Assembly: GCA_964588165.1 (NCBI GenBank)
Contig: CAZPMS010000002.1
Coordinates: 15,951-79,950, forward strand
Direction of reading: 5' to 3'
Source of the DNA: an uncultured Gammaproteobacteria bacterium
GTDB taxonomy: Bacteria; Patescibacteriota; Patescibacteriia; UBA1558; UBA10009
DNA length: 64,000 nucleotides
Below are positions 1 to 64,000 of the stretch, piece after piece. The notes below the pieces were generated by a model. It was not told the origin of the DNA. It saw only the letters and a program-made list of their open reading frames with translations, and made no database searches. Numbering within the stretch: the first letter of the stretch is position 1; the number at the start of each line of letters is the position of its first letter. The position numbers were made by a program, and so were the translations under genes.

Positions 1-587
1 TTAGCATATTTAATTAAAATCTCAGTATCTTTTTCATTAGGGTTGTTTTCTTGGTCTATATGAACATGGATTTTTTTATTCAAATTTTTAGCGATGGAAA
101 AGAGCAAATCATAATTCTCTTTATCATTTGGCCTATCTTTTGAAGGCAATCCGCCAACAATATCTGCTTTGGCAGTAATTTCTTCAAAAAGTTTTCTGGC
201 CTGCCCATCAATTAGTCCTCCTAATGGTTGGGTAATGGTTACCAGTTTTATTTTATCTTTGTACTCCTCTTTAACTTTATTGGCAGCATCAATGGCTTTG
301 TGGCCTACAGCGTCATAAGCATCTACAAAAGTGGCTGTAAGTTTGCAGCCTTGTTCAACTAAAAAATCTAAAGCTGTTTTAATTCGCTTCTCAATTTGTT
401 TTTGTGTGGAATTGCGTTTAATATCATCACTCATTAGCCATTTTTGTTCCATATCCACCATGGTTTTATCCAGACCTTCTTTAGTTATGTAGTAAGCTTT
501 GTCAAAATGGGCATGGCAACTTACAAAACCACCCTTAGCTTTTATGGCTTCCAGTATTTGTTGTTTAAGGTTCCAGGGATTAGTCAT
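1..587 (-). CDS. Metal-dependent amidohydrolase-family protein, partial. The N-terminal 195 aa are present and the C-terminus runs off the window edge. It is cytosine/adenine deaminase-like.
   Basis: Manual translation from the ATG at 587: MTNPWNLKQQILEAIKAKGGFVSCHAHFDKAYY...HVHIDQ. The HxH motif near the N-terminus and a later HVH..D are typical of the amidohydrolase superfamily. No in-frame stop occurs before position 1. Confidence 0.45.
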   Translation of the reverse strand, partial: MTNPWNLKQQILEAIKAKGGFVSCHAHFDKAYYITKEGLDKTMVDMEQKWLMSDDIKRNSTQKQIEKRIKTALDFLVEQGCKLTATFVDAYDAVGHKAIDAANKVKEEYKDKIKLVTITQPLGGLIDGQARKLFEEITAKADIVGGLPSKDRPNDKENYDLLFSIAKNLNKKIHVHIDQENNPNEKDTEILIKYA

Positions 588-598
588 ATGATTAAAAA

Positions 599-660
599 TT
601 AATGATTGCCGCGCCCCGCTTGTGAAGCGAAGCGGAGTCGGGCCGGGGATAATTAAAAAT
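599..660. repeat. GC-rich repeat family B, copy 1. Its core 'ccgcgccccgcttgtgaagcgaagcggagtcgggccgggg' lies about 20 bp upstream of the start of the minus-strand gene 1..587.
   Basis: It is near-identical (1 mismatch over about 55 bp including the 'taatgattg' leader) to 2448-2497. It is flanked by the direct repeat 'attaaaaatt' (591-600 and 652-661). Confidence 0.7.
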
Positions 661-812
661 TTGATATATAAAAAAACCGCCTACTTAGGCGATAAATTTT
701 GGGAAAATAGATACTACGGCCTGCCTTGGGCGACCTGAATTTTTTTGAATTTTTCCACATCGTCCGAACATCTATAATAGTATATATCTTTTATTTAGGC
801 GGGTCAAATAGT

Positions 813-1529
813 TTACCAACCTTTGTTTTCTATGGCTTTTTGAGCAGCATCTACCTGCGCTTCTTGCTTAGAAGTGCCTTCGCCTTCGGCAATTAGTTCA
901 TTCTCTAAATAAACACCAACCTTAAAGAATTTATTGTGGTCTGGTCCGTTTTCTTCCAAAACTTTATAAACCGGAGTAGTGCTAAAGAATTCCTGGGATT
1001 TTTCCTGAAATTTACTTTTAGGGTCTTGGTAGAGATGATTTTCTAAGATATGAGGCAGTTTTATTAAAATATTATCACTAATAAATTTATCAGCTGCTTT
1101 CATTCCTTGATCTAAATAAATAGCTCCAATAATAGCTTCCATGGCATTAGCCAAAATATAATTACGGGCCTTAGGATTGGCATCCTGTTTTTCGCCTTTG
1201 CTCATATACAAAAATTCTTCAATTTCCAGTGCGCTGGCAATTTCGGCCAACATCTTGGCGTTAACCAAGCTGGCACGCCAATTGGTTAGCTCGCCTTCTG
1301 GGTTAGGATAGTTTTTATAAAGGTATTCCGTGGTGACCATCTCTAAAACAGCATCGCCCAAAAATTCCAACCTTTCATTGTGGTCTAGGGGAAAATTTTT
1401 ATGTTCATTAATGTATGAACGATGGACGATAGATGATTTTAGGAAATCTTGATTTTTAAAAGATAAGCCAAGATTTTTTTCTAACTTTTTTAGTTCTTTC
1501 ATAAATTGTAGTTGTATAGCGTATAACAT
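813..1529 (-). CDS. rnc: Ribonuclease III
   Basis: The ERLEFLGDAVL RNase III signature is present, and a C-terminal dsRBD-like region (KFFKVGVYLENELIAEGEGTSKQEAQ). Confidence 0.9.
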   Translation of the reverse strand: MLYAIQLQFMKELKKLEKNLGLSFKNQDFLKSSIVHRSYINEHKNFPLDHNERLEFLGDAVLEMVTTEYLYKNYPNPEGELTNWRASLVNAKMLAEIASALEIEEFLYMSKGEKQDANPKARNYILANAMEAIIGAIYLDQGMKAADKFISDNILIKLPHILENHLYQDPKSKFQEKSQEFFSTTPVYKVLEENGPDHNKFFKVGVYLENELIAEGEGTSKQEAQVDAAQKAIENKGW

Positions 1530-1571
1530 GTAACGTGTATAGGATACACGATGCAGGCTATACGTTAAACG
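1521..1571. repeat. Repeat family D (TACACG / ACGT-rich, about 50 bp) in the spacer between the nusB-NUDIX stop and the rnc start.
   Basis: 'gctatacgttaaacgtta' and 'cgtgtataggatacacg' resemble 37841-37908, which sits upstream of the Nif3-like gene. The 'acgtcac' units are also found inside tsaD (15255-15285). Confidence 0.5.
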
Positions 1572-2435
1572 TTATTTAATATTTAATTTTTTAAAAGCTG
1601 CATTTAAAATCCCTAAAGCATTTTCGTAGCCGACTATTTTTTTAGCCTCATCTTTATTTACCCATTTAGCGTCTTTTACTTCTGGCTCATTGGTGATTTT
1701 TAATTTGTCATCAGTAGTTTCTATTAAAAAGTAGTAGACAGTTTTAGGAACAGGCCTTTTATTTGGCTCTTTTACTTTTATTTCAATACTATCTAAATAA
1801 CCTAAACTTTTTACATTGTTTACTCCGATTTCTTCTTTAATTTCCCTTAGGGCGGCATTTTCTTTGTCCTCATTTTCTTTTATGTGGCCTTTGGGGAAAG
1901 TCCATTTGTTATAGGCATCTAAAATTAAAGCGAATTTATAATTATTATCCTCTTTTTTAAAAACTACGCCACCGGCAGAAAATTCTTTTGGCGGTTCGGT
2001 TTCAAATTCTTTTTTTTCGCCGGTTTTTTGCATGTCTTTAAAAACACTGCCTAAAACTCCGTTAACAAATTTACCAGAAGATTCACCGCCATAAGTTTTT
2101 GCCAACTCAATAGCTTCATTAATAGCAACTTTTGGAGGAATTTCTTTAGAAAATTTTAATTCAAAAATTCCAATACGCAAAACATTTCTATCTACTGTGG
2201 TAATTTGTTCAATTGGCCACTCCGGAGCATATTTTTTTATCATTTTATCAATTTCGGGAACTTTTTCAGCGATACTTTTAATTAGATTTTTAGAAAAATC
2301 TTGATCATCAAAACCCTGTGCAAATTCATCTCGATTATTCTCTAAAAGTTTTTGTAGGTTTTCTTTTTTTTCATTAAAGTCCCATTGGAAAAGACTTTGT
2401 AAAACTAAAGTTCTGGCTAAATGTCTGTTGGACAT
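1572..2435 (-). CDS. nusB: NusB (transcription antitermination factor) N-terminal domain fused to a C-terminal NUDIX hydrolase domain.
   Basis: N-terminus: LARTLVLQSLFQWDF...DRNVLRIGIFEL...KVAINEAIELAKTYGGESSGKFVNGVLGSV, which is NusB-like. C-terminus: GGVVFKK...GHIKENEDKENAALREIKEEIGV, a Nudix box of the form Gx5Ex7REUxEExGU. Confidence 0.8.
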   Translation of the reverse strand: MSNRHLARTLVLQSLFQWDFNEKKENLQKLLENNRDEFAQGFDDQDFSKNLIKSIAEKVPEIDKMIKKYAPEWPIEQITTVDRNVLRIGIFELKFSKEIPPKVAINEAIELAKTYGGESSGKFVNGVLGSVFKDMQKTGEKKEFETEPPKEFSAGGVVFKKEDNNYKFALILDAYNKWTFPKGHIKENEDKENAALREIKEEIGVNNVKSLGYLDSIEIKVKEPNKRPVPKTVYYFLIETTDDKLKITNEPEVKDAKWVNKDEAKKIVGYENALGILNAAFKKLNIK

Positions 2436-2441
2436 AAATTG

Positions 2442-2509
2442 ATGATTAATGATTGCCGCGCCCCGCTTGCGAAGCGAAGCGGAGTCGGGCCGGGGATGAT
2501 TAATGATTG
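2442..2509. repeat. GC-rich repeat family B, copy 2. A 40-bp GC core (2456-2495) is flanked by a perfect 14-bp direct repeat 'atgattaatgattg' (2442-2455 and 2496-2509).
   Basis: The core differs from copy 1 at a single position. It lies 20 bp upstream of the nusB-NUDIX start codon. The flanking direct repeats look like a target-site duplication. Confidence 0.75.
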
Positions 2510-2540
2510 ATTAAGTTAGTTAAAAATCATCGTTTATAGT

Positions 2541-2744
2541 TTATTTCTTTTTCTTTTTATCTAAAGCAGATTTTATTTTAATTGCCTCTTTACCTTTGTA
2601 ATAACCGCATTTAGTGCAAGCTGTGTGCCCTAAAACAGGGTTTTGGCAATTAGAACAAAGTTTAGGCTTGGTTGCTTTTAGAGCGAATTGTGAAGCCCGT
2701 CTTTTTTTAGATGATTTAGTCCGTTTCTGTGTTGGTACACCCAT
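2541..2744 (-). CDS. rpmF: 50S ribosomal protein L32
   Basis: MGVPTQKRTKSSKKRRASQ...CSNCQNPVLGHTACTKCGYYKGKE. This is an L32-like N-terminus with a Cys4 zinc-ribbon, plus a K-rich tail. Confidence 0.8.
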   Translation of the reverse strand: MGVPTQKRTKSSKKRRASQFALKATKPKLCSNCQNPVLGHTACTKCGYYKGKEAIKIKSALDKKKKK

Positions 2745-2777
2745 AAAAAATAGATTAATTGTTAATTTGTTGGTAAT

Positions 2778-2806
2778 AGTATAGGTAAATGAGATCTTTT
2801 TGTCAA
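2778..2806 (-). promoter_or_regulatory. Sigma70-like promoter for rpmF: TTGACA, 17-bp spacer, TATACT.
   Basis: The reverse complement reads ttgacaaaaagatctcatttacctatact. Confidence 0.5.
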
Positions 2807-2865
2807 TTATGTTGATTTTTTTAAAGTTTCCTTTTTTTGCTTATTTAAGGCTTTTTTAAAGGCCT

Positions 2866-3120
2866 TGACAAACTATTTAATTTTTGCTAAGCTTAGAGGT
2901 CATTTTGAAGATTGCCAACTACTCTGGATTCTGCGTCCACGACAAGCATGGGGATTATTGTCAGCGCTTCTTATTTGGCGGCCATTGGTTTGCTCGATAT
3001 GTGCTAGCAATAATTTTCTTGGGCGCAGTATCTAGGGTAGTTTTTTTATTACCCCACGACTCGCTACTTTTAGTCGCCTGCTCTCGGGGACCCCGATATG
3101 AATATTGTTTATGTTAAATT
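2866..3120 (+). ncRNA. Candidate structured noncoding RNA, class unknown. It is a GC-rich, roughly 210-nt unit downstream of a TTGACA-17-TAAGCT promoter (2866-2894).
   Basis: This is a roughly 50% GC island in 35% GC surroundings. It has several stem-loops (gggta/taccc at 3036-3056, cgact/agtcg at 3061-3080, cgggg/ccccg) and a direct repeat 'ccacgac'. The only ORF here (2884..3117) is Cys-rich and not protein-like. Confidence 0.3.
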
Positions 3121-3144
3121 CGTTTATAATTATAGCGGATTTTA

Positions 3145-4998
3145 TTATTCTTCAATAATAATTTCTTCAGTTGAGGTGGCGGCATTAGGGTCCCTGCCTA
3201 TTAAGCATTTGGCTGGCCAAGGAATGTAGTGGCTGGTAAACCTTTCTTCTTCAATATTCCCATCTGGATAGGTAACTTTATAATCAAAATAAGCGTCTGC
3301 TCCGGCATGGGCGCTTTCGGTACAATTTTCTTCTCCCGGTTCCAGCTCATCAGTTTCTATATAAACTGTTTCTCCGGGAGATTTTATATTATAAATGGTT
3401 GGATCAGTTTGTTCGGCAATCCTGCCATCGCTGGTTCCCCAAAAATCAAAATATAAATTATCGCCTTCAATCCGGGCTTGTATTAAAATGTGCTTATCGG
3501 TATCATTTTTAAATTGATAATCCGGCCAGGGATCATAAATGGTAGCGTCTGTTCCGGCCGGTTCGTAATAAACAACTCTGTAAGAATGGTTGCGTCTTTC
3601 TATAACCGGCAGGCCCGAAGCCAAAGTGCTTCTAAAAACGGTAGTGCCAATTTGGCACAAGCCGCCTCCGTATTCAGGGATAGTTTCATCACCTTTAATA
3701 ACCAGCTCCTGCAGATAACCAGCCTCTTTATTTATATCACCAAGGGCCTCTATTAAAGAAAAGATTTCATCGGGTGAAATAAGAAGGCCGTTTAAGCTTT
3801 CAGCGCCTACGGCAATATTGTGCCGGCGGTTTTTAGGGCTGCCCCTAAAATTAGAATGGCCGGTACCTAAAATTTCATTTACACCTAAATCATTAATGCT
3901 GCCGGTAGTAACTTTAGCTTTTGTTTCTTCAATGGTCAGCTCAATTTTAAATGAATTTTCTTCCAGCAAATCATGCTCAATTTTTTCAAAAGATTTATCT
4001 ATATTTAAAGCCAGGCCATCTTGGCTGCCTTGGAATTCAGTTACCCGGCCGTTGGTAATATCAAATTTGGCATCTAAAGTGGGTATATAAATATCGGGTG
4101 CGATATTTTCAGCCAAATAGGCTTTGCTGGTGGAGGCGTCTAAACCTAAAATAATCCCATCTTCCGATTTTTTAAAAACAAACCAGTTTTTAAAAATATT
4201 ATTAGAGATTTCCCAGTTTTTATTTTTACCTATCAGAGTTAAGGTTGAAGTAGAGACCAAATCAGATAATCTGTTAACAGCTATGTCTGTTATTTTATTT
4301 TTTTTAATTAAGGGGTCATCAACTATTAGGTTTAAAACAATTGGCTCTAGTGAAAGATGCTGGACACTATTTAGGGAATCCGAAAGTAATTGTTGATAAT
4401 CAAAAGTGGTTCCGGCTTCTTCTGCCCGTATAGTTATATTTAATTGGCCATCAATAATTGGTACCGCTTCTATTTTAGGGGTGGAGAATTTTTCAAAGTT
4501 ATCCTTTAAAATGGTTAAAAATTCTTCTTGGTCTAATTGAAATTTTACGGGAAAGTTATGGCCGAAAATTAAGGCTTTTAGTTGCTGCCAAAAGTTTCGG
4601 CTGTAACCCTTTTTACGTCCAAATAAATAGGCTTGGTCTACTGTTTCAGCAACATCAAAATAAATAAGTTGGTAAGAAACATCCGGATCTGTAGCTGGCA
4701 GTGTGGGGAAGATAGTTATTTCTTCACCATTAAATTTATATTTTAAGCCATGCTTAATAAATTCATCCACCTGGCTTTGCCAATTTTCGGTGGCCTGAGC
4801 ATGGCTTAATTTTTTTAATTCCTGCTGGTTAATAGTAACGCCGGGAAAAAAGTTATATCTATTGGCTTTGGCATAGCTAAAGGCAAAAATTGCCAAAACC
4901 GTTAAAATAATTAAAAAAATGGTTACAAAAGTAAGTAGCCATTTCATTATTAAAGGAAGCGGGTATTTAGTGTTTATTGGAAGGTTCATCTTCAACAT
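3145..4998 (-). CDS. VanW-domain protein with an N-terminal membrane anchor.
   Basis: N-terminal TM segment (LLTFVTIFLIILTVLAIFAF). C-terminal VanW-like motif: GYLQELVIKGDETIPEYGGGLCQIGTTVFRSTLASGLPVIERRNHSYRV. Confidence 0.7.
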   Translation of the reverse strand: MLKMNLPINTKYPLPLIMKWLLTFVTIFLIILTVLAIFAFSYAKANRYNFFPGVTINQQELKKLSHAQATENWQSQVDEFIKHGLKYKFNGEEITIFPTLPATDPDVSYQLIYFDVAETVDQAYLFGRKKGYSRNFWQQLKALIFGHNFPVKFQLDQEEFLTILKDNFEKFSTPKIEAVPIIDGQLNITIRAEEAGTTFDYQQLLSDSLNSVQHLSLEPIVLNLIVDDPLIKKNKITDIAVNRLSDLVSTSTLTLIGKNKNWEISNNIFKNWFVFKKSEDGIILGLDASTSKAYLAENIAPDIYIPTLDAKFDITNGRVTEFQGSQDGLALNIDKSFEKIEHDLLEENSFKIELTIEETKAKVTTGSINDLGVNEILGTGHSNFRGSPKNRRHNIAVGAESLNGLLISPDEIFSLIEALGDINKEAGYLQELVIKGDETIPEYGGGLCQIGTTVFRSTLASGLPVIERRNHSYRVVYYEPAGTDATIYDPWPDYQFKNDTDKHILIQARIEGDNLYFDFWGTSDGRIAEQTDPTIYNIKSPGETVYIETDELEPGEENCTESAHAGADAYFDYKVTYPDGNIEEERFTSHYIPWPAKCLIGRDPNAATSTEEIIIEE

Positions 4999-5209
4999 TT
5001 AAAATTTCATTTAGCATATTTTTAGCCAAACCCTCTTTGGCAGAAGTTTTATCAATATTACTTGATATAGTTATGCTTAAACTGTTGCCGGCTGTAATTT
5101 CTTCAGGTAGTTTATTAGTTGGCCAAATTATTTCTTGGCCGTCTTCGGTTTTTATAACAGCCTTGCCGTCTTCAAACCTATCAAGTGTGGCCTTAATAAC
5201 CAAAGTCAT
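4967..5209 (-). CDS. Small DUF3006-like protein
   Basis: 80 aa, MTLVIKATLDRFEDGKAVIKTEDGQEI... It overlaps the VanW gene start by 32 bp, which is operon-like. Confidence 0.4.
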   Translation of the reverse strand: MTLVIKATLDRFEDGKAVIKTEDGQEIIWPTNKLPEEITAGNSLSITISSNIDKTSAKEGLAKNMLNEILNVEDEPSNKH

Positions 5210-5220
5210 AATAAATAAAA

Positions 5221-5739
5221 CTAATTGTTTTTTTCTTTTACTTTGATTGAAATAGAACGGGTTTTTCTAGCCTTGGGCAATTTAACGGTTAAGACGCCAT
5301 TTTTTAAAGAAGCATCAACTTTTTCGGGTGTGATTTCGGTTGGTAAAATAATTGAGCGGGAAAAACCTCCCCAATAGCATTCTTGATAAAAATAATCATC
5401 CTCTTTAATAGTTGTTTCAATTTCCCGTTTGCCCCTTATAGTTACCATATCATTATTAATGGAGATATCAATATCTTCTGGTTTAACGCCGGCAATGGTT
5501 GATTTAATAACAATGGCGTCTTTGGTTTGGAAAACATCAACCGAAAGCTGGCCTTCTTCGTAATCTTCATCCAGCCATTTTTCGTTTTCTTGAACTTCTT
5601 CCTGAGTAGCCACTCCTTGCTCTGCAGGCGATTCGTTATTCAAAAAAAAGTCATCATCATCTGCTTCCACTGTTTTTTTCTTAGACTTGGCTTTATTGCC
5701 AGGACTTTTTTTGATTAAATCTTTTTTAAATAGTTTCAT
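5221..5739 (-). CDS. Hsp20 / alpha-crystallin family small heat-shock protein.
   Basis: Alpha-crystallin domain: SVDVFQTKDAIVIKSTIAGVKPEDIDISINNDMVTIRGKRE...FSRSIILPTEITPEKVDASLKNGVLTVKLPK. Confidence 0.85.
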   Translation of the reverse strand: MKLFKKDLIKKSPGNKAKSKKKTVEADDDDFFLNNESPAEQGVATQEEVQENEKWLDEDYEEGQLSVDVFQTKDAIVIKSTIAGVKPEDIDISINNDMVTIRGKREIETTIKEDDYFYQECYWGGFSRSIILPTEITPEKVDASLKNGVLTVKLPKARKTRSISIKVKEKNN

Positions 5740-5919
5740 AAGTTTTACTTTAAAAAGTGTTTATATTATACAACTTTTTTATTCACAGGGCAAATTTTAA
5801 GTGGTGGGTAGGTGGCAGAGAGTAGTTTTTAAGTTGAATATTGACAATTAGAATATTAAATGATAGAGTGTAATATTAATTCTTTTAAAATCCAACAGTT
5901 AAACAGTGAAGGAGGCACC

Positions 5920-6258
5920 ATGTTTCTTTATTGGATGTTGAGGTATCCGGTACGTTTCTGGCTTGGATTTGGCTTATTTGTCTTTTTGACTTATTTGCCA
6001 ATGAACCACTTCGTTTATGAGCCAGAACGTCAGCATCAACTGGCACTTGAGCAGAAAGCAGACCTGGCAGTTAGGCATGTTTACATGGGCCAACCACAGG
6101 ACTTTGCTGATTTGTCAGCCGGTGATTATACAGTGGACATTGAAGTTCGCAACGGATTTTACGTGGTTCGGCAAATTGTTCCAACCGGTGATATTGATCA
6201 GTTCATTTCTAACATTCCGGAAAACATCCGGCCTGGCATGACCTTTACTGTTGGTTGA
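5920..6258 (+). CDS. Hypothetical membrane-anchored protein with elevated GC.
   Basis: A strong RBS (gaaggagg) sits 8 nt upstream of the ATG at 5920, so the ORF-track start at 5860 is probably too long. An N-terminal TM helix is present. GC is about 45%. Confidence 0.5.
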   Translation: MFLYWMLRYPVRFWLGFGLFVFLTYLPMNHFVYEPERQHQLALEQKADLAVRHVYMGQPQDFADLSAGDYTVDIEVRNGFYVVRQIVPTGDIDQFISNIPENIRPGMTFTVG

Positions 6259-6427
6259 TGACATTCATTTTTGCACGCAATAGCGTTAGAATTTTCTGGC
6301 GCTATTTTATTATTACAAAAAAAGATCTCCAATATTAGAAAGTTTTTTGCTCGCCCTGCGTCTGTTTACCGGCAAGGCAGTTAGTTTTTAATTTGAATAA
6401 AAGAGTAAAATACGTATAATATAATAT

Positions 6428-7435
6428 ATGGAAGTAATTGCTACATTATGGAAAGTGCCTTATCATCACGATCGCAATCGGCGAATGATTGAAGCTGGCG
6501 TAGATTGTTTTAGGATTAAGTGTTCTCATTGGGAAGTTAAAGGCATTTCTGGTGCACTGCAGGCTGCACGAAAGCAAATTGATGAATCAGGCAAACCAAT
6601 AAAACTGATAGCTGATCTGCCTGAAGCAAAATTACGGTTAGGTTTTTTCCCACAAGAACGTCTTATTTTGCCAAAGGGCAAGGGGTATTTATTTAAATTT
6701 GCCGAATCTTCTGATAATCCAGAAAGTTTTATTCCGGTAAAATTTAAAGGTATAACTAAACATCTTAAAGTAGGTGACGAATTTTATATAGGTGATGGCT
6801 GGCTGGCCTTTACTGTAACTGAAATTATTAATGAAGATAGCTTTAAAGCCATAACCAGTAACACCGGCCAATTAGTTTTTAGAACATCTTTAACCATTCC
6901 AAAATTAATGGATGAGTTAAATCATATTACTCCGGTTATAGACGAACTAATTGTTGAATTGCCAAAGTGTCGGCCGGAAATTGTGGCTTTTTCTTTTGTA
7001 AATTCAAAAGCGATGTTGCAGGAATTAAAGAATAAGCTTTTAAAAGTTGCAACTAAAAGCTGGCAGCCAAAAGTTATAGCAAAAATTGAGTCCAAGGAAG
7101 GCGTAAAAAATATTGATGAAATTCTTGAACTGGCTGACGGTATCATGGTAGCCAGGGGTGATTTAGCTTTAAATATACCTTACGCTGAGCTGGGCTTAAT
7201 TCAAAAAAAATTAGTTAAAAAGGCTAAAGAAAAAGATAAATATGTTATTGTGGCAACTCAAATTCTTCAATCACTTTTGGATAATTATTTACCAATGAGA
7301 TCAGATATTCTTGACCTAACTAATATCTGTCTTGATGGGGCATCAGCTATTATGCTATGTACAGAAACTGCCCATAGTGAAAATCCTGAGCGAGCGGTAA
7401 GAGTGGCCAAAGAAATTATTAAAGCTGTTAACTAG
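6428..7435 (+). CDS. pyk: Pyruvate kinase-like protein (barrel/catalytic domain only, 335 aa).
   Basis: IAKIESKEGVKNIDEILELADGIMVARGDLALNIPYAELGLIQKK...VIVATQILQSLL...DILDLTNICLDGASAIMLCTETA matches the PK active-site region. No C-terminal allosteric domain is present. Confidence 0.65.
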   Translation: MEVIATLWKVPYHHDRNRRMIEAGVDCFRIKCSHWEVKGISGALQAARKQIDESGKPIKLIADLPEAKLRLGFFPQERLILPKGKGYLFKFAESSDNPESFIPVKFKGITKHLKVGDEFYIGDGWLAFTVTEIINEDSFKAITSNTGQLVFRTSLTIPKLMDELNHITPVIDELIVELPKCRPEIVAFSFVNSKAMLQELKNKLLKVATKSWQPKVIAKIESKEGVKNIDEILELADGIMVARGDLALNIPYAELGLIQKKLVKKAKEKDKYVIVATQILQSLLDNYLPMRSDILDLTNICLDGASAIMLCTETAHSENPERAVRVAKEIIKAVN

Positions 7436-7486
7436 AGATAATAATAAATATTAAAAAAACGCCCATAAGCTTGATGAGTGTTTTTT

Positions 7487-7561
7487 TGGTGACCCCACGG
7501 GGAATCGAACCCCGGTTGCCAGGATGAAAACCTGGTGTCCTAACCACTAGACGATAGGGCC
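7487..7561 (-). tRNA. tRNA-Glu (anticodon UUC)
   Basis: Reverse complement: GGCCCTATCGTCTAGTGGTTAGGACACCAGGTTTTCATCCTGGCAACCGGGGTTCGATTCCCCGTGGGGTCACCA. It folds as a cloverleaf with TTC at anticodon positions 34-36 and an encoded CCA. A TTGACA-17-TATCAT promoter lies upstream at about 7585-7615. Confidence 0.85.
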
Positions 7562-7649
7562 ATTAAAACTAAGGCAAATGATAGCGAAAATTTAATTGAA
7601 TGTCAAGATGTAGGCTATAAAAAGGTTAAAATATATTATAATCTTATAT

Positions 7650-7715
7650 AAATTCAGGATGGCATCTATTTTAAAAATCCGCTTTTAATGCGGCTTTTTT
7701 GTTTTTTAAAATATT
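7650..7715 (-). terminator. Intrinsic terminator closing the surface-protein operon.
   Basis: The reverse complement reads aaaagccgcattaaaagcggatttttaaaa, a hairpin plus U-run. Confidence 0.45.
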
Positions 7716-7731
7716 TTAAACGTTAAAACTG

Positions 7732-8664
7732 TCATTTTTGGGGAAATTTTTGTTTTGGTTGGCGTTTATTTAATACAGCCAAAAATATCAGAACCACTAT
7801 GGCTATTGCAAATAACCAGAAGTTTTTATACCAAGCCTTAGGGTAAGTTGCCGGCAAAGTAATTAGTTTTTGGTTTCCGGCTTTATCCACGGCTTTTATT
7901 CTGATTGTCTTATCCAGACTTTGATACTTTAGCAGGTAGGGGCTAACAGCTCTAGTGTATGGCCTTAAGCCTTCACTGATTTCGTAATAATCAATACCGG
8001 AGTTTTTATCATGAGCCATAAAAACCAGAAAATATTTTCCATCAAAAATAGAATCATCTTTAGAGATATATGGATCAAATGATTCAGGGGGGTAGTCGTC
8101 TTCAACTGGGGTGTAAGATGGTAGCGTAGCTATATCTAAAATTTCAAAATCAAATGGGCTAAGGGCTAGCTGGGCTGGCGTACCAAGGCCATCATTAAGT
8201 AAAACTCTAGCTTGGTTAAGGCTAAGATTGGCTAAGCCTAAATTTTTTGCCTTAAAAATAATATCAAATACTTTACCAGGCCTATAACCTTGGTAGTAGG
8301 GGCTTAAAATTCCTTTAGAGCCACCAGGTGTAATGCCACTAAAATTTATTTGGCATATATCTTGGCATTGGTAAATAGGCTTTTGGATCCATAAAGCAAT
8401 AATAGAGCCTCCTTCATTTATTTCTATTAACTCCAATAAATTATTATCAAAAATAATTTTTCCTTCAACAGCATTAATTAATTCATTTTGAGTATCTAAC
8501 ATTAGACTAACTTTAAATAGCTGCTTTTTGGCTGGTTTACTATTTTCAGCCTCAAAAAACATAGTGGCCGCCAGTAATTTATTAGAAACAAAAAACAAGC
8601 CTGCTATTAAAATGACCAATAAAAGATATTTATTTATTTTAAATTGTGGTTTATTATTTTTCAT
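7732..8664 (-). CDS. Hypothetical surface protein with an N-terminal signal/anchor and a C-terminal TM anchor.
   Basis: N-terminus KYLLLVILIAGLFFVS. C-terminus WLFAIAIVVLIFLAVLNKRQPK. Last gene of the co-directional cluster. Confidence 0.45.
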   Translation of the reverse strand: MKNNKPQFKINKYLLLVILIAGLFFVSNKLLAATMFFEAENSKPAKKQLFKVSLMLDTQNELINAVEGKIIFDNNLLELIEINEGGSIIALWIQKPIYQCQDICQINFSGITPGGSKGILSPYYQGYRPGKVFDIIFKAKNLGLANLSLNQARVLLNDGLGTPAQLALSPFDFEILDIATLPSYTPVEDDYPPESFDPYISKDDSIFDGKYFLVFMAHDKNSGIDYYEISEGLRPYTRAVSPYLLKYQSLDKTIRIKAVDKAGNQKLITLPATYPKAWYKNFWLFAIAIVVLIFLAVLNKRQPKQKFPQK

Positions 8665-8676
8665 TTTTAAAATAAA

Positions 8677-9621
8677 TTAACTTGTCCAGTAATATGCCAT
8701 TATACTAAAATCCACCAGATCAATTTTACCGTCATTATTTAAGTACTCTGCTTCAATTTGGGCAAACTCTTCATTTAAAGGTTTATTGTACCAATAAGCC
8801 ACTATAGAAAAGTCAACTAAGTTAACTTGGCCGTCGTTATTAACATTGCCTCTTATAAACACATTCTCTTCCATTAAAATATTTTCGGTACCCACCTCAA
8901 AACCGATATTATAACTGTAACCGCTGACCATTTGGTTATTTATGGAAGCTCGGGATTTAGTGTTATGGTGCCCATAGTCTAAGATTGATGTATCAAAATT
9001 ACTTAAATAGATGCCATTGGTATCAGAACTGGTGTAGGCAAATTGTTCAATATCTGAATTAACAGCGATAGTAATATCAGCCAAGGGAGTAGTTTGGCCA
9101 AAGATAGCCAGATTATCACCTCTTTTTACTTGGCTTTTATCTATTGTAATGGTAGGAGAAATAAATACTCCGCTAACTGTAGTAATAATGCCTTGGGATA
9201 CAGTTATAGGGTAGGTTAAAATATTAGATCGCCGTTCTTCTTCATCATGGCTATAAAGAGAAAAGATATAGTTGCCAGAAGACAAGCCAGTTACATTTAT
9301 GGAAAAATTGGCGTCTGCTCCGGAAATGGTAGTGGCTATTACTTGGGTATCTTTTAATAGAGTTACTATGCTTTGAGGATAAGCTTTGCCAGTAAATATT
9401 ACACTGGTAGCCGGGGTGTTATAGCCTCCGCCACCGCCTCCTCCGCCACCGCCTCCTCCGCCACCGTTTTCTTCTTCCTCTTCTTCAGGCTCGGCTACTG
9501 TGGCGGAAACATTAACTGTTCCTTGTTCAGCTAAAACATAGTTTTGGGTAAAACCGAAAATAGTTAAAGAGATTACTAATAAAAAAATAGCAATTAATTT
9601 ATTTTTTTTGCTATTCTTCAT
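8677..9621 (-). CDS. Secreted protein with a Glu/Gly-rich linker and two C-terminal dockerin-type repeats.
   Basis: Signal peptide present. EPEEEEEENGGGGGGGGGGGGGG linker. C-terminus NVNNDGQVNLVDFSIVAYWYN...LNNDGKIDLVDFSIMAYYW, which fits the dockerin DxNxDGxIxxxD pattern. Confidence 0.6.
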   Translation of the reverse strand: MKNSKKNKLIAIFLLVISLTIFGFTQNYVLAEQGTVNVSATVAEPEEEEEENGGGGGGGGGGGGGGYNTPATSVIFTGKAYPQSIVTLLKDTQVIATTISGADANFSINVTGLSSGNYIFSLYSHDEEERRSNILTYPITVSQGIITTVSGVFISPTITIDKSQVKRGDNLAIFGQTTPLADITIAVNSDIEQFAYTSSDTNGIYLSNFDTSILDYGHHNTKSRASINNQMVSGYSYNIGFEVGTENILMEENVFIRGNVNNDGQVNLVDFSIVAYWYNKPLNEEFAQIEAEYLNNDGKIDLVDFSIMAYYWTS

Positions 9622-9633
9622 AAAATTAATTTA

Positions 9634-10647
9634 TTACTTTAAACCTCGGACTTTATTAATAATCCATTGATTATATTTTTTAAGCCCTTTTCTTAAAATA
9701 TAACCCGCTACCACTATTACTATAACCAATAAGCTTAAAAGTTGCCAAGGAAATACAAAGAAGTAATAACTATCTTGAGCCGTTTCTTTAACTTTTCTGC
9801 CATATTCCAAACTTAACTTAGCTTTGTAGATGCCAAAAGTAAAATCTTGCCATTGTTTTTTGGCAATTTGGAAAAAACCCTCAGCATTTTCTTTAAGTTC
9901 TTGATCTTCTATTTTAGGTTCCCAATCAACAGTGAACTTTCTTATGCTGCCGGGTAAAATATTGCCTTCAGAAGGATTGGCCAATAGTTCGGCAGCTGTT
10001 AAACCAATGGAGTTTTTTATTTTTAATTCACCGATCGGTTTTAACCTATCTCCGCCTTGGTTTTTAAAGCGGTAAATAAAAGAAATTGGCAGGCTAGTAA
10101 AAAATCTTTTATTATCTTTAGTACTAAATTCTAATAAGCCGCCGCCTTCGGAAATATTCTCGCCTACCCTTAGAAGGATTAAAATACCCACTTTGGCACC
10201 AACAGAAACTTGGGTTCCCCCTTGTTGTTGTGGCGGGGAAGTTCCCCAAAAAATGGCAGCAAAATAGCCGCCGTTTTCAGTATTATTTGGAACTCTAATT
10301 TTATATTTAATTTCTTTTTGTTCGCCGCCTTTTAAAGTAATTTGGCTGGGAGCCTCTATCCATGTAGCTAAACCTTCTGTAGCTATAGTAAAACTGGGTG
10401 TGCCTTCTTCGCCTTTAGATTCAAAATTTTCAAAAGTAGAATAGAAAGTTTTTTCTTCCAACTGTTCGTTTAGCAATAAGAATTTGCCTTCATATATTTT
10501 TCCGGCATCTGTAAACACTTCAATTCTAGGAGGAGAAACGGTTAATGCCTGAACAGGTCCTGCTAATAAAGATAACCCTAAAAATAGAATTAAAGTGAAG
10601 AGAAAATATTTCATTATGGTAATAAAAATATATTTATGTAATACCAA
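9634..10647 (-). CDS. Cell-surface protein with a signal peptide and C-terminal TM anchor (DUF916/DUF3324-like architecture).
   Basis: Signal peptide, roughly 300-aa beta-rich ectodomain, C-terminal TM LLSLLVIVIVVAGYIL followed by a basic tail. Confidence 0.45.
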   Translation of the reverse strand: MVLHKYIFITIMKYFLFTLILFLGLSLLAGPVQALTVSPPRIEVFTDAGKIYEGKFLLLNEQLEEKTFYSTFENFESKGEEGTPSFTIATEGLATWIEAPSQITLKGGEQKEIKYKIRVPNNTENGGYFAAIFWGTSPPQQQGGTQVSVGAKVGILILLRVGENISEGGGLLEFSTKDNKRFFTSLPISFIYRFKNQGGDRLKPIGELKIKNSIGLTAAELLANPSEGNILPGSIRKFTVDWEPKIEDQELKENAEGFFQIAKKQWQDFTFGIYKAKLSLEYGRKVKETAQDSYYFFVFPWQLLSLLVIVIVVAGYILRKGLKKYNQWIINKVRGLK

Positions 10648-10691
10648 GACTTACATTAATAAATTTTTGTTTTTTTAGCAAGTCTGTTGTT

Positions 10692-13223
10692 TTAGTAGTT
10701 GGCGGTGGCTACGAAAGTCAAGGCTGATGTATAAGTTCCGGAATCAGTATTGGAGGCAATATTGGCCAGGAAAAAGACATCATAATCTGTAGTAGCTGTA
10801 GCGCTGGAGGCTGAAGCAACTTGATCAGCAGCCGATTCTCCGTCGTAGGCATAATTGGCCGTATCATAAGGTGAAGAAGCTGTACCGCTACCGCCTGATG
10901 CAGATAATTTAATGCCAAACTGTTCAGAGCCAGCACTTGGAGCGGTTGCGCTTCCACCAATAGCCGTTATTGTATCACCATATGAATTTGTTAAAGTTGG
11001 CCCTTCTATAGTGATAGTATAACCATTGGTGGCGCTACTGGAAGCGGATAGAGTGTGAGCTACGGCCTCTGTGCCGCTGCCATCCAAGTCTCCTGTAGCA
11101 TATCTTGAATTACCGCTGTCTAAAGTTCCAAAACCAATAGTATTATCAGAAATGCTAAAAGTTAAAGTTTGAGGATTTTTTATGGTGGTAGTATTATTAA
11201 TGGCTACAGCAGTGCCAGGTGTTACAGAACCAGTAGCAGTAACTTCAGAAGAAGGGTCAGTTATTTCTATTAAGATAGTTTCATCAGCCGAAGCTCCAGA
11301 TTCAACATCCAAAACTATATAAGCACAAATTTGCGAGGTGCCAACGGTCATAGTGCCGGAAATGGTGGCGTCACTAGAGGAAAAAGAAGCAGCCGTGCCA
11401 AAAAGGCTTTCACCGCCATCGTAATTACACGATGCCGAAGTTTCATAATAAATGTCAACATTAGTTAAGTTTGAATCAGCATTAACCGTTCCGGTCTCAC
11501 TAATAATAATTTCTGTCACATCGGTACTGCCAGTATCTCTAATTAAGGTAAAAGCTCCTCCAATATATATATCTTCAGTAGGGTTTACGGCATAGCCGAT
11601 TTGGTTACCGGTAGTTCCGACAGTAATTTCTCCGCTAGCCTGTAGAGTGGTAGAACTGGGGATGGCTTCAGTTCCGGAATCGATGGTGCCAGTATTAACT
11701 GTTATTTCATTAGGCGGATCAGTAATTTCTATATCAATAACTTCACCAGCAGAAGCTCCGGCACCTACATCTAAAATAATATAAATACAATCTTGATTTG
11801 TGTCTACGTGTAGGTTGCCCGTTACCACAGCATCTTCTGAAGCATCAAAGGCGGCATCAGTGCCAAAAAGAGTTTCACCGCCACCGTAACTGCAAGAACC
11901 AGTTTGCTCATAACGAATATCCAAGTTAGCTAGATTATTTTGGGCGCTAACATCACCAGCTTCACTTACAGTAATTGATGTAATAGTTCCGCTACCGCCA
12001 TCAGCTACAATAGTAAACCAGCCGCCAATATAATTATCAGTAGAATCAACGTTAAGGTTAGCCACTTGATTATCAGCCGCTGTTAAAGTAAAAGAAGGCT
12101 CAGCTACAGTGGTTGAACCGGCAATAGCTACTGCTGTACCTGGAGTCACTGCATCAGTAGCTGTTACTTCTGAAGAAGGATCAGTAATTTCTAATTCAAT
12201 AGTTTGAGAGTCAGAAGCTCCAGGCCCTAAATTATATTCCACATAAGCACAAACTTGAGAAGTGCCTACGCTCATAGAACCGGTAACGGTGGCATTTTCT
12301 GAACCATCAAAAGCATTAGCTGTACCAAAAATCGTTTCATCTCCGTTATAAGTACAGGTAGCAGCCGTTTCATAACGAATTACAATGTCTTTTAAATTGG
12401 TTTGGGCGCTAAAAGTGCCATCAGTTTCGCTCAGAACTATTTGGGTTACAGTATCGCTGCCGGTATTTGTAACAAAAGTAAAAGCCCCGCCGGCGTTATT
12501 TACATTGGAACCGGTATAAACAGTGCCGGTTTGGGTGCCGGTGGTGCCAACAGTAATTTCGGGGCTTATAATATCTATTTGAGCACACCTGTTGGTTGAA
12601 TATTCGTGCACTCCGGTTAAGCTAATATAGTAAGTTGTGCCATATGCAGCATTGCTGGTAACTTGGAAACCCCATTCAAGTTCTGAAAATTCATAAGGGC
12701 TATTATCAATACTGATAGTTTGTGAATTGGCGCTGTTATCAATTTGTGAGCCAGCTACAAAAGAAGCAGTTGCCGGGTCGGTAATCCCGCCATCCAAGGA
12801 TACATTTGTGGTATCGCTGCCGCTGGCAAGTTGAGTATCGTACATACAAAAAGGATGGACACCGCAACTGCCACTAACTGGAATAGCCGTGAAGTCGGTG
12901 GTACAGTCTGAATTGGTGCCGTAAGTAACTCCAAAAGAAACACCATTGGCGTCTTTGGTGCCGGTATTGTGGACTAAATGCCTTACTCTAAGAACCTGCC
13001 CTCTATCTATACTGGTAGTAGCTGTATTTTCAGCAACGCCCCAACTGGCATTAACTTCATTTCCATCATCATTACGCCAACGATATGCTTCTAGATCTAA
13101 ATTTGCTACACCTGAGGCTAAAATAAATTCTAAATTTAAAATGGTAAAAAAACCAATAGCGATAACTATCACTAAAGTTGCTATAATAATTGTTTCTTTA
13201 TTTTTTTTATGATTTGTAAACAT
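10692..13223 (-). CDS. Large Thr/Gly/Ser-rich surface adhesin-like protein with an N-terminal TM anchor and three tandem domain repeats of about 140 aa.
   Basis: Repeats of the form ...DIRYE(T/Q)..(S/T)C.Y.GGE(T/S)(I/L)FGT..AF..SE....TG...V.T.Q.C.Y.....G.GAS......IEITDPSSEVTAT..VTPGTAVAI occur three times. A T8 tract lies at codons 5-8. Confidence 0.6.
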   Translation of the reverse strand: MFTNHKKNKETIIIATLVIVIAIGFFTILNLEFILASGVANLDLEAYRWRNDDGNEVNASWGVAENTATTSIDRGQVLRVRHLVHNTGTKDANGVSFGVTYGTNSDCTTDFTAIPVSGSCGVHPFCMYDTQLASGSDTTNVSLDGGITDPATASFVAGSQIDNSANSQTISIDNSPYEFSELEWGFQVTSNAAYGTTYYISLTGVHEYSTNRCAQIDIISPEITVGTTGTQTGTVYTGSNVNNAGGAFTFVTNTGSDTVTQIVLSETDGTFSAQTNLKDIVIRYETAATCTYNGDETIFGTANAFDGSENATVTGSMSVGTSQVCAYVEYNLGPGASDSQTIELEITDPSSEVTATDAVTPGTAVAIAGSTTVAEPSFTLTAADNQVANLNVDSTDNYIGGWFTIVADGGSGTITSITVSEAGDVSAQNNLANLDIRYEQTGSCSYGGGETLFGTDAAFDASEDAVVTGNLHVDTNQDCIYIILDVGAGASAGEVIDIEITDPPNEITVNTGTIDSGTEAIPSSTTLQASGEITVGTTGNQIGYAVNPTEDIYIGGAFTLIRDTGSTDVTEIIISETGTVNADSNLTNVDIYYETSASCNYDGGESLFGTAASFSSSDATISGTMTVGTSQICAYIVLDVESGASADETILIEITDPSSEVTATGSVTPGTAVAINNTTTIKNPQTLTFSISDNTIGFGTLDSGNSRYATGDLDGSGTEAVAHTLSASSSATNGYTITIEGPTLTNSYGDTITAIGGSATAPSAGSEQFGIKLSASGGSGTASSPYDTANYAYDGESAADQVASASSATATTDYDVFFLANIASNTDSGTYTSALTFVATANY

Positions 13224-13226
13224 AAA

Positions 13227-14750
13227 TTATGTCACAAATAAATAATATTCAAAATATTTATGGGCCCAATCTCTAAAAGCTTGGCCAGCTTGGATTTGCC
13301 AGAGCTGGGCTGGGTTATAATCATCGGTTAAAATTAAAGAAGTATTTGGGGGAGTAAGCTTAAATATGTCGGTTCTTAAAATTTCTTGGTATAGATTAAA
13401 ACATTCAGGAGTAGGGCAGTTATTTTCTATGGCTTCATCTAAATTATCCGGCAGATTAGAGCCGGCAAAGAAAATAATATTAGTCCAATTTTCCTGACTG
13501 TCTGCCATGGTGATTATTTTTGGAAAGGCTTGCTGTAAAGTTAAATAAAGTGATTGGCTAAATTGTGAATTTAAAAAACCAAGTGTATTAATGGCTAAAA
13601 TCCCTTGCGGCGTTAATTTATTTTTTATTTCTTTAAAGGCCTCCTGGCTTAATAGATGAATGGGAATTTGTTCACTGCCAAAGGCGTCAATTATAATTAA
13701 GTCATATTTTTTTTCTGTTTTATTTAAAAAATAACGGCCATCAGTAAAATATAGGTTAAATTCTTCTGAAGAAAAGCCAAAATAATCAGTGGCTACTTTT
13801 TCTACCTTAGGATCAATTTCTACAATATCACTAATAATTCCTTGCTTTTTAAGATCTCGGGGGATAATTCCAGCTGCTAACCCGATAACTAGGGCATTTT
13901 TGGGCTGTGGCATTAAATAAGCTGCCATCTGCATTTCATTAGTACAGGGTAAAGAACTTTGACCAGTGTTTTTAAAAATTCCGCTTTGATTAATACCATC
14001 AATTAAAAAATAACGTACCGGCCCTTTATCAACTACTTGGATTTCTCCGTAAAAACTGGGGGTTTTAAAAATTAATTTACTTTCTTGGGTGGCTGTTGAT
14101 TTATAGGTAGGTACCAGCATTAATATTGCCATTAAAATTAAACCGCCAGCCAGTTTTAGAAAACCTTTATTTATTAAGAGCCAAACAAAAGCGGTTATCA
14201 GCAAGACTAAAGCAGCAAGGCCGAATATTTTAGTTATGCCAAAATTGGGAATTAGTAAAAAACCGGTTACTATAGCTCCGGTAAGTGATCCTAAGGTAGA
14301 TATGGCATAAAGATTGCCAGCTGTTATGCCTAAGTAATCTAGGGCTTCGGTTTTTATTTTTACTGCCAAGGGGGTTACCATGGCCAGTAATAAAAGAGGC
14401 AAAGCAAATAAAATAAAGCTGGCAGCCAAAGGGCCTTGGATCATGCCAAAACGAGCCGACCAAAGTAAAATCCAGGCGTCTATTTTAGGGATTATTAAAA
14501 CAAATAAGCCGCTTAAGAAAATAATCAGGTAAAGATTTTTTAGATAAGGTTTTTTATCTGCAATGCGGCCACCCCAAAAATAACCTAAAGCCAAACAGGC
14601 CATGGTAATGGTTATTAAAGAACTCCAAACATAAATGGTAGTGCCGTAGAAAGGGGCTAAAATTCTGGTGCCGGCAATTTCTATTACCATGATTACGGCT
14701 CCGGTTATAAAGAGGGTAAGATATAAGAAATATTTATTAAATAGTTTCAT
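13227..14750 (-). CDS. Polyamine aminopropyltransferase (spermidine synthase)-like domain fused to an N-terminal multi-TM domain.
   Basis: Several N-terminal TM helices. C-terminus LVIGLAAGIIPRDLKKQGIISDIVEIDPKVEKVATDYFGF...KKYDLIIIDAF is a PABS/SpeE-like fold. Confidence 0.7.
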   Translation of the reverse strand: MKLFNKYFLYLTLFITGAVIMVIEIAGTRILAPFYGTTIYVWSSLITITMACLALGYFWGGRIADKKPYLKNLYLIIFLSGLFVLIIPKIDAWILLWSARFGMIQGPLAASFILFALPLLLLAMVTPLAVKIKTEALDYLGITAGNLYAISTLGSLTGAIVTGFLLIPNFGITKIFGLAALVLLITAFVWLLINKGFLKLAGGLILMAILMLVPTYKSTATQESKLIFKTPSFYGEIQVVDKGPVRYFLIDGINQSGIFKNTGQSSLPCTNEMQMAAYLMPQPKNALVIGLAAGIIPRDLKKQGIISDIVEIDPKVEKVATDYFGFSSEEFNLYFTDGRYFLNKTEKKYDLIIIDAFGSEQIPIHLLSQEAFKEIKNKLTPQGILAINTLGFLNSQFSQSLYLTLQQAFPKIITMADSQENWTNIIFFAGSNLPDNLDEAIENNCPTPECFNLYQEILRTDIFKLTPPNTSLILTDDYNPAQLWQIQAGQAFRDWAHKYFEYYLFVT

Positions 14751-14868
14751 AAAAAATAATTTGGCACTATAAAAACTGTGGAAAAATATTTTCGCTTATT
14801 TATAATAATATTTACTATATTATAACATAAAATTGACTTTTTTATTTTAGTTAAAATATGCTATTATT

Positions 14869-15975
14869 TTGAATATGAAAATATTAGGTATAGAAACATC
14901 ATGTGATGAAAGCGCAGCTGCGCTGCTTCACGTATCACATAACACATATCACTTATCCAGTAATATTGTTTTATCGCAGATAGATATTCATAAAAAATAT
15001 GGTGGCATTGTGCCAGAGGTGGCAGCACGGAAACATGTTGAGTCAATTATTCCTGTTATTGAAGAATCCATTGGTAAGCAAAAACCGGATTTAATTGCTG
15101 TAACCTATGGTCCTGGTTTAATTACTTCGTTACAGGTTGGTGTGCAAACAGCTAAGACCTTGGCTTACATTTGGCAGGTTCCTTTAGTTGGGGTAAATCA
15201 TTTGGAGGCTCATCTTTGGAGCTTTATTTTGAATGAAGAAAGACGAGTGAAGAATGACGTCACACGTCACACGTCACACGTCAAACAATTTCCGGCAGTT
15301 GGTCTAATCGTATCAGGCGGGCATACGGAAATGGTTTTAGTAAAGGGAATTGGCTCGCCTCGATTCCCGTCCCGACTCGGTCGATCCGAGGCAAACGACG
15401 AAGCGGGCAAGTATAAATTGATTGGCAGAACCAGAGACGATGCAGTAGGCGAAGCTTTTGATAAAGTGTCTAAGATGTTAGAAACTGGTTACCCGGGCGG
15501 ACCGATTATTAGCCACTTTGCCAAAAAAGGCGATCCAGCAAGTATAGATTTTCCTAGACCGATGATAGATAGTGACGATTTTGATTTTTCTTTTTCCGGT
15601 TTAAAAACAGCAGTTAAGTATCATCTTAAACAAATGCCTAAAACCGGCAATTTAAGCCAGGCTTTTATAAATAATGTTTGTGCCAGTTTCCAAAAAGCGG
15701 TAATTGATGTTTTAGTTAGTAAAACCATTAAAGCTACAGAAAAATATAAGGCCAAATCAATTATTTTGGGCGGGGGAGTTAGTGCCAATGAAAATTTAAT
15801 CCATAATCTATTATCCATAACCAAAAAAAGGGAGATAGACTTTTATTATCCAGAATTAAAATTTACCGGTGATAATGCGGCTATGGTGGCTTTGGTAGGC
15901 TTCTTAAATAAAAAATCTGCCAAGAAAAATAATTGGCAGAAGTTGGTGGCCGAAGCAAATCTTAAGTTGGTTTAG
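14869..15975 (+). CDS. tsaD: tRNA N6-adenosine threonylcarbamoyltransferase TsaD (Kae1/YgjD family) carrying two in-frame repeat-encoded insertions.
   Basis: MKILGIETSCDESAAAL...VNHLEAH...SGGHTEMV...DDAVGEAFDKV...GYPGGP. Extra segments ERRVKNDVTRHTSHVKQ and SPRFPSRLGRSEANDEAG are encoded by repeats at 15255-15285 and 15352-15412. Confidence 0.9.
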   Translation: MNMKILGIETSCDESAAALLHVSHNTYHLSSNIVLSQIDIHKKYGGIVPEVAARKHVESIIPVIEESIGKQKPDLIAVTYGPGLITSLQVGVQTAKTLAYIWQVPLVGVNHLEAHLWSFILNEERRVKNDVTRHTSHVKQFPAVGLIVSGGHTEMVLVKGIGSPRFPSRLGRSEANDEAGKYKLIGRTRDDAVGEAFDKVSKMLETGYPGGPIISHFAKKGDPASIDFPRPMIDSDDFDFSFSGLKTAVKYHLKQMPKTGNLSQAFINNVCASFQKAVIDVLVSKTIKATEKYKAKSIILGGGVSANENLIHNLLSITKKREIDFYYPELKFTGDNAAMVALVGFLNKKSAKKNNWQKLVAEANLKLV

Positions 15976-16367
15976 ATAACCCGCTTATCATCAACTTTTT
16001 TTACTGATTTACTTTTTTTAGAGGTAAGTTTTTTTATTAAATCAGAAAAAAGTAAGTTGTCTTTACTCTTATCAAGCAGAAACAGAATACCGATTAAAAA
16101 CAGCGGGCCGGTAATAATAAAATAAGCAATAAAGTCAGCATCACCTTTGGTTAGAATAATATAAAAGATGCCCAAGGCAATAAAACCAAGCTTGCCAACT
16201 ATTTGATTTTTCCAAGCCAGGATGGTTATCAGCAAAATAATTGCCCAAACTCCGCTTTCTATTAAGGTTTCCCAAGAAAGGCCATGTGAAAGGAAAACAA
16301 AGCTCATCCAAAAGAGAGTGATTAAAGCGGATAATATTCTTGGGATCCAATAAAGAAATTTTTTCAT
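15972..16367 (-). CDS. Hypothetical integral membrane protein
   Basis: Four hydrophobic helices with a K-rich C-terminus. Confidence 0.4.
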   Translation of the reverse strand: MKKFLYWIPRILSALITLFWMSFVFLSHGLSWETLIESGVWAIILLITILAWKNQIVGKLGFIALGIFYIILTKGDADFIAYFIITGPLFLIGILFLLDKSKDNLLFSDLIKKLTSKKSKSVKKVDDKRVI

Positions 16368-16369
16368 TA

Positions 16370-16738
16370 CTAATTAGCAGTTATAAAATAAACCACCAAA
16401 CCGGCTAAAACTAAAATTCCTAAAATAATTATTATGGATTTTTTTAGTTTTTTCTCCGGTTCTGTTAGGTCATTCCAAGTTCGGCGGTTTTGTTTCCATT
16501 TGCTTTTATTAGCTAGCCCAATAACCAAAAAAACTACTCCTAAATAAAATAAGCTATTTAAGCTGTATTCTTTGGTAAATAAGGAAGGCACACCAATTAA
16601 GGTCCAAATTAAACCAATTACAAACAGAGAATAATAGTCGGTTGGAGTTTTATATTTCCTTTTTATGAAAATAAATATTGCCAAAAATACCAATAGCACG
16701 ATACCGACCGAAATCATCAGCCAAGGGATTGTTTCCAT
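16370..16738 (-). CDS. Hypothetical integral membrane protein
   Basis: Several TM helices. It is tightly packed against its neighbours. Confidence 0.4.
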   Translation of the reverse strand: METIPWLMISVGIVLLVFLAIFIFIKRKYKTPTDYYSLFVIGLIWTLIGVPSLFTKEYSLNSLFYLGVVFLVIGLANKSKWKQNRRTWNDLTEPEKKLKKSIIIILGILVLAGLVVYFITAN

Positions 16739-16744
16739 ATTATT

Positions 16745-17062
16745 TTATTTTAAGTTAATTAATACTAAGCCAATTGCAATAACAATTATACCGGCAATTT
16801 GGATAGGGGCAATGGTTTCTTTAAAGCCAAAGTAGCCCACTATGGTAACTACAATTACCGAAATAGCAATCCATAAAATATTGGTAATGGCGGCGCCTTC
16901 GTATTTTAAAGAAAGGGCAAAAACAAAACCGGCGCCGCCAAACAGCAAAACTGTTAAAATAAGCAATAGTGGATTTTTGCTAACACTGTAGAATTTAGCA
17001 GATAAAACACCGCCTAAATCAAGTAGAGTAATTATAGAAATGTAATACCAAAAGGGGCTCAT
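16745..17062 (-). CDS. Small 4-TM membrane protein, SMR/DMT-like
   Basis: 105 aa. C-terminal segment GFKETIAPIQIAGIIVIAIGLVLINL resembles TM4 of EmrE-like transporters. Confidence 0.45.
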   Translation of the reverse strand: MSPFWYYISIITLLDLGGVLSAKFYSVSKNPLLLILTVLLFGGAGFVFALSLKYEGAAITNILWIAISVIVVTIVGYFGFKETIAPIQIAGIIVIAIGLVLINLK

Positions 17063-17092
17063 TAATGTATCTTAACATATTATTAACTTTTT

Positions 17093-17767
17093 TTAATCAT
17101 TTTGGGGCATAGATTCACAATTGCATGCACAAGGGAACTTGGATTGGCTTGGGTAATGAGCTTGTGCAAACATTTGCCTGGTGGCCTCTTTAAATTTTTG
17201 GTCCATATATTTTATTGGGCATTCAAAATTTCCATTGGTTGAAATACCCAAATGTAAATGATATTCGCCATAAGGAGTTATGGCGGCATCGCCCAAATAA
17301 TCCCCTTTGTTAATCTTATCGCCAATTTTAACTTGCACATTTGTGAGTCCTGCATAATCCATTTTAAAATTACCTCTTTTAACGTCGATAATATCTCCGG
17401 CGCCTTCATCCTCGCCTACTTTTACAAATAATATTTCTCCATCTGCCGCGGCGTAAATTTTAGAATCAGGTTTTAACTCAAAATCAATTGCATTATGGAG
17501 CCTTCCAATTTCCCATTGATCTGCACAAAAAGGTACTGCTCCCCAAAACTTTGATGAAAAATCATCCATATCAAAAGGCAATGTTAATACTGGTGTGTTT
17601 GAGCCTGCCATTTTTGGATATTCTTTATTTGTTAAGCAAACATCTTCCGGTGATTTTGTCTGAATTATATCATTAATATCTTTATTAGATGATTCCTTCT
17701 TTGAATCATTTAGCGCCGAACATCCAGCCAGAAAAATAAAAATTACTAGCAATATAACTTTTTTCAT
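17093..17767 (-). CDS. Lipoprotein M23-family metallopeptidase
   Basis: Lipobox LAGC. HNAIDF (HxxxD) and YHLHLGIS (HxH) M23 motifs. Cys-rich C-terminus. Confidence 0.8.
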   Translation of the reverse strand: MKKVILLVIFIFLAGCSALNDSKKESSNKDINDIIQTKSPEDVCLTNKEYPKMAGSNTPVLTLPFDMDDFSSKFWGAVPFCADQWEIGRLHNAIDFELKPDSKIYAAADGEILFVKVGEDEGAGDIIDVKRGNFKMDYAGLTNVQVKIGDKINKGDYLGDAAITPYGEYHLHLGISTNGNFECPIKYMDQKFKEATRQMFAQAHYPSQSKFPCACNCESMPQND

Positions 17768-17804
17768 AATATTTATTTAATAATCAATACTATATAATTT
17801 TTTT

Positions 17805-18089
17805 CTACTCATCGGATTTATCAATTACAAAATCAATATCAGTTAAAGCAACTACTTTATGATATACATTAGGGCCTACCTTAAACATTATAGGCGCTTT
17901 AACTACTTGAGTTTCGTCACTAATAGTTAATTCAATTTTTCCTTTGACTAAATAAATAATCTCGCGATCCTTATGAGTATGATTTGCGCCGATAGTCCCT
18001 TTTTTCCTGGTGATGAAACTTGATTTACCACAGTCATAGATAATGCCTCTTTCATCTGATTTGATAACTTTAATTTTGTGTAGTTCCAT
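17805..18089 (-). CDS. Small cupin-fold protein
   Basis: 94 aa with a GANHTHKDREIIYLVKGK cupin-like core. Confidence 0.45.
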   Translation of the reverse strand: MELHKIKVIKSDERGIIYDCGKSSFITRKKGTIGANHTHKDREIIYLVKGKIELTISDETQVVKAPIMFKVGPNVYHKVVALTDIDFVIDKSDE

Positions 18090-18238
18090 ATTATATGCTA
18101 TTTATTTAACCTATTTATTATATTTTAACATATTTTTTGCTCTTTTGTATTAATATCTTGACGTGGATTAATTAAACCGCTATAGTAAAATATAAAAAAA
18201 TTTGATCAACTGAACCTTGTAAGTAGGAGGATATCGAG

Positions 18239-19021
18239 ATGGATGCAACAAATCCAGTTGGATCTGACGGCCGCACGTATCATTTGCAGACGCGCAAAGG
18301 TGATCTTGCTGAACATTGTTTACTTGTGGGTTCGCCCGAGCGAGCGAAGATGGTCGCAGAGACTATGTTTGAGTCTGCTAAACTTGTTGGCGATCATCGA
18401 GGCCTTAAGACGTTCACCGGTATGGTGAATAATGTGCCAATATCGGTGGTTACAACTGGTATGGGTAGCGCGTCGATGGCCATTGTTCTGCCCGAAGCAT
18501 TCTACTCGGGTGCCAAACGTTTTATCCGTGTCGGTTCATGTTCAACGCTCTGGCAAGAGCCGAGTCCTGGCGATTCAGCTATCTGTTCCGGTGCGGTGCG
18601 CTTGGATGGTGCCAGCGAGAACTGGGCGCCGATTGAGTTCCCGGCTGTGCCTGATTTCCGGGTTGTGAGTGCCATGGTGGAGGCGGCAGAGTTGCTTTCT
18701 CTTCCATATCATGTCGGCATTGGCGCCACAACCACCTGCTTTAATGAGGGGCAGGCAAGGCCTGATAGCTCGGGCTACCTCCCACCTCGGCTTAAGATGA
18801 TGCATGATGAGCTCGTCCAGCGTGGTGTTCTTTTCTACTCAATGGAAGAGGCGACACTGTTCGTATGGTGTTCTACCCATGGCAGGGATTTGTGGGCCGG
18901 TGCAGTAGACGCTATCTTTGGAAACCGCCACACCAACGAACTCAAGGTCTGCGGTGAGGAGGAGGCAGCCAAGATTGCTATTCGCACCCTACTCATTATC
19001 AGCGAGCGCTACCCGTTGTAA
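18239..19021 (+). CDS. Nucleoside phosphorylase, PNP/UDP family (DeoD-type purine nucleoside or uridine phosphorylase-like). High-GC gene.
   Basis: LLVGSPERAKMVAETMFESAKLVGDHRGLKTFTGMVNNVPISVVTTGMGSASMAIVLPE and FIRVGSCSTL resemble DeoD GDPLRAKYIAE...RGMLGFTG and IIRVGSCG. RBS aggagg. GC is about 57%, against about 35% for the host. Confidence 0.8.
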   Translation: MDATNPVGSDGRTYHLQTRKGDLAEHCLLVGSPERAKMVAETMFESAKLVGDHRGLKTFTGMVNNVPISVVTTGMGSASMAIVLPEAFYSGAKRFIRVGSCSTLWQEPSPGDSAICSGAVRLDGASENWAPIEFPAVPDFRVVSAMVEAAELLSLPYHVGIGATTTCFNEGQARPDSSGYLPPRLKMMHDELVQRGVLFYSMEEATLFVWCSTHGRDLWAGAVDAIFGNRHTNELKVCGEEEAAKIAIRTLLIISERYPL

Positions 19022-19077
19022 CTCAGAGACGAGGGCGTCTGTTCATTCAACCAATATGTTTCATAATTGTTGCATGG

Positions 19078-19107
19078 AAGGCTCAATATTTTATTGAGTC
19101 TTTTTTA
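19078..19107 (+). terminator. Intrinsic terminator after the nucleoside phosphorylase gene.
   Basis: ggctcaatattttattgagtc hairpin plus tttttt. Confidence 0.6.
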
Positions 19108-19110
19108 TAC

Positions 19111-19161
19111 TTAAATAAAAAACCCGCTAATCTTGACAAAATTTAAAAAATGTGATATTTT
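19111..19161 (+). promoter_or_regulatory. Promoter cassette copy 1: 'cttaaataaaaaacc', 'ctaat', TTGACA (19133-19138), 17-bp spacer, TATTTT.
   Basis: The same module recurs at 19911-19963, and partly at 22065-22105. Confidence 0.5.
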
Positions 19162-19218
19162 ATGTAGTTATAAGTTTTAACACTAACGTTCTTTGCCATA
19201 AACCTAAGGGAGGTTCGC

Positions 19219-19872
19219 ATGCTTTGCAAGAAGAGAATGGTTGCGGACCTACTTTTTGCGGTCCAAATCATTTGTACGCTTGTCTTCGGCATAAAGCAAT
19301 TCATAAGAATGCTCACTGTTACTGAAGGGGTGAGTGTAAGTATGTTCTGGAGCTGGGAATTTTTCTTGGCTATCAATTTGATTTTAGTGCTTAAAGCACA
19401 CCGTAACCAACCGAGTAGGGCCACCCGCCAAACCATAATTAGTTATATCACCTGGATTGCCATGATCACTTTGGATTTAGGTGTTATGTATGTTAAGGAT
19501 GTGGGGGTGTGGAATGCTCGCGATAGTTGGTCAGCAATTTTGGTAGCAGTAGGCATTATAGCTACCTTGATAGTTGGCCGTTACAAGCACCTGTCCATTA
19601 CCGATCCAATGATAAAAACCTCTTTCGCAGTATTTTTTAAAGTTGTACCTCAAATCATTTGGGCTTACAATATAACTCTGATGGGCGGAGCAGGTTTGGC
19701 CGGGGCAGCTGTTATTGCCGGACATATAACTATTTTATCCCGAATCGGGCAAGTTTTGTTTATCATCGAGGAAGCAGGTTGGGATAGAAATAGAATTGGA
19801 GTTGCTATTAGTGAAATATCCAACGAGGTTAGTTGGCTGGTAGTAACTGTTGTTTGGGTTATTTACACATAA
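19219..19872 (+). CDS. 7-TM membrane protein, possibly a PnuC-like nucleoside transporter (low confidence). Elevated GC.
   Basis: RBS aagggagg. Seven hydrophobic segments. FWSWEF is an aromatic motif. Its position next to a nucleoside phosphorylase is the only other support. Confidence 0.4.
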   Translation: MLCKKRMVADLLFAVQIICTLVFGIKQFIRMLTVTEGVSVSMFWSWEFFLAINLILVLKAHRNQPSRATRQTIISYITWIAMITLDLGVMYVKDVGVWNARDSWSAILVAVGIIATLIVGRYKHLSITDPMIKTSFAVFFKVVPQIIWAYNITLMGGAGLAGAAVIAGHITILSRIGQVLFIIEEAGWDRNRIGVAISEISNEVSWLVVTVVWVIYT

Positions 19873-19910
19873 AAAGGCCCTTCTTCCATGAAGTTTGGGT
19901 CTTTTTTAAT

Positions 19911-19963
19911 TCTTAAATAAAAACCTACTAATACTTGACAAAATATTGAATATATGCTATCAT
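19911..19963 (+). promoter_or_regulatory. Promoter cassette copy 2: TTGACA 19935-19940, 17-bp spacer, TATCAT 19958-19963.
   Basis: 'cttaaataaaaacctactaatacttgacaaaat' parallels copy 1. Confidence 0.5.
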
Positions 19964-20055
19964 ATTATGATGCTTGAAATAGGTTCAAGTATCAAAGATG
20001 TCCCACTACCGACCACAGCCAAGATGCTGGGCGGAAAGAAGAAAGGGATACACCC

Positions 20056-20715
20056 ATGATCAGGATTTCGATTGATCCGAAAACGGTTGAGGGGCTTATA
20101 GGCTCCAACAAAGCCGAGATGAAGCGGTATGGTACGGAAGGTAATAATTATGTAGAGATTTGTGGGCTACATTTTTCCCGCGGATCGTGTGATGGATCTA
20201 TTGATCCCTGGACGAAGGATATTCATGAATCTCTGTCGGAAGTTTTGCCACTTCCTGAAGATCTTCCTGTACAACGCATCTCGGTGCATGTCCAGTTTAT
20301 CGCCCATCCCAGACGAGACAGGGGGGCTTATAAACTGGGAACGGCATCGGCAGAACTTGAAGTGAACACTCATCTCAATTCTAACGGCAATCATGAACTC
20401 AAGATGATTGCTGAAGGAGGCAAGCCAAATGAGATGCTCACCCATCTAAAGGAGCTGGAGCTGGCCATTAAGACTGGCAATCTGGATGAGGTAATCATGA
20501 CTCATTCTTTCGAGAATGATCAGGTTACGGAAGCCGATTTCAAGGCACCTCCGGGAATGTTCAGGATCATTCATGAACACAAGGACGGCGAACTGGAAAT
20601 CGTGGCCGATTTCGAAAGGCTCAATTTCGCCAAAACTTCATTAAGTGCTCTTCGTGAGCAGAATGAAGATGACTTTTTCACCCTTTGTGATAACAAAGGA
20701 AAAATAGAGGAGTAA
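20056..20715 (+). CDS. Hypothetical protein with elevated GC
   Basis: 219 aa with no recognisable motifs. GC is about 48%. It has its own promoter and an 85-nt leader, and a terminator at about 20748-20785. Confidence 0.5.
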   Translation: MIRISIDPKTVEGLIGSNKAEMKRYGTEGNNYVEICGLHFSRGSCDGSIDPWTKDIHESLSEVLPLPEDLPVQRISVHVQFIAHPRRDRGAYKLGTASAELEVNTHLNSNGNHELKMIAEGGKPNEMLTHLKELELAIKTGNLDEVIMTHSFENDQVTEADFKAPPGMFRIIHEHKDGELEIVADFERLNFAKTSLSALREQNEDDFFTLCDNKGKIEE

Positions 20716-20826
20716 TCCTCACATTCAAATTTATAAACATGGGTCACCAGCAACACCGGTGGCCCTTTTCTTTTTTAATAATTTACTCACTTGATTAATT
20801 TATAGTTATTAAGTATTATCGAATTT

Positions 20827-21264
20827 ATGAAGGAATATACAACCAACAGTCCTAAAGAAACTAAAAAATTGGCTACAGAAATTGCCAGCCAATTTAAAGG
20901 CGTAAGAGTCATTGGTTTAGTAGGTGAACTTGGTGCTGGGAAAACGGTTTTTGTTCAAGGCTTGGCAGAGGCTATGGGAATCACTGAAGTGGTTAATAGC
21001 CCCACTTTTGTTTTAATGAAGAATTACGAAGTCCATGAGCCAGAATCCACAGTCCATAATCTTGTTCATGTTGATGCTTATCGTTTGAATGATAGCCAGG
21101 AACTTAATGATATTGGTTTAGAAGAATATTTAAATAAAAAAAATACCATTGTAGTAATTGAATGGGCAGATAAAGTTAAAGATTTATTGCCAGTAGATTC
21201 AGTGATGATTGAATTTAAGGAAGAGACAGAAAATAAAAGGGTAATTCAAGTAAAAAAAGCTTGA
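20827..21264 (+). CDS. tsaE: tRNA threonylcarbamoyladenosine biosynthesis ATPase TsaE (YjeE)
   Basis: P-loop GELGAGKT. SPTF motif. VHVDAYRL. Confidence 0.85.
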   Translation: MKEYTTNSPKETKKLATEIASQFKGVRVIGLVGELGAGKTVFVQGLAEAMGITEVVNSPTFVLMKNYEVHEPESTVHNLVHVDAYRLNDSQELNDIGLEEYLNKKNTIVVIEWADKVKDLLPVDSVMIEFKEETENKRVIQVKKA

Positions 21265-21388
21265 CTTTTTTAAAAAAGTGTGCTATCATGTAATTAGAGC
21301 GTAGGAAAGCAGTCCTATGTTTTTTGTTTGCCCAAATAAGCGAAAAATAAAAGTTTATATATAAAAAAATAAAATAAAAACAAAAACT

Positions 21389-21817
21389 ATGAAGAAAAAA
21401 ACATGTTGTAGCTGTCAGTGTGGCAAGCCTGACAAACTGACAAAATTTCAGGATTATTTTTTAAGAGGAACCTATGTCTTTTGTTCCTGTTTGATCGTTT
21501 ATTCTCTATTGATGATAAACGGCCTGGTGGCAAGCGATCCCAATTTGAAAAGTGAAAATTTATTAGCGATTTCTTATAAACAAAAGGCAACGGCTGAAAG
21601 TAAGTTAAGTATGTTGCCTAATCCTAAAGAGGTTTGGATGGATACAGTATTTTTTATGGACAGAGTAGGCTATAATATGGGAGAACCTTTAAATGACTCT
21701 ATCCACCTTTATTCCAAAACTTTAACAAGGACATTTGTGGCCACCGGCAATGCCTTGGCAGGAGTAACCAATGTTTTAACCGGATCGCCGCCATACGTAT
21801 CTGCCCAGGGGTATTAG
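21389..21817 (+). CDS. Hypothetical protein with a Cys-rich N-terminus
   Basis: 142 aa. A terminator hairpin lies at 21849-21884. Confidence 0.3.
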   Translation: MKKKTCCSCQCGKPDKLTKFQDYFLRGTYVFCSCLIVYSLLMINGLVASDPNLKSENLLAISYKQKATAESKLSMLPNPKEVWMDTVFFMDRVGYNMGEPLNDSIHLYSKTLTRTFVATGNALAGVTNVLTGSPPYVSAQGY

Positions 21818-21897
21818 CGTTGACTAACTACAATCTTTAACATAAAATGAGGATACAATTTATAAAAGCGTATCCTCTTTTTGTTTAGAGGATAAAT

Positions 21898-22050
21898 CCG
21901 GGAGTAATGTCGCCTGGAGAGCTGCTAGCAGAAACCCGCCTTGAGCGAAGTCGAGAGGCAGGAAATAGAGTTAGCCGGGGTAAGCCCGTTACAGCTTATA
22001 AATGAAGTATAAATTAAGGTGGTACCGCCCTGAGCGCAGTCGAAGGGCCC
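21898..22050. repeat. Two tandem units of about 70 nt each (21898-21962 and 21975-22050). Each starts 'ccggg(r)gtaa' and ends with the family C core 'ccgccYtgagcgMagtcgaRRgg'.
   Basis: Direct comparison of the two halves. The same core occurs in frame inside the Elp3 gene at 60556-60582. The pair lies between two intrinsic terminators (21849-21884 and 22045-22070). Confidence 0.55.
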
Positions 22051-22111
22051 TTATGCATAGGGGTCTTTTTATTTTTAAATAAAAAACCATAATTAATGAT
22101 ATAATATAAAT

Positions 22112-23101
22112 ATGTCAAAAGTGAAAATGCCAAAAAGAGTAGAGCTCCATAACCATTTAGGAGCAGCCGTGGATCCGCCACTTATGTGGTCTATTGCCCA
22201 CGGACAGGGAATTAAACTGCCTTCTAAAGATTATTGGGATTTTGAGGATTTAATTACCATTGATGTTGATGAAGACTACAACAGTGTAGCCCAGGTTGAT
22301 AAAGAACTTTTTTATTGGACAGAATTGGTCCAGTCTTCGCCGTATGCTGTAGAAGCCTCAGTTAAATCAGTTATTGGCGGGGGTTATAGGAAATGTAATA
22401 TTGTAATCCATGAACTAAGGTTTAATCCAATGAACCGGAACCGAGGCGGTGAGCAGGATCTGGATCATATTATTATGGCGGCTGTAAGGGGTATGGATAG
22501 AGCTATTCTAGAATACCCCCAAGTTAAAGCCGGATTGATATTAATGTTAGACAGAAAGTTTTCGTATGAACAAAATGAAATTATCTTTAAAAAAGCTTTA
22601 AAGTATCAAAACAGGGGAATTGTAGGGCTGGATATTGCTGGCCCACAGGTAAAGAGTTTTAAAATGAAAAATTATGTCGGCTTATTTAAAGAAGCTAAGC
22701 GCCGAGGTCTGGGTGTTACCATTCATACCGGTGAAGAAGGTAATTTGGCAGAACTTAAAATGGTGGTTAAGGAAATTAAACCCAATCGGATCGGCCACGG
22801 CTTTTTAGCTTGGCAGGATAAGGAACTTATGAAAGAAATTAAAAGGAAAGGTATTGTTTTAGAACTTTGCCCAACTTCAAACTTAAGATGTGGAGTTATT
22901 AATTCAATGGAAAAATTAAAGAAAATTTATCAAACCTTAAATAATAATGGAGTTAAGCTAACCATTAATACAGACGGCCCGGAAATGTATAAAACCAATT
23001 TGTATAAAGAGCTGGAAGTTTTGAGAACTAATGGCGTTTTTAGCCAAAAACAAATAAACCAATTTATGATCAATTCACGTAAAGCTACTTTTATTAAGTA
23101 A
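22112..23101 (+). CDS. add: Adenosine/adenine deaminase family protein
   Basis: PKRVELHNHLGAAVDP (compare ADA PKVELHxHLDG). HTGEEGNLAELKMVVKEIKPNRIGHGF. TINTDGP. Confidence 0.75.
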   Translation: MSKVKMPKRVELHNHLGAAVDPPLMWSIAHGQGIKLPSKDYWDFEDLITIDVDEDYNSVAQVDKELFYWTELVQSSPYAVEASVKSVIGGGYRKCNIVIHELRFNPMNRNRGGEQDLDHIIMAAVRGMDRAILEYPQVKAGLILMLDRKFSYEQNEIIFKKALKYQNRGIVGLDIAGPQVKSFKMKNYVGLFKEAKRRGLGVTIHTGEEGNLAELKMVVKEIKPNRIGHGFLAWQDKELMKEIKRKGIVLELCPTSNLRCGVINSMEKLKKIYQTLNNNGVKLTINTDGPEMYKTNLYKELEVLRTNGVFSQKQINQFMINSRKATFIK

Positions 23102-23199
23102 TATCACGGATAATGCTGATTGTATACGCAGATGAACACTGACAATCCGCGGATATCAGCAAAGATCGGTGTCATTAATCAGCGTTATCAGCGTAAAGT

Positions 23200-26100
23200 A
23201 TGAAAGAATTATCTAAATCATATCAGCCAGATAAACACGAAAGCTCAATTTACCAAAAATGGGAAGAGTCCGGGTTTTTTAATCCCGATAATTTGCCAGG
23301 CAAGCGCAAGAAAGTTTTTTCTGTTAGCCTGCCGCCGCCCAATGCTACCGGCATTTTGCATATTGGCCATGCTTCGATGCTGGCTTACCAAGATATTATG
23401 GTCCGGTACCATAGGCTAAAAGGTGATAAAACTTTGTGGTTGCCCGGAACAGACCACGCAGCCATTGCCACTCAAACGGTGGTAGAAAAAAAATTAATCA
23501 AGGAAGAAAAAAAGCGCAAAGAAGATATTGGCCGAGAAGAGTTCAGAAAAAGAATAGATAAATATGTAGAAGAATCCCGTGGCACCATCCGTAAACAGCT
23601 CCGGGCCATGGGCTCATCTTTAGATTGGTCTAGAGAAAGATTTACCTTAGATAAAGATTTATCATTAGCAGTTAGAACAGCTTTTGCGAAAATGTATAAT
23701 GATGGACTAATTTATAGAGGTTATCGGATTGTTAATTGGTGCCCGCACTGTAAATCCACTTTAGCTGATGACGAAGTTGAGTATAAGGAACAAAAGGCCC
23801 CGTTTTATTATTTTAAATACGGTCCGGTGGTTATTGGTACAGCCAGACCAGAAACTAAATTTTCTGATAAAGTAATTATTGTTCATCCTAAAGATAAGCG
23901 TTTTAAAGATATCGCAGGTAAGGAATTTGAAGTGGAATGGATTAACGGCAAGATTAAAGCAAAAGTTATTACCGATGAAGCAGCTGATATGGAAATGGGA
24001 ACCGGGGCCATGACCATTACTCCGGCCCATAGTTTTGTAGATTTTGATTTGGCTCAAAAATATAAATTAAAGGTAGAAGAAATAATTGATAAAGATGGAA
24101 ATTTAACAGAAGTTGCTGGTGAATTTGCTGGTCAACCAGCTGCTAAAGCCAGAGAGAAAATTGTTAATAAGCTGGCCAAGAAAGGCTTAGTTGATAAAAT
24201 TGATGAAGATTACGTCCATAATTTATCTCTTTGTTACCGGTGTAAAACGCCTATTGAACCGTTGCCTTCTAAGCAGTGGTTTGTTGATGTAAATAAAAAG
24301 ATTCCAAAAAAAGGCAAGTCATTAAAGCAACTGGCCTCCGATGTAGTCAAAAATGGTGATATAAAAATAATTCCTGATAAATTCAACAAAACTTATTTCC
24401 AGTGGATGGATAATTTAAGAGATTGGTGTATTAGCCGCCAAATTTGGTATGGACATCAAATTCCGGTTTGGTATAGGGACGCAAAAGCGCAAAAGCGCAA
24501 AAGCGCAAAAAAGGAGCAAGATATTATTGTACCTAAAGAAATAACTGAAATCAATCTAATGCGCCACGGTTTAACTGATTGGAACAAAGACCAAAAAATT
24601 CAGGGCAGAACTAACGTGCCTCTAGATGAATCCAGCGTAGATAAAATTAATAAAATAATGCCTCAGTTAAGGTCAGAAAATTTTGATATAATTATTAGCT
24701 CACCCTTAATGAGAGCCAAACAAACGGCTGAAATTGTAAATAAACAATTAAATCTGCCTTTAATAGAAGATGAATTATTGGTTGAAAGAAATTATGGTAA
24801 ATTTGAAGGGAAAAAAGTAAATGATATAAAAAATGACCATCCTGATTATGCCAAGGATAAAATTAATTATGATATCCCAGGAGATGATGAAGAAACCTAC
24901 CAGGAGATTGCTCAAAGGCTGAAGAAGTTCATTAAACAAGTAAGTAAAGAATATCCTAACAAGAAAATTTTAGTTATATGCCACAATGCAGTTATCAGGA
25001 CTTTCAAGATGATAATAAAGGATTCCTCACCTAAGGAACTTTCTGGCTATAAACCTAGTTTTGACAAGTTGGTTAAATATCAAATTTTAGATGGTAACTA
25101 TAACCTAAAAGGTGTTGAGCAAGATCCTGACACTTTAGATACCTGGTTTTCATCTTCACTTTGGACATTTAGTACTCTTGGCTGGCCAGATAAAACTGAC
25201 GATCTTAAGGCTTATCATCCAACCAGTGTTATGGAAACCGGTTATGACATTTTATTTTTTTGGGTGGCCAGAATGATACTTATGTCCGAATACCTTTTAG
25301 GCCAGAAACCTTTTGAAACAGTTTACCTCCACGGCTTGGTTAAAGATAAAGAAGGCAGGAAGATGTCAAAGTCGCTTGGCAATGGCATTGATCCAATAGC
25401 CATGATTGATAAGTTTGGCACTGATGCTTTGCGGTTGGCTATGATTGTAGGAGCCAGTGCCGGTAATGACATCAGGCTTTACGAAGAAAAGATAGCCGGC
25501 TATAGGAACTTTGTTAATAAACTTTGGAACATCAGCCGCTACATATTATCTACTGTTGGACAAGTTAAACCAATTGAAAAATTGCCAGAAGCAAAAACTT
25601 TAGCTGATAAATGGATTCTTTTAGAATTTAATCAAATCGTAGAATCAACCACTGGTAATATTGAACAGTTTAAGTTCTCTCAAGCCGGTGAAGAGCTTTA
25701 TGAATTTACTTGGTCTAAACTGGCCGATTGGTATTTGGAAATCGCCAAGGTTGAAGAGGGAAAAGATGAGATCCTTTTATACATTTTAGAAAAGCTACTT
25801 ATTTTATGGCATCCCTTTTGTCCGTTTATTACAGAAGTTATTTGGGAGATATTTAAGACAGATAAGCTATTGATGATTAAAGAATGGCCGGAAATAAAGA
25901 AACAAGATATAAAAAACAAGATACAAGATGAATTTGAAAAAGTTCAAGAGATTGTTTCAGCTATCAGGAACACCAGGGCAGAACATCTGGCTAATCCCAA
26001 AAAAGTTTATGGTTGTTCTATAAAAACTTCAAAGAAAAAAGTGATTGAAGAGAATAAAAATATAATTGAAGCTTTGGCCAAAATTAAAATTATTCCTAAG

Positions 26101-26334
26101 GCCACTGGCGTTGCTATTAATCTTGCTTGGGCTGACATGATTTTAGATATTAAGGAAAATAGGGAAGTGGCCAAAAATAAAGCTAAAGAAACTGTAAATT
26201 TAGAACGTTATATCCAAATCCAAGAAGCAAAATTAAGGAATAAAGATTTTACTAAAAAGGCTCCACCTAAAGTGGTGGAGGAAGAAAAGGAGAAATTATC
26301 GCAAGCAAAAGAAAAGTTAGCCAAATTAAAATAG
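23200..26334 (+). CDS. valS: Valyl-tRNA synthetase carrying an inserted histidine-phosphatase (PGAM-like) domain.
   Basis: HIGH motif (PPPNATGILHIGHA). WCISRQIWYGHQIPVWY. KMSKS. C-terminal coiled coil. About 213 extra aa lie between PVWY and DPDTLDTWFSS. They contain LMRHGLTDWN (RHG), GKFEG and ICHNAVIR, the catalytic motifs of the histidine phosphatase superfamily. Confidence 0.9.
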   Translation: MKELSKSYQPDKHESSIYQKWEESGFFNPDNLPGKRKKVFSVSLPPPNATGILHIGHASMLAYQDIMVRYHRLKGDKTLWLPGTDHAAIATQTVVEKKLIKEEKKRKEDIGREEFRKRIDKYVEESRGTIRKQLRAMGSSLDWSRERFTLDKDLSLAVRTAFAKMYNDGLIYRGYRIVNWCPHCKSTLADDEVEYKEQKAPFYYFKYGPVVIGTARPETKFSDKVIIVHPKDKRFKDIAGKEFEVEWINGKIKAKVITDEAADMEMGTGAMTITPAHSFVDFDLAQKYKLKVEEIIDKDGNLTEVAGEFAGQPAAKAREKIVNKLAKKGLVDKIDEDYVHNLSLCYRCKTPIEPLPSKQWFVDVNKKIPKKGKSLKQLASDVVKNGDIKIIPDKFNKTYFQWMDNLRDWCISRQIWYGHQIPVWYRDAKAQKRKSAKKEQDIIVPKEITEINLMRHGLTDWNKDQKIQGRTNVPLDESSVDKINKIMPQLRSENFDIIISSPLMRAKQTAEIVNKQLNLPLIEDELLVERNYGKFEGKKVNDIKNDHPDYAKDKINYDIPGDDEETYQEIAQRLKKFIKQVSKEYPNKKILVICHNAVIRTFKMIIKDSSPKELSGYKPSFDKLVKYQILDGNYNLKGVEQDPDTLDTWFSSSLWTFSTLGWPDKTDDLKAYHPTSVMETGYDILFFWVARMILMSEYLLGQKPFETVYLHGLVKDKEGRKMSKSLGNGIDPIAMIDKFGTDALRLAMIVGASAGNDIRLYEEKIAGYRNFVNKLWNISRYILSTVGQVKPIEKLPEAKTLADKWILLEFNQIVESTTGNIEQFKFSQAGEELYEFTWSKLADWYLEIAKVEEGKDEILLYILEKLLILWHPFCPFITEVIWEIFKTDKLLMIKEWPEIKKQDIKNKIQDEFEKVQEIVSAIRNTRAEHLANPKKVYGCSIKTSKKKVIEENKNIIEALAKIKIIPKATGVAINLAWADMILDIKENREVAKNKAKETVNLERYIQIQEAKLRNKDFTKKAPPKVVEEEKEKLSQAKEKLAKLK

Positions 26335-26343
26335 TTAGATAAA

Positions 26344-26392
26344 ACAAAACCCTGAAGTTAAGCTTGCGCATACTTCAGGGTTTGCTATTAAA
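26344..26392 (-). terminator. Bidirectional intrinsic terminator. It is strongest on the minus strand.
   Basis: aaccctgaagt...acttcagggtt 11-bp stem, followed on the minus strand by ttttgtttt. Confidence 0.6.
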
Positions 26393-26403
26393 ACTTTAGA
26401 AGT

Positions 26404-26555
26404 TTTATTCTGAAGCTTCTTCAGTACTACCTTCTTCAGCAGCAGGAGCTTCTTCAGCAGGAGCTTCAACTGGAGTTTCTTCAGTAGTAGCTTCTTCAGT
26501 AGCAGGAGCATCAGTAGTTTCGTCTGCTACTGGGTTTGTTGTTTCGTCTTGCATG
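26404..26555 (-). CDS. Small acidic, low-complexity protein (50 aa: MQDETTNPVADETTDAPATEEATTEETPVEAPAEEAPAAEEGSTEEASE).
   Basis: It has its own TTGACA-17-TATCAT promoter (reverse complement of about 26600-26640). The terminator sits directly after its stop. It is below the 60-aa ORF-track cut-off. Confidence 0.35.
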
Positions 26556-26699
26556 TTATTACAAGCTTTCTTTTGCCAAAAAACCCGAAAGTTTTAAGGC
26601 AATTACTCATTTTTTAACTTGATTAGTATGATATCAAAAAGTCAATTTTATGTCAAGGCCTTATGTTAATTAAATGTTGACAACAAAAAGTTGGCTATT

Positions 26700-28433
26700 T
26701 TATTCGGCAACTCTAAAAACTTCTTCTATACTGGTAATGCCGTCTTTGGCTTTTAATAAACCATCTTGGACCATGGTTACCATGCCATTTTTTACGGCAA
26801 TTTCTTGGATAGTTGATTCAGAAACCTTCCCCGAGAGAATAATTTTTTCTATTTCAGCAGACATGGACATAATTTCATAAATGCCGATTCGCCCTTTGTA
26901 GCCTAATTTATGGCAGAATGTACAGCCAGTTGATTTATAAAATTTAAGATTATTTAGATCTCCTTCATCTAGGCGTTCGGCTGATTTAATTGGAATTTTA
27001 GAAAGTATATTTAAAATTTTGGTCATTGTATCATTATCAATCTTATCTTCCACTTTGCATTTGGCACATAATTTTCTAACCAGCCTTTGGCCAACAATGG
27101 CATTTAAAGCTGGAGCTAATAAAAAAGGTTTTACACCCATAGATAAAAATCGGGGGATAGCTCCAGAAGCGCTATTGGTATGAATAGTTGAAATAACCAG
27201 ATGCCCGGTTAAAGCGGCATTAATGGTAACGTCGGCAGTTTCTAGGTCCCTAATTTCTCCTACCATTACTATATCCGGATCTTGCCTTAAAACAGACCTT
27301 AGGCCTTTAGCAAAATTATAATCTTTATGATGATCAATCTGGCTTTGATTAATGCCTTCTAATTTATATTCTATAGGATCTTCCAAGGTTATAATTTTTG
27401 TTTCAGGATCATTAAGTTTATTTAAAATAGCGTATAGGGTTGTGGTTTTGCCACTGCCAGTAGGGCCGGTGGTGACAATCATTCCGTTGGGCCTATCTAT
27501 TTCGTGTTTTAAATCTACAAAAGATTTTCCCCTTAAGCCTAACTGGTCAAACTGCAAGCCCATGTTGGAAAATCTTAAAAGCCTCATTACTACACTTTCA
27601 CCATAGGCCGTAGGAATGGTAGAAACCCTGACATCAATCCTATCCTTAGAAAGGAAAATGGTAAATCGGCCGTCTTGGGGCTTAGCGGTAATGTTAAGCT
27701 TTAAACCGGAAATTAGTTTAACTCTGGAAATAATTTTATTCCATCTTTCGGGTGATATTTTAGCAACCGTATGCAAAACTCCGTCTACCCTAAAACGGAT
27801 CTTGATATCTTTTTCTTCAGCCTCAATATGAATATCAGAAGATTCGGTTTTTAGGGCAGCGGCAATAACTAAAGTTACCAGGCCGCTGATATTTACTCTG
27901 TCTATTTGTTCTTGGAGTTGTTCAAACGAATCTATTTCTACTTGGTATTTATTTATATCATCTTCATTTATTTCCACTCCCTTAACAACTTCTTTTATTT
28001 TAGGGATTTTTTCGTAAAGCTTAAAGGCCTGATTAAAGCTATTTTGTGAAATTAGATAAGTATTAACATTAGCCTTAAATTTTTTGGCCAACTCCGAAGC
28101 CAAAGTTTTTACTAATGGAGTTTGGGGATTAGTTGAGCCTAATCTTAATTCGGAGCTGGAATAAAAAAAGCAGACAGCTTTTAAATCTTCAGATTTTTTT
28201 TGATCAACTAAACCAATAGCTTCGGTAGAAACCGGAAAACCATCAAGATTAATATAAGGAATGCCTAATTGAGTAGCTTTGTTTTCAGTAACCCTTTCTA
28301 GGTTATTAAGATTAATTTCTGCCATTTTATCCTCCAGCTTTTGTGCTGTTTCGTCAGAGGCTACCTGGGGAGTTTTCCCGCCAGGACCGGCTGAATTTTT
28401 TCCTAGGAGATCATTTATATTTTGGTCAGTCAT
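26700..28433 (-). CDS. pilB: Type IV pilus / type II secretion assembly ATPase (PilB/GspE family).
   Basis: Walker A GPTGSGKTTTLYA. Asp box and His box regions. N-terminal GSPII_E-like domain. C-terminal Cys4 (CAKCK...CTFCHKLGYKGR). Confidence 0.85.
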   Translation of the reverse strand: MTDQNINDLLGKNSAGPGGKTPQVASDETAQKLEDKMAEINLNNLERVTENKATQLGIPYINLDGFPVSTEAIGLVDQKKSEDLKAVCFFYSSSELRLGSTNPQTPLVKTLASELAKKFKANVNTYLISQNSFNQAFKLYEKIPKIKEVVKGVEINEDDINKYQVEIDSFEQLQEQIDRVNISGLVTLVIAAALKTESSDIHIEAEEKDIKIRFRVDGVLHTVAKISPERWNKIISRVKLISGLKLNITAKPQDGRFTIFLSKDRIDVRVSTIPTAYGESVVMRLLRFSNMGLQFDQLGLRGKSFVDLKHEIDRPNGMIVTTGPTGSGKTTTLYAILNKLNDPETKIITLEDPIEYKLEGINQSQIDHHKDYNFAKGLRSVLRQDPDIVMVGEIRDLETADVTINAALTGHLVISTIHTNSASGAIPRFLSMGVKPFLLAPALNAIVGQRLVRKLCAKCKVEDKIDNDTMTKILNILSKIPIKSAERLDEGDLNNLKFYKSTGCTFCHKLGYKGRIGIYEIMSMSAEIEKIILSGKVSESTIQEIAVKNGMVTMVQDGLLKAKDGITSIEEVFRVAE

Positions 28434-28586
28434 ATATTAGATATTGTACCCCGCACTACTTATAAATTCAAGTGAAATAATGTTTTAGAATAAAGTTAAC
28501 AGATGCGGGGCATGTTTTATTATCAATAAAAAAAATAAAAACGAGACTATTGGAGCCACGTTTTTTTAAATAAGAATTTTATTCAA

Positions 28587-29576
28587 CTAAATATTTTTTT
28601 TCTTAAATTTTTCCGGCATGGTGGCTACCCACCTGACAATTTTACTGTAAACTTTAGCGCCACTTGTTAATTTTAGGTATAAAAGCGTCCAGGAGCTAAT
28701 TTGGAAAGTGGCTAGCAGGGCGCCAACAAATACAGAAGCTATTAACAGAAGGGTTAAGCTAATATATATAAGGCTGTTAAACAGAGAAGGCGAGGAGATA
28801 GTATAAACAATTCCAAAAAAGAAGAAAGGAGCAAATAAAATTAGCGAAAATAAAACAAAGCCTAGGCCAATTACAATATTAATAACAAAAATAACAAAAG
28901 CCATCTCTAAACTAATCAGCCAGTTATTTGAGAATAAGCGCCAGCCTTTTTTAAATGAAGCCCATAGCTGTTCATTTTTTAAAACAACTTCGGCGCTAGC
29001 ATATTTGGTAATTAATGAAACAATAATAGTAAGAGGAATAAAAATAAGGAATGTAAGTAAGATTACTAAAAAGTTTCCAGCACTGTTATTTTGGGCAAAG
29101 GTGGCCAGCATCAGTGGAGCTAAAATTAAAATTAAAATTCCGTAAACAATTACTTTGGCAATAATATTCAAGCCTAAGATAGGCCAGAATTTTTTACTTC
29201 CTTCTTTAATAAGTATTCTAGCTTTAAACCTTTCTTCCTTGTCAGCGGCGGCTGCTCCTTTAATTAAGCCGGCCAACGATGAAATTACCAGCCATAAAAA
29301 AGCAATCAGAATTATTAATGAAATAAGCAGAGATAGAGATACCAATAAAACTTTACCACTATTTAGATCCAGAGTTGGCAAGAAAGCATTTAAATTATTT
29401 TTCCAAACTAAAATAGTGTCAGACTGGTAGCTGACATCATTCATTTGTTTAAATAGGACTTGGTATTCTCCGCCATTGCCTAAAAAGGCAGCAAAAATTC
29501 CCAGTGGCCAGAGATAACGGAATTTTCTGGTTATAAGCCAGGCTTTTTTTAGAATTTGGCGATATAAACTAGTCAT
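28587..29576 (-). CDS. Polytopic membrane protein (GPDPase_memb/DUF975-like architecture).
   Basis: About 7 TM helices. No GspF/PilC motifs. Confidence 0.45.
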   Translation of the reverse strand: MTSLYRQILKKAWLITRKFRYLWPLGIFAAFLGNGGEYQVLFKQMNDVSYQSDTILVWKNNLNAFLPTLDLNSGKVLLVSLSLLISLIILIAFLWLVISSLAGLIKGAAAADKEERFKARILIKEGSKKFWPILGLNIIAKVIVYGILILILAPLMLATFAQNNSAGNFLVILLTFLIFIPLTIIVSLITKYASAEVVLKNEQLWASFKKGWRLFSNNWLISLEMAFVIFVINIVIGLGFVLFSLILFAPFFFFGIVYTISSPSLFNSLIYISLTLLLIASVFVGALLATFQISSWTLLYLKLTSGAKVYSKIVRWVATMPEKFKKKNI

Positions 29577-29678
29577 GGGGGTAGCTAGTTAATTTTAAAT
29601 TTCGAATTTTAAATTTCGAAAGAATTTCAAATTATTTTAAAATTTGTAATTTATAATTAAAAATTCATCTATATTATA

Positions 29679-31496
29679 CTATTTTTTGAATAGAGCAGCA
29701 AACTCTTCCTTTTCAATAGTTTCTTTTTCTAAAAGTTCGTTAGCAATAGTATCTAAGGTATTTTTATTTTTTGTTATGAGTTCTTTAGCAGTTTTTACAG
29801 CTCCATCTATTAATTTAGATATTTCTTTATCTATAGTTTCGGCAGTTTTTTCGCTATAGTCTCTGCGTTCATGAATTTCTTTGCCCAAAAAGATCATTTC
29901 TTCTTTATCACCAAATGTTCTGGGGCCTAGGGTTTCGTTCATGCCATATTGAGTGATTAGCTGTTTGGTTAGCTGGGTAGCATGTTTAAGGTCATTGCCA
30001 GCTCCGGTGGTAATATCTGAAAAAATTTCTTTTTCTGCTGTTAGACCGGCCAAAAGAACTGCAAGTTCATCTATGAATTCACTTTTAGTTTTAAAATGCT
30101 TATCTTCCGAAGGAAGCTTCATGGTGTAACCGGCTGCCCTGCCTCTGGAAATAATAGAAATTTTATGGACCGGGTCAGCGTGGGGCAAAAGGTGGGCTAC
30201 CAAAGCATGGCCGGCTTCGTGATAGGCCGTGATTTTCTTTTCTTTTTCAGAGAAAATTCGGCTTTTTCTTTCCGGCCCTAACATTACTTTTTCTACACTT
30301 TCTGTAAGCTCGGCCTGGCCGATTTTTTTCTTGTTGCGCCTAGCTGTTAAAATGGCAGCTTCGTTTAAAACATTGGCCAGATCTGCTCCAGAAAAGCCCG
30401 GGGTTCTTTGGGCAACAATTTTTAAGGATATATCTGCTTCAAGAGGTTTATTTTTTACATGGATTTTTAAAATTTCTTCCCGCTCGCTAATATCTGGCAG
30501 GTCAATTATTACTTGCCTATCAAACCTGCCTGGCCTTCTAAGGGCCGGATCTAAAACATCAGGCCTATTAGTAGCAGCCATAACAATCACATTGGTATCA
30601 GTTTCAAAGCCGTCCATTTCTACCAGGATTTGATTTAAAGTTTGCTCCCTTTCATCATGGGAACCGCCCAAGCCGGCGCCTCTTTGCCTGCCTACGGCAT
30701 CAATTTCATCTATAAAAACAATACAAGGAGCGGCCTTTTTAGCTTTTTTAAATAAGTCCCTTACTCTGGAAGCGCCGACACCCACAAACATTTCTACAAA
30801 TTCCGAACCGGAAATATGGAAGAAAGGAACCTTGGCTTCACCGGCAACGGCCCTAGCCATTAAGGTTTTACCAGTTCCAGGAGCGCCAAGCAGTAAAACA
30901 CCTTTAGGGATTTTAGCTCCAATACTTAAGAATTTTTGAGGGCTCTTTAAAAATTCCACCACCTCGGTAAGCTCCTCCTTGGCTTCTTTGGCGCCGGCCA
31001 CATCAACAAAAGTGGTTTTATTTTTAGGATCAGAAGTAAACATTTTAGCTGAAGACTGGCCAAATGACATAGCCCGGCTATTGGCTCCTTGCACCTGCCT
31101 CATCATAATCCATATAAAAACTCCAATTAAAAGCAGGGGAATTAAAAAAGGCAAAAGAGTCGTCATCCAAACACTTAAGGAAGAGTCTTCTTTAATATTA
31201 ATATCCAACTGCTGTAATTTTTCAGCTTCAATACTATAGTTAGCCAAAAGTTCTGATAAAGATTCTGCAGGTTCCTTTAGGGTAGTTTTTTGGCTGTCGT
31301 CATTTAAAGTTAGATTTATTTTTTCACCTTCAACTTCCAGTAATTTAACTTGGTTATCGTTAATCAGCTGGACCATTTTGCCTAAACTTATTTTTTCCGG
31401 CTGGTTAACATTAGAGTTATATAAGCTAAAAATACTGGCAATGGCAATAAAAATAATGAAGAAAATTAGAAAGTTTTTAAATAGTGAGTTTTTCAT
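29679..31496 (-). CDS. ftsH: ATP-dependent zinc metalloprotease FtsH
   Basis: AAA Walker [19 protein letters not shown] zinc motif. N-terminal TMs. Confidence 0.9.
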
Positions 31497-31716
31497 TTTT
31501 AGGTAGTTAGTTAATTTTTTTTACTACTAATTACGAATAAATACGAATATACTAATCTACAAATATAAATTATTCAGATTAACAAAGTTTAATTATTTGT
31601 ATATTAGTACAAATTCGTAATTCGTAGAATTTAAAGTAGTGTTGATTATAAAAGATTAAGCTAATTTTGACAAGTATCAAAAAAGACCTACATTCAGCAG
31701 GCCTTTTTATATAAAA

Positions 31717-32922
31717 TTATTTTTCTTCTTTTTTTTCTTCGGCTGGTTTTTCTTCTTTAACTTCAGCAGGTTTTTCTTCGGGTTTATCTTTTTTTTCTTC
31801 TGCTTCTTCCTTTTTATCATCAGCAGGTTTTTCCTTAGCCGGTTTTTCTAAAGATAGGCCTAAGCGGTGGTTTTTTGATTCAATAGAGATGATATAGAAA
31901 TCATGGTCTTCACCTTCTTTTATTTTATCTTTATTGCCTTTTTCAGCAAGTTCGGAAATATGGATTAAGCCATGGATATCTTTATCCAGCTCTACAAAAG
32001 CGCCAAACGGATTTAATTTTAAAACCTTACCGTTAACCTTTTGTCCGAGTTTATATTTTTTGGCTACATTTTTCCAAGGGTCTTCTATTAACTTTTTCAT
32101 AGAAAGAGAGACTCGGGAATCATCAATGGAAATAATTTCAGCTTTTATTTTATCACCTACTTTTACTATCTGTTTAGGATTATCAATTCTTTGCCAGGCA
32201 AGTTCGGAAATATGAATTAAGCCTTCCAGATTATCATCAAATTCTACAAAAGCGCCAAAATCTACTACACCGGTAATCTTGCCTTCAATTACATTACCTA
32301 TTTTATATTTAGACAGGGATTTATTTTGTTTTTCTTCCCAAGCGGCTTTTTCTGAAACAATTAGTTTTTCCTCATTTTCATTAATATCTATTATTTTAAC
32401 TTTAAAGGTTGTTCCGATAAATTTTTTTAAGGCAACTAAAATCTTGCTTTTATCACCGCCTTCAACTCGGGGATAATTTTCGGTAGCCAGCTGGGAAACT
32501 GGCAAAAAGCCGATTACATTGCCAACTTTAACCATTAAGCCGCCTTTGTTTGCATCCATAATAACAGCTCCGGTGATTTCTTTAGATTTAAGTAATTGTT
32601 CAAGCCTGTCCCAAGCTTTTTGGTGGCCGGCATATCTAAAAGAAAGTTCCATCTGGCCGTTTTCGTTTTCTAGCTCCAAAGCGGTGGCTGAAACTTTATC
32701 ACCAACCTTAACATCGGAATATTCTCCGGATTCGTCATAAATTTCTTTGCCTCTTACAACACCGGTAGTTAAACCGTCTATATCTAAAGCAACTTCATTT
32801 TTAGAAACCGAAATAACTTTCCCTTCGATAAGTTCACCTATTTTAGGCACGGCCCTGGCTTCGCCATTAAGCAGAAGTTCATCCATGGGGCTTTTGCCTT
32901 TAGTTTTAACTATAGTTTTCAT
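31717..32922 (-). CDS. rpsA: 30S ribosomal protein S1-like protein (4 S1 domains) with a C-terminal K/E/P-rich tail.
   Basis: Repeated S1 motifs (GxV..i...GaFVel..gi.GLiHiSEl). Tail KPAKEKPADDKKEEAEEKKDKPEEK. Confidence 0.75.
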   Translation of the reverse strand: MKTIVKTKGKSPMDELLLNGEARAVPKIGELIEGKVISVSKNEVALDIDGLTTGVVRGKEIYDESGEYSDVKVGDKVSATALELENENGQMELSFRYAGHQKAWDRLEQLLKSKEITGAVIMDANKGGLMVKVGNVIGFLPVSQLATENYPRVEGGDKSKILVALKKFIGTTFKVKIIDINENEEKLIVSEKAAWEEKQNKSLSKYKIGNVIEGKITGVVDFGAFVEFDDNLEGLIHISELAWQRIDNPKQIVKVGDKIKAEIISIDDSRVSLSMKKLIEDPWKNVAKKYKLGQKVNGKVLKLNPFGAFVELDKDIHGLIHISELAEKGNKDKIKEGEDHDFYIISIESKNHRLGLSLEKPAKEKPADDKKEEAEEKKDKPEEKPAEVKEEKPAEEKKEEK

Positions 32923-32940
32923 AAAATATAATTTTATATT

Positions 32941-32998
32941 AGCTCCTCGGCTCGTAAATATAAAAGTAAATTTTCATATTTACTCGCTTTACGTCGCA
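32941..32998. repeat. Repeat family E copy, about 55 bp: 'cctcggctcg.aaata.aaagtaaa...ctcgct.tacgtc', just upstream of the S1 gene start.
   Basis: A second copy lies at 44576-44631, immediately upstream of the queA start codon. Confidence 0.6.
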
Positions 32999-33254
32999 AA
33001 TAAAAAAAATCTTCTAGCCTTCTCGAGCCGTGCTCGACATGAAAGCCCTCCCGGACCCTCTAAATTACGGGAGGTTAGCTTATGAGGGTCGCTTGGGATT
33101 ATAGTTTATTGCTTTATTTTTGTCAATATTACTAATTTCACTAAGGCTCATAGATGTTACACTAATAACGCACTAATATTTGTGCGTTATCTGCGGGTAA
33201 TTAGTGAGCATTAGCGCATTTGTGAACTATCAGTGATTATCATATAATTAAAAT

Positions 33255-33884
33255 ATGCCCGATAAAGTAAATATTAAAAGATTAGTTGGCAATATAGCTA
33301 AGCGGTCTAGAACCAGAGGTTTAACTACTTTAGCTTTTAAAAATAAGGTAAAAAGTGCCTTGCAAGAAGGCGGTTTTAGCCAAAAAAAGGCTGGTCGGAT
33401 TGCTACCAGCTTAAAAAGCGGCAGTACTGAATTAACGGCCAAGGAGTCGGCAAAGGTCATTAAAGTCTTAAAAAAAGCCAAAGTGTTAAAAGGCCAAATT
33501 AAAGATATCAGAGGCGAAGTGAGTGATTTTTTAAAGGCTGATAGAGGGAGGTCTGGAGAAAGCCAGCAAAGCGAAAGGGCAAAAAAGGCTGAAATTAGAA
33601 GAAGGCTACGAGAAAGATCCAGAGAAGACGAAGAAAATATTAAAGCCTCAAGGGGGCCCAAAGGAGCTAAGCCCAGCAAAAATAATAAAAGCTCTAATGG
33701 GCAAAGTTCGGCAGCCTTATCTTCTGGGTATATTGGGGCTGAAACTGAAGTTATAAAATCTTCACCACGCCAGATGTTTGAACCAAGAATTGATGAACCA
33801 AAAGAGGCTTTTTTGCCCCAAAAAGACAAGGAAATAGAGTCATTGGTAAGCGAGGCCGAAGAACAAGATTTGCCCTTGGATTAA
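33255..33884 (+). CDS. Lys/Ser/Glu-rich low-complexity basic protein
   Basis: 209 aa. Basic N-terminal half and acidic C-terminus. The overlapping minus-strand ORF 33248..33829 is L/S-rich, typical of an antisense artefact. Confidence 0.4.
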   Translation: MPDKVNIKRLVGNIAKRSRTRGLTTLAFKNKVKSALQEGGFSQKKAGRIATSLKSGSTELTAKESAKVIKVLKKAKVLKGQIKDIRGEVSDFLKADRGRSGESQQSERAKKAEIRRRLRERSREDEENIKASRGPKGAKPSKNNKSSNGQSSAALSSGYIGAETEVIKSSPRQMFEPRIDEPKEAFLPQKDKEIESLVSEAEEQDLPLD

Positions 33885-33960
33885 GGCAAATTTTGCCTTT
33901 ACAGGAAAGCTATTTTATGATATTCTAATGGGGAATTTAACCCCTACTTTAGTATAAATT

Positions 33961-34572
33961 ATGATAATAAATTGGTTTGGCTTAACTACTTTTAGAATTC
34001 AGGAAAACGGCACTTCTTTACTTTTTGATCCGCCAGCAGAGAATGTCGGTTTAAAATTACCCCGGATGCAAAATGATGTTATTTTATATACCCACCCAGA
34101 AAATATTAAAAAAAAGGATAACAGTTTTATCATTGCAAATCCTGGTGAGTATGAAATAAAAGGAGTTTTTGTTTACGGAATTCCTGCAAATGGAGAAGTG
34201 GGAACCCAGAAATCCATTTATTTAATTGAGATAGATGGAGTGAGATTGGCTCATTTAGGCACACTAAAGCAGGCTAAACTAAGCCAGTCGCAATTAGAAA
34301 GGCTGGAAGGAATAGATATTTTGCTTTTGCCAGTTGGTGGTGGAGATGCTTTAGGCGCCAAGCAGGCAGCTGAAGTAATTAGCCAGCTTGAACCCAGAGT
34401 AGTTGTTCCGATGAATTATAAAACCCCCGGTGTTAAAATAAAATTAGATATTTTGGATGTATTTAAAAAGGAAGTTAGTGCTAAATTTGAAACTGTAGAT
34501 AAATTAAGGATAAGCCGTAAAGATTTACCCGAAGAAGAAACCCGATTTATTGTTTTGGAGCCGACTAAATAA
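33961..34572 (+). CDS. MBL-fold metal-dependent hydrolase (UPF0173/Lactamase_B_3-like).
   Basis: MIINWFGLTTFRIQENGTSLLFDP...ILYTHPE...HLGTL...GGGDALGAKQAAEV. Confidence 0.55.
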   Translation: MIINWFGLTTFRIQENGTSLLFDPPAENVGLKLPRMQNDVILYTHPENIKKKDNSFIIANPGEYEIKGVFVYGIPANGEVGTQKSIYLIEIDGVRLAHLGTLKQAKLSQSQLERLEGIDILLLPVGGGDALGAKQAAEVISQLEPRVVVPMNYKTPGVKIKLDILDVFKKEVSAKFETVDKLRISRKDLPEEETRFIVLEPTK

Positions 34573-34575
34573 AGT

Positions 34576-34941
34576 TTGGATATGAAACAGCCAGAGCAAA
34601 AGAAAATTATGTGGGTTTATATTGCTGTTCTTTTTATAACCATTATGGTTATCTGGAGCTTCTTTTTTTCTCAGGAACTAAAAAAGGCAACCAAAAATAA
34701 CGTTTTAAATACTAAAGAAGGTTTAGGGTCAATATTGTCGAATTTTAAGAATTCTATTTCCCAAGGAAGCTATTTAATTGATCAGATAAATAAAGATATA
34801 CAGAGTGTAGATTTAAATAAAGAAGAAATTCAAGAAATCCCGGCAGAAGAAGTAACTGCCGACCAAAAAGAAGCCCTTTTAGATAAAGCCAAAGAAAAAA
34901 TAGAGGCTAGCCTCGATTTTTACGAGTCGGAGCTGGAGTAA
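34576..34941 (+). CDS. Hypothetical membrane-anchored coiled-coil protein
   Basis: N-terminal TM segment and an acidic coiled-coil C-terminus. Confidence 0.4.
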   Translation: MDMKQPEQKKIMWVYIAVLFITIMVIWSFFFSQELKKATKNNVLNTKEGLGSILSNFKNSISQGSYLIDQINKDIQSVDLNKEEIQEIPAEEVTADQKEALLDKAKEKIEASLDFYESELE

Positions 34942-35135
34942 AAAGTGGTTGAATAATATAATTATTTAAATAAAATTATGAAGTCAAAACATGTAAGTCC
35001 ATTAGTTATCATCGCTTTAACTGTGTGTACTTTTGCAGTTTTAGTGACTGTTTTAACTTTAGCTTATTAGACTGAAAATTTAAAATTAACCTTTAAGTTG
35101 TACAACTTAGATATTTTTAAGTCTACATTTTTTAT

Positions 35136-37727
35136 ATGCCGAAAAAGAAAGAGAATAAAAAAACGAATAAAAAGTCAGTCAAGAAGCCAGTTAAAAAAAC
35201 TCAGCCCAAAGCTGAAAAATCTAAAGCTGAAATTAAGAAGACAGATACTAAAAAAGAGCCTAAACAGCTTTCTGTTTTAGAAAACAATCAGGGCAAAATT
35301 GAAATCCAACCAATCGTAGACGAGATGAAGGTTTCTTATCTTGATTATGCAATGTCTGTAATAGTTTCTAGGGCCCTGCCGGATGTTAGAGACGGCCTAA
35401 AACCTGTTCACAGAAGAATTTTATATGCCATGTGGAGCTTGGGTTTAAAAGCCGGAGCAAAATTCCGCAAGTCAGCTACAGTTGTTGGTGAAGTTTTGGG
35501 CAAATACCACCCCCATGGAGATACGGCGGTTTATGATTCTATGGTTAGAATGGCCCAGGATTTTGCTATGCGCTATCCTTTGGTTAACGGCCAGGGAAAT
35601 TTTGGATCCATGGATGGTGATGGCGCTGCAGCTATGCGTTATACCGAGGCTAAACTAACCCATCTTTCTGAAGAATTAATATACGATTTAGAAAAAGATA
35701 CGGTAGATTTTGTTCCTAATTATGATGGTTCCCAATCTGAACCAACAGTATTACCTGCTAAGCTGCCAAATCTTTTATTAAACGGCTCTGTGGGCATTGC
35801 TGTTGGCATGGCAACCAATATTCCGCCCCATAATTTAACTGAATTAATAAACGGCATCAGCCATTTAATAGATAAGCCAAATGCTTCTACAGAGGATTTA
35901 ATGCAGTTTATTACCGGTCCCGATTTCCCAACAGGAGCTACTATCTATAATATAGAAGATATTAAAACAGCTTACGCTACAGGCAAGGGATCGATTGTTA
36001 TGCGGGCCAACGCGGAAATCACCGAAGGCAAAGGCAGCAGCTTTAGGGTTATAGTTTCGGAAATTCCTTATCAAGTTAATAAGGCCAATTTATTGGAAAA
36101 AATAGCTGATCTGGTTAAAACTAAAAAAATTGACGGCATTAGGGATTTAAGGGATGAATCAGATAAAGATGGCGTAAGGATTGTTATTGATCTTAAAAAA
36201 GAAGCTTATCCTAAAAAAGTTTTAAATGCTTTGTACAAGCATACCCAACTTCAGGATACTTTCCATGTAAATTTATTGGCCTTAGTAGATGGAATTCAGC
36301 CAAAAGTTTTAAGCTTAAAGACCGTTTTGGAAGAATATATAAAACATAGAAAAGATGTGGTTACCCGTCGGACCCAATTCGAGTTGAATAAAGCCAAAGA
36401 TAGGGCCCATATTTTGGAAGGCTTGGTAATGGCCTTGGAAGATATTGATAAAATCATCACTACCATTAAAAAGTCTAAAGATAAAGAAGACGCTAAAGCT
36501 AATTTAATCAAAAAGTTTAAACTGTCAGAGCGTCAGGCCGTAGCTATTCTAGAAATGAAGCTGCAGCAGCTGGCTAATCTGGAAAGGTTAAGGGTAGAAG
36601 AGGAATTAAAGGAAAAGAAAAAACTTATAAAAGAACTTACTGCTATATTAAAAGACCCTAAAAAGGTTTTAGGAATTATTAAAGATGAGCTGGCTGAAAT
36701 TAAAGAAAAATACGGCGACGGCCGAAGAACCAAGGTAGTTAAAGGAGCCATCGGCCAGTTTACCACCGAAGATTTAATTCCTAACGAACCGGCAGTGGTT
36801 ATGGTTACCAATGATGGCTATATTAAACGTTTACCACCAGATACCTTTAAGGTCCAATCCAGAGGCGGCAAAGGCGTTATTGGCGCTACTACCAAAGAAG
36901 AAGATATTATAGAACATTTATTTACTACCAATACCCATGCCGATTTAATGTTTTTTACTTCCAGGGGCCGCTTGTTCCAATTAAAGGCTTATGAAATTCC
37001 GCAAACCACCAGAACCGCCAAAGGCCAGGCCATTGTAAACTTTTTGCAACTGGCGCCAGAAGAAAAAGTTTCGGCTGTTTTATCTACAGAAGATATATCC
37101 GCCTTTAAACATTTGGTGATGGTTACTAAAAAAGGCTTAATTAAAAAAGTTGATATAGAAAAATTTAAAAATGTAAGGCGTTCCGGTTTAATCGCCATTA
37201 AATTAAAAGAAGACGATTTATTAGAATGGGTTAAACCTTCAAGCGGTAAGGATAATATAATTTTAGTTACGGCCCAGGGGCAAGCTATAAGATTTAAAGA
37301 AAAAGACGTTAGAGAAATGGGCAGGGGCGCTGCCGGTGTAAGGGGCATTAAAATTAAAAAATCGGGTGACGAAGTAGTAGGTATGGATATTTTATATGAT
37401 GGCAAGGCCGGTCCGGATGAACAGCTACTTGTGGTAATGAGGAACGGTTTTGGCAAACGAACAGCCCTTAAGGAATATAAAGTCCAGGGCAGGGGCGGTA
37501 CAGGCGTTAAAACGGCTTCCGTTACAGAAAAAACCGGCCGGATAGAATCTGCCTTTATTGTTAACGCCAAGCTCACCAACGAAGATATTATTGTAATTTC
37601 TGATAAGGGCCAGGTTATTAGATTGCCTTTAAAGTCAGTTTCAAAAATTGGCCGGGCTACCCAAGGTGTTAGGTTAATGAAGTTTAAGGAAAAAGGCGAT
37701 AAGGTTGCTTCGGTAACGTTTGTTTAA
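35136..37727 (+). CDS. gyrA: DNA gyrase subunit A with an N-terminal Lys-rich extension of about 45 aa.
   Basis: [33 protein letters not shown]. Active-site Tyr region. C-terminal beta-pinwheel repeats. The N-terminus is [21 protein letters not shown]. Confidence 0.9.
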
Positions 37728-37749
37728 ATTTATATTTTGATTTATCGGT

Positions 37750-37782
37750 AGCCCGCCGAATCGGCGGGCTACTTTTGTCTAC
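37750..37782 (+). terminator. Intrinsic terminator after gyrA
   Basis: gtagcccgccgaatcggcgggctac followed by ttttgtc. Confidence 0.7.
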
Positions 37783-37840
37783 ATTAGTCTTGTCAATAAA
37801 TAAAGAATATGGTAGTTTTTTAAAACGATTACAATTAATC

Positions 37841-37908
37841 GTGTATCGTATATCGCGTGTCTTATATCAGGTTACACGCTATACGTCACACGTTACACGA
37901 CCAAAAAT
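37841..37908. repeat. Repeat family D copy. It includes the perfect palindrome acgattacaattaatcgt and 'gctatacgtcacacgttacacg', directly upstream of the Nif3-like gene.
   Basis: See 1521-1571. Confidence 0.5.
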
Positions 37909-38919
37909 ATGTTAACTTTAAAACAAATTTACAAATTAGCCATAGAATTAGGCATAAAAAATGACCTTAGGGGCCAAAAAATGGTTAAAGATAAATTAAC
38001 CAGAGTTAAAGTAAAATATAATAAACTTTCTGATGAACAAAAGAAGAATTTTGATGAAGAAAAATTGTTCAACCCTTTTTCTGATACCAGAATTTTTGGT
38101 GATGAGGGCAGGAAAGTTAAGAGAGTTTTAGCCGGAATAGATATGGAAACAGGTGAAGTAATGCTAGCCAATAAACTTAGTGAATCTAAACCAATTGATT
38201 TAATAATAGGCCACCACCCAATTGGCAAAGCTTTAGCCGGTTTGGATGAAGTAATGGCCTTGCAGGCCGAAGTTTTAGCCGGTTATGGCGTGCCTATAAA
38301 CATCGGAGAAAGTTTAACAGAAAAGAGAATGAGTGAAGTTTCCCGTGGAGTTTCTTCGGCTAACCATTATCAAGCAATTGATGCAGCCAAGCTTTTAGAT
38401 ATAGATATGATGTGCGTACATACTCCGGCCGATAATATGGTGGCTAATTTTTTAGCTAAAGAAATTAAAAAGAATAGATCAAAACTGGTTTATGTAGAAG
38501 ATATTTTAAATTTATTAAAGAAGATTCCGGAATATAAGGAAGGTTTAAAAAACGGCGCCGGCCCCAGATTGTTTACCGGCAAGCCTAATAGGTATTGTGG
38601 CAAAATAGCCGTAACTGAAATTACCGGCGGAACAAGCGGGCATAAAGATATTTATAAACATATGGCAGATGCCGGCATCGGTACTATTGTAGCTATGCAT
38701 ATGAGAGAAGAACATAGGGAAGAGGCGGAAAAAGCCCACTTAAATATTGTTATTGCCGGCCATATGGCTTCTGATTCCTTAGGCATGAATTTATTTTTGG
38801 ATGAACTAACCAAGAAGGGAATTGAGGTAGTAACATGTTCCGGATTAATCAGGTATTCTCGAGTTAAAAAATCAGTTTCCAAAAAGAAAAAAGTTTCTAA
38901 GAAAAGAAAAAAGAAATAG
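37909..38919 (+). CDS. Nif3 family (YqfO/YbgI-like) dinuclear metal-centre protein with a K-rich tail.
   Basis: LIIGHHPIG...VHTPADN...IAGHMASDSLG. C-terminus KKSVSKKKKVSKKRKKK. Confidence 0.75.
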   Translation: MLTLKQIYKLAIELGIKNDLRGQKMVKDKLTRVKVKYNKLSDEQKKNFDEEKLFNPFSDTRIFGDEGRKVKRVLAGIDMETGEVMLANKLSESKPIDLIIGHHPIGKALAGLDEVMALQAEVLAGYGVPINIGESLTEKRMSEVSRGVSSANHYQAIDAAKLLDIDMMCVHTPADNMVANFLAKEIKKNRSKLVYVEDILNLLKKIPEYKEGLKNGAGPRLFTGKPNRYCGKIAVTEITGGTSGHKDIYKHMADAGIGTIVAMHMREEHREEAEKAHLNIVIAGHMASDSLGMNLFLDELTKKGIEVVTCSGLIRYSRVKKSVSKKKKVSKKRKKK

Positions 38920-38997
38920 TATTTAAAATTTAAGATAAGAAAAGCCGTTCTATTTTAGAACGGTTTTTTGAATAGTGAAGATAATCGTGGCTTGAGG

Positions 38998-39255
38998 CTA
39001 TGTGGCAAAACCACGTTTTTTTCTGGATTTTTCAAGCCGCGATGATTGGAGGGTTAAGCGACAGTGGTTAAAGAAACAGATTAGAATCCCAAAGAAAAGG
39101 ATAAGGAAGAAGTTTTTCCAGTTAGTTTTTCCTCTCATTTTTTTAGCTAAACGTTTGTCTGGCCAAACCGAATAAATAGCTGAGCCAAGCTGGAATGAAA
39201 AAATCAAAATCGCTATGGCAATTAACACTGGGGTCCAATCCATTCCTTCCTCCAA
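38998..39255 (-). CDS. Small hypothetical membrane protein
   Basis: 85 aa with two hydrophobic helices. Confidence 0.3.
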   Translation of the reverse strand: MEEGMDWTPVLIAIAILIFSFQLGSAIYSVWPDKRLAKKMRGKTNWKNFFLILFFGILICFFNHCRLTLQSSRLEKSRKKRGFAT

Positions 39256-39479
39256 TCTATATTAATGAGCGTACGTTTATTTAATTTTATTATTTGCCAA
39301 ACCATTGGTCAATGGGGATAAATAAAAAGGACCTTAAATTAAAGGTCCTGGAGTTTTGGGTCGTATTGCTTTCTCACTGGCTTTAATATTCAACATCGAA
39401 GTAAGCCTTGAATATTTTCTGGCCAGCCAGTAGCAAAGGCGAAGAAAGCTGGAAAGAGTAGGTATAGCCAATCTTGAGA

Positions 39480-39686
39480 TCATGATGCACCCCTTGCTAA
39501 TGGCCGTTTTAGTTTCCTGTCTAAAGCGTCAAAACAAATCATGATGGGAAACATCGGCCAAGCTACTGAAGAAAAAGAGATTTCTGAAATGCTTGATTTG
39601 TATTTTTTTCTATCCTTAAGGCCAGAAATAAAAAGCAATGAGCCAATAAGGGTATAGATGGCAAATACAAATCTGCGCCAATTCAT
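39480..39686 (-). CDS. Small hypothetical membrane protein
   Basis: 68 aa, N-terminal TM. Confidence 0.3.
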   Translation of the reverse strand: MNWRRFVFAIYTLIGSLLFISGLKDRKKYKSSISEISFSSVAWPMFPIMICFDALDRKLKRPLARGAS

Positions 39687-39791
39687 TTTTAAACCTCCTG
39701 ATGTAAAATGGCTATTTTAATCACTTTATTACTAGTTAGGCTATTAGTCAAGTGGGATAAAATTGATTTTTAAGATTAAAAATGATAATCT

Positions 39792-40820
39792 TTGATTATG
39801 CCAGATGAACGACTTATAACGGCTAAAGAAAAGCCGGACGATAAAAATTTAGATTTAACCTTAAGGCCCAGAGAACTGGTGGAGTATTTTGGCCAGCAAA
39901 AAATAAAGGACAATCTGGAAATTTTTATGAAAGCGGCCAAACAAAGAAAAGAGCCAATTGAACACGTTTTATTATATGGCCCGCCAGGTTTAGGAAAAAC
40001 AACCTTAGCCCACATTATTGCCAAAGAAATGAATGGTAATATAAGGGTGACTTCTGGCCCGGCCATAGAGCGGGCCGGAGATTTAGCTGCTATTTTAACC
40101 AATTTAGAAGATGGCGATGTTTTATTTATTGATGAAATCCACCGGTTGAATAAAGTAATAGAGGAGGTTTTATATCCGGCAATGGAAGATTATGCTTTAG
40201 ATATTATTATTGGTAAAGGCCCTTCGGCCAGAACCCTGCGGTTGGATTTGCCAAAGTTTACCATTATTGGAGCCACCACCCGCTATAATCTATTATCTTC
40301 ACCCCTAAGAGATAGGTTCGGCTCAACTTATAGATTGGATTATTATAATCATGATGAAATTGAGCAGATTATTGAGCGCAGTTCAAAAATACTTTCGGTA
40401 GAGGTTATTAATGAAGCTGCCAAACTAATTGCTGAACGTTCCAGGTTAACCCCCAGAATTGCTAATCGCTTGTTAAAAAGAGTTAGAGATTACGTTCAAG
40501 TTAAAGGTGATGGTAAAATTACCCCAGAACTGGCTAAAGAAGCTTTGGAGCTTATGGATGTTGATCATCAGGGCCTTGATGCTTTGGATAGAAGGATATT
40601 AGAAAATATAATTGAAAAATTTAATGGCGGTCCAGTTGGGGTAAGTTCAATAGCTGCCGCGGTTCAGGAAGAAGAGGGCACTATTGAAGAAATTTATGAG
40701 CCTTATTTAATGCAGTTGGGCTTTATAGTCCGTACGCCTCGTGGCCGTGTAGTAACTGAAGCTGGCTATAAACATCTTGGATTAGAAGTACCGAGTGAGT
40801 TGCAGTCGAAATTAATATAA
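39792..40820 (+). CDS. ruvB: Holliday junction branch-migration helicase RuvB
   Basis: [20 protein letters not shown]. Sensor motifs and a winged-helix C-terminus. Confidence 0.9.
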
Positions 40821-40974
40821 TTCTTTTTATGTACTTTTTGGCGGCAAAAAGTACCAAAAACCGCTGGGGACGCCAAATAGCTCTCAGCTCTATTAAACTA
40901 TAACTATTTTGTCTTGGCGCTATGCGTCGCCCCCAGACCCCCAGCCCTCTATTTATTTTTAGATATTTTAAATT

Positions 40975-41508
40975 ATGGGAAAATTATTATTACATGTTTG
41001 CTGCGGACCTTGTGCTATATATGTAGCTAAAAAATTGTCACAAGATTATCGGGTGACCTTGTTTTTTTATAACCCTAATATTCATCCCAAAGAAGAATAT
41101 GATAGACGCTTAGCTACGGTTAAAAAATGGGCAGTCAAAGAAGGTTATAATCTAATTGAGGGCCGGTTTAACAAAGATGATTGGTTTAAAAAAGTTGAAG
41201 GCTTAGAAAATGAACCAGAAGGCGGTGCCAGATGCCCAGTTTGTTTCCAGATGCGTTTAAATGAAGCGGCTAAGCATGCTAAAGAAAAAGATTTTGAAAT
41301 TTTAGCTTCTACCTTAACTATTGGCCGTAATAAAAAAGCGGATATTATTAATCCGATAGGAGCTAATATTGCCAAACAATATGGTTTGGAATTTATAGAA
41401 GAAGACTGGAAAAAGAAAGGCGGCCAACAAGAGGCTTGCCGGCTATCAAATGAGGAAGATTTCTACCGGCAAAATTATTGCGGCTGTAAATTTTCTATTA
41501 GAAAATAA
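40975..41508 (+). CDS. queH: Epoxyqueuosine reductase QueH (DUF208)
   Basis: LLLHVCCGPCA N-terminal motif. C-terminal YCGC. Confidence 0.75.
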   Translation: MGKLLLHVCCGPCAIYVAKKLSQDYRVTLFFYNPNIHPKEEYDRRLATVKKWAVKEGYNLIEGRFNKDDWFKKVEGLENEPEGGARCPVCFQMRLNEAAKHAKEKDFEILASTLTIGRNKKADIINPIGANIAKQYGLEFIEEDWKKKGGQQEACRLSNEEDFYRQNYCGCKFSIRK

Positions 41509-41513
41509 AAGTT

Positions 41514-43490
41514 TTAATTACTAAACCTATTTAGAAATTCTAACATCATGCTACCAAGTGGTTGATAGAAAACATGTTCACCATCTTCCAATTTATAGAA
41601 TTCAGTGGGCACCAAACAACTTTGATGAACCCAATAATCAACACTGGTAACAGGAGAGCTATTAATAAGTGCCTGGACTGATGGAGTGCTAATATCAAGA
41701 TTTTTTTCTACGGACGTGCATTGATGGGCATCGGCGTAATAATTGGAAGCTACTTCTGCTGTAGGCATTTCACCAGGTGCTGGAGATTCTCCTTCGTAAA
41801 GATATATTGAAGTTTGGTCATTAGTGGAATGAAACCGGATAATTGGAATAGCATCTTTTTGGCCGGCAGCTATTGCCGTATCATAAGCCAAGAAATCGCT
41901 ACCTGGTCCGCCACAACCGCCAACGGCCATGGCTATAATATCATTTCTGGTTAAAGCCATATGTTGGGCTTGGGCACAGCCATAAGAAAAGCCGCCAGCA
42001 AAAATTTTATCAATATAAAAGCTGCTTTCTAAATTATTTACTATTATATCTATAAAACTGTCATCATCAGGCATTCTCATTTGGGCATAACAGCCCCTAT
42101 CATCAATCGGTTCTTGCCCTGGGCGGGTATTCCAACAGGTTAAGCCAATTTGAGCATCATTGGTAAAACGATTATCAACCAGTTGGTTATTAGACCGTCC
42201 CATGCCTTGAGGGTAAACAACTATAAAGTTACCTTGCTGGTCAGCAATTTCATCAAATTGATGGCTTAATTGTTGTTGGGCCGTGCCTCCCTTGCCATGA
42301 TACCAGAAAAGAACATCATAATGTAAATTAGGATTAAAGTTTGTTGGTAGGTGAATATAATAAGACCTTTCTACAGTAGTATTGCCTGTAAAATTAGTCA
42401 TTTGGTCGTCAAACTCTATGGTAATAAGGTGGGTACCGGCACTTAAAAGGTTACATTGTCCTTGGTTGCATTCAAAATGTTCTTGGCAGCTTTGAGTTTC
42501 GCCCCATTCCGTACAGCCATCGCCATTATAATCGCCACAGGCTTGATAACCTTCACCAGAGCATTGGGTTTCATTTATACTACATTCATCAAAACATTGT
42601 GGGGGGTCTAAAGTACAGTTGCCATCTTGGCAGCTATATAAACAATTAGATATCTCACCCCATTCCGTACATCCATTACCGTCATAATCGCCACAGGTTT
42701 GATAACCTTCGCCTGAACATTGAGTATCATACAAATTACATTCATTAGTGCAATCAAATCCACCATCTCCCATTGGGTAAGCGATTTCATTTTCTAAAAC
42801 AGTGATAGGCACACCATCAGTATAGATGGAAAGATCAGGAACAACTATAGTGCTACTGAAAAGTCTGTTGGCAATCATGCCAGCATTAGTAACAAGACGT
42901 TTTGTTGAACCTTCAATATAATAGATCTGTGGGCTATGATAACCTTCTTGAACCAGGGTGCCCGTTGGATAGGTAGAAGAACTGGTTAAAGGAGCGCTGG
43001 ATGAATAGTTGGCAGCTAAATAGTTTGGCAATGGAATAATCATGCTTTCCCAGTTGGCACCATATAATAATGCTGCAGTATCTGCTGAATCAATGGCATG
43101 GGTTGCGCCATTGGGGCCGACAGCATAAACTTCCGGAGTGTTAGAAACATTCCAGGTGCCATCGCCTAAAACTTCAACATATTGAATAAGTTTTGTACCT
43201 TGTCTTACAACCACGGTAGAACCCAGGGTATAGCTGACCATTTCATCGGTTGGGACAGTTTTTAAACTATTAAAGTCTGGATACCATGTAACATATTCTC
43301 TCTCATGGTGGAATGGATGTTTAACTAAATTTGAATCCAAATAATAAACTGCCGGAGAGGAATCGGATTTAATTAAATCACCGGCTGTGGCAACATTAGC
43401 TTTAGCTATATTAATGGCAACCATAGTGCCCCAAACAGCAGCAGATGCCACTATTGAGATTAAGAACGATTTTTTTATGAAGTTACTCAT
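41514..43490 (-). CDS. Secreted esterase of the PHB-depolymerase family (alpha/beta hydrolase) with duplicated Cys-rich modules.
   Basis: Signal/anchor present. Two copies of C..EC...(D/E)TQCSGEGYQ(T/A)CGDY(D/N)G(N/D)GCTEWGE. C-terminal FWYHGKGG...GFSYGC (GxSxG). Confidence 0.6.
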   Translation of the reverse strand: MSNFIKKSFLISIVASAAVWGTMVAINIAKANVATAGDLIKSDSSPAVYYLDSNLVKHPFHHEREYVTWYPDFNSLKTVPTDEMVSYTLGSTVVVRQGTKLIQYVEVLGDGTWNVSNTPEVYAVGPNGATHAIDSADTAALLYGANWESMIIPLPNYLAANYSSSAPLTSSSTYPTGTLVQEGYHSPQIYYIEGSTKRLVTNAGMIANRLFSSTIVVPDLSIYTDGVPITVLENEIAYPMGDGGFDCTNECNLYDTQCSGEGYQTCGDYDGNGCTEWGEISNCLYSCQDGNCTLDPPQCFDECSINETQCSGEGYQACGDYNGDGCTEWGETQSCQEHFECNQGQCNLLSAGTHLITIEFDDQMTNFTGNTTVERSYYIHLPTNFNPNLHYDVLFWYHGKGGTAQQQLSHQFDEIADQQGNFIVVYPQGMGRSNNQLVDNRFTNDAQIGLTCWNTRPGQEPIDDRGCYAQMRMPDDDSFIDIIVNNLESSFYIDKIFAGGFSYGCAQAQHMALTRNDIIAMAVGGCGGPGSDFLAYDTAIAAGQKDAIPIIRFHSTNDQTSIYLYEGESPAPGEMPTAEVASNYYADAHQCTSVEKNLDISTPSVQALINSSPVTSVDYWVHQSCLVPTEFYKLEDGEHVFYQPLGSMMLEFLNRFSN

Positions 43491-43673
43491 ATTTTTTTAA
43501 AAAATTGTTTTAATATTTAAAATAGAGAATAAAATAAAAATGGCTCGTCTGGCATCCTCCTAAATAAAGCCATTAGTTATTAAATTATAAAATTATTGGT
43601 CTTTTATGTCAAAGAGTTATTGTATTAAATGAAAGCAAAAATAAAAAAACCTGCATCTTTTTAGAAGCAGGTT

Positions 43674-44462
43674 TTATGGTTGGTACAGTTTGTTAGCTCG
43701 GTGGCAATCTTCTAGGTTACCAAGGTCAAAGCGGTTTTTAATTTCAAAACCCTGGATCGGATGTTTCTGTTCTACCAGCCATTGGATAAAGTGGGCGTAG
43801 CCAGTTTTTGGATTTTCTCGGGTAAACTTTGCAAACAAAGGCAAAGTGGATTTTTTGAGAATAAAGATTGAAGGAAAAGCCTTAAGAGTTTTGGGCTCAA
43901 CGGGTTTTTCTTGAAAATCAATCAAATATCCACCTTCAAAAATCAGATTGCCACGTTTGCGCATCATTTCCAATGAAGATTCCTGATAAAAGGCGACAAT
44001 GTCATGTTCAGTCTGGCTGTTTAGAGCCAAGAGCCCGGAAATATCGCCATTAAACAAAGTGTCGCCGGCAATTACCAAGATATCATCATCAATTTCGGTC
44101 TGGCTAATGGCCAAATTTATAGCTGCGCAGCTTTCCAAGCGGGTTTCGTTGGTTAGTTTTCCATCACAAATCAAATTGCTTAAAGGGAAACCGAATTGTT
44201 TGGCCCATTGCTGGAAGAATTCCAAAAAAGCTTGATTGGTTACTACATAGATGTTGTTTACCTCAACACCAAGTTTGGTAAGTTTGTTGATGGAATGTTC
44301 AAGCGCCGGCGTTCCTTTAATGGGAACCAAGGCTTTGGCCACGCCAATGTTTGGTTTACTTACTTTGATTATTTCTCCAGCAAGTCGATTACTGGAATTG
44401 CTGGAAAAAATATCATCATGTATCCTGGTTCCAAAACCGCCTACTGGGAAGATTATCCTCAT
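43674..44462 (-). CDS. Sugar-phosphate nucleotidyltransferase (NTP_transferase family).
   Basis: MRIIFPVGGFGTRI (compare G-G-x-G-T-R). ...VIAGDTLF. Confidence 0.65.
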   Translation of the reverse strand: MRIIFPVGGFGTRIHDDIFSSNSSNRLAGEIIKVSKPNIGVAKALVPIKGTPALEHSINKLTKLGVEVNNIYVVTNQAFLEFFQQWAKQFGFPLSNLICDGKLTNETRLESCAAINLAISQTEIDDDILVIAGDTLFNGDISGLLALNSQTEHDIVAFYQESSLEMMRKRGNLIFEGGYLIDFQEKPVEPKTLKAFPSIFILKKSTLPLFAKFTRENPKTGYAHFIQWLVEQKHPIQGFEIKNRFDLGNLEDCHRANKLYQP

Positions 44463-44575
44463 ATCGCACTCCTAGTGTTAATGATCTTTTAGCTAATATT
44501 ACTTATTTTGAAAAATCTGTCAATTGCTAATAAATTTTAAAAAATGCTATAATTGGATTTATATAATAATATAAA

Positions 44576-44631
44576 TTCCTCGGCTCGAAATAATAAAGTA
44601 AACTTATATTATTTCTCGCTCTACGTCATTT
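44576..44631. repeat. Repeat family E copy, immediately upstream of queA
   Basis: aattcctcggctcgaaataataaagtaaacttatattatttctcgctctacgtc, compared with 32941-32998. Confidence 0.6.
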
Positions 44632-45669
44632 ATGAAGCTTTCAGATTTTGATTACAAATTACCCAAACAGCTTATTGCTCATAAACCGGCCAGCCCGCGT
44701 GATAATTCCAGGCTGATGGTTTTAGATCGCCAATCAAAAAAGATTGAACATAAGCATTTTTTTGATATTGTAGATTATTTAAATAAAGGCGATGTTTTGG
44801 TTTTGAATAATACTAAGGTATTTCCGGCTCGTCTTATCGGCCAGCGTTATAAAACCGGCGGTAAAGTGGAAGTTTTCCTTTTGAAAAAAGTTGGATCGAG
44901 CTCAGCTCGATGGGAAGTGTTAATTGGGAACAGAAGAAAAAAAATTGGTCAAATAATTGAATTTGGCAAAGGTTTGGAATGTGAAATTGTAAAGCAAATT
45001 GATGAATCAGTCTGGCAGGTTAAGTTTAATAAATCGGGCAGTCAACTAGAAAAAGTTATTGATCAAATCGGTGAAGTTCCTACTCCACCTTATATTAAAA
45101 TTAAAGATAAAAAGACTAAAAGATTGAAAGATTTATATCAAACAGTTTATGCAGAGCATCGTGGGTCAGTAGCGGCGCCTACGGCTGGGTTTCATTTTAC
45201 AAAACCTTTAATCAACAAATTAAAAAAGAAGGGCGTTCAATTTGAATATGTTACGCTCCATGTTGGTTTTGGAACTTTTGAAGAAGTTAGAGTGAATAAT
45301 ATTAAAAAGCACAAAATGCATTCAGAATTCGCAAAAATAGACGCAAAGACCACAAAAAATTTAAATAATGCAAAAAAAGAAAGTAGGCGGGTAATATCAG
45401 TCGGCACAACCTCAACCAGAGTTCTTGAAGCTTTTAGTAGTAAAGGAAAAATTAAAGCTCAAAGCAAGTGGGTAGATATTTTTATTTACCCAGGCTATAA
45501 GTTTAAATTTATTGATGGGTTGATAACAAATTTTCATTTGCCCAAATCAAGTTTAATAATGTTAGTAAGTGCTTTAGCTGGTCGTCAACTTATTCTCAAG
45601 GCTTACAAGACTGCTGTCAGTAAAAAGTACCGTTTTTATTCTTTTGGCGACAGTATGTTTATTTTTTAA
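44632..45669 (+). CDS. queA: S-adenosylmethionine:tRNA ribosyltransferase-isomerase QueA. It carries an in-frame family F palindrome at 44895-44913.
   Basis: MKLSDFDYKLPKQLIAHKP...RLMVL. VLNNTKVFPARL. C-terminal TNFHLPKSSL. Confidence 0.85.
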   Translation: MKLSDFDYKLPKQLIAHKPASPRDNSRLMVLDRQSKKIEHKHFFDIVDYLNKGDVLVLNNTKVFPARLIGQRYKTGGKVEVFLLKKVGSSSARWEVLIGNRRKKIGQIIEFGKGLECEIVKQIDESVWQVKFNKSGSQLEKVIDQIGEVPTPPYIKIKDKKTKRLKDLYQTVYAEHRGSVAAPTAGFHFTKPLINKLKKKGVQFEYVTLHVGFGTFEEVRVNNIKKHKMHSEFAKIDAKTTKNLNNAKKESRRVISVGTTSTRVLEAFSSKGKIKAQSKWVDIFIYPGYKFKFIDGLITNFHLPKSSLIMLVSALAGRQLILKAYKTAVSKKYRFYSFGDSMFIF

Positions 45670-45764
45670 GATAACAAAAACCCCGCAATAATGCGAAGGC
45701 TTTTGTTTTTATTTTTATTTCAATTCCGTTGACGTTTTTTAAATGTACATATTAATCGAAAAGT

Positions 45765-45795
45765 GGACCCCGCTGCTCGCGAGCGGCAGGGGTGG
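45765..45795. repeat. Palindrome family A copy 1 (ccccgctgctcgcgagcggcagggg), intergenic.
   Basis: The core gctcgcgagc is perfectly palindromic. Other copies are at 46275-46304 and 47723-47747. Confidence 0.7.
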
Positions 45796-45872
45796 ATAGC
45801 CGATTAACAGTCCCTTTTTATTTAGTCAACGATTTTGATTATTAATTTTTTAAAGTGCTGCAAGTTTTCTTT

Positions 45873-46100
45873 CTATTTGGCCGAATAAAAAGGGTTATCT
45901 TTAAGATAACCGTCATTTATGATTTCACTAATTTGATTTTGATTTATGGTATCAGGCAGAACTGGTAAGTTTTCAGCGGCAACTTTGTTATTTTTTTCAA
46001 AGTTATTTTTTAAAATATTCATTCCGTAAGAAGCTCCGCCAACAATCAGCAGGCAGATAACCAGAGCTAAAACAATATTAATTTCTTTTTTCTTTTTCAT
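45873..46100 (-). CDS. Small secreted or membrane-anchored hypothetical protein
   Basis: 75 aa with an N-terminal signal/TM. Confidence 0.35.
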   Translation of the reverse strand: MKKKKEINIVLALVICLLIVGGASYGMNILKNNFEKNNKVAAENLPVLPDTINQNQISEIINDGYLKDNPFYSAK

Positions 46101-46274
46101 TTTTGTTTTGGAAATTAGACATTAAAAAATGCCTTGAACAAAAACCAAGACATCGCACGAATCAATATTAAATTGGTTTTTGTTTTATTTTGGCCCACCT
46201 TTGCTAAAGCTTCGGCGGATAAATAAGCTATTTTGGCTTACATAAGTAATGATAGCATAAATTTTTAAAAAAGT

Positions 46275-46304
46275 CAACCCAGCTGCTCGCGAGCGGCTGG
46301 GTTG
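46275..46304. repeat. Palindrome family A copy 2 (caacccagctgctcgcgagcggctgggttg).
   Basis: Near-perfect 30-bp palindrome in intergenic DNA. Confidence 0.7.
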
Positions 46305-46688
46305 TTATAAGACGGGGCAAGCTTGTACACACCGTCATACCATACAAAGTGTTGGAATTAATCCAAGTGCTTTGCAGGGTGAAGTCGTTTACCATATGTT
46401 CAAGCAGACCGTTAGCTTGTCTGGAGATTTCAAAATCATTAGCCTGTCTTAGAACATTAAAGAAGTGGCAGCTCCTAGATATTATCACCTCCTATCAGCT
46501 AGTTAGCAGGAAGTAATTCACTTCGGGAGCCTCCTTTGTTAAGTGATCGTTTATTGAGTAGATTAATGGGTAGTCGCGAGGCACCTTCCATTGCCCGTTT
46601 AAGAAATCTACGAAAACCAGAAGAACTTCTACGATTGACACAAATTGAACTTCTGCCGATTGCCATCAAACCTCCATTTGTTAAAAAA

Positions 46689-46712
46689 AAGAGGGATCTA
46701 GCCCCTCCATTT
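46689..46712 (-). terminator. Intrinsic terminator on the minus strand
   Basis: The reverse complement reads gagggGCTAGATccctc followed by tttttttt. Confidence 0.55.
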
Positions 46713-46919
46713 TGTTGTTAAAAGTTCTCTTTATTTAATTATAGAAATTATTCCAATTTTAGGATAGTGGAAAACTAATTAAACAGAAAATAGGCTACAT
46801 CTCCATCTTTTAATTGGTAATTTTTTGTTTTTAATAGATTTTAAACTTTTGTAGTGCTTGACTTTAATCTAATAATAGGTTAATTTAGGTTTATTACGTT
46901 CAATATACAAGGGGGTACC

Positions 46920-47102
46920 ATGATTGGTCCGCATCCTGATGACTATGTCAGATATACGGCGAAAGAGCTTCGAGATGAAGAAAGACTTTGCGAGAGAATA
47001 GTCAGAGGGTATGGCTTTGATGGGCATGGAAGGATTTGGTGGGCATGGAAGGATTTTCAAGCATTTATGTTTAATCTTTTCAGGCTCAAGCGTCTGTTTT
47101 AA
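46920..47102 (+). CDS. Small hypothetical protein (60 aa) with a strong RBS. It contains a tandem 17-bp duplication.
   Basis: aagggggt sits 6 nt upstream of the ATG. The sequence gggcatggaaggattt occurs twice in tandem (47021-47056). Confidence 0.35.
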   Translation: MIGPHPDDYVRYTAKELRDEERLCERIVRGYGFDGHGRIWWAWKDFQAFMFNLFRLKRLF

Positions 47103-47114
47103 GTGGGCGCTTTT

Positions 47115-48215
47115 TTATTTGTTAAATAAAAAGTAAACAGTATCACCGTCTTTTATTGGGTAGTTTTTACCTTCAGTTTTAATTAGGCCCTGTTCTTTAG
47201 CTTGAATTTCTCCGCCAGCTTCAATTAAACTTTGCCAATTTACAATTTCGGCTCTAATAAAGCCCTGTTCAAAATCGGTATGGATAACTCCGGCTGCCTG
47301 CGGTGCCTGCGTGCCACTTTCAACAGTCCAGGCATGGGCTTCTTTTGGGCCGGCAGTGAAGAAGGTTATGAGATTTAAAAGATTGTAAGATTGTAAGATT
47401 AATTTATCTAAACCACTTTGGCTTATGCCGAGTGTTTCTAAATATTGTTTAGCCTCAACGGCTGGCATAGAGGCCAGTTCAGATTCTAACTTGGCAGATA
47501 TGGTTAAGTAAGGTTTTTTATAATGATCCTTGGATTTAGTTAGTTCATTTTCAGAAACATTATAAACATAAAGGATTGGTTTATAAGTTAGAAGATTTAA
47601 TTCTTTAATAAATTTAATATCTTCATCAGCTACTTCTAAATTAATAGCAAATTTTTCTTCTTCCAGAATCTTTTTTAAGTTTTTTAAAATTTCAATGTTT
47701 TTTAAAAGAATTTTGTCTTTTGACCCAGCTGCTCGCGAGCGGCTGGGAGAACCTTTAGCTTGCTTGGTTAGTTTTTCTAAAAGACCATTAACCGTTTCTA
47801 AGTCGGCCAGGATTAATTCTAAATTAATAGTTTTTACATCATCTTCCGGATCAATTTTGCCGTTTACATGAATTATATCGTCATTAGCAAAATCTCTAAC
47901 CACCTCAGCAATCGCATCAACCTCTCTTATATGAGAAAGGAATTTATTGCCTAAGCCTTCACCATCGGCTGCGCCCTTTACTAGGCCTGCAATATCTACA
48001 AATTCAATAGCGGTTGGTACTACTTTGGGAGAATTATAAAGCTGGGCAAGCTTGTCTAACCTATTATCAGGAACGGCCACCACACCTACATTAGGCTCAA
48101 TAGTGCAAAATGGATAATTAGAAGCATCCACCTGATTTTTAGTTAGGGCAGTAAATAAAGTTGATTTGCCTACATTAGGCAAGCCCACAATGCCGATTGA
48201 AAAACTCATAAACAA
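47115..48215 (-). CDS. ychF: Ribosome-binding ATPase YchF (Obg-like). It carries an in-frame family A palindrome insertion (SPSRSRAAGS).
   Basis: GIVGLPNVGKSTLF. TGS domain. C-terminal ...LNLITFFTAGPKEAHAWT. Confidence 0.85.
   Translation of the reverse strand: MFMSFSIGIVGLPNVGKSTLFTALTKNQVDASNYPFCTIEPNVGVVAVPDNRLDKLAQLYNSPKVVPTAIEFVDIAGLVKGAADGEGLGNKFLSHIREVDAIAEVVRDFANDDIIHVNGKIDPEDDVKTINLELILADLETVNGLLEKLTKQAKGSPSRSRAAGSKDKILLKNIEILKNLKKILEEEKFAINLEVADEDIKFIKELNLLTYKPILYVYNVSENELTKSKDHYKKPYLTISAKLESELASMPAVEAKQYLETLGISQSGLDKLILQSYNLLNLITFFTAGPKEAHAWTVESGTQAPQAAGVIHTDFEQGFIRAEIVNWQSLIEAGGEIQAKEQGLIKTEGKNYPIKDGDTVYFLFNK
47723..47747. repeat. Palindrome family A copy 3, inside the ychF coding sequence and in frame.
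   Basis: acccagctgctcgcgagcggctggg. Confidence 0.7.
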
Positions 48216-48354
48216 AAGTGTAGTTCATTTTTACCTTTTTGGCAACAATTGATTTGTTAGATGATTTTCATATGAATCAGCTTTTAATACTAATTGTTAC
48301 TTTTTTATAAAAATACCGTCTTTATTTTTCAACAAAGACGGTATTATAGCTGAT

Positions 48355-49233
48355 CTAGGAACGACGACGGCAAAAAACAAATTTAGAGTAAGGGAGAAAA
48401 TAACTTTCTTCCTCAGATGATGATTGATAACAATCAAAATAAGCTGAGCCACCGTACTTATTGGAAATACCAAACTGCCAAAAGCGACCTTGGCCATCCT
48501 TAAATAGTTCCATGGCTAGTGTCAAGCTAAGCTCTCCGTCCTCCTTGGGGATTAATGTTCGCAACCTTAGAGCAACTTCCGGTGGACAAGGATCCAAATC
48601 AAACTTTTTTTTGGCTGCTGACAGAATTTTTACCAGGGGAAATGTACTACCATCAGGAAAGCCAAGCTCTTCAAACCTAACAACGTACAAATTCAAGCTT
48701 TCACGTTCATTTTGAATCGGCAGGTTGAGAGCATCAAACTCCATTGGCTTTAGAAGGGTGTTTAGATTATAACCCTTAGCCCTAATGGCTTTAAGCAAGC
48801 CCTTGGTGGTTCTTGGGCCCTGGCCCAACTCTACTGTTTTGTAAACCGGAAAAGGGTTAGGCACATCAAGTCCATGTCTTTGAATAAACTGTCGGAAACG
48901 GTGGGCGGCTTCTTTTGGATGCATATGAAGCCAATGTTGAATCCCAAAATCTTTTTCATCAAGGAAGCTCCAATCTGTGTTTGACATCAATTTCGTCATT
49001 GCCCAGAAAGGAAAGCAATCATGACCCACAGCACTACTCATATTCTGTAAAAATATTGTAAATAAAATTCCAGCAGTTTCAGGGCTACTGATTATATTTG
49101 TTTGTAAGGGTGGGAAATTCACCTTTTTCCAATCAACATTGTTGATTAGGGCAGAAATAATTGCGGCTAGCTGATCAGCTGTGGGGGGCTGCAAAGATTG
49201 GTCGCCATTGGCGATTGGTCTTTGTGCACTCAT
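48355..49233 (-). CDS. Hypothetical protein with elevated GC (about 47%)
   Basis: RBS aaaggagt. No recognisable motifs. Confidence 0.5.
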   Translation of the reverse strand: MSAQRPIANGDQSLQPPTADQLAAIISALINNVDWKKVNFPPLQTNIISSPETAGILFTIFLQNMSSAVGHDCFPFWAMTKLMSNTDWSFLDEKDFGIQHWLHMHPKEAAHRFRQFIQRHGLDVPNPFPVYKTVELGQGPRTTKGLLKAIRAKGYNLNTLLKPMEFDALNLPIQNERESLNLYVVRFEELGFPDGSTFPLVKILSAAKKKFDLDPCPPEVALRLRTLIPKEDGELSLTLAMELFKDGQGRFWQFGISNKYGGSAYFDCYQSSSEEESYFLPYSKFVFCRRRS

Positions 49234-49307
49234 CTTTTTACTCCTTTGTGAAATGTTCTTTTGCTAGAGGACCACCCTTGGCTTATCCATTTGTGGAGGC
49301 CGTAGTC

Positions 49308-49347
49308 ATAGCCAAAAGACATCAATTTTTTAATAGCTTTTGGCTAT
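49308..49347. promoter_or_regulatory. Inverted repeat atagccaaaag-N18-cttttggctat between the TrmB-family regulator gene and the downstream gene. Candidate operator.
   Basis: 11-bp perfect arms. It lies in the 5' leader of 48355..49233. Confidence 0.35.
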
Positions 49348-49432
49348 AACCATTTTTTGGAGTTTATTATATTTAGCTTTTTTTGTAAAGCATTAGCATA
49401 TATCTTATATATTTTACGTGCTGTGGCGTAGT

Positions 49433-50218
49433 TTAATCAATTTTTTTAGCAACTTTGGTAACCTGCCAGGTGATTTCAAATAAATTAAGAAGAGTTTTGT
49501 AAAATTCTTCTGATTCAATAATCATGCCGAAATTTTCTTTTTCCGTGCCAATAAGAGCCACTTTGTCGTCATAAATATATGTTGTCATAGGGAAAACAAA
49601 ATCATCTGAGGCATAATGAAGCTCCCGATTTTCTTTAGTGCTGGCATTCCAGGTTTCTTCAACTTCTTTTTGTTTTGATCTTATAACTTTTAGCTTTATA
49701 CCGGCTTTAATTCTTTTATCTACATAATCATTCATAAAATCTTTGCCTGGAATTTGATATAGATCTTCCATGGAAAGAATACCTCTAAGCAGTTTATCGG
49801 ATGTTGTCAAAGTATCTTCAAAAATAGTCTTTATACCTTCGATACCTTCATAAAGACGCGCTTTTGGTAGTAATCCCTTAGTATTTAATAGGGAAGTTAG
49901 TTCTGGTAACGCTTTTTCTAATTTAATTTGTTTTGCTTTTAAAATATTTAGTAGTTTATTAGGTTTTTCCGCAATATAAATTTTACCCCTGCCTTTAGCA
50001 ATATAACTAACCAAACCCATTTTATTTAGGGTTTGTAGAATTTCATGAACGGTAGTTCGGGGGAGATTGGCTTTTTTAGCTATTTCTATAACGCTTCCTC
50101 GGCCGGTTTCTAGGGCAGCTAAGTAAACATCACCTTTGCTTTTATTTAGGCCTATTTCATTTAAAATAGTTTGAATTGACATATTTTTAAATTTAATGAC
50201 GATTATTTTTGACAACAT
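49433..50218 (-). CDS. TrmB-family transcriptional regulator
   Basis: N-terminal wHTH IQTILNEIGLNKSKGDVYLAALETGRGSVIEIAKKANLPRTTVHEILQTLNKMGLV. Confidence 0.65.
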   Translation of the reverse strand: MLSKIIVIKFKNMSIQTILNEIGLNKSKGDVYLAALETGRGSVIEIAKKANLPRTTVHEILQTLNKMGLVSYIAKGRGKIYIAEKPNKLLNILKAKQIKLEKALPELTSLLNTKGLLPKARLYEGIEGIKTIFEDTLTTSDKLLRGILSMEDLYQIPGKDFMNDYVDKRIKAGIKLKVIRSKQKEVEETWNASTKENRELHYASDDFVFPMTTYIYDDKVALIGTEKENFGMIIESEEFYKTLLNLFEITWQVTKVAKKID

Positions 50219-50369
50219 TAATATTATATATTATTGGCTAATTTTAGTCAAATTAAATTTATTATTGCTAAATATTGATAACTATAGTCGGAATATATTG
50301 ACATAAATTAATATTTAATTTACAATAACTTGATTTGTACATTGGAAAACTTTCAAAAAGGAGGATAAT

Positions 50370-50855
50370 ATGAGCAATAAGGCTCAGTTTGATTCTAATT
50401 CTTTAGTGCAGTTTGAATTCAGCCGTCAAGTTGAGGTAGACCGAAGTCGTGATCCCTGGTTCATTATTGATCGTTTAGACATGGACGTGTCTGTTGAACA
50501 TTTTGATGACTGTGCGGACCAAAATGATCTTGTTTTATCTATGAAACGTAATAAAGAAAATAGCGTAGAAGTTTTTTACTTCAGTTTAGATCGTTTTGTT
50601 TCCGGAAATGAACTGGAGCAGGAATATAAAAATCGCGGCCTTATTTCGGATCCCTATGCTCATATCCAAGCCGTCATTGATGATCCTAACTTCTTCAGTA
50701 GGCTTCTAACTGCTTCGCAGTGGCGTGACCCTAAAGGCAAGTTATGTCGCTGCACTATCACTCCTAGACATGACATGCCTGGATTTAAATTATGTATAAA
50801 TACATATAATACTGGCTGGCTTTGGACTTTTTTATTTGCTGGCATCCGTCCTTAG
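50370..50855 (+). CDS. Hypothetical protein
   Basis: RBS aaaaggagg. A TTGACA-17-TACAAT promoter lies upstream. Divergent from the TrmB-like gene. Confidence 0.5.
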   Translation: MSNKAQFDSNSLVQFEFSRQVEVDRSRDPWFIIDRLDMDVSVEHFDDCADQNDLVLSMKRNKENSVEVFYFSLDRFVSGNELEQEYKNRGLISDPYAHIQAVIDDPNFFSRLLTASQWRDPKGKLCRCTITPRHDMPGFKLCINTYNTGWLWTFLFAGIRP

Positions 50856-50986
50856 GATCGAGTCTAACCCCCGCTTTAATTTATAGATCATCTGAAATGA
50901 AGCGGGTTTTTTTCTTTTTAGCAATGATTGACAAATTTTCAGAGACCTATAAAGTTAAATTAGAGCTATAAATTATTAATAAATTT

Positions 50987-51244
50987 ATGCCAGAAGAATT
51001 AATAGGAAAAGTTACCCACTATTTTAATAAAATCGGGGTGGCAGTGGTAAAGGCTGAAAAAGGGGAATTGGCTGTAGGTGATACCATCCACTTTAAACAT
51101 GGTGAAAGAGATTTTGAGCAACAGATCGTATCAATGCAGGTGGACAAGGAACCGGTAGAAAAAATAAAAAAGGGTGAAGAAGCAGGAATGAAAGTCGATG
51201 AACCGGTTAAAGAAGGCGATGAGGTTTACAAGGTAACGGAATAA
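50987..51244 (+). CDS. Small hypothetical protein (possible beta-barrel, TRAM/EF-Tu-domain-2-like).
   Basis: 85 aa, GKVTHYFNKIGVAVVKAEKGELAVGDTIHF. Confidence 0.35.
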   Translation: MPEELIGKVTHYFNKIGVAVVKAEKGELAVGDTIHFKHGERDFEQQIVSMQVDKEPVEKIKKGEEAGMKVDEPVKEGDEVYKVTE

Positions 51245-51338
51245 CTTTTTCAAAAAATTTAAGAGGTCAGTTATTGGCTTAGGCCAGGCTGGCTTTTATT
51301 ATTGATTTTTAGGAATAAGACAGCTATAATACCCAAAC

Positions 51339-51764
51339 ATGAAATTACTATCAAAGCTAATTCCTTTGTTCATTATAATTCCGCTTATTGAGTTGGCACT
51401 TTTAATTCAGATTGGTAAATTGATAGGTGCTTGGCAAACAATCGGCTTAGTTATTATTACCGGAATTTTAGGGGCGGTACTGGCACAAATGGAAGGCCTT
51501 AGAACTTGGACAAATTTACAGTCAGATTTAGTGCAGGCTAAAATGCCAACGGATAGAATTATTGACGGCGTGATGATTTTAGTTGGTGGAATTTTACTTT
51601 TAACTCCAGGTGTTTTAACTGATATTTTCGGTTTTAGTTTAATACTGCCATTTACCAGACCGGCTTACCGTCATTTTTTAAAGAAGAAGTTTAAGGGAAG
51701 ATTTAATCAACCATATCAAAGAGATAACGTAAAAGTAGTTGAAATATTAGAAAATAAAAAATAA
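51339..51764 (+). CDS. fxsA: FxsA family membrane protein
   Basis: LFIIIPLIELALLIQIGKLIG...ILLLTPGVLTDIFGFSLILPFTRP. Confidence 0.7.
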   Translation: MKLLSKLIPLFIIIPLIELALLIQIGKLIGAWQTIGLVIITGILGAVLAQMEGLRTWTNLQSDLVQAKMPTDRIIDGVMILVGGILLLTPGVLTDIFGFSLILPFTRPAYRHFLKKKFKGRFNQPYQRDNVKVVEILENKK

Positions 51765-51785
51765 TTATTTATAATTTATAAATCT

Positions 51786-52358
51786 ATGATCAATAAAACA
51801 CTCCTGGCCAACATTAAGAAAAAAATGGAAACTTATCAAAAAGAACGGAACCAAATTATTGGCGATTCCCGAAGAATCCTGCAGGCTTCTAAAAAAGCTA
51901 TTTTTGCTCTGCATAGAGCAGACAAAAAATCGGCTAAGCAGTTTATGGCCGATGCGGAGAAAGGTTTAGCCCAGCTTAATAAAACCTACAACAAAGGCAA
52001 CCGCTTAAGATTTGAAGGTAGTTTTAAGGCGGCGGTAGAGGAATATGTAGAAGCTAAAATGTTTGCCACTGTTTTAGAAAAAAAGAGTTTATCTGAACTT
52101 AAAATAGAAAATATTGGTCCAGAGGAATATATTGGTGGTTTAGCTGATACAACAGGTGAATTAGTAAGGCAAGCTGTTTTACAGGCAACCAATGGAAATA
52201 CCAAAGAACTCAAACGTTATAAAGAAATAACTGAAGAAATTGTAGGTTTTCTACTTACTTTATATTTAACCGGCCACATGCGTCAGAAATTTGATGAAAC
52301 CAAACGCAATTTGAAACGCCTTGAACAAATTATATACGATATACAGATTAGAAAATAA
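51786..52358 (+). CDS. Translin-family protein
   Basis: EEYIGGLADTTGELVRQAV matches the translin motif (Y.GLAD.TGEL.R). All-helical, about 190 aa. Confidence 0.55.
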   Translation: MINKTLLANIKKKMETYQKERNQIIGDSRRILQASKKAIFALHRADKKSAKQFMADAEKGLAQLNKTYNKGNRLRFEGSFKAAVEEYVEAKMFATVLEKKSLSELKIENIGPEEYIGGLADTTGELVRQAVLQATNGNTKELKRYKEITEEIVGFLLTLYLTGHMRQKFDETKRNLKRLEQIIYDIQIRK

Positions 52359-52438
52359 TACGCCCGCCCGCCATGGCTCCGCCGAAGGCGAGTCGGGCGG
52401 GGAGCAGATAATTTATGAAGTTTCAATCAGGGATTAAT

Positions 52439-52585
52439 ATGGATATGACTAAGTCAAAACTGTCAAAATCAATAAGAAAATATATTAGAGGCGAGAAAGC
52501 TAAAATTCGCAAAACTTTTTCTAATCCCGAAGAAGCTGAAAGAAAAGTAAAAGAATTAATTCAAAAATTCATAACCAATGACTAA
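52439..52585 (+). CDS. Small basic hypothetical protein (48 aa), overlapping the uvrD start by 8 nt.
   Basis: MDMTKSKLSKSIRKYIRGEKAKIRKTF... An agggatt RBS-like sequence is present. It is below the ORF-track cut-off. Confidence 0.3.
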   Translation: MDMTKSKLSKSIRKYIRGEKAKIRKTFSNPEEAERKVKELIQKFITND

Positions 52586-54662
52586 AACTTTTGTTTTAAA
52601 AGACCAGGAGATTCCTAAAGATTTAAAGGTAGATTACCAGTCAGAATTAAATAAGGAACAATACCAAGTGGTAACCGGGGCCGAGGGGCCTTGTTTAGTC
52701 TTAGCCGGTGCTGGTAGTGGTAAAACCAGAACTATTGTTTATAGAGTAGCTTATCTTATAGAAAGAGGAGTAAGCCCTGAAAATATTTTATTAGTAACTT
52801 TTACCAATAAAGCAGCCAAAGAAATGTTAAAAAGGGTAGAAATGCTTTTAGGTAAATTCCCCGAAAAGTTATGGGGTGGCACTTTTCATCATATTGGTAA
52901 TCGAATTTTAAGAAAATACGCCAAGCTTTTGGGTTATCAATCCAATTTTACTATCTTAGACGAAGAAGATGCTAAAAGTTTAATAAAAGTTTGTATTAAA
53001 GAAGAGGGCGTGGATATAAAGGCACGTCGTTTTCCTTCAGCTGCTGTTTTAAAAGATGTAATAAGCTATTCAAAAAATTCTCAAACCAAACTTAAAGAAG
53101 TAATAGAAGCCAGGCATCCAAAATGGCTGGAATTGGAGCCTCAAATTAAAAATATAAGCCATCGGTATCAGCTAAAAAAGCAGGATAACAATAGCATGGA
53201 TTTTGATGATCTACTGGTTAACTGGTTAAAATTATTAAAACAAGAACCAAAAGTTAAAGAAAGGCTGGCCTCTCAATTCCAATATGTTTTAGTGGATGAA
53301 TACCAAGATACCAATTATATTCAAGCTTCCATTATTAAAGAACTATCTTCTGTCCATAAAAATATTTTGGTAGTGGGTGATGATGCCCAAAGTATCTACT
53401 CGTTTAGGGCGGCAGATATTGGTAATATTTTAAATTTCCAAAAAAACTTTCCCGGCGCCAAATTATTTAAATTAGAAACCAATTATCGTTCCACTCCAGA
53501 AATTTTAAATGTAGCTAACGAAGTTATTAAACAAAATGTGGCCCAGTACCCTAAAGTACTTCAGCCTAAATTAAAGAATTTTGTAAAACCCAGCTTGGTT
53601 CCATCTACTTCCGCCGGTCAAGAAGCTGATTTTATTAGCCAACAGATTTTGCAGTTAAGAGAAGAGGGCGTACCTTTAAAAAAGATGGCTGTTTTATTTA
53701 GAGCGGCCCACCATTCACAAGAACTGGAGTTCCAGCTAACTAAAAGAGATATCCCTTATGATTATCGGGGCGGGGTTAGGTTTTTTGAACGAGCTCATAT
53801 AAAAGATATTTTGGCTTTTTTAAAAGTGATGTCTAATCCTAAAGATGAAGTTTCTTGGATGAGAATTCTAACTTTGCAGGTAGGTATTGGTGACGTCATG
53901 GCCAGTAGAATTTATGCCAAGGTAAAAGATTTAGATTGTCCGATTGCTTGTGTTGAAGCAGATTTAACTGATGTTTTAACATCCAAGGCTCAAATTGGCT
54001 GGCAAGCGGTGGTAAATATTTTTAAAAAAGATTTAAAGATAGAAAGATTGAAAGATTTAAATGATCCGGCTGAATTTATCAGGTCATTGGCAAAATCGGA
54101 TTATCGTAATTATTTAGAGGCTAGTCATCCAAATTGGCAGGAACGTTTAGAGGATTTGGAACAGTTGGCTAAGTTTTCGGAAAATTATGAAGACACCAAT
54201 TCATTTTTAGCAGAGATAACTTTACAAGAGGCCTTTGCTGTTAGTCGAGCTGAGCTCGATGAGCGAATCCAAACAGATGTCAGCGACGATGAAAGATTAA
54301 TTTTATCAACCATTCATCAAGCTAAAGGTTTGGAGTGGGAAGTGGTTTTTGTTATCAATTTGGTAGATATGGCTTTTCCAAATCGCAGAGCCCAAACAGA
54401 AAAAGGAGGCTTAGAAGAAGAGAGAAGATTATTTTATGTGGCCGTTACCAGGGCCAAAAGGCAGTTGTTTATGTCTTATCCAATAACGGGCAGTTATTCA
54501 TCAATGTTTTTGAATACGCCCTCCCAGTTTTTGCAAGAAATTCCCGAAGAATTAATGGAAGAGATGAAATTATTAAGCAGTAGCAATTGGATAAAGAATG
54601 ATGATTTAGATGATCGAGCTAAGCTCGATGATGGCGATGTTCAATATCTGCCGGAAGTTTAA
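52578..54662 (+). CDS. uvrD: ATP-dependent DNA helicase of the UvrD/PcrA/Rep family. It carries two in-frame family F palindromes.
   Basis: GPCLVLAGAGSGKT. DEYQDTN. Motifs IV-VI. VTRAKRQL. Confidence 0.85.
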   Translation: MTKTFVLKDQEIPKDLKVDYQSELNKEQYQVVTGAEGPCLVLAGAGSGKTRTIVYRVAYLIERGVSPENILLVTFTNKAAKEMLKRVEMLLGKFPEKLWGGTFHHIGNRILRKYAKLLGYQSNFTILDEEDAKSLIKVCIKEEGVDIKARRFPSAAVLKDVISYSKNSQTKLKEVIEARHPKWLELEPQIKNISHRYQLKKQDNNSMDFDDLLVNWLKLLKQEPKVKERLASQFQYVLVDEYQDTNYIQASIIKELSSVHKNILVVGDDAQSIYSFRAADIGNILNFQKNFPGAKLFKLETNYRSTPEILNVANEVIKQNVAQYPKVLQPKLKNFVKPSLVPSTSAGQEADFISQQILQLREEGVPLKKMAVLFRAAHHSQELEFQLTKRDIPYDYRGGVRFFERAHIKDILAFLKVMSNPKDEVSWMRILTLQVGIGDVMASRIYAKVKDLDCPIACVEADLTDVLTSKAQIGWQAVVNIFKKDLKIERLKDLNDPAEFIRSLAKSDYRNYLEASHPNWQERLEDLEQLAKFSENYEDTNSFLAEITLQEAFAVSRAELDERIQTDVSDDERLILSTIHQAKGLEWEVVFVINLVDMAFPNRRAQTEKGGLEEERRLFYVAVTRAKRQLFMSYPITGSYSSMFLNTPSQFLQEIPEELMEEMKLLSSSNWIKNDDLDDRAKLDDGDVQYLPEV

Positions 54663-54704
54663 GTGCCAAACAAAATATGGTAAAATACTTTAGCAAGTGT
54701 TTTT

Positions 54705-55043
54705 ATGAAAATTTTAGGAAAAGTTATTAAAGGTAAGGGCTTAGGCTATAAAACTGCTAATTTAAAAATAGAAAGCAGGAATTTACTTAATGATTTGGCA
54801 GACGGAGTTTATTTAGCCAAAGTTTTTTATAAAGATATAAAATATCCGGCCATAGCCATTAAAGGCGTTCGGCAAGATTTAGAAGTTAGGCTTTTAGATT
54901 TTGAAGGAGATTTATACAGCCAATTTTTAGAAGTAGAGATTTTAGAAAAAATGAGGAATCTAGCAGAATTTAATGATAAAGAAAAGCTTTTTAAAAAAAT
55001 TGATGAGGACATAAAAAGGGCTAAGGAGCTTTTTCACAGATGA
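54705..55043 (+). CDS. Riboflavin kinase domain protein
   Basis: GKGLGYKTANL...DGVY...NIG (compare the RibF C-terminal domain, GFPTANL). Confidence 0.65.
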   Translation: MKILGKVIKGKGLGYKTANLKIESRNLLNDLADGVYLAKVFYKDIKYPAIAIKGVRQDLEVRLLDFEGDLYSQFLEVEILEKMRNLAEFNDKEKLFKKIDEDIKRAKELFHR

Positions 55044-55125
55044 ATCGCAGATATGCCCGCAGATAACCCACAGATATCTCGCAGATAGATTATTATTAAC
55101 TTTTATTCATTAATCATTAATATAA

Positions 55126-55902
55126 ATGGGTGATAAATTAGTTTTAGATTTAGAAACAAAAAAATCTTTTGAAGAAGTAGGCGGCGACCATAATAAAGAC
55201 AAGCTGGAAGTTTCGGTTTGTGGAATTTATTCTTATGATAAAGATCAATTCAGGTGTTTTAGAGAAGAGGAGTTTAAAGAAATGGGCGAATGGTTAAAGA
55301 ACGCTTCGTTGATAATTGGTTTTAACAGTAAATATTTTGATTTTGCGGTCCTGCAGCCTTATTATAAATTTAAGCTTTCCAAACTGCCTCATTTGGATAT
55401 TTTAGAGGAAGTCACCCACGCTCTAGGGCACAGGCTTAAACTTGAGTCCATTGCCCAGGCAACTTTAGGTGAAGGCAAATCCGGTAGCGGTTTAGATGCT
55501 CTTAAGTATTATAAAAATGGTGATTGGAATACTTTAGAAAAATATTGTTTAGACGATGTTAGAATTACCCGTGATGTTTATGAATACGGTAAAAAACATG
55601 GCCATCTGTGGTACGAAAACAGAGGCAGAAGAGAAACAATACCGGTTAGGTGGAACGGTGATCAGACAATTAAACATCAAATAGTGGATGCTTACAGAAA
55701 CGGCGAACAGGTAGAGATTGAATATTTAAAAACAGAAACCGAAGATAGAACTATAAGAAAAATTGATATTAGGACTATAAAAAATAATCAAGTTCAAGCT
55801 TATTGCCATTTAAAGCAAGCTATTAGAATTTTCAATATAGATAAGGTTATGGATGTTAAATCTGTGGGTCAAGCAGAAAATTGGCAGACAAAGTTGTTTT
55901 AG
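55126..55902 (+). CDS. DEDD-family 3'-5' exonuclease (YprB/RNase_H_2-like)
   Basis: LVLDLETKK Exo I motif. YCLDDV. Confidence 0.55.
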   Translation: MGDKLVLDLETKKSFEEVGGDHNKDKLEVSVCGIYSYDKDQFRCFREEEFKEMGEWLKNASLIIGFNSKYFDFAVLQPYYKFKLSKLPHLDILEEVTHALGHRLKLESIAQATLGEGKSGSGLDALKYYKNGDWNTLEKYCLDDVRITRDVYEYGKKHGHLWYENRGRRETIPVRWNGDQTIKHQIVDAYRNGEQVEIEYLKTETEDRTIRKIDIRTIKNNQVQAYCHLKQAIRIFNIDKVMDVKSVGQAENWQTKLF

Positions 55903-55937
55903 GCTCTAGTAATCGGTAACTAGTAACTAGGGATTAT

Positions 55938-56327
55938 ATGAAAAAAATATTATTACTATTTATTATCACAGTCGTATTATCAGGTTGTGAGGTTGAAAGA
56001 CCCAAGCCGGAAATTAATCCTGCTAAATTAAATTGGGGCATGGAATCCAATATAGCTTTTAGTAAATCTCAAGAGATATATAATGAAGCTGTAAAACAAG
56101 GTTTAGATTTATCATCCGGGCCGTGCCTTTCCAATTCTCTACACGGTAACCAAGACTATCCGGAAACTATGTGGGTTTTAGATATTGCCCATAATCCCAG
56201 GCAGGATATTGATAACTTGCCAGAGAACCAATGTTCGGCTTTTAAAGAAGGCAGAGCAGTTAATTTTATTGAACTAGATGAGAATGGTAATGTCATTGCT
56301 ATTTTTTCGCCCTATTTTGATGAATAA
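55938..56327 (+). CDS. Hypothetical lipoprotein
   Basis: Lipobox LSGC. Confidence 0.45.
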   Translation: MKKILLLFIITVVLSGCEVERPKPEINPAKLNWGMESNIAFSKSQEIYNEAVKQGLDLSSGPCLSNSLHGNQDYPETMWVLDIAHNPRQDIDNLPENQCSAFKEGRAVNFIELDENGNVIAIFSPYFDE

Positions 56328-56389
56328 AAACTAATAATTAATGATTGATATATAATTTATTAATTTTCAATCATCATTTGTCAATTATC

Positions 56390-56701
56390 ATGATATTAAT
56401 CTATACAGTTTGTAAGAATAAAACAGAGGCAAAAAAAATTGCCAATATGTTGTTGAAGTTGAAATTAATTGCTTGCGCCAACTGGTGGCAGGTGGAATCA
56501 TGCTATAAGTGGAAAAATAAAATAATGAATGGCAATGAGGCAGTTTTGATTTTAAAAACCAGAAAAAATTATTATAAAAAAATAGAATCAGTAATAAAAA
56601 AAGTGCACAGTTATGATACTCCGTGCATTATTAAATTAAAACCGGATAAAGTAGAAGGTGATTACCAGAAGTGGCTGTTAAAAGAAACTAAAATTATATA
56701 A
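56390..56701 (+). CDS. cutA: Divalent-cation tolerance protein CutA. The start is taken at MILIYTV, internal to the ORF-track call 56345..56701.
   Basis: MILIYTVCKNKTEAKKIANMLLKLKLIACAN...ILKTRK...YDTPCII, compared with E. coli CutA. Confidence 0.6.
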   Translation: MILIYTVCKNKTEAKKIANMLLKLKLIACANWWQVESCYKWKNKIMNGNEAVLILKTRKNYYKKIESVIKKVHSYDTPCIIKLKPDKVEGDYQKWLLKETKII

Positions 56702-56707
56702 AAAGAA

Positions 56708-56734
56708 AAACCGACTTTCAAGAAGAAAGTCGGT
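56708..56734. terminator. Bidirectional terminator between cutA and the convergent GC-rich gene.
   Basis: aaccgactttcaagaagaaagtcggtt with T-runs on both strands. Confidence 0.6.
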
Positions 56735-56757
56735 TGGGAATATCGTGGTGTTCTGGC

Positions 56758-57000
56758 TCATGTAAAGAAGCCATGTTCGCCCTTGCCGTGTCCTTCACAG
56801 CTGCCATCACACCTTCCAATAATGGTGGTGCCCTGTAGGATGTCAGCGTGATAAACTATGTTGCCAGTGTTATACCAGACCGCAAACTTCATAGCGGCAT
56901 GGTTAACCCCGTCACAGCCTATGGCGATCTCCTCATGAATAGCTCTGTGGCCTTCATGCCTGACCGGAATGCCGGCGCTGTTGAAGATCCGGTAACCCAT
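56758..57000 (-). CDS. Small His/Gly/Cys-rich hypothetical protein with high GC (about 55%).
   Basis: RBS ggagg 7 nt upstream. 80 aa containing CDGSCEGHGKGEHG, a possible metal-binding segment. Confidence 0.5.
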   Translation of the reverse strand: MGYRIFNSAGIPVRHEGHRAIHEEIAIGCDGVNHAAMKFAVWYNTGNIVYHADILQGTTIIGRCDGSCEGHGKGEHGFFT

Positions 57001-57365
57001 GATCCTGCCTCCTCGTTTGGCTCACTCTGGAGCCGATTCACGAAACAAACCTATTGACTTCATCCTGTCTTGCTAGTACAACCTTTAGACCAGTTTTTTA
57101 CTTTTTTTACTTTAACTAGGCTAACTTGCTTCTAGCTTTAGGTTTGCTCCATAAATATGGAGACTGGCACATCTAAGTTAATTAAAGGGTAAATGGGTTG
57201 ACTTTTTGAAGTTTTTTTTAACTTTTTACTAATGAATTTAGTACAAATAGTTAAGCACAACTAAGGCTAACAATGAACAGGATTTAGTATAATAGCATAT
57301 ATTTAATATTTTGTCAATACAAAAAACAGCTTATTTTAGGCTGTTTTTAGATTATTTAATGATTT

Positions 57366-58652
57366 TTAGTTATATTTCAAGCCAGGATATAATGGATACT
57401 TATCAGTCAGATCTTTGACTGATTTTTTGATATCATCTTTTATGGAATTGTCATTAACATTTTTTAGGGTTTTGGCAATCAAGCTTCCTATCAATTTCAT
57501 GTCGTCTTCCTTAAAACCTCTGGAAGTTAAAGCAGGCGTGCCCAATCTAATACCGGAAGGATCAAATGGGCTCCTGGTATCAAACGGAACTGTATTTTTA
57601 TTGGCTGTTATTCCAACTGCATCTAAAGCCTTTTCACCGTCTTTACCACCTACGCCTAAATTGGTTAGGTTAATTATCATTAAGTGGTTATCAGTACCGC
57701 CGGTAACTAAATTCAAGCCTTCGTTCATTAAGCTGGCAGCCAAAGCTTTAGCATTTAATACAATTTGTTTGGCATAATCTTTAAATTCCGGTTTGTTGGC
57801 CTCCTCAAGAGCTACAGCAATAGCGGCGGTGGTATGGTTATGCGGACCGCCTTGCAAACCAGGTATAATGGCTCTATCTATTAAGGTAGGAATATTTTCT
57901 TTGGTTCGTTTTACCTTTTTAGTTGGGTTAGAAACTTTACCATGGGAAAGAATCATAGCGCCCCTGGGTCCGCGCAGGGTTTTATGAGTGGTGGTAGTTA
58001 TTACATCAGCAATTTTAGTTGGCGTTGGATGTTGCCCGCCAATTATCAAACCTGCAATATGGGCAATGTCGGCCATAAAAAAGGCACCTACTTCATCAGC
58101 AATAGCCTTAAACTTTTGCCAATCAATAATTCTGGGGTAAGCAGTATAGCCGGCAATAATCATTTTTGGTTTATGTTCTTTAGCTAGAGTTCTTATTTCA
58201 TCGAAATCCAAATAACCGTTTTTATCAGCTGTGTAATTTATGGCATTATACAAAGTTCCGGAAAAGTTTACTTTTAGGCCATGGGTCATATGTCCGCCAA
58301 AAGCCAGGTTAGCGCCCATTACAGTATCGCCAACATCAAGCAGGGCATAATAAACTGCCAGGTTGGCAGGGGAGCCGGAATAAGGCTGCACATTGGCATG
58401 GTCTACGCCGAAAAGTTTTTTAGCCCTATCAATAGCCAGCTGTTCAATATCATCAACAAATTCACAACCTCCATAGTAACGTCTGCCCGGGTAGCCTTCG
58501 GAATATTTATTAGTACCTACACTGCCTAAAGCCTCAAGAACTGCAGAGGAAACAAAATTTTCTGAAGGTATCATTTCCAGACCGTTTTGGCTGCGTTCCA
58601 ATTCTTTTTGCAATAATTCAGCTATTTTTTTGTCAGTTGTAGAAAGTTTCAT
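57366..58652 (-). CDS. glyA: Serine hydroxymethyltransferase
   Basis: PLP-Lys motif TTTTHKTLRGPRGAMIL. The rest is typical SHMT sequence. Confidence 0.9.
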   Translation of the reverse strand: MKLSTTDKKIAELLQKELERSQNGLEMIPSENFVSSAVLEALGSVGTNKYSEGYPGRRYYGGCEFVDDIEQLAIDRAKKLFGVDHANVQPYSGSPANLAVYYALLDVGDTVMGANLAFGGHMTHGLKVNFSGTLYNAINYTADKNGYLDFDEIRTLAKEHKPKMIIAGYTAYPRIIDWQKFKAIADEVGAFFMADIAHIAGLIIGGQHPTPTKIADVITTTTHKTLRGPRGAMILSHGKVSNPTKKVKRTKENIPTLIDRAIIPGLQGGPHNHTTAAIAVALEEANKPEFKDYAKQIVLNAKALAASLMNEGLNLVTGGTDNHLMIINLTNLGVGGKDGEKALDAVGITANKNTVPFDTRSPFDPSGIRLGTPALTSRGFKEDDMKLIGSLIAKTLKNVNDNSIKDDIKKSVKDLTDKYPLYPGLKYN

Positions 58653-58964
58653 AGAATTATATTTTACCCTTTACTATTTTTAAAATCAAGTTTAAAATTT
58701 TTTGTAAAAAAAGAGAGCCAACACTGTGTAGTGTCGGCCCAATACTTCAGTACTTCCGTCGTTGGATCCCCGTATCAGCCATTATTGTTCAACATTTGGG
58801 CTTAATACGGGATCGCACCGGCGATCGATCAGCACGTCAAAAGTGTACTCGTTTTCAAGATGGAGCGTATCAGCACAAGCATAGTCTTCCCTCCATTTGG
58901 GACGAATTTGGCGTTTAAGGAGAAGCTTTTTCTCCTATTTAATTAGCATTATACATTATTTTAA
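58653..58964 (-). promoter_or_regulatory. glyA leader: a TTGACA-16-TATAAT promoter (58937-58964), a structured leader of about 190 nt, and an intrinsic terminator (58703-58738) upstream of the start codon. Candidate riboswitch or attenuator of unknown class.
   Basis: Promoter and terminator were read directly from the sequence. The stem gccgacact/agtgttggc plus a U-run lies about 50 nt upstream of the ATG. The leader has internal direct repeats ('ctgatacg' twice, 'cccaaatg' twice) that could pair alternatively. Confidence 0.45.
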
Positions 58965-59065
58965 AATATTGTCAAGAGCTAGAAAAGGGGCAAGTTTATA
59001 TTAAAATTTAGCTCATCAAACTAAAAGTAGAAGCTAAAATTTTTGTTAAATGGTTGGGTAATAAT

Positions 59066-59476
59066 TTATTTCACCTTATCTAAAACCGGTTTTATGTTTG
59101 GAGCCAAATCATCCGGCAGTTCATCAACCGGAAACCAGTTCCATTCTTCAATATCTTCTGCCGGTTTTATCTCACCGATTCGTTTAGCTAAATAGTGGAC
59201 TAAGATTATGTAACCGCCATCTTCTTTTTTATGCAAAAATATATCAATTAGTTTGGCAATTTCAATATCTATGCCCATTTCTTCTTTACATTCCCGTTTG
59301 GCAGTATCTTCTAAAGAAGCGTCAAAATCTTCCATTTCTCCGCCACAAAATTGCCATTTAGGATTAGGCTTTTTATCTGTTTTTTTGTGTTTGTTTAATA
59401 AAGTTTGGAGTTTCCCATCACGCTCTTCTATAATAACCGGTCCGGCTGCAATCAGGGAATTTGGTGGTAAGTTCAT
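59066..59476 (-). CDS. NUDIX hydrolase
   Basis: GGEMEDFDASLEDTAKRECKEEMGI Nudix box. Confidence 0.7.
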   Translation of the reverse strand: MNLPPNSLIAAGPVIIEERDGKLQTLLNKHKKTDKKPNPKWQFCGGEMEDFDASLEDTAKRECKEEMGIDIEIAKLIDIFLHKKEDGGYIILVHYLAKRIGEIKPAEDIEEWNWFPVDELPDDLAPNIKPVLDKVK

Positions 59477-59487
59477 ATATTTATTAG

Positions 59488-61119
59488 TTAATCATTTTTA
59501 TTTAATGATTTTACCATATAAGTTTCTTGTAATCTATATCCCAATTTGCGGTAGTAGCCTCTTACGCCAATGCCAGAAATCACAGCTACTTTATTTAATC
59601 CATGTTTTAAAGTTAAGTCTTCAGCAATTTTCATCATGCGTTTGCCAAAACCGGTGTGCTGGACTTTAGCCTGTTTGGATTTAACCGGCACCAACTGCCC
59701 GTAAGTATGGACTTCTCTAACTAAAGAGGCATTTTTTAATTCCGGTAGAGCCGCGGCTAAACCCGCGTCTAAACGGTCGGGGTCGTTTATTCTGAATCTT
59801 AAAAAGGAATAAAGTTTATCACGTTTGGGTGATTCATAAGAAATAAAATATTCTATACCATCAGAAGCTTGATATTTTTCAGTAAACAGTTTGGCTTTTT
59901 TTATATCGTCTAAACTTTCTCTGGTTTCCCGGCAGCGCATGCACTTACATTTTAACTTTTGTTTTTTAAGTTCAGCTTGCAAGTACTGTCGTAAGTTTGT
60001 AATCTTATTTCCAGCTTCTATACTTTCTTTAGGGATATCACGAATTAGTCTGTTTATTCTAACGTAATATGGTACAGCCTGTTTTATTTTTAAAAGTAAG
60101 TTTAAAAGTTGTTTTTCTGAATAAGGTTTATATTTATCCGATTTATACCATTTGTAGAGTGGGGCGAATTTATTAACCACCGTAGGATAGATTTTTATTT
60201 GGTCGGGCTGGAATCGTTGATCAGAAAAAACAGTTTTAAACATTTTTAAATCCTTGGCTGGGGTGGAGCCTGGCAGGTCGGGCATTAAATGGTAGTCAAC
60301 CTTAAAACCGGCTGACTTTAATAGTTTAGTAGCTTTAGCTGTCTGTTCAACGGTATGTCCGCGTTTAACATATTTTAAAATTTTATCATCCAAATGTTGG
60401 ACGCCCATCTGAATTCTGGTACATCCCAGTTCCCTTAGCCTTTTTACTTCAGCTTCATTAATTAAATCTGGCCGGGTTTCTAAAGTCATGCCGATAATTC
60501 TATACTTGGCAGTCTCATTTATTTTTTGAGCCTCTTTTAAAGTTTTAGAAGTTTTGCCTGTCCTGAGCGAAGTCGAAGGGCGATTACATACATCAAAACA
60601 CTTTTTTATAAACCACTCTTGGTATTTATTGTCATAAGCAGACCAAGAACCGCCCAGTACCAACAGCTCAATTTTATCAACTGTATGGCCGTTAGCCTCC
60701 AAGGCTTTAATTCTCATTTTAGTTTGTTTGGCGGGGTCAAAATCCAAGGCTTTGGCCCGCTGGGCGGCCGGTTCATTAGAAAGGTAGCTTTTAGGCATGC
60801 CTGGCTCTAAAGGGCAGTAAACACAGTTGCCGGGGCAGAAAAACGGCTTAGTAAGCACTGTAACGGGAGTTACTCCAGAAAGAGTCCGGGTAATCCTTTT
60901 AATTAAGTACTGCCTTAACTTTTCTACTGTTTTATGGTTAAATTGGTTTAAGGTCTTTTTATCAAGTTTTTTAAAAGCTTCGATTAATTCAGAGTTAGGT
61001 GCTGGCGGAAGCTTATGCTGACCTGATAGCTTTTTCTTTAAGTACAAAAACTCGGCATAATTTTTGGGATCTGCCTTTAAAAGAGATAAAACGATTTCTT
61101 TATTGATAATTTTAGTCAT
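59488..61119 (-). CDS. elp3: Elp3-family radical SAM / GNAT protein (tRNA U34 carboxymethyl-uridine synthase homolog).
   Basis: FFCPGNCVYCP radical-SAM Cys motif. C-terminal GNAT GFGKRMMKIAEDL...VISGIGVRGYYRKLGY. An in-frame family C repeat encodes PSTSLRTG. Confidence 0.8.
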   Translation of the reverse strand: MTKIINKEIVLSLLKADPKNYAEFLYLKKKLSGQHKLPPAPNSELIEAFKKLDKKTLNQFNHKTVEKLRQYLIKRITRTLSGVTPVTVLTKPFFCPGNCVYCPLEPGMPKSYLSNEPAAQRAKALDFDPAKQTKMRIKALEANGHTVDKIELLVLGGSWSAYDNKYQEWFIKKCFDVCNRPSTSLRTGKTSKTLKEAQKINETAKYRIIGMTLETRPDLINEAEVKRLRELGCTRIQMGVQHLDDKILKYVKRGHTVEQTAKATKLLKSAGFKVDYHLMPDLPGSTPAKDLKMFKTVFSDQRFQPDQIKIYPTVVNKFAPLYKWYKSDKYKPYSEKQLLNLLLKIKQAVPYYVRINRLIRDIPKESIEAGNKITNLRQYLQAELKKQKLKCKCMRCRETRESLDDIKKAKLFTEKYQASDGIEYFISYESPKRDKLYSFLRFRINDPDRLDAGLAAALPELKNASLVREVHTYGQLVPVKSKQAKVQHTGFGKRMMKIAEDLTLKHGLNKVAVISGIGVRGYYRKLGYRLQETYMVKSLNKND

Positions 61120-61828
61120 GAATAAATCAGAAAAAGTATTAAATCAGGTTAAAGATGGTTACAATAAAATTGCTGACCATTTTTCCAGCACCCGCCACGC
61201 TCCTTGGCAGGAATTTGAGCTGTTTGCTGATTATATCAAACCTGGCCAAAAAATTCTAGATCTGGCTTGTGGCAACGGTCGGTTGCATAAATATTTTAAG
61301 GATAAGAAACTGGAAGTTGATTATTCTGGTTTGGATAATTCAGAAAATTTAATTGATATCTGCCGTCAAAAATATCCAGAAATATCAGATAAGTTTAAAG
61401 TTGGTGGAATGACTAAGCTGCCGTATCAGGAAAATCAATTTGACGCAGTTATCTGCATTGGCAGTTTTCATCATTTACCAAGCAAGAAATTAAGACTCAA
61501 AACTTTATCAGAAGCTCGTAGGGTTTTAAAACCGGGCGGATATTTGCTTATGACCAATTGGCATTGGCAGCATTGGCCTTTTTGGAAACATTTTTTTAAT
61601 AATTTTTGGCAAAAAAACTCACCATTGGATTTCTTTTTTCCTTGGAAATCTGCTGATGGCCAAAAACAGTGCTTAAGATATTATCATGTATTTACTAAAA
61701 AGGAGTTAAAAAGTTTGCATAAAAAATCAGGTTTAAAAATAATTAAGCTTTTTCCTGATTTGGATACTCATAACAAAAAAGTTTACAAAAGAGGGGTTAA
61801 CATTGTGAGTATTGCTAAAAAAATATAA
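61118..61828 (+). CDS. Trm9-like class I SAM-dependent methyltransferase. The start is probably MNKSEK, internal to the ORF-track call 61064..61828.
   Basis: YNKIADHFSSTRHAPWQEFE (compare Trm9 Y..IA.HFS.TR...W). ILDLACGNGR SAM motif I. DAVICIGSFHHL. Confidence 0.65.
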   Translation: MNKSEKVLNQVKDGYNKIADHFSSTRHAPWQEFELFADYIKPGQKILDLACGNGRLHKYFKDKKLEVDYSGLDNSENLIDICRQKYPEISDKFKVGGMTKLPYQENQFDAVICIGSFHHLPSKKLRLKTLSEARRVLKPGGYLLMTNWHWQHWPFWKHFFNNFWQKNSPLDFFFPWKSADGQKQCLRYYHVFTKKELKSLHKKSGLKIIKLFPDLDTHNKKVYKRGVNIVSIAKKI

Positions 61829-61967
61829 TAAAAAAAGGCGCAAAAAAATTTGCGCCCTTAGTTTGACTGGTAAATATATTTCGGATATAGTTAAACCCGC
61901 AGAACGGAAAATGGAGCCTTGTATCTGGTGTGCAAATTAGATATTTTGGTTTCCAGCCGTTCTGCTT

Positions 61968-63341
61968 TTAGTTAAAGCAGACAGAGTTAAAGTAAGCGTC
62001 TCGTGCGCCGTGTACTACCGGCGATTTGCGAGCATGGAATTCCGCTCCTGCGAGTTTGCTTCCGAAAATATAGATACCGTATTTTGAAAATAGTTTGATG
62101 GTTTTTGTTCCGACCTCTGCATCAGCCACCAGCCGTTCTTCTACCACTTTGTAGACTTGCTGGACTATGCTGCCGGAGCTAATGGTTTCCATGGCATCTT
62201 GCCATTTTTTTTTGCCCATGGTTAAGCCAAGATACATCCGGCGGGCAGAAGAGCTGGCCGGATCTTTTATAACCCACTGTTTGCGTTCAAGTTCAGATAA
62301 GGCAATGTTGCCCTGACCATTTGGGAAATTAACAAAGCCGCTTTCAACCAAGCCAATGGGCACAAAGACATCATCCAATACCTGATAATCGTCTTGCAGA
62401 TACTCCCGGAAGATGGGCGAAAACTGTTCAAGACGGTAGAGGTACATCCAGACCTTGTTACCCAAAAACCTTCTAAAAAGGGGAGAAAGCACGCAGCGGT
62501 TTTGTGGGTAATTTTCTTTGAGAATGTTAAAGGCAGGGTCTCCTTCCTTGATCCTGCTTCTTAAAACTGCGGAAGGTTCACAGTTAAGCTGATCTGGCCC
62601 GATCATTTCGGCATTAAAACCACTGCCGAGCAAACACTTGTAAAGTGTTTGGAAGTTGTGCCAATCACCGTCAGTTGGGCGGGTAACCACTTTAAATGGC
62701 GTGGATTCACCGGGTAGGTTTTTGTCAGAGCACCATTCGTCAACACATTGTTTGATGATACTGGCAAAACTGCTGCCAATATCTGGACATAGTCCAAAGT
62801 CGTCGCCACAAGCGGCCTGGAAATTCATTAAGTCGCCAGCTCCAGCCGGCCGAGTGGAATTGATATCCATAACTTTAAAGCAGTCGCCGACCAATACAGC
62901 ATCTAGCCGGATAAAGGGATGAATAGTTTGGTAGCCGGGATCAGTTAATCCTTTGTCCCACTCTTCCTCAGTACACAGGCTTTTTATCAGCTCTGTATCT
63001 GGTGGATTAAGTTGCCCGGTTTTAGCCAGCCTAAATATTTCCAGTTGGGCGGCTAAAAGTTTGGGCCAGGCCCTGGCAACGGCCTTTAGCTGGCTCAGCT
63101 GTTCAGGGGTAAACTTTACCGGTTCAAGTACTGGTTGAATAACTTCTTCAACCATCTGGCCGGCGCTGGTTTCAATGATCCTAGTTGGTGAAGGATAGGG
63201 ATATCCTTTTCCGGTTAAGGCTTTAAACCTTTCCGGATGGTAGCGATACACCAAGTTGTTTTGCAGCAACTGCTGCAGCATTTCGTTAACCTGACTGTTC
63301 TTCATGGCCGATCTCCTTTTGTTTACTTGGCCTTTTTTCAA
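61968..63341 (-). CDS. Glutathionylspermidine-synthetase-like ATP-grasp protein (YgiC/YjfC family) with elevated GC (about 50%).
   Basis: IHPFIRLDAVLVGDCFKVMDINSTRPAG (compare R.D....G.K.lE.NaDTP). 457 aa. Confidence 0.55.
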   Translation of the reverse strand: MKKGQVNKRRSAMKNSQVNEMLQQLLQNNLVYRYHPERFKALTGKGYPYPSPTRIIETSAGQMVEEVIQPVLEPVKFTPEQLSQLKAVARAWPKLLAAQLEIFRLAKTGQLNPPDTELIKSLCTEEEWDKGLTDPGYQTIHPFIRLDAVLVGDCFKVMDINSTRPAGAGDLMNFQAACGDDFGLCPDIGSSFASIIKQCVDEWCSDKNLPGESTPFKVVTRPTDGDWHNFQTLYKCLLGSGFNAEMIGPDQLNCEPSAVLRSRIKEGDPAFNILKENYPQNRCVLSPLFRRFLGNKVWMYLYRLEQFSPIFREYLQDDYQVLDDVFVPIGLVESGFVNFPNGQGNIALSELERKQWVIKDPASSSARRMYLGLTMGKKKWQDAMETISSGSIVQQVYKVVEERLVADAEVGTKTIKLFSKYGIYIFGSKLAGAEFHARKSPVVHGARDAYFNSVCFN

Positions 63342-63376
63342 AATACTTGTTGTAGTTGTAAATGAGCGAACTTTAT

Positions 63377-64000
63377 TTAAACGCCAAGACTGGCGATTTT
63401 GCTTCCGGTTCTTACCACTCCTTTTTCTAAGATAGTCATAATTATTCCGTTAGCAGGCGCCGTAATTTCTATTGGTTTAAAATCAGGCAATTGATAAATT
63501 ATACCTATGGGCTGGCCTGTTTTAATTTGATCCATAACTTTTACTTTGGCTTCAAATAATCCGGCAAAATTAGAATAGATAAATTTGGCTGAATATTGCT
63601 GGCAGATAATTTTATCACTAACTAAATCAGGATAGCTTTTAAAAATATTAATTATACCGTTGGTTACATCATCAACAGCTTTATTTTTAATCAGCTGGTA
63701 GTTAGGCATTTCAATAAAAACAGAGGGAATATTTATTTTATTTAATTGGCCATTTAAAGAACCTTTAAACTTAGAATCATTTTTTGAACCTTCATCGGTT
63801 TTCCAGACAATTTCCGGATTAAGCCCATTTAGTAATTTGTTAGTTTTTTTCTGAACAGGATCTTGGCTGGCGGAATAGCCTGCAATAAAAGGCGATTGCC
63901 TATTGGAAAATGTGTGCAGATCAATAACAAAATCTTGTTTTTGGCAAATTTCAAAAATATTATTAGCAAGTTTGGAGGTGAAGTCACCTTGTTGGCTACC
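63377..64000 (-). CDS. AstE/AspA (succinylglutamate desuccinylase / aspartoacylase) family protein, partial. The N-terminus lies beyond the window end, and the ORF-track ATG at 63709 is internal.
   Basis: The frame stays open upstream of 63709: ...DFVIDLHTFSNRQSPFIAGYS...IPSVFIEMPNYQL... Confidence 0.45.
   Translation of the reverse strand, partial: GSQQGDFTSKLANNIFEICQKQDFVIDLHTFSNRQSPFIAGYSASQDPVQKKTNKLLNGLNPEIVWKTDEGSKNDSKFKGSLNGQLNKINIPSVFIEMPNYQLIKNKAVDDVTNGIINIFKSYPDLVSDKIICQQYSAKFIYSNFAGLFEAKVKVMDQIKTGQPIGIIYQLPDFKPIEITAPANGIIMTILEKGVVRTGSKIASLGV

Follow-up and report, generated by a model that had tools for sequence, protein, structure and literature searches.

Palindromes in the helicase and queA genes

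The window, by which we mean the whole 64,000-nt stretch of DNA analysed here, encodes a UvrD/PcrA-family helicase that matches PcrA (1pjr) with E = 3e-119 and a QueA protein that matches B. subtilis QueA (1yy3) with E = 1.6e-102. Both genes contain short palindromes within their coding sequence, two in the helicase gene and one in queA, at the following positions:

52578..54662, + strand: UvrD/PcrA-family helicase, 694 aa (Pfam UvrD-helicase, AAA_19, UvrD_C)
54243..54260: helicase insertion 1, 18 nt, AGTCGAGCTGAGCTCGAT, peptide SRAELD (residues 556-561)
54612..54629: helicase insertion 2, 18 nt, GATCGAGCTAAGCTCGAT, peptide DRAKLD (residues 679-684)
44632..45669, + strand: queA, S-adenosylmethionine:tRNA ribosyltransferase-isomerase, 345 aa (Pfam PF02547)
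44896..44910: queA palindrome, TCGAGCTCAGCTCGA, read S-S-S-A-R and followed by the conserved Trp codon TGG
44894-44912: match 1 to the search pattern GATCGAGCTNAGCTCGATG, in queA, 0 mismatches
54243-54261: match 2, in the helicase gene, 2 mismatches (AGTCGAGCTGAGCTCGATG)
54612-54630: match 3, in the helicase gene, 0 mismatches

We refer to these palindromes as family F; its three copies in the window have the form TCGAGCT-N-AGCTCGA, a perfect palindrome of 15 nt. Searching the window for GATCGAGCTNAGCTCGATG with up to 3 mismatches allowed returned exactly three matches, compared with 0 in 100 dinucleotide-preserving shuffles, which excludes chance as the source of the three copies. The near-identical palindromes that a first-pass annotation had reported twice in the helicase gene and once in queA are therefore real, and the peptides it read from them were right (...VSRAELDER... 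and ...DDRAKLDDG... in the helicase, ...GSSSARW... in QueA). Its loci were also correct, but two of its positions were off by 1 nt and that of the second helicase copy (54622-54640) by 10, and the length of 19 bp that it gave has to be reduced: perfect palindromes extend over 17 nt at 44895-44911 and 54613-54629 and over 15 nt at 54245-54259, and the outer G...G of the 19-nt motif is unpaired.

Both helicase copies are read as CGA GCT NAG CTC GAT and differ from each other in the centre base (G versus A), and the queA copy is read in another frame, as TCG AGC TCA GCT CGA. On their left side the copies carry the triplets GGA, TAG and TGA, and on their right side TGG, TGA and TGA. The palindromes have a G+C content of 47-60%, against ~36% for the window, and the hairpins computed for them have a triloop on a stem of 6-7 bp, with folding energies of -5.4 to -6.2 kcal/mol for DNA and -8.7 to -10.9 kcal/mol for RNA. 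The family-F copies, at 44.9, 54.2 and 54.6 kb, and the copies of another palindrome, family A, at 45.8, 46.3 and 47.7 kb, all fall within 10 kb, with no further copy of either family elsewhere in ~73 kb (the window plus 9.3 kb added by contig extension). The claim that family F behaves like family A was borne out, a 24-nt family-A palindrome in YchF forming a 9-aa insertion relative to two orthologs. The only known RNA family that Rfam yields in the window is tRNA-Glu.

Insertion in the helicase gene and the queA copy

To place the helicase copies in an evolutionary context, we compared the protein with its 39 closest orthologs (57-77% identity), all of which (39/39) have a six-residue gap at both sites. 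Codon-level comparison with three ortholog DNAs revealed clean 18-nt (6-codon) additions: at site 1 the codons read GTT|insert|GAG CGA, compared with GTA GAA AGA in P0002, and at site 2, aligned with P0012, ...TTA GAC|GAT GGC.... The palindrome of insertion 1 (54245-54259, 15 nt) lies between TAG and TGA, an imperfect repeat, while that of insertion 2 (54614-54628, 15 nt) lies between the two units of a perfect 3-nt direct repeat, TGA/TGA (54611-54613 and 54629-54631). These comparisons of orthologous DNA show that the helicase copies arrived by insertion, each 18-bp addition being made up of a palindrome of 15 bp and 3 bp duplicated from a T(G/A)A target. The earlier proposal of insertion in the helicase thus stands, the six residues being missing from every ortholog compared; that all copies are in frame is likewise true, but this is no separate coincidence, since an 18-nt insert keeps the frame by its length.

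The two helicase copies are 369 nt apart, within segments 551-570 and 669-685, which are the sole internal stretches of the helicase with pLDDT <50 in the AF2 model; both inserts are thus predicted to lie in flexible linkers. Contigs from a minimum of four independent sources (samples or assemblies) encode the identical helicase, and the copies are therefore not an assembly artefact. A pattern that allows 0-18 nt at both helicase sites matched the window and gave 0 matches in metagenome contigs, from which the source species is evidently absent; a single-site pattern gave two unrelated chance matches in these contigs, in FG-GAP-like repeats. We infer recent mobility of the element only from comparisons at 57-77% protein identity.

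The queA copy occupies a loop that is hypervariable among 50 orthologs, and the loop of the window QueA is net only 2 aa longer than both the clade baseline and B. subtilis QueA, with no flush direct repeat at the palindrome. Insertion in queA, as first annotated, is supported insofar as most QueA orthologs lack the peptide, but the hypervariable loop and the gain of only 2 aa qualify this reading. The first-pass annotation had further held that QueA orthologs sharing the exact peptide would speak against insertion, and this was in part found: P0126 and P0133 carry the identical palindrome at the identical place of queA at the DNA level, with a decayed version perhaps present in P0135. Locus L125 (GTCGAGCTCAGCTCAAT) has the palindrome at the codons where the window has it, as does L126, where it is interrupted by a nested 18-nt sister palindrome. 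Because two other species have the same palindrome there, the queA copy is either old or recurrent. Three species keep it in their DNA at ~70% protein identity while flanking synonymous sites differ, and what is shared in queA is the DNA palindrome itself, not an ancestral peptide.

Copies and sister palindromes in other Patescibacteria

We assembled 66 copies (among the matches listed), mostly from a genome-contig scan that demanded the 17-mer A...T, so that the flank composition of the scanned copies is biased. In a related genome (L100, encoding P0241), two palindromes lie 296 nt apart in one gene, for a TruB fusion protein; a pair of copies sharing one gene is thus seen in each of the two genomes examined. 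TruB copy 1 is a clean 6-aa insertion missing from 43 orthologs, and copy 2, in a different frame, falls in a variable loop; the two copies are flanked by TGA/TGA and TAA/TAA. Depending on frame, the element is read as RA[EKQ]LD, SSSAR or IELSS. About a quarter of the CPR (Patescibacteria) copies examined fall inside real genes (among the matches listed).

Among the matches listed, 14/66 copies have their first base precisely at the final A of a tRNA CCA or following it, involving eight tRNA types; this exact junction suggests a link to tRNA 3'-end biology. Flush direct repeats of 3-6 nt beside the 15-mer were found for 12/66 copies, compared with 2.2 expected, most copies (52/66) having no duplication (again among the matches listed). 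The length of the duplication varies (3, 4, 5 or 6 nt) even inside one MAG; in L101 the entire loop of a pre-existing hairpin is duplicated, and in L084 the TCCA end of a tRNA. Seven of the copies listed, versus 0.8 expected, are nested at the apex of longer hairpins. A viral origin was rejected, as the 17-mer had only 6 matches in IMG/VR, near the chance level.

Family F was shown to belong to a superfamily, common among Patescibacteria, whose palindromes are 15-17 bp long and have the form N4-AGCTNAGCT-N4'. In the sister palindromes the 9-nt centre AGCTNAGCT is constant and the outer arms vary in complementary pairs, with ATCG, ACCA, GCCG, GCGA, GTCA, ATCA, ACCG and ATCC among the arm variants. 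In 118.5 kb of gene-selected DNA from the same clade we found 6 palindromes with centre AGCTNAGCT and a length of 15 nt or more, compared with 0.06 expected, and clusters of related hairpins occur at L005, L058 and L062. The combination of a constant centre with complementary arm variation points to recognition by a macromolecule, with fixed-sequence recognition limited to 9 nt because the arms of the sister families differ.

Known systems, rival explanations and a proposed mechanism

A literature search found no description of such elements in CPR. The repeated palindromic elements (RPEs) of Rickettsia also occur in frame in unrelated conserved housekeeping genes, where they are read through and tolerated (PMC10969869), and family F resembles them in its in-frame insertion into conserved genes at permissive positions, the 6-aa insertions in UvrD (two) and TruB being predicted to be translated with their hosts. 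RPEs, however, are ~100-150 bp long, code for a peptide module that is conserved, and are restricted to Rickettsia (PMC10969869), whereas family F adds 18 nt (15 bp plus a 3-bp duplication), yields three hexapeptides depending on frame and belongs to Patescibacteria, where about a fifth of its copies adjoin tRNA 3' ends (among the matches listed). The GC clusters and hairpin elements of mitochondria (yeast GC42/M-class, sponge RHEs, Allomyces double-hairpin elements and Neurospora PstI palindromes) have short nucleotides or duplications at their targets (AG in GC42), can nest and merge, and sometimes lie in genes (PMC4478555, PMC2800124). Like them, family F consists of G+C-rich foldable palindromes dispersed in an A+T-rich genome, but the clusters are organellar and mostly at least 30-50 bp long, whereas family F measures 15-17 bp, is found on a bacterial chromosome and has the constant AGCTNAGCT and an unrelated sequence. 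An 18-nt double-PstI core was reportedly described by Yin, Heckman and RajBhandary in 1981 as flanking Neurospora mitochondrial tRNA genes. By analogy, family F may be viewed as a much smaller bacterial counterpart of the in-gene selfish DNA of Rickettsia and fungal mitochondria.

REP/BIME sequences, which are mobilised by RAYT (Y1/HUH) transposases whose genes usually have REPs on either side, are likewise short repeated hairpins that occur in clusters and are probably recognised by structure and a few bases. REPs are described as imperfect palindromes of 20-40 bp with a GTAG/CGTC tag at one end, extragenic and without target duplication (PMC3733652); family F differs in being a perfect palindrome of 15-17 nt without the tag, in having all three window copies inside conserved genes, and in its 3-6-nt duplications, and no RAYT gene was found in the window or the 9 kb beyond it. 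With MITEs, among which are terminator-like repeats such as SPRITE, family F shares a non-autonomous nature, inverted-repeat ends (trivially so, as its two 7-nt arms), a target-site duplication and, in some copies, a hairpin with a T-run at a gene end. Unlike MITEs, it has a duplication of no fixed length that most copies lack (among the matches listed), its T-runs are not enriched, and at 15 bp it has neither the size (tens to hundreds of bp) nor the internal sequence of a parent IS; in 514 kb of CPR loci, longer elements bounded by TCGAGCT...AGCTCGA and with flanks that match did not exceed the chance expectation.

We consider it very probable that the copies are insertions of one repeated family. 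Insertion could be dispensed with altogether if the match came from chance, from convergence on a useful peptide in the coding sequence, or from an artefact of the assembly or the library, and some 17-mer matches in other phyla are indeed plain coding coincidences, such as the conserved RAQ(L/A)DR motif of MnmG (L118) and a conserved Collinsella gene (LGFPIELSSIGF); PcrA, moreover, has SDLDELDG in the region aligned to helicase site 1. Such an account is nevertheless barely credible given 0 copies by chance, 39/39 orthologs without the residues, recurrence in at least four independent samples, and the presence of the element in different frames with unrelated peptides and in other genomes and genes; the use of three different reading frames among the copies led us to reject selection at the peptide level. 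It is very improbable, too, that the copies were left behind when a larger cut-and-paste transposon with ends TCGAGCT...AGCTCGA was excised, even though two 7-nt ends around a junction base, enclosed by a target duplication, are the layout expected of a footprint. The copies are uniformly 7+1+7, whereas transposon footprints normally vary in length; in the sister families the inner part is constant and the outer part variable, a pattern opposite to that of transposon termini; and the 514 kb of CPR loci held no full-length candidate with matching 3-nt flanks, a single pair being about what chance would give.

Insertion might also proceed without a dedicated enzyme, by duplication of a nearby copy through replication strand-switching or microhomology-primed templated repair, the "duplications" then being junction microhomologies. 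The variable repeat length (3-6 nt), the tight clustering (369 nt in uvrD, 296 nt in TruB, six F and A copies within 10 kb), the lack of a transposase nearby and the bias towards hairpin tips and the base of the tRNA acceptor stem, both of them fork-stalling structures, all fit this account. We nonetheless regard it as unlikely, as it leaves unexplained the constant AGCTNAGCT with complementary arms across families and phylum-level CPR lineages, and the helicase copies are unlike at the centre base. A functional cis-element under selection appears more doubtful still, be it a DNA site for a dimeric protein (parS/matS/Noc-like, or a GCTNAGC restriction-modification site) or an RNA hairpin acting in tRNA 3'-trailer processing or mRNA control. 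A free central base within a perfect dyad is typical of dimer-binding sites, all window copies lie in one 10-kb zone, the palindrome in queA persists at ~70% protein identity while neighbouring synonymous sites have changed, many tRNA genes carry a copy directly after CCA, and the hairpin is moderately stable as RNA (-9 to -11 kcal/mol). Yet the arms vary among sister families, and target duplications and 18-nt insertions tell how copies arrive, not why they are kept. We take the family-F sequence to be unlike canonical parS. A restriction-modification signature was rejected, as the window shows no avoidance of AGCT or GAGCTC and the counts of these and of TCGA are unremarkable, and so was a general terminator role: a T-run lies beside 11/66 copies, compared with 12% at random positions (among the matches listed), and the window copies are gene-internal without the T-run and gene-end position of a rho-independent terminator.

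The best explanation overall, to which we assign a probability of roughly 45%, is a very small mobile hairpin element that survives in coding loops by virtue of its length and free centre. The element would spread by copy-and-paste at the DNA level, mostly over short range. With the odds somewhat against it, it may be mobilised in trans by a putative DNA enzyme that recognises the AGCTNAGCT hairpin or dyad and inserts it at staggered breaks, with a presumed preference for the apex of hairpins already present and for the site directly 3' of tRNA CCA. Because the insert measures 15+3 = 18 bp and its central base is free, it causes no frameshift and can be read through; the palindrome is open in 8/12 frame-by-centre combinations. 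Selection would then retain only copies landed in tolerant surface loops, with the six added residues as passengers. Pfam scans of the 40 window ORFs and precomputed domains of their neighbours revealed no transposase, RAYT or HUH gene, and no Y1/RAYT match was found among the ORFs of the window and 9 kb beyond. To our knowledge, no transposase acts on a substrate as short as 15 bp, and a variable duplication length is unusual for one transposase, fitting microhomology-type processes more closely. Only tentatively do we suggest that this is the smallest mobile DNA described, a 15-bp hairpin with centre AGCTNAGCT moved in trans by a putative dedicated structure-specific DNA enzyme, homing to CCA ends and hairpin tips, duplicating 3-6 bp and routinely adding six residues to surface loops of essential proteins.

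If truly mobile, the element would make the smallest transposable unit far shorter than REPs and MITEs, point to a putative hairpin-specific enzyme in minimal-genome organisms, and extend "selfish palindromes in genes" from Rickettsia and mitochondria to another reduced, A+T-rich group. CPR proteins are rich in short lineage-specific insertions, and the origin of several can be read from the DNA as a 15-bp palindrome with a 3-bp target duplication; were the smallest-mobile-hairpin reading true, it would provide a general driver of many such inserts. Palindrome inserts can mislead marker-gene alignments and phylogenies, and can be used as clade or strain markers.

Family F in queA and a UvrD/PcrA-type helicase gene

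Using a mismatch-tolerant search, we found the family F motif at exactly three places in the window, and in none of 100 dinucleotide-preserving shuffles, which confirms the three occurrences reported in the first-pass annotation. The peptides that it quoted are encoded as given, but its position for the second helicase copy was 10 nt too high and the other two were 1 nt off, and what it described as 19-bp palindromes have perfectly self-complementary parts of only 17, 15 and 17 nt, with a lone unpaired centre base (C, G and A).

Family F copies, located by sequence reading and mismatch-tolerant search, and their host genes
44632..45669: queA, host gene
44894-44912: family F copy in queA, GATCGAGCTCAGCTCGATG
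52578..54662: UvrD/PcrA-type helicase (694 aa), host gene
54243-54261: family F copy in the helicase gene, site 1, AGTCGAGCTGAGCTCGATG
54612-54630: family F copy in the helicase gene, site 2, GATCGAGCTAAGCTCGATG

All three copies share the core TCGAGCT-N-AGCTCGA (hereafter the 15-mer; with its outer A...T pair, the 17-mer) and form a hairpin with a stem of 6-7 bp and a triloop (-5.4 to -6.2 kcal/mol as DNA, -8.7 to -10.9 kcal/mol as RNA). The codons are CGA GCT NAG CTC GAT in the helicase copies and TCG AGC TCA GCT CGA in the queA copy, and therefore no common peptide is under selection. The window has a G+C content of ~36%, and its best protein matches assign it to a Patescibacteria (CPR) bacterium near 'Komeilibacteria'. 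Contigs from JGI 3300009375, JGI 3300009374, Logan SRR9166048 and ENA SAMN10231903 all encode an identical helicase protein, excluding an assembly artefact.

Insertion of an 18-nt unit into flexible linkers

Protein alignment revealed a six-residue gap at both helicase sites in 39/39 of the best orthologs (57-77% identity), with FAVSR-AELDERIQTD in the window against FAVER-A------APD in orthologs at site 1, and NDDLDDRAKLDDGDVQYLPEV against NEDL------DDGEVQYLPEV at site 2. At the codon level, comparison with ortholog DNA (L127, L128, L126) resolved both sites as clean 18-nt additions, AGTCGAGCTGAGCTCGAT standing between GTT and GAG CGA at site 1 and GATCGAGCTAAGCTCGAT between GAT and GAT GGC at site 2, such that the insertional origin proposed earlier holds for the helicase. 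Deleting 18 nt regains the ortholog reading at both sites, and the insert can be split into a 15-nt palindrome and a direct repeat of three target bases, perfect at site 2 (GA[TGA]TCGAGCTAAGCTCGA[TGA]TGG) and imperfect at site 1 (GT[TAG]TCGAGCTGAGCTCGA[TGA]GCG); the empty targets would have been GT-TGA-G and GA-TGA-T. Because the insert is 18 nt long, it never shifts the frame. The 17-mer reads I-E-L-S-S in frame 1, where a stop is never possible, S-S-(TNA)-A-R in frame 2, open if the centre is C or T, and R-A-(NAG)-L-D in frame 3, open for any centre but T, and the centres seen in coding copies agree with these rules.

In an alignment with Geobacillus PcrA, the linker immediately ahead of the LMTLHAAKGLE motif holds site 1, and site 2 lies past the aligned core, in the C-terminal tail. 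The PcrA linker at site 1 is its own, is longer and includes SDLDELDG, a likeness that is a coincidence of acidic linkers. In an AlphaFold2 model of the helicase built from 40 sequences (mean pLDDT 82.9), the two inserts fall within segments 551-570 and 669-685 (pLDDT <50), which are, besides a three-residue dip at 398-400, its sole non-terminal low-confidence segments. A relative (L100, an 809-kb contig) encodes a cytidylyltransferase-TruB fusion (P0241) whose gene carries two copies, read in different frames and spaced 296 nt apart. The DRAQLD copy, with TGA/TGA flanks, adds 6 aa cleanly and is missing from 43 orthologs; the IELSSI copy, flanked by TAA/TAA, falls in a variable loop, and deleting 18 nt there leaves the frame intact. 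Helicase and TruB genes alike have received a constant 18-nt unit, inserted at flexible linkers.

The loop that holds the queA palindrome is a hot spot for insertions, ranging from 4 to >50 residues with many unrelated inserts across 50 orthologs. The insertional reading stands here with reservations: the peptide is missing from most orthologs, but the loop is hypervariable, the window loop is just two residues above the clade baseline and B. subtilis QueA, and two orthologs (L125/P0126 and L126/P0133) have the same palindrome at the same codons. The former carries GTCGAGCTCAGCTCAAT and the latter ATCAAGC[18-nt nested palindrome of type TCCAGCTCAGCTGGA]TCAGCTCGAT, and synonymous sites flanking the palindrome in both differ from the window. 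A weak neighbour-joining tree does not unite the three bearers as sisters, and the queA copy is therefore either old and maintained at the DNA level or was repeatedly acquired at the hot spot. The QueA loop of P0135, of the same length as in the window and ~50% identical to the palindrome, may be a decayed family F copy.

Other inserts occur in these regions. At L126:10262-10300, the F copy of queA contains a nested sister palindrome, which again adds 18 nt. The QueA orthologs P0146, P0158 and P0164 have long unrelated inserts in the loop matching window positions 44890-44915 (VIPAKAGI..., ...FRRND and IPAFAGMT in translation), which look like read-through of another widespread G+C-rich palindromic repeat. 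TruB-fusion orthologs P0256, P0261, P0266 and P0277 carry separate short inserts a few residues from the L100 F insert (for example SRLRSQASAGQ, DCSAGTKAWR and ARFAESRR, in the linker matching L100:2170-2230), suggesting that many different short elements strike the same linkers in this clade.

Family F in other genomes

Scanning for ATCGAGCTNAGCTCGAT in a set with one genome per species gave at least 120 loci; the pattern included the outer A...T pair and so constrained the flanks, a constraint shared by the null of the duplication test below. Among the matches listed, 31 loci are labelled Patescibacteria (Shapiro-, Davies-, Collier-, Uhr-, Yanofsky-, Komeili- and Saccharibacteria) and 22 are low-G+C metagenome-assembled genomes (MAGs) labelled 'uncultured Gammaproteobacteria'. 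These latter labels appear wrong, because at least two such loci, judged by content, are really Patescibacteria: L072 is 81% protein-identical to the Komeilibacteria locus L069, and L122 89% to L017. The same two pairs share their tRNA-palindrome junctions; further loci so labelled are L041 and ~19 others. The remaining listed loci are mostly coincidental matches in the coding sequence of high-G+C genomes and have C or G at the centre (as in one conserved Collinsella gene and in MnmG, at its RAQ(L/A)DR motif), and in some non-CPR listed loci the 17-mer occupies the middle of longer palindromic repeats. In two high-G+C Clostridia MAGs it centres a repeated 41-nt palindrome, AAATTCTGATTT-ATCGAGCTNAGCTCGAT-AAATCAGAATTT, at gene ends (L048:6345-6385, L116:180-220, L099:4510-4550, L105:3800-3840), and Bacillus norwichensis and Siminovitchia terrae (L010, L054) have a similar shared context around it, so the core is not entirely exclusive to CPR.

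Within the CPR loci among the matches listed, 14 of the 66 copies of the 15-mer start flush with the CCA end of a tRNA gene (Leu, Gly, Cys, Ala, Ser, Phe, Arg, Tyr). Nearly all of the 51 tRNA genes in L005-L122 encode 3' CCA, directly followed by some short hairpin; in L072, differing tRNA-trailing hairpins share one trailer, T(G/A)AATCAAA.... Flush direct repeats of 3-6 nt flank 12 of the 66 listed copies, where mismatched flank pairs gave an expectation of 2.2 (3 nt, 5 vs 1.6; 4 nt, 3 vs 0.5; 5 nt, 3 vs 0.08; 6 nt, 1 vs 0.03). The duplicated TGATA of L101 is the loop of a pre-existing hairpin, and the duplicated TGGA of L084 is a tRNA end. Seven of the same 66 copies form the tip of a palindrome that extends at least 5 bp further on each side (0.8 expected). 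Copies occur more often than expected with short target duplications, at tRNA-CCA junctions and at hairpin tips.

Sister palindromes keep the centre AGCTNAGCT while their arms vary in complementary pairs (ACCA, GCCG, GCGA, GTCA, ATCA, ACCG, ATCC), and often stand in tandem with family F at a spacing of 3-5 nt. In 118.5 kb of clade DNA picked by gene rather than by motif, AGCTNAGCT cores occur 8 times (2.0 expected), and 6 of these 8 are palindromes of at least 15 nt (0.06 expected), roughly 1 per 20 kb. The copies form a repeated palindrome family. Further gene copies lie in AspRS (L124), endonuclease III (L078) and a DEAD-box helicase tail (L087).

Proposed mode of spread, known systems and other window repeats

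Family A, the window's second palindrome family, follows the pattern (A)CCCAGCTGCTCGCGAGCGGCTGGG(T), in which a single T·G pair is mismatched.

Family A copies in the window
45772-45787: first copy, outer arms differing (CCCC/GGGG)
46275-46304: second copy
47724-47747: third copy

The likeness drawn earlier between the two families is borne out in YchF (47115..48215, minus strand), where a family A copy adds 9 aa (in the SPSRSRAAG region) that two orthologs (L125, L126) lack. The three F copies and the three A copies all fall in a single stretch of 10 kb, 44.9-54.6 kb (44894-54630), with none of either in the remaining 54 kb of the window or the 9.3 kb past its right end (L139:1-9300). The window encodes ordinary CPR housekeeping genes, with no transposase or RAYT among them, and Rfam returned only tRNA-Glu.

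Family F would have spread by copy-and-paste at the DNA level, chiefly over short range, given two copies in a single gene in each of two genomes and six elements within 10 kb here. A constant 9-nt centre with freely, complementarily varying arms argues for a hairpin or dyad recognised by a macromolecule, and such recognition favours mobilisation in trans by a putative structure- and sequence-specific DNA enzyme, to which we tentatively assign a probability of about 0.4. Its main rival, replication strand-switching without a dedicated enzyme, would better fit the variable duplication length and the clustering of copies, but leaves the conserved centre unexplained, and we consider it unlikely. 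Slightly less probable still is a selected function in cis, as a protein-binding site or RNA processing hairpin, to which the DNA-level conservation of the queA palindrome and the precision of the tRNA junction point, and which is compatible with the other readings. Chance, peptide selection and artefact are excluded as origins of the copies. Excision footprints of a larger transposon gained no support in the 514 kb of CPR loci searched, and terminator function is not general to family F.

In function, family F comes closest to the Rickettsia palindromic elements, likewise inserted in frame into housekeeping genes (PMC10969869). Mitochondrial G+C-rich palindromic clusters, such as yeast GC42 with its AG target nucleotides (PMC4478555) and the sponge hairpin elements (PMC2800124), are also close, residing in A+T-rich host genomes. 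Family F measures 15-17 bp, compared with 30-150 bp for the Rickettsia and mitochondrial elements. Another close mitochondrial parallel is the double-PstI palindromes that flank tRNA genes in Neurospora. REPs bear a GTAG or CGTC tag (PMC3733652), whereas family F has neither such a tag nor, in the CPR loci searched, a parent IS and occurs in Patescibacteria; it belongs to none of these groups. The full-text literature that we searched yielded no description of such palindromic elements in CPR.

Other repeats and features of the window
~599-650 and ~2446-2497: ~50-nt G+C-rich repeat, TTAATGATTGCCGCGCCCCGCTTG(T/C)GAAGCGAAGCGGAGTCGGGCCGGGGAT, two copies
7057-7072, 14416-14431 and 57730-57745: identical 15-16-nt string AAGCTGGCAGCCAAA(G/A) with GCTGNCAGC dyad
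9425-9466: period-15 G/C-rich tandem repeat in an ORF, at least 3 copies
15257-15283: period-7 tandem repeat (ACGTCAC) in tsaD, at least 3 copies
23200-26334: isoleucyl-tRNA-synthetase-like protein (1044 aa)
24480-24508: period-8 tandem repeat (GCAAAAGC) in the IleRS gene, at least 3 copies
37748-37772: 25-nt perfect hairpin GTAGCCCGCCGAATCGGCGGGCTAC, 20 nt past the gyrA stop

The ~50-nt copies, which differ by one base across the part compared, flank the genes for RNase III and NusB-NUDIX. The 15-16-nt string lies inside the unrelated genes for pyruvate kinase, a spermidine-synthase-like protein and SHMT, on differing strands and in differing frames, and may be a third inserted family. The isoleucyl-tRNA-synthetase-like protein holds a histidine-phosphatase domain (His_Phos_1, aa 452-616) between its catalytic-domain halves. 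The hairpin past gyrA begins with GTAG like the GTAG-tagged REPs but occurs only once in the window.

Follow-up and report, generated by a model that had tools for sequence, protein, structure and literature searches.

A head-to-head Elp3 and Trm9-like gene pair probably encodes an archaeal/eukaryotic-type tRNA wobble-uridine pathway in a Patescibacteria bacterium

Trm9 of eukaryotes and archaea requires Trm112. Archaeal Trm9 has been shown to bind Trm112, and mcm5U-type chemistry has been assigned to the archaeal Elp3/Trm9 pair (PMC6144793), whose genes lie together in at least one archaeon, Sulfolobus solfataricus (PMC2584109). The extended N-terminus of archaeal Elp3 matters for substrate recognition, and a cysteine triad is conserved in bacterial and archaeal Elp3 (PMC6367351). 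A 2020 specialist review confines bacterial Elp3 to Dehalococcoides, where the stand-alone enzyme of Dehalococcoides mccartyi, DmcElp3, binds tRNA weakly and has very weak activity; by the same account, there are no nucleoside data for any Elp3-bearing bacterium, and xcm5U-type nucleosides are without direct evidence in bacteria (PMC7663514). Bacterial MnmE–MnmG also modifies C5 of U34 in split-codon-box tRNAs, giving cmnm5U/nm5U (PMC7663514), but its enzymes and chemistry are unrelated to those of Elp3–Trm9. Our literature search found no paper tying Elp3 or Trm9 to Patescibacteria (CPR), and none tying MnmG to CPR.

The DNA analysed here (the window) is a stretch of 64,000 nt from an uncultured Patescibacteria bacterium; gene content was judged from this stretch and from flanks no longer than ~10 kb. 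Judged by its genes and its relatives, the host is a bacterium, because the window also encodes TsaE, QueA, QueH, NusB and L32p, and because the 80 related genomes are all labelled as, or resemble, Patescibacteria MAGs. A U34 tRNA, tRNA-Glu(UUC), is carried in the same stretch. Two divergent genes, one for an Elp3 homologue and one for a Trm9-like methyltransferase, probably specify a two-enzyme wobble-uridine (mcm5U) pathway of the archaeal and eukaryotic type. A sequence-only reading of the window had reported both ORFs, which are indeed present, and had proposed that they form a cm5U-to-mcm5U module; an Elp3 HMM, Trm9 residues, a tree and linkage of the two genes in related genomes now support that proposal. 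The features of the locus are as follows.

59066..59476, minus strand: NUDIX hydrolase (PF00293, 69 bits), 11 nt downstream of the Elp3 stop and on the same strand
59488..61119, minus strand: Elp3 homologue of 543 aa, with radical-SAM and C-terminal acetyl-CoA-binding KAT/GNAT domains, predicted tRNA U34 cm5U synthase (TIGR01211)
59644..59661, minus strand: KAT acetyl-CoA motif QHTGFG, Elp3 residues 487–492, aligned with QHMGYG of MinElp3
59932..59949, minus strand: CxCxxC Zn-binding triad C391, C393 and C396 (CKCMRC, Elp3 residues 391–396), located by regular-expression search
60814..60837, minus strand: radical-SAM [4Fe-4S] motif C95-x3-C99-x2-C102 (CPGNCVYC), from the sequence and Elp3 alignments
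60904..61119, minus strand: lysine-rich, net basic N-terminal extension of Elp3, residues 1–72 (15 K/R versus 7 D/E)
61117..61120, no strand: CATG junction of the two divergent start codons, a 2-nt overlap read directly from the sequence
61118..61828, plus strand: Trm9-like class I SAM methyltransferase of 236 aa, predicted cm5U34-to-mcm5U34 carboxyl methyltransferase (from 5cm2_Z, residues and tree)
61193..61207, plus strand: N-terminal Trm9 signature R26-H-A-P-W30, in which R26 corresponds to ScTrm9 R29 and aligns with YlTrm9 R40
61469..61474, plus strand: His dyad H118-H119 (ScTrm9 H115/H116), by family conservation
61559..61687, plus strand: substrate-pocket residues W148, W176 and R187-Y-Y189-H (ScTrm9 W145, W168, R241 and Y243), by family conservation

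The assignment of ORF 59488–61119 to the Elp3 family is solid on the alignments. Residues 53–539 match positions 36–522 of the 522-position TIGR01211 (ELP3) model and score 536.9 bits, where the cutoff is 350; this is the HMM that had been suggested as a check on the identification. Residues 69–539 align with the solved structures of MinElp3 (6iaz, 389 bits) and DmcElp3 (5l7j, 385 bits) at E ~1e-115. PF04055 (Radical_SAM, 66 bits) and PF16199 (Radical_SAM_C) match as well. The GNAT Pfam match is weak (18.7 bits, under the 23.6 cutoff), and the alignment to solved Elp3 extends across the KAT domain to residue 539. The JGI call is an identical 543-aa gene, and Elp3 of these bacteria is already named as such by both NCBI and JGI.

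The motifs of this protein recur in its relatives: of 71 neighbouring Elp3 ORFs, 68 have the CX3CX2C spacing, 62 the CxCxxC triad (aligned with CRCIRC of MinElp3) and 67 QHTGFG. The Fe-S region aligns without gaps to the CPGxCxYCP loop of DmcElp3 (63 bits over the first 140 residues), whereas MinElp3 has insertions there and a spacing one residue longer. The window protein and DmcElp3 differ at the N-terminus. DmcElp3 does not have the extension of ~70 aa, its residue 2 aligning with window residue 74; across 120 relatives of the window protein, the extension has medians of 69 aa in length and +10 in net charge, with a positive net charge in 96% of them. Residues 1–72 are likely to be a tRNA-binding arm.

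The methyltransferase (Methyltransf_11, 75.8 bits) has generic matches in Pfam and NCBIfam; neither collection has a curated Trm9-specific model, and both gave generic or sub-threshold matches only. Its best single-sequence PDB match (phmmer) is Yarrowia Trm9, 5cm2_Z (E 2.3e-12, residues 23–214). The N-terminal stretch YNKIADHFSSTRHAPWQEF, previously singled out as a Trm9/ALKBH8 signature, is real: it aligns with ANTRYKPW of the Yarrowia protein, with its Arg on the catalytic Arg. That residue, R26, is present in 118 of 118 family members, as is D73, the motif II Asp (ScTrm9 D72), and W30 is invariant in a 20-sequence alignment together with D48 and C51-G-N-G-R55 of motif I. The His dyad is nearly as constant (H119 in 117 and H118 in 110 of 118 members) and is missing from the other top-ranked PDB methyltransferases. 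In the substrate pocket, W148 is found in 117, W176 in 114, R187 in 115 and Y189 in 100 of the 118. Thus the essential ScTrm9 residues R29, D72, H116, W145, W168, R241 and Y243 are all kept, with 85–100% conservation among the 118 relatives. In yeast, R29A leaves ~5% activity and H116A is inactive, and alanine mutants of W145, W168, R241 and Y243 show no activity or a loss of at least 10-fold (PMC4678810). MAFFT places ScTrm9 N271, which recognizes uracil O2/N3, in a variable loop, an alignment of low confidence; N228, in the last strand, where the available Trm9 fragment stops, is invariant in the 20-sequence alignment (pattern G-x-N-x3-I-A-x-K). The AF2 model of the protein has a pLDDT of 91, and its C-terminal loop (residues 214–226) is variable and of low model confidence.

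Family membership suggests how the first enzyme would act. Stand-alone Elp3 would bind U34 tRNAs through the basic arm at its N-terminus and the interdomain cleft, and [4Fe-4S]/SAM radical chemistry with KAT-bound acetyl-CoA would then install a carboxymethyl group on C5, giving cm5U34. In the second step, for which the conserved active-site residues and the gene linkage argue, the Trm9-like enzyme would methylate the carboxylate from SAM to yield mcm5U34; mcm5s2U would be the end product if a thiolase acts too.

Could the methyltransferase instead be a generic UbiE/SmtA-type enzyme, acting on a small molecule or something else, which lies beside Elp3 incidentally through genome compaction? 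The generic Pfam and NCBIfam matches, Ubie_methyltran among them, point that way, as do the names given to homologues by NCBI and part of JGI ('class I SAM-dependent methyltransferase' or UbiE), although JGI labels many others TRM9 or ALKBH8. Fold searches by themselves do not single out Trm9: it ranks second in Foldseek (E 4.4e-16, target-normalised TM-score 0.83), and a family-profile search of the PDB places an uncharacterised Pyrococcus (archaeal) methyltransferase, 1ve3, marginally above it. The 1ve3 match covers the core only. Because the SAM-binding core dominates PDB profile scores and so lifts 1ve3 over Trm9, we gave weight to the non-core motifs; Trm9 is the sole top PDB match with a full-length alignment and all of these motifs, which the other top PDB methyltransferases do not have. 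The grouping of the protein with UbiE/SmtA-type enzymes or with Trm9 had been proposed as the deciding test, and it favours Trm9. The family profile scores 85.3 bits on YlTrm9 over its full length, against 51.5 on UbiE, 36.2 on UbiG, 34.9 on BioC and 29.2 on CmoM (formerly SmtA), the last over the core only. A small neighbour-joining tree, in which Trm9 is represented by one sequence, a fragment, and UbiE, SmtA/CmoM, BioC and UbiG by the E. coli proteins, joins the family to YlTrm9 with a bootstrap of 92 and leaves UbiE, CmoM, BioC, UbiG and 3sm3 outside. UbiE/MenG identity was rejected: TIGR01934 reaches 68.9 bits where its cutoff is 158, and all the UbiE/MenG equivalog models fall far short of theirs. 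CmoM identity was rejected on the profile score and the position in the tree. CmoM is only a distant relative. By annotation it has an analogous function, as a bacterial class I enzyme that forms the methyl ester of a carboxylated U34 side chain, but its substrate is cmo5U made by CmoA and CmoB rather than an Elp3 product. With the conserved gene linkage described next also standing against it, a generic methyltransferase is a very improbable reading.

The divergent arrangement of Elp3 and the methyltransferase recurs in 76 of the 80 related genomes and persists down to 35% protein identity; contig ends explain two of the four genomes without it. Recurrence on this scale argues that the adjacency is not due to chance. 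Conservation is limited to these two genes, as no third gene, small neighbour genes included, is conserved around the pair in the related neighbourhoods. The NUDIX ORF, which the sequence-only reading had noted near Elp3, is genuine and is probably co-transcribed with Elp3 as a lineage-specific neighbour. It lies beside Elp3 in the window and four close relatives only, and because it recurs in just 5 of 81 loci we excluded it from the module. The linkage also bears on Elp3 itself, which might be mainly a protein or other acetyltransferase, as once proposed for eukaryotic Elongator, or a radical-SAM enzyme working on something other than tRNA. The KAT/GNAT domain is present and PDB entries carry the name 'histone acetyltransferase, ELP3 family', yet the conserved partner is a homologue of a tRNA-U34 methyltransferase, and we give this alternative the slightest of chances.

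The two genes had been described as divergent, adjacent and overlapping. The divergent adjacency holds, here and in the related loci, and so does the overlap, except that it amounts to 2 nt at the start codons and not to 56 nt. The mechanical ORF of the methyltransferase begins at TTG 61064; we place the start at ATG 61118, because the conserved N-terminus of the homologues and the JGI gene call agree on it. Other divergent pairs in the window are separated by 105–332 bp according to the gene list, whereas the CATG junction leaves no intergenic space for a promoter. Tight spacing is common among the relatives, at −2 bp in 17 loci and 0 bp in 14 (together 31 of 76), with a median gap of 2.5 bp. 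No sigma-70-like site was found in 60800–61450, and 33 zero-gap loci showed no fixed −10 or Shine–Dalgarno element ahead of either ATG. Given start codons that overlap back to back, the expression signals would lie inside the coding sequence of the partner, or the mRNAs would be leaderless. Divergent starts with no spacer offer a clean test case for how head-to-head genes are expressed in compact genomes.

A Trm112 homologue, which the sequence-only reading had suggested looking for in the genome, was not found within the 64-kb window or the 80 neighbourhoods. None of 30 small ORFs in the window has a PF03966 (Trm112) domain, and a search with E. coli YcaR against six-frame translations of the window and of 80 related loci gave no match (all E-values >0.6). 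The positions of the methyltransferase that correspond to Trm112 contacts of yeast Trm9 are mostly charged in the family, V59 being replaced by K or R and F78 by D, E or N, each in 84% of members; K92 and K94 lie on this surface in the window protein. From these sequence features, the methyltransferase probably works without a Trm112 partner. The same remodelled surface can be read differently, as the mark of an enzyme of Trm9 lineage and with an Elp3 partner that has another end product or acceptor and makes no canonical mcm5U; its target could be another Elp3-derived side chain, a different tRNA position or another RNA. The variable C-terminal loop and the CX3CX2C spacing, which is unlike that of archaeal and eukaryotic Elp3, are compatible with such a divergence, and yeast lacking Trm9 makes ncm5U (PMC3110198), a sign that the downstream chemistry is incompletely understood. 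However, the residues proposed to contact the cm5U carboxylate and uracil ring (ScTrm9 R29, H115/H116, W145, R241 and Y243) are all kept, which argues for the same substrate as Trm9. We consider another product or acceptor unlikely and mcm5U synthesis the likely reading.

Compared with eukaryotic Elongator and Trm9–Trm112, the Patescibacteria pair relies on two enzyme families that also act there, and in what is predicted to be an identical order (cm5U by Elp3, then the methyl ester by Trm9), with the Trm9 active-site residues and the basic Elp3 N-terminal extension in common. It differs in having no Elp1, Elp2 or Elp4–6 subunits, in the Zn cysteine triad and CX3CX2C spacing of its Elp3, in the charged contact patch with no Trm112 nearby, and in the head-to-head pairing of its genes. 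The archaeal system, as in Haloferax volcanii, is similar in its single-subunit Elp3, Zn triad, N-terminal extension and gene clustering, and the window Elp3 aligns with MinElp3 at 389 bits. Set against it are the bacterial host, an Fe-S loop that is like the one in Dehalococcoides and has none of the archaeal insertions, overlapping start codons and, again, a Trm9-like enzyme with no Trm112 found near the pair. DmcElp3, the characterised bacterial Elp3, resembles the window protein in standing alone and in aligning over its full length. Among the window ORFs, assessed partly by Pfam and partly by reading translations, and among the neighbouring gene calls, we recognised neither MnmE nor MnmG.

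Taken together, these observations allow a broader but tentative proposal, which we hold to be rather doubtful as a whole: much of Patescibacteria may use an Elp3–Trm9 wobble-uridine route, possibly replacing MnmE–MnmG, in which Trm9 acts without Trm112, Elp3 joins an Fe-S loop like that of Dehalococcoides to a basic arm of archaeal/eukaryotic style, and the overlapping divergent starts entail leaderless mRNAs or mutually embedded signals and obligatory co-regulation. Elp3 with a predicted tRNA-binding N-terminal arm occurs in at least several hundred Patescibacteria species, nearly always with the Trm9-like partner; at least 510 such genomes were found. The pair may offer a simple, possibly Trm112-independent, two-protein bacterial system in which to rebuild the mcm5U pathway, which is of medical relevance. 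The prediction is that a major bacterial radiation would decode split codon boxes through a wobble modification of the archaeal/eukaryotic type.

Elp3 and the Trm9-like methyltransferase form a divergent gene pair that is conserved well beyond this contig. In the window the pair and its nearest neighbour are:

59488–61119, minus strand: Elp3, 543 amino acids
61118–61828, plus strand: Trm9-like methyltransferase, 236 amino acids, start codon ATG at 61118
59066–59476, minus strand: NUDIX hydrolase, 136 amino acids, 11-nt spacer to Elp3

When one genome per GTDB species was scanned, at least 510 loci with relatives of the methyltransferase were found, of which the best 80 were fetched. These are labelled Parcubacteria, Kerfeld-, Magasanik-, Peregrini-, Gracili-, Falkow-, Komeili- and Portnoybacteria and similar MAGs; a few labels look unreliable. 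The sequence-only reading had reported the divergent adjacency for the window, and it recurs across genomes: Elp3 lies immediately upstream on the opposite strand in 76 of these best 80 of at least 510 loci (tblastn), and two of the four remaining loci are contig ends. Adjacency is kept down to 35% methyltransferase identity. Clustering of neighbouring ORFs shows that only Elp3 and the methyltransferase are conserved in the neighbourhood (the next most frequent family is seen in 15 loci), which makes the module a two-gene pair. The NUDIX gene is present as first described, and its 11-nt spacer indicates that it is probably co-transcribed with Elp3 in the window. However, it accompanies the pair in only 5 loci and was therefore dropped as a module member, being a lineage-specific passenger.

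Pfam assigns Radical_SAM and Radical_SAM_C to the Elp3 protein, which scores 536.9 bits against NCBIfam TIGR01211 (ELP3; cutoff 350), upholding its assignment as a radical-SAM Elp3 homologue. Against solved structures, E-values are approximately 1e-115 for the Methanocaldococcus infernus and Dehalococcoides mccartyi enzymes and 1e-86 to 1e-95 for eukaryotic Elp3. The expected motifs are complete: the Fe–S cluster cysteines C95, C99 and C102, a Zn triad of the bacterial/archaeal type (CKCMRC at residue 391) and the acetyl-CoA motif (QHTGFG at residue 487). The Fe–S loop, CPGNCVYCP, aligns without gaps to D. mccartyi Elp3, which has the same canonical CX3CX2C spacing, whereas the archaeal M. infernus protein carries insertions in this loop and reads CX4CX2C at the same motif. 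The CX3CX2C spacing is found in 68 of 71 neighbouring Elp3 ORFs of the related loci. The protein also begins with a lysine-rich extension of about 72 residues; in 120 relatives the corresponding segments are a median of 69 residues long, with a median net charge of +10, and 96% of them are net positive. By contrast, D. mccartyi Elp3 lacks this arm, an absence to which its weak tRNA binding and activity have been linked (PMC6367351; PMC7663514). Patescibacteria proteins of this kind are already named Elp3 by NCBI and JGI.

The plus-strand ORF of the methyltransferase, called mechanically, runs from TTG 61064 to 61828; its start was placed at ATG 61118 on the basis of conserved homologue N termini and the JGI gene call (metagenome contig Ga0118721_1000025, 165,580 bp, which contains the window). 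Pfam and NCBIfam gave generic class I matches only, with all specific NCBIfam models far under cutoff. Neither returned a Trm9-specific model, and Trm9 membership was therefore tested by other routes. The top match in a single-sequence PDB search is Yarrowia lipolytica Trm9 (5cm2_Z, E 2.3e-12, residues 23–214), and a 20-homologue profile aligns with almost the whole of Trm9; the remaining top PDB matches (1ve3, 3sm3, 5wp5 and 3l8d) cover the SAM-binding core only or lack the non-core motifs. Homologues are often named ‘tRNA (uracil-5-)-methyltransferase TRM9’ or ALKBH8 by JGI, and generic methyltransferase by NCBI.

In yeast Trm9, alanine at R29, D72, H116, W145, W168, R241, Y243 or N271 abolishes or strongly lowers activity, with a weaker effect at H115 (Trm9–Trm112 structure paper, PMC4678810). 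When 118 family members were aligned with Yarrowia Trm9, R26 (yeast R29) was present in 118/118, in agreement with the Trm9-type N terminus seen at the outset, as was the motif II aspartate D73 (D72). The His dyad equivalents are H119 (H116; 117/118) and H118 (H115; 110/118), followed by W148 (W145; 117/118), W176 (W168; 114/118), R187 (R241; 115/118) and Y189 (Y243; 100/118). An invariant asparagine in the last strand, N228, is the probable equivalent of N271, in a region where the alignment is of low confidence. The family profile scores Trm9 at 85.3 bits, compared with 51.5 for Escherichia coli UbiE, 36.2 for UbiG, 34.9 for BioC and 29.2 for CmoM/SmtA. A neighbour-joining tree with one Trm9 reference, a fragment, unites the family with Trm9 (92% bootstrap) and leaves UbiE, UbiG, BioC, CmoM/SmtA and 3sm3 outside. 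Profile scores and tree, with this single fragment as reference, thus favour Trm9 over a UbiE/SmtA grouping.

Eukaryotic and archaeal Trm9 require Trm112. No Trm112 homologue was found in the 64-kb window or the related loci: PF03966 is absent from 30 small ORFs of the window, an E. coli YcaR query had no match when the window and related loci were translated in all six frames, and neighbour-ORF clustering revealed no small conserved gene beside the pair. In addition, the family has charged residues at positions where Trm9 has hydrophobic ones that Trm112 buries (V59 to K/R in 84%, F78 to D/E/N in 84%), and the window protein has lysine at both K92 and K94, sites whose N89K/L91R change disrupts the yeast complex. 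Together, these observations, covering 64 kb of this genome, suggest a stand-alone enzyme that would act without Trm112.

The junction reads ...AGTCATGAAT..., which places the Elp3 start at CAT 61117–61119, read on the minus strand. The methyltransferase ATG occupies 61118–61120, and the overlap described for the two genes is therefore confined to their start codons, which share 2 nt (CATG, 61117–61120). With the start codons of both genes picked independently per locus, the start-to-start gap in the 76 loci has a median of 2.5 bp and is at most 50 bp in 47; the −2 overlap (CATG) occurs in 17 and a gap of 0 (CATATG) in 14, together 31/76. Every other divergent pair in the window has 105–332 bp between its genes. 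No sigma-70-like promoter was found around the junction, and 33 zero-gap loci have no fixed −10 hexamer or purine-rich Shine–Dalgarno sequence upstream of either ATG, these regions being T-rich and G-poor. Given this lack of signals, either each gene is expressed from signals embedded in the coding region of its partner or the transcripts are leaderless.

A bacterial host is evident from the window (G+C about 36%), which encodes TsaD, TsaE, QueA, QueH, a NusB–NUDIX fusion, ribosomal protein L32p and SHMT, and from the nearest relatives of both pair genes, which are MAGs labelled Parcubacteria or Patescibacteria. RNA-related features in the same 64 kb are:

14869–15975, plus strand: TsaD (t6A)
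20827–21264, plus strand: TsaE (t6A)
40975–41508, plus strand: QueH (queuosine)
44632–45669, plus strand: QueA (queuosine)
7487–7561, minus strand: tRNA-Glu(UUC), the sole tRNA gene, carrying U34

The window has several other unusual genes. A Translin-family protein (51786–52358, plus strand; PF01997, E 4e-26) would be another archaeal/eukaryotic-type gene of this genome, as Translin proteins are characteristic of eukaryotes and archaea and not common among bacteria. NusB and a NUDIX hydrolase domain are fused in a single ORF (1572–2435, minus strand), with the same gene call on another contig, L092. Convergent with the methyltransferase is a 457-residue ORF (61968–63341, minus strand) with no match in Pfam or NCBIfam, located in a stretch of higher G+C (42% versus about 36%) and adjoining an AstE/AspA-like gene that continues past the end of the window. 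One protein (55126–55902, plus strand) carries both a WYL domain and an RNase_H-like/PolB-exonuclease-like domain. Two large proteins are repetitive (10692–13223 and 41514–43490, both minus strand): one, of 843 residues, is rich in Thr, Ser and Gly and contains internal repeats of about 130 residues each, and the other, of 658 residues, has repeated Cys-rich ‘CSGEGYQxCGDYxGxGCTEWGE’ modules.

We propose that Elp3 would bind U34-containing tRNAs such as tRNA-Glu(UUC), a tRNA of the type classically subject to xm5(s2)U modification, and, judging by its family membership, would install cm5U by the established radical-SAM/acetyl-CoA chemistry. The Trm9-like enzyme would then use SAM to methylate the carboxylate, yielding mcm5U. 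The chief remaining alternative is an enzyme of the Trm9 lineage with a modified product; active-site conservation and the linkage of the two genes point instead to mcm5U, and on this basis we consider the sequential cm5U–mcm5U pathway quite likely in this bacterium.

The two families are well known, as is their pathway, and public annotation pipelines already name Elp3 and, in part, Trm9. In Sulfolobus, the Elp3 and Trm9 genes have been described as clustered (PMC2584109). Work on bacterial Elp3 has dealt with the Dehalococcoides enzyme; a specialist review of 2020 confined it to that one clade, with no xcm5U nucleoside shown in bacteria (PMC7663514), and a 2026 paper places Elp3 in ‘numerous bacteria’. 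Our literature search found no paper linking Elp3 or Trm9 to Patescibacteria, or MnmG to CPR. What is noteworthy here is the breadth of the Elp3–Trm9 pair across CPR bacteria, together with its possible independence of Trm112 and its overlapping divergent start codons.
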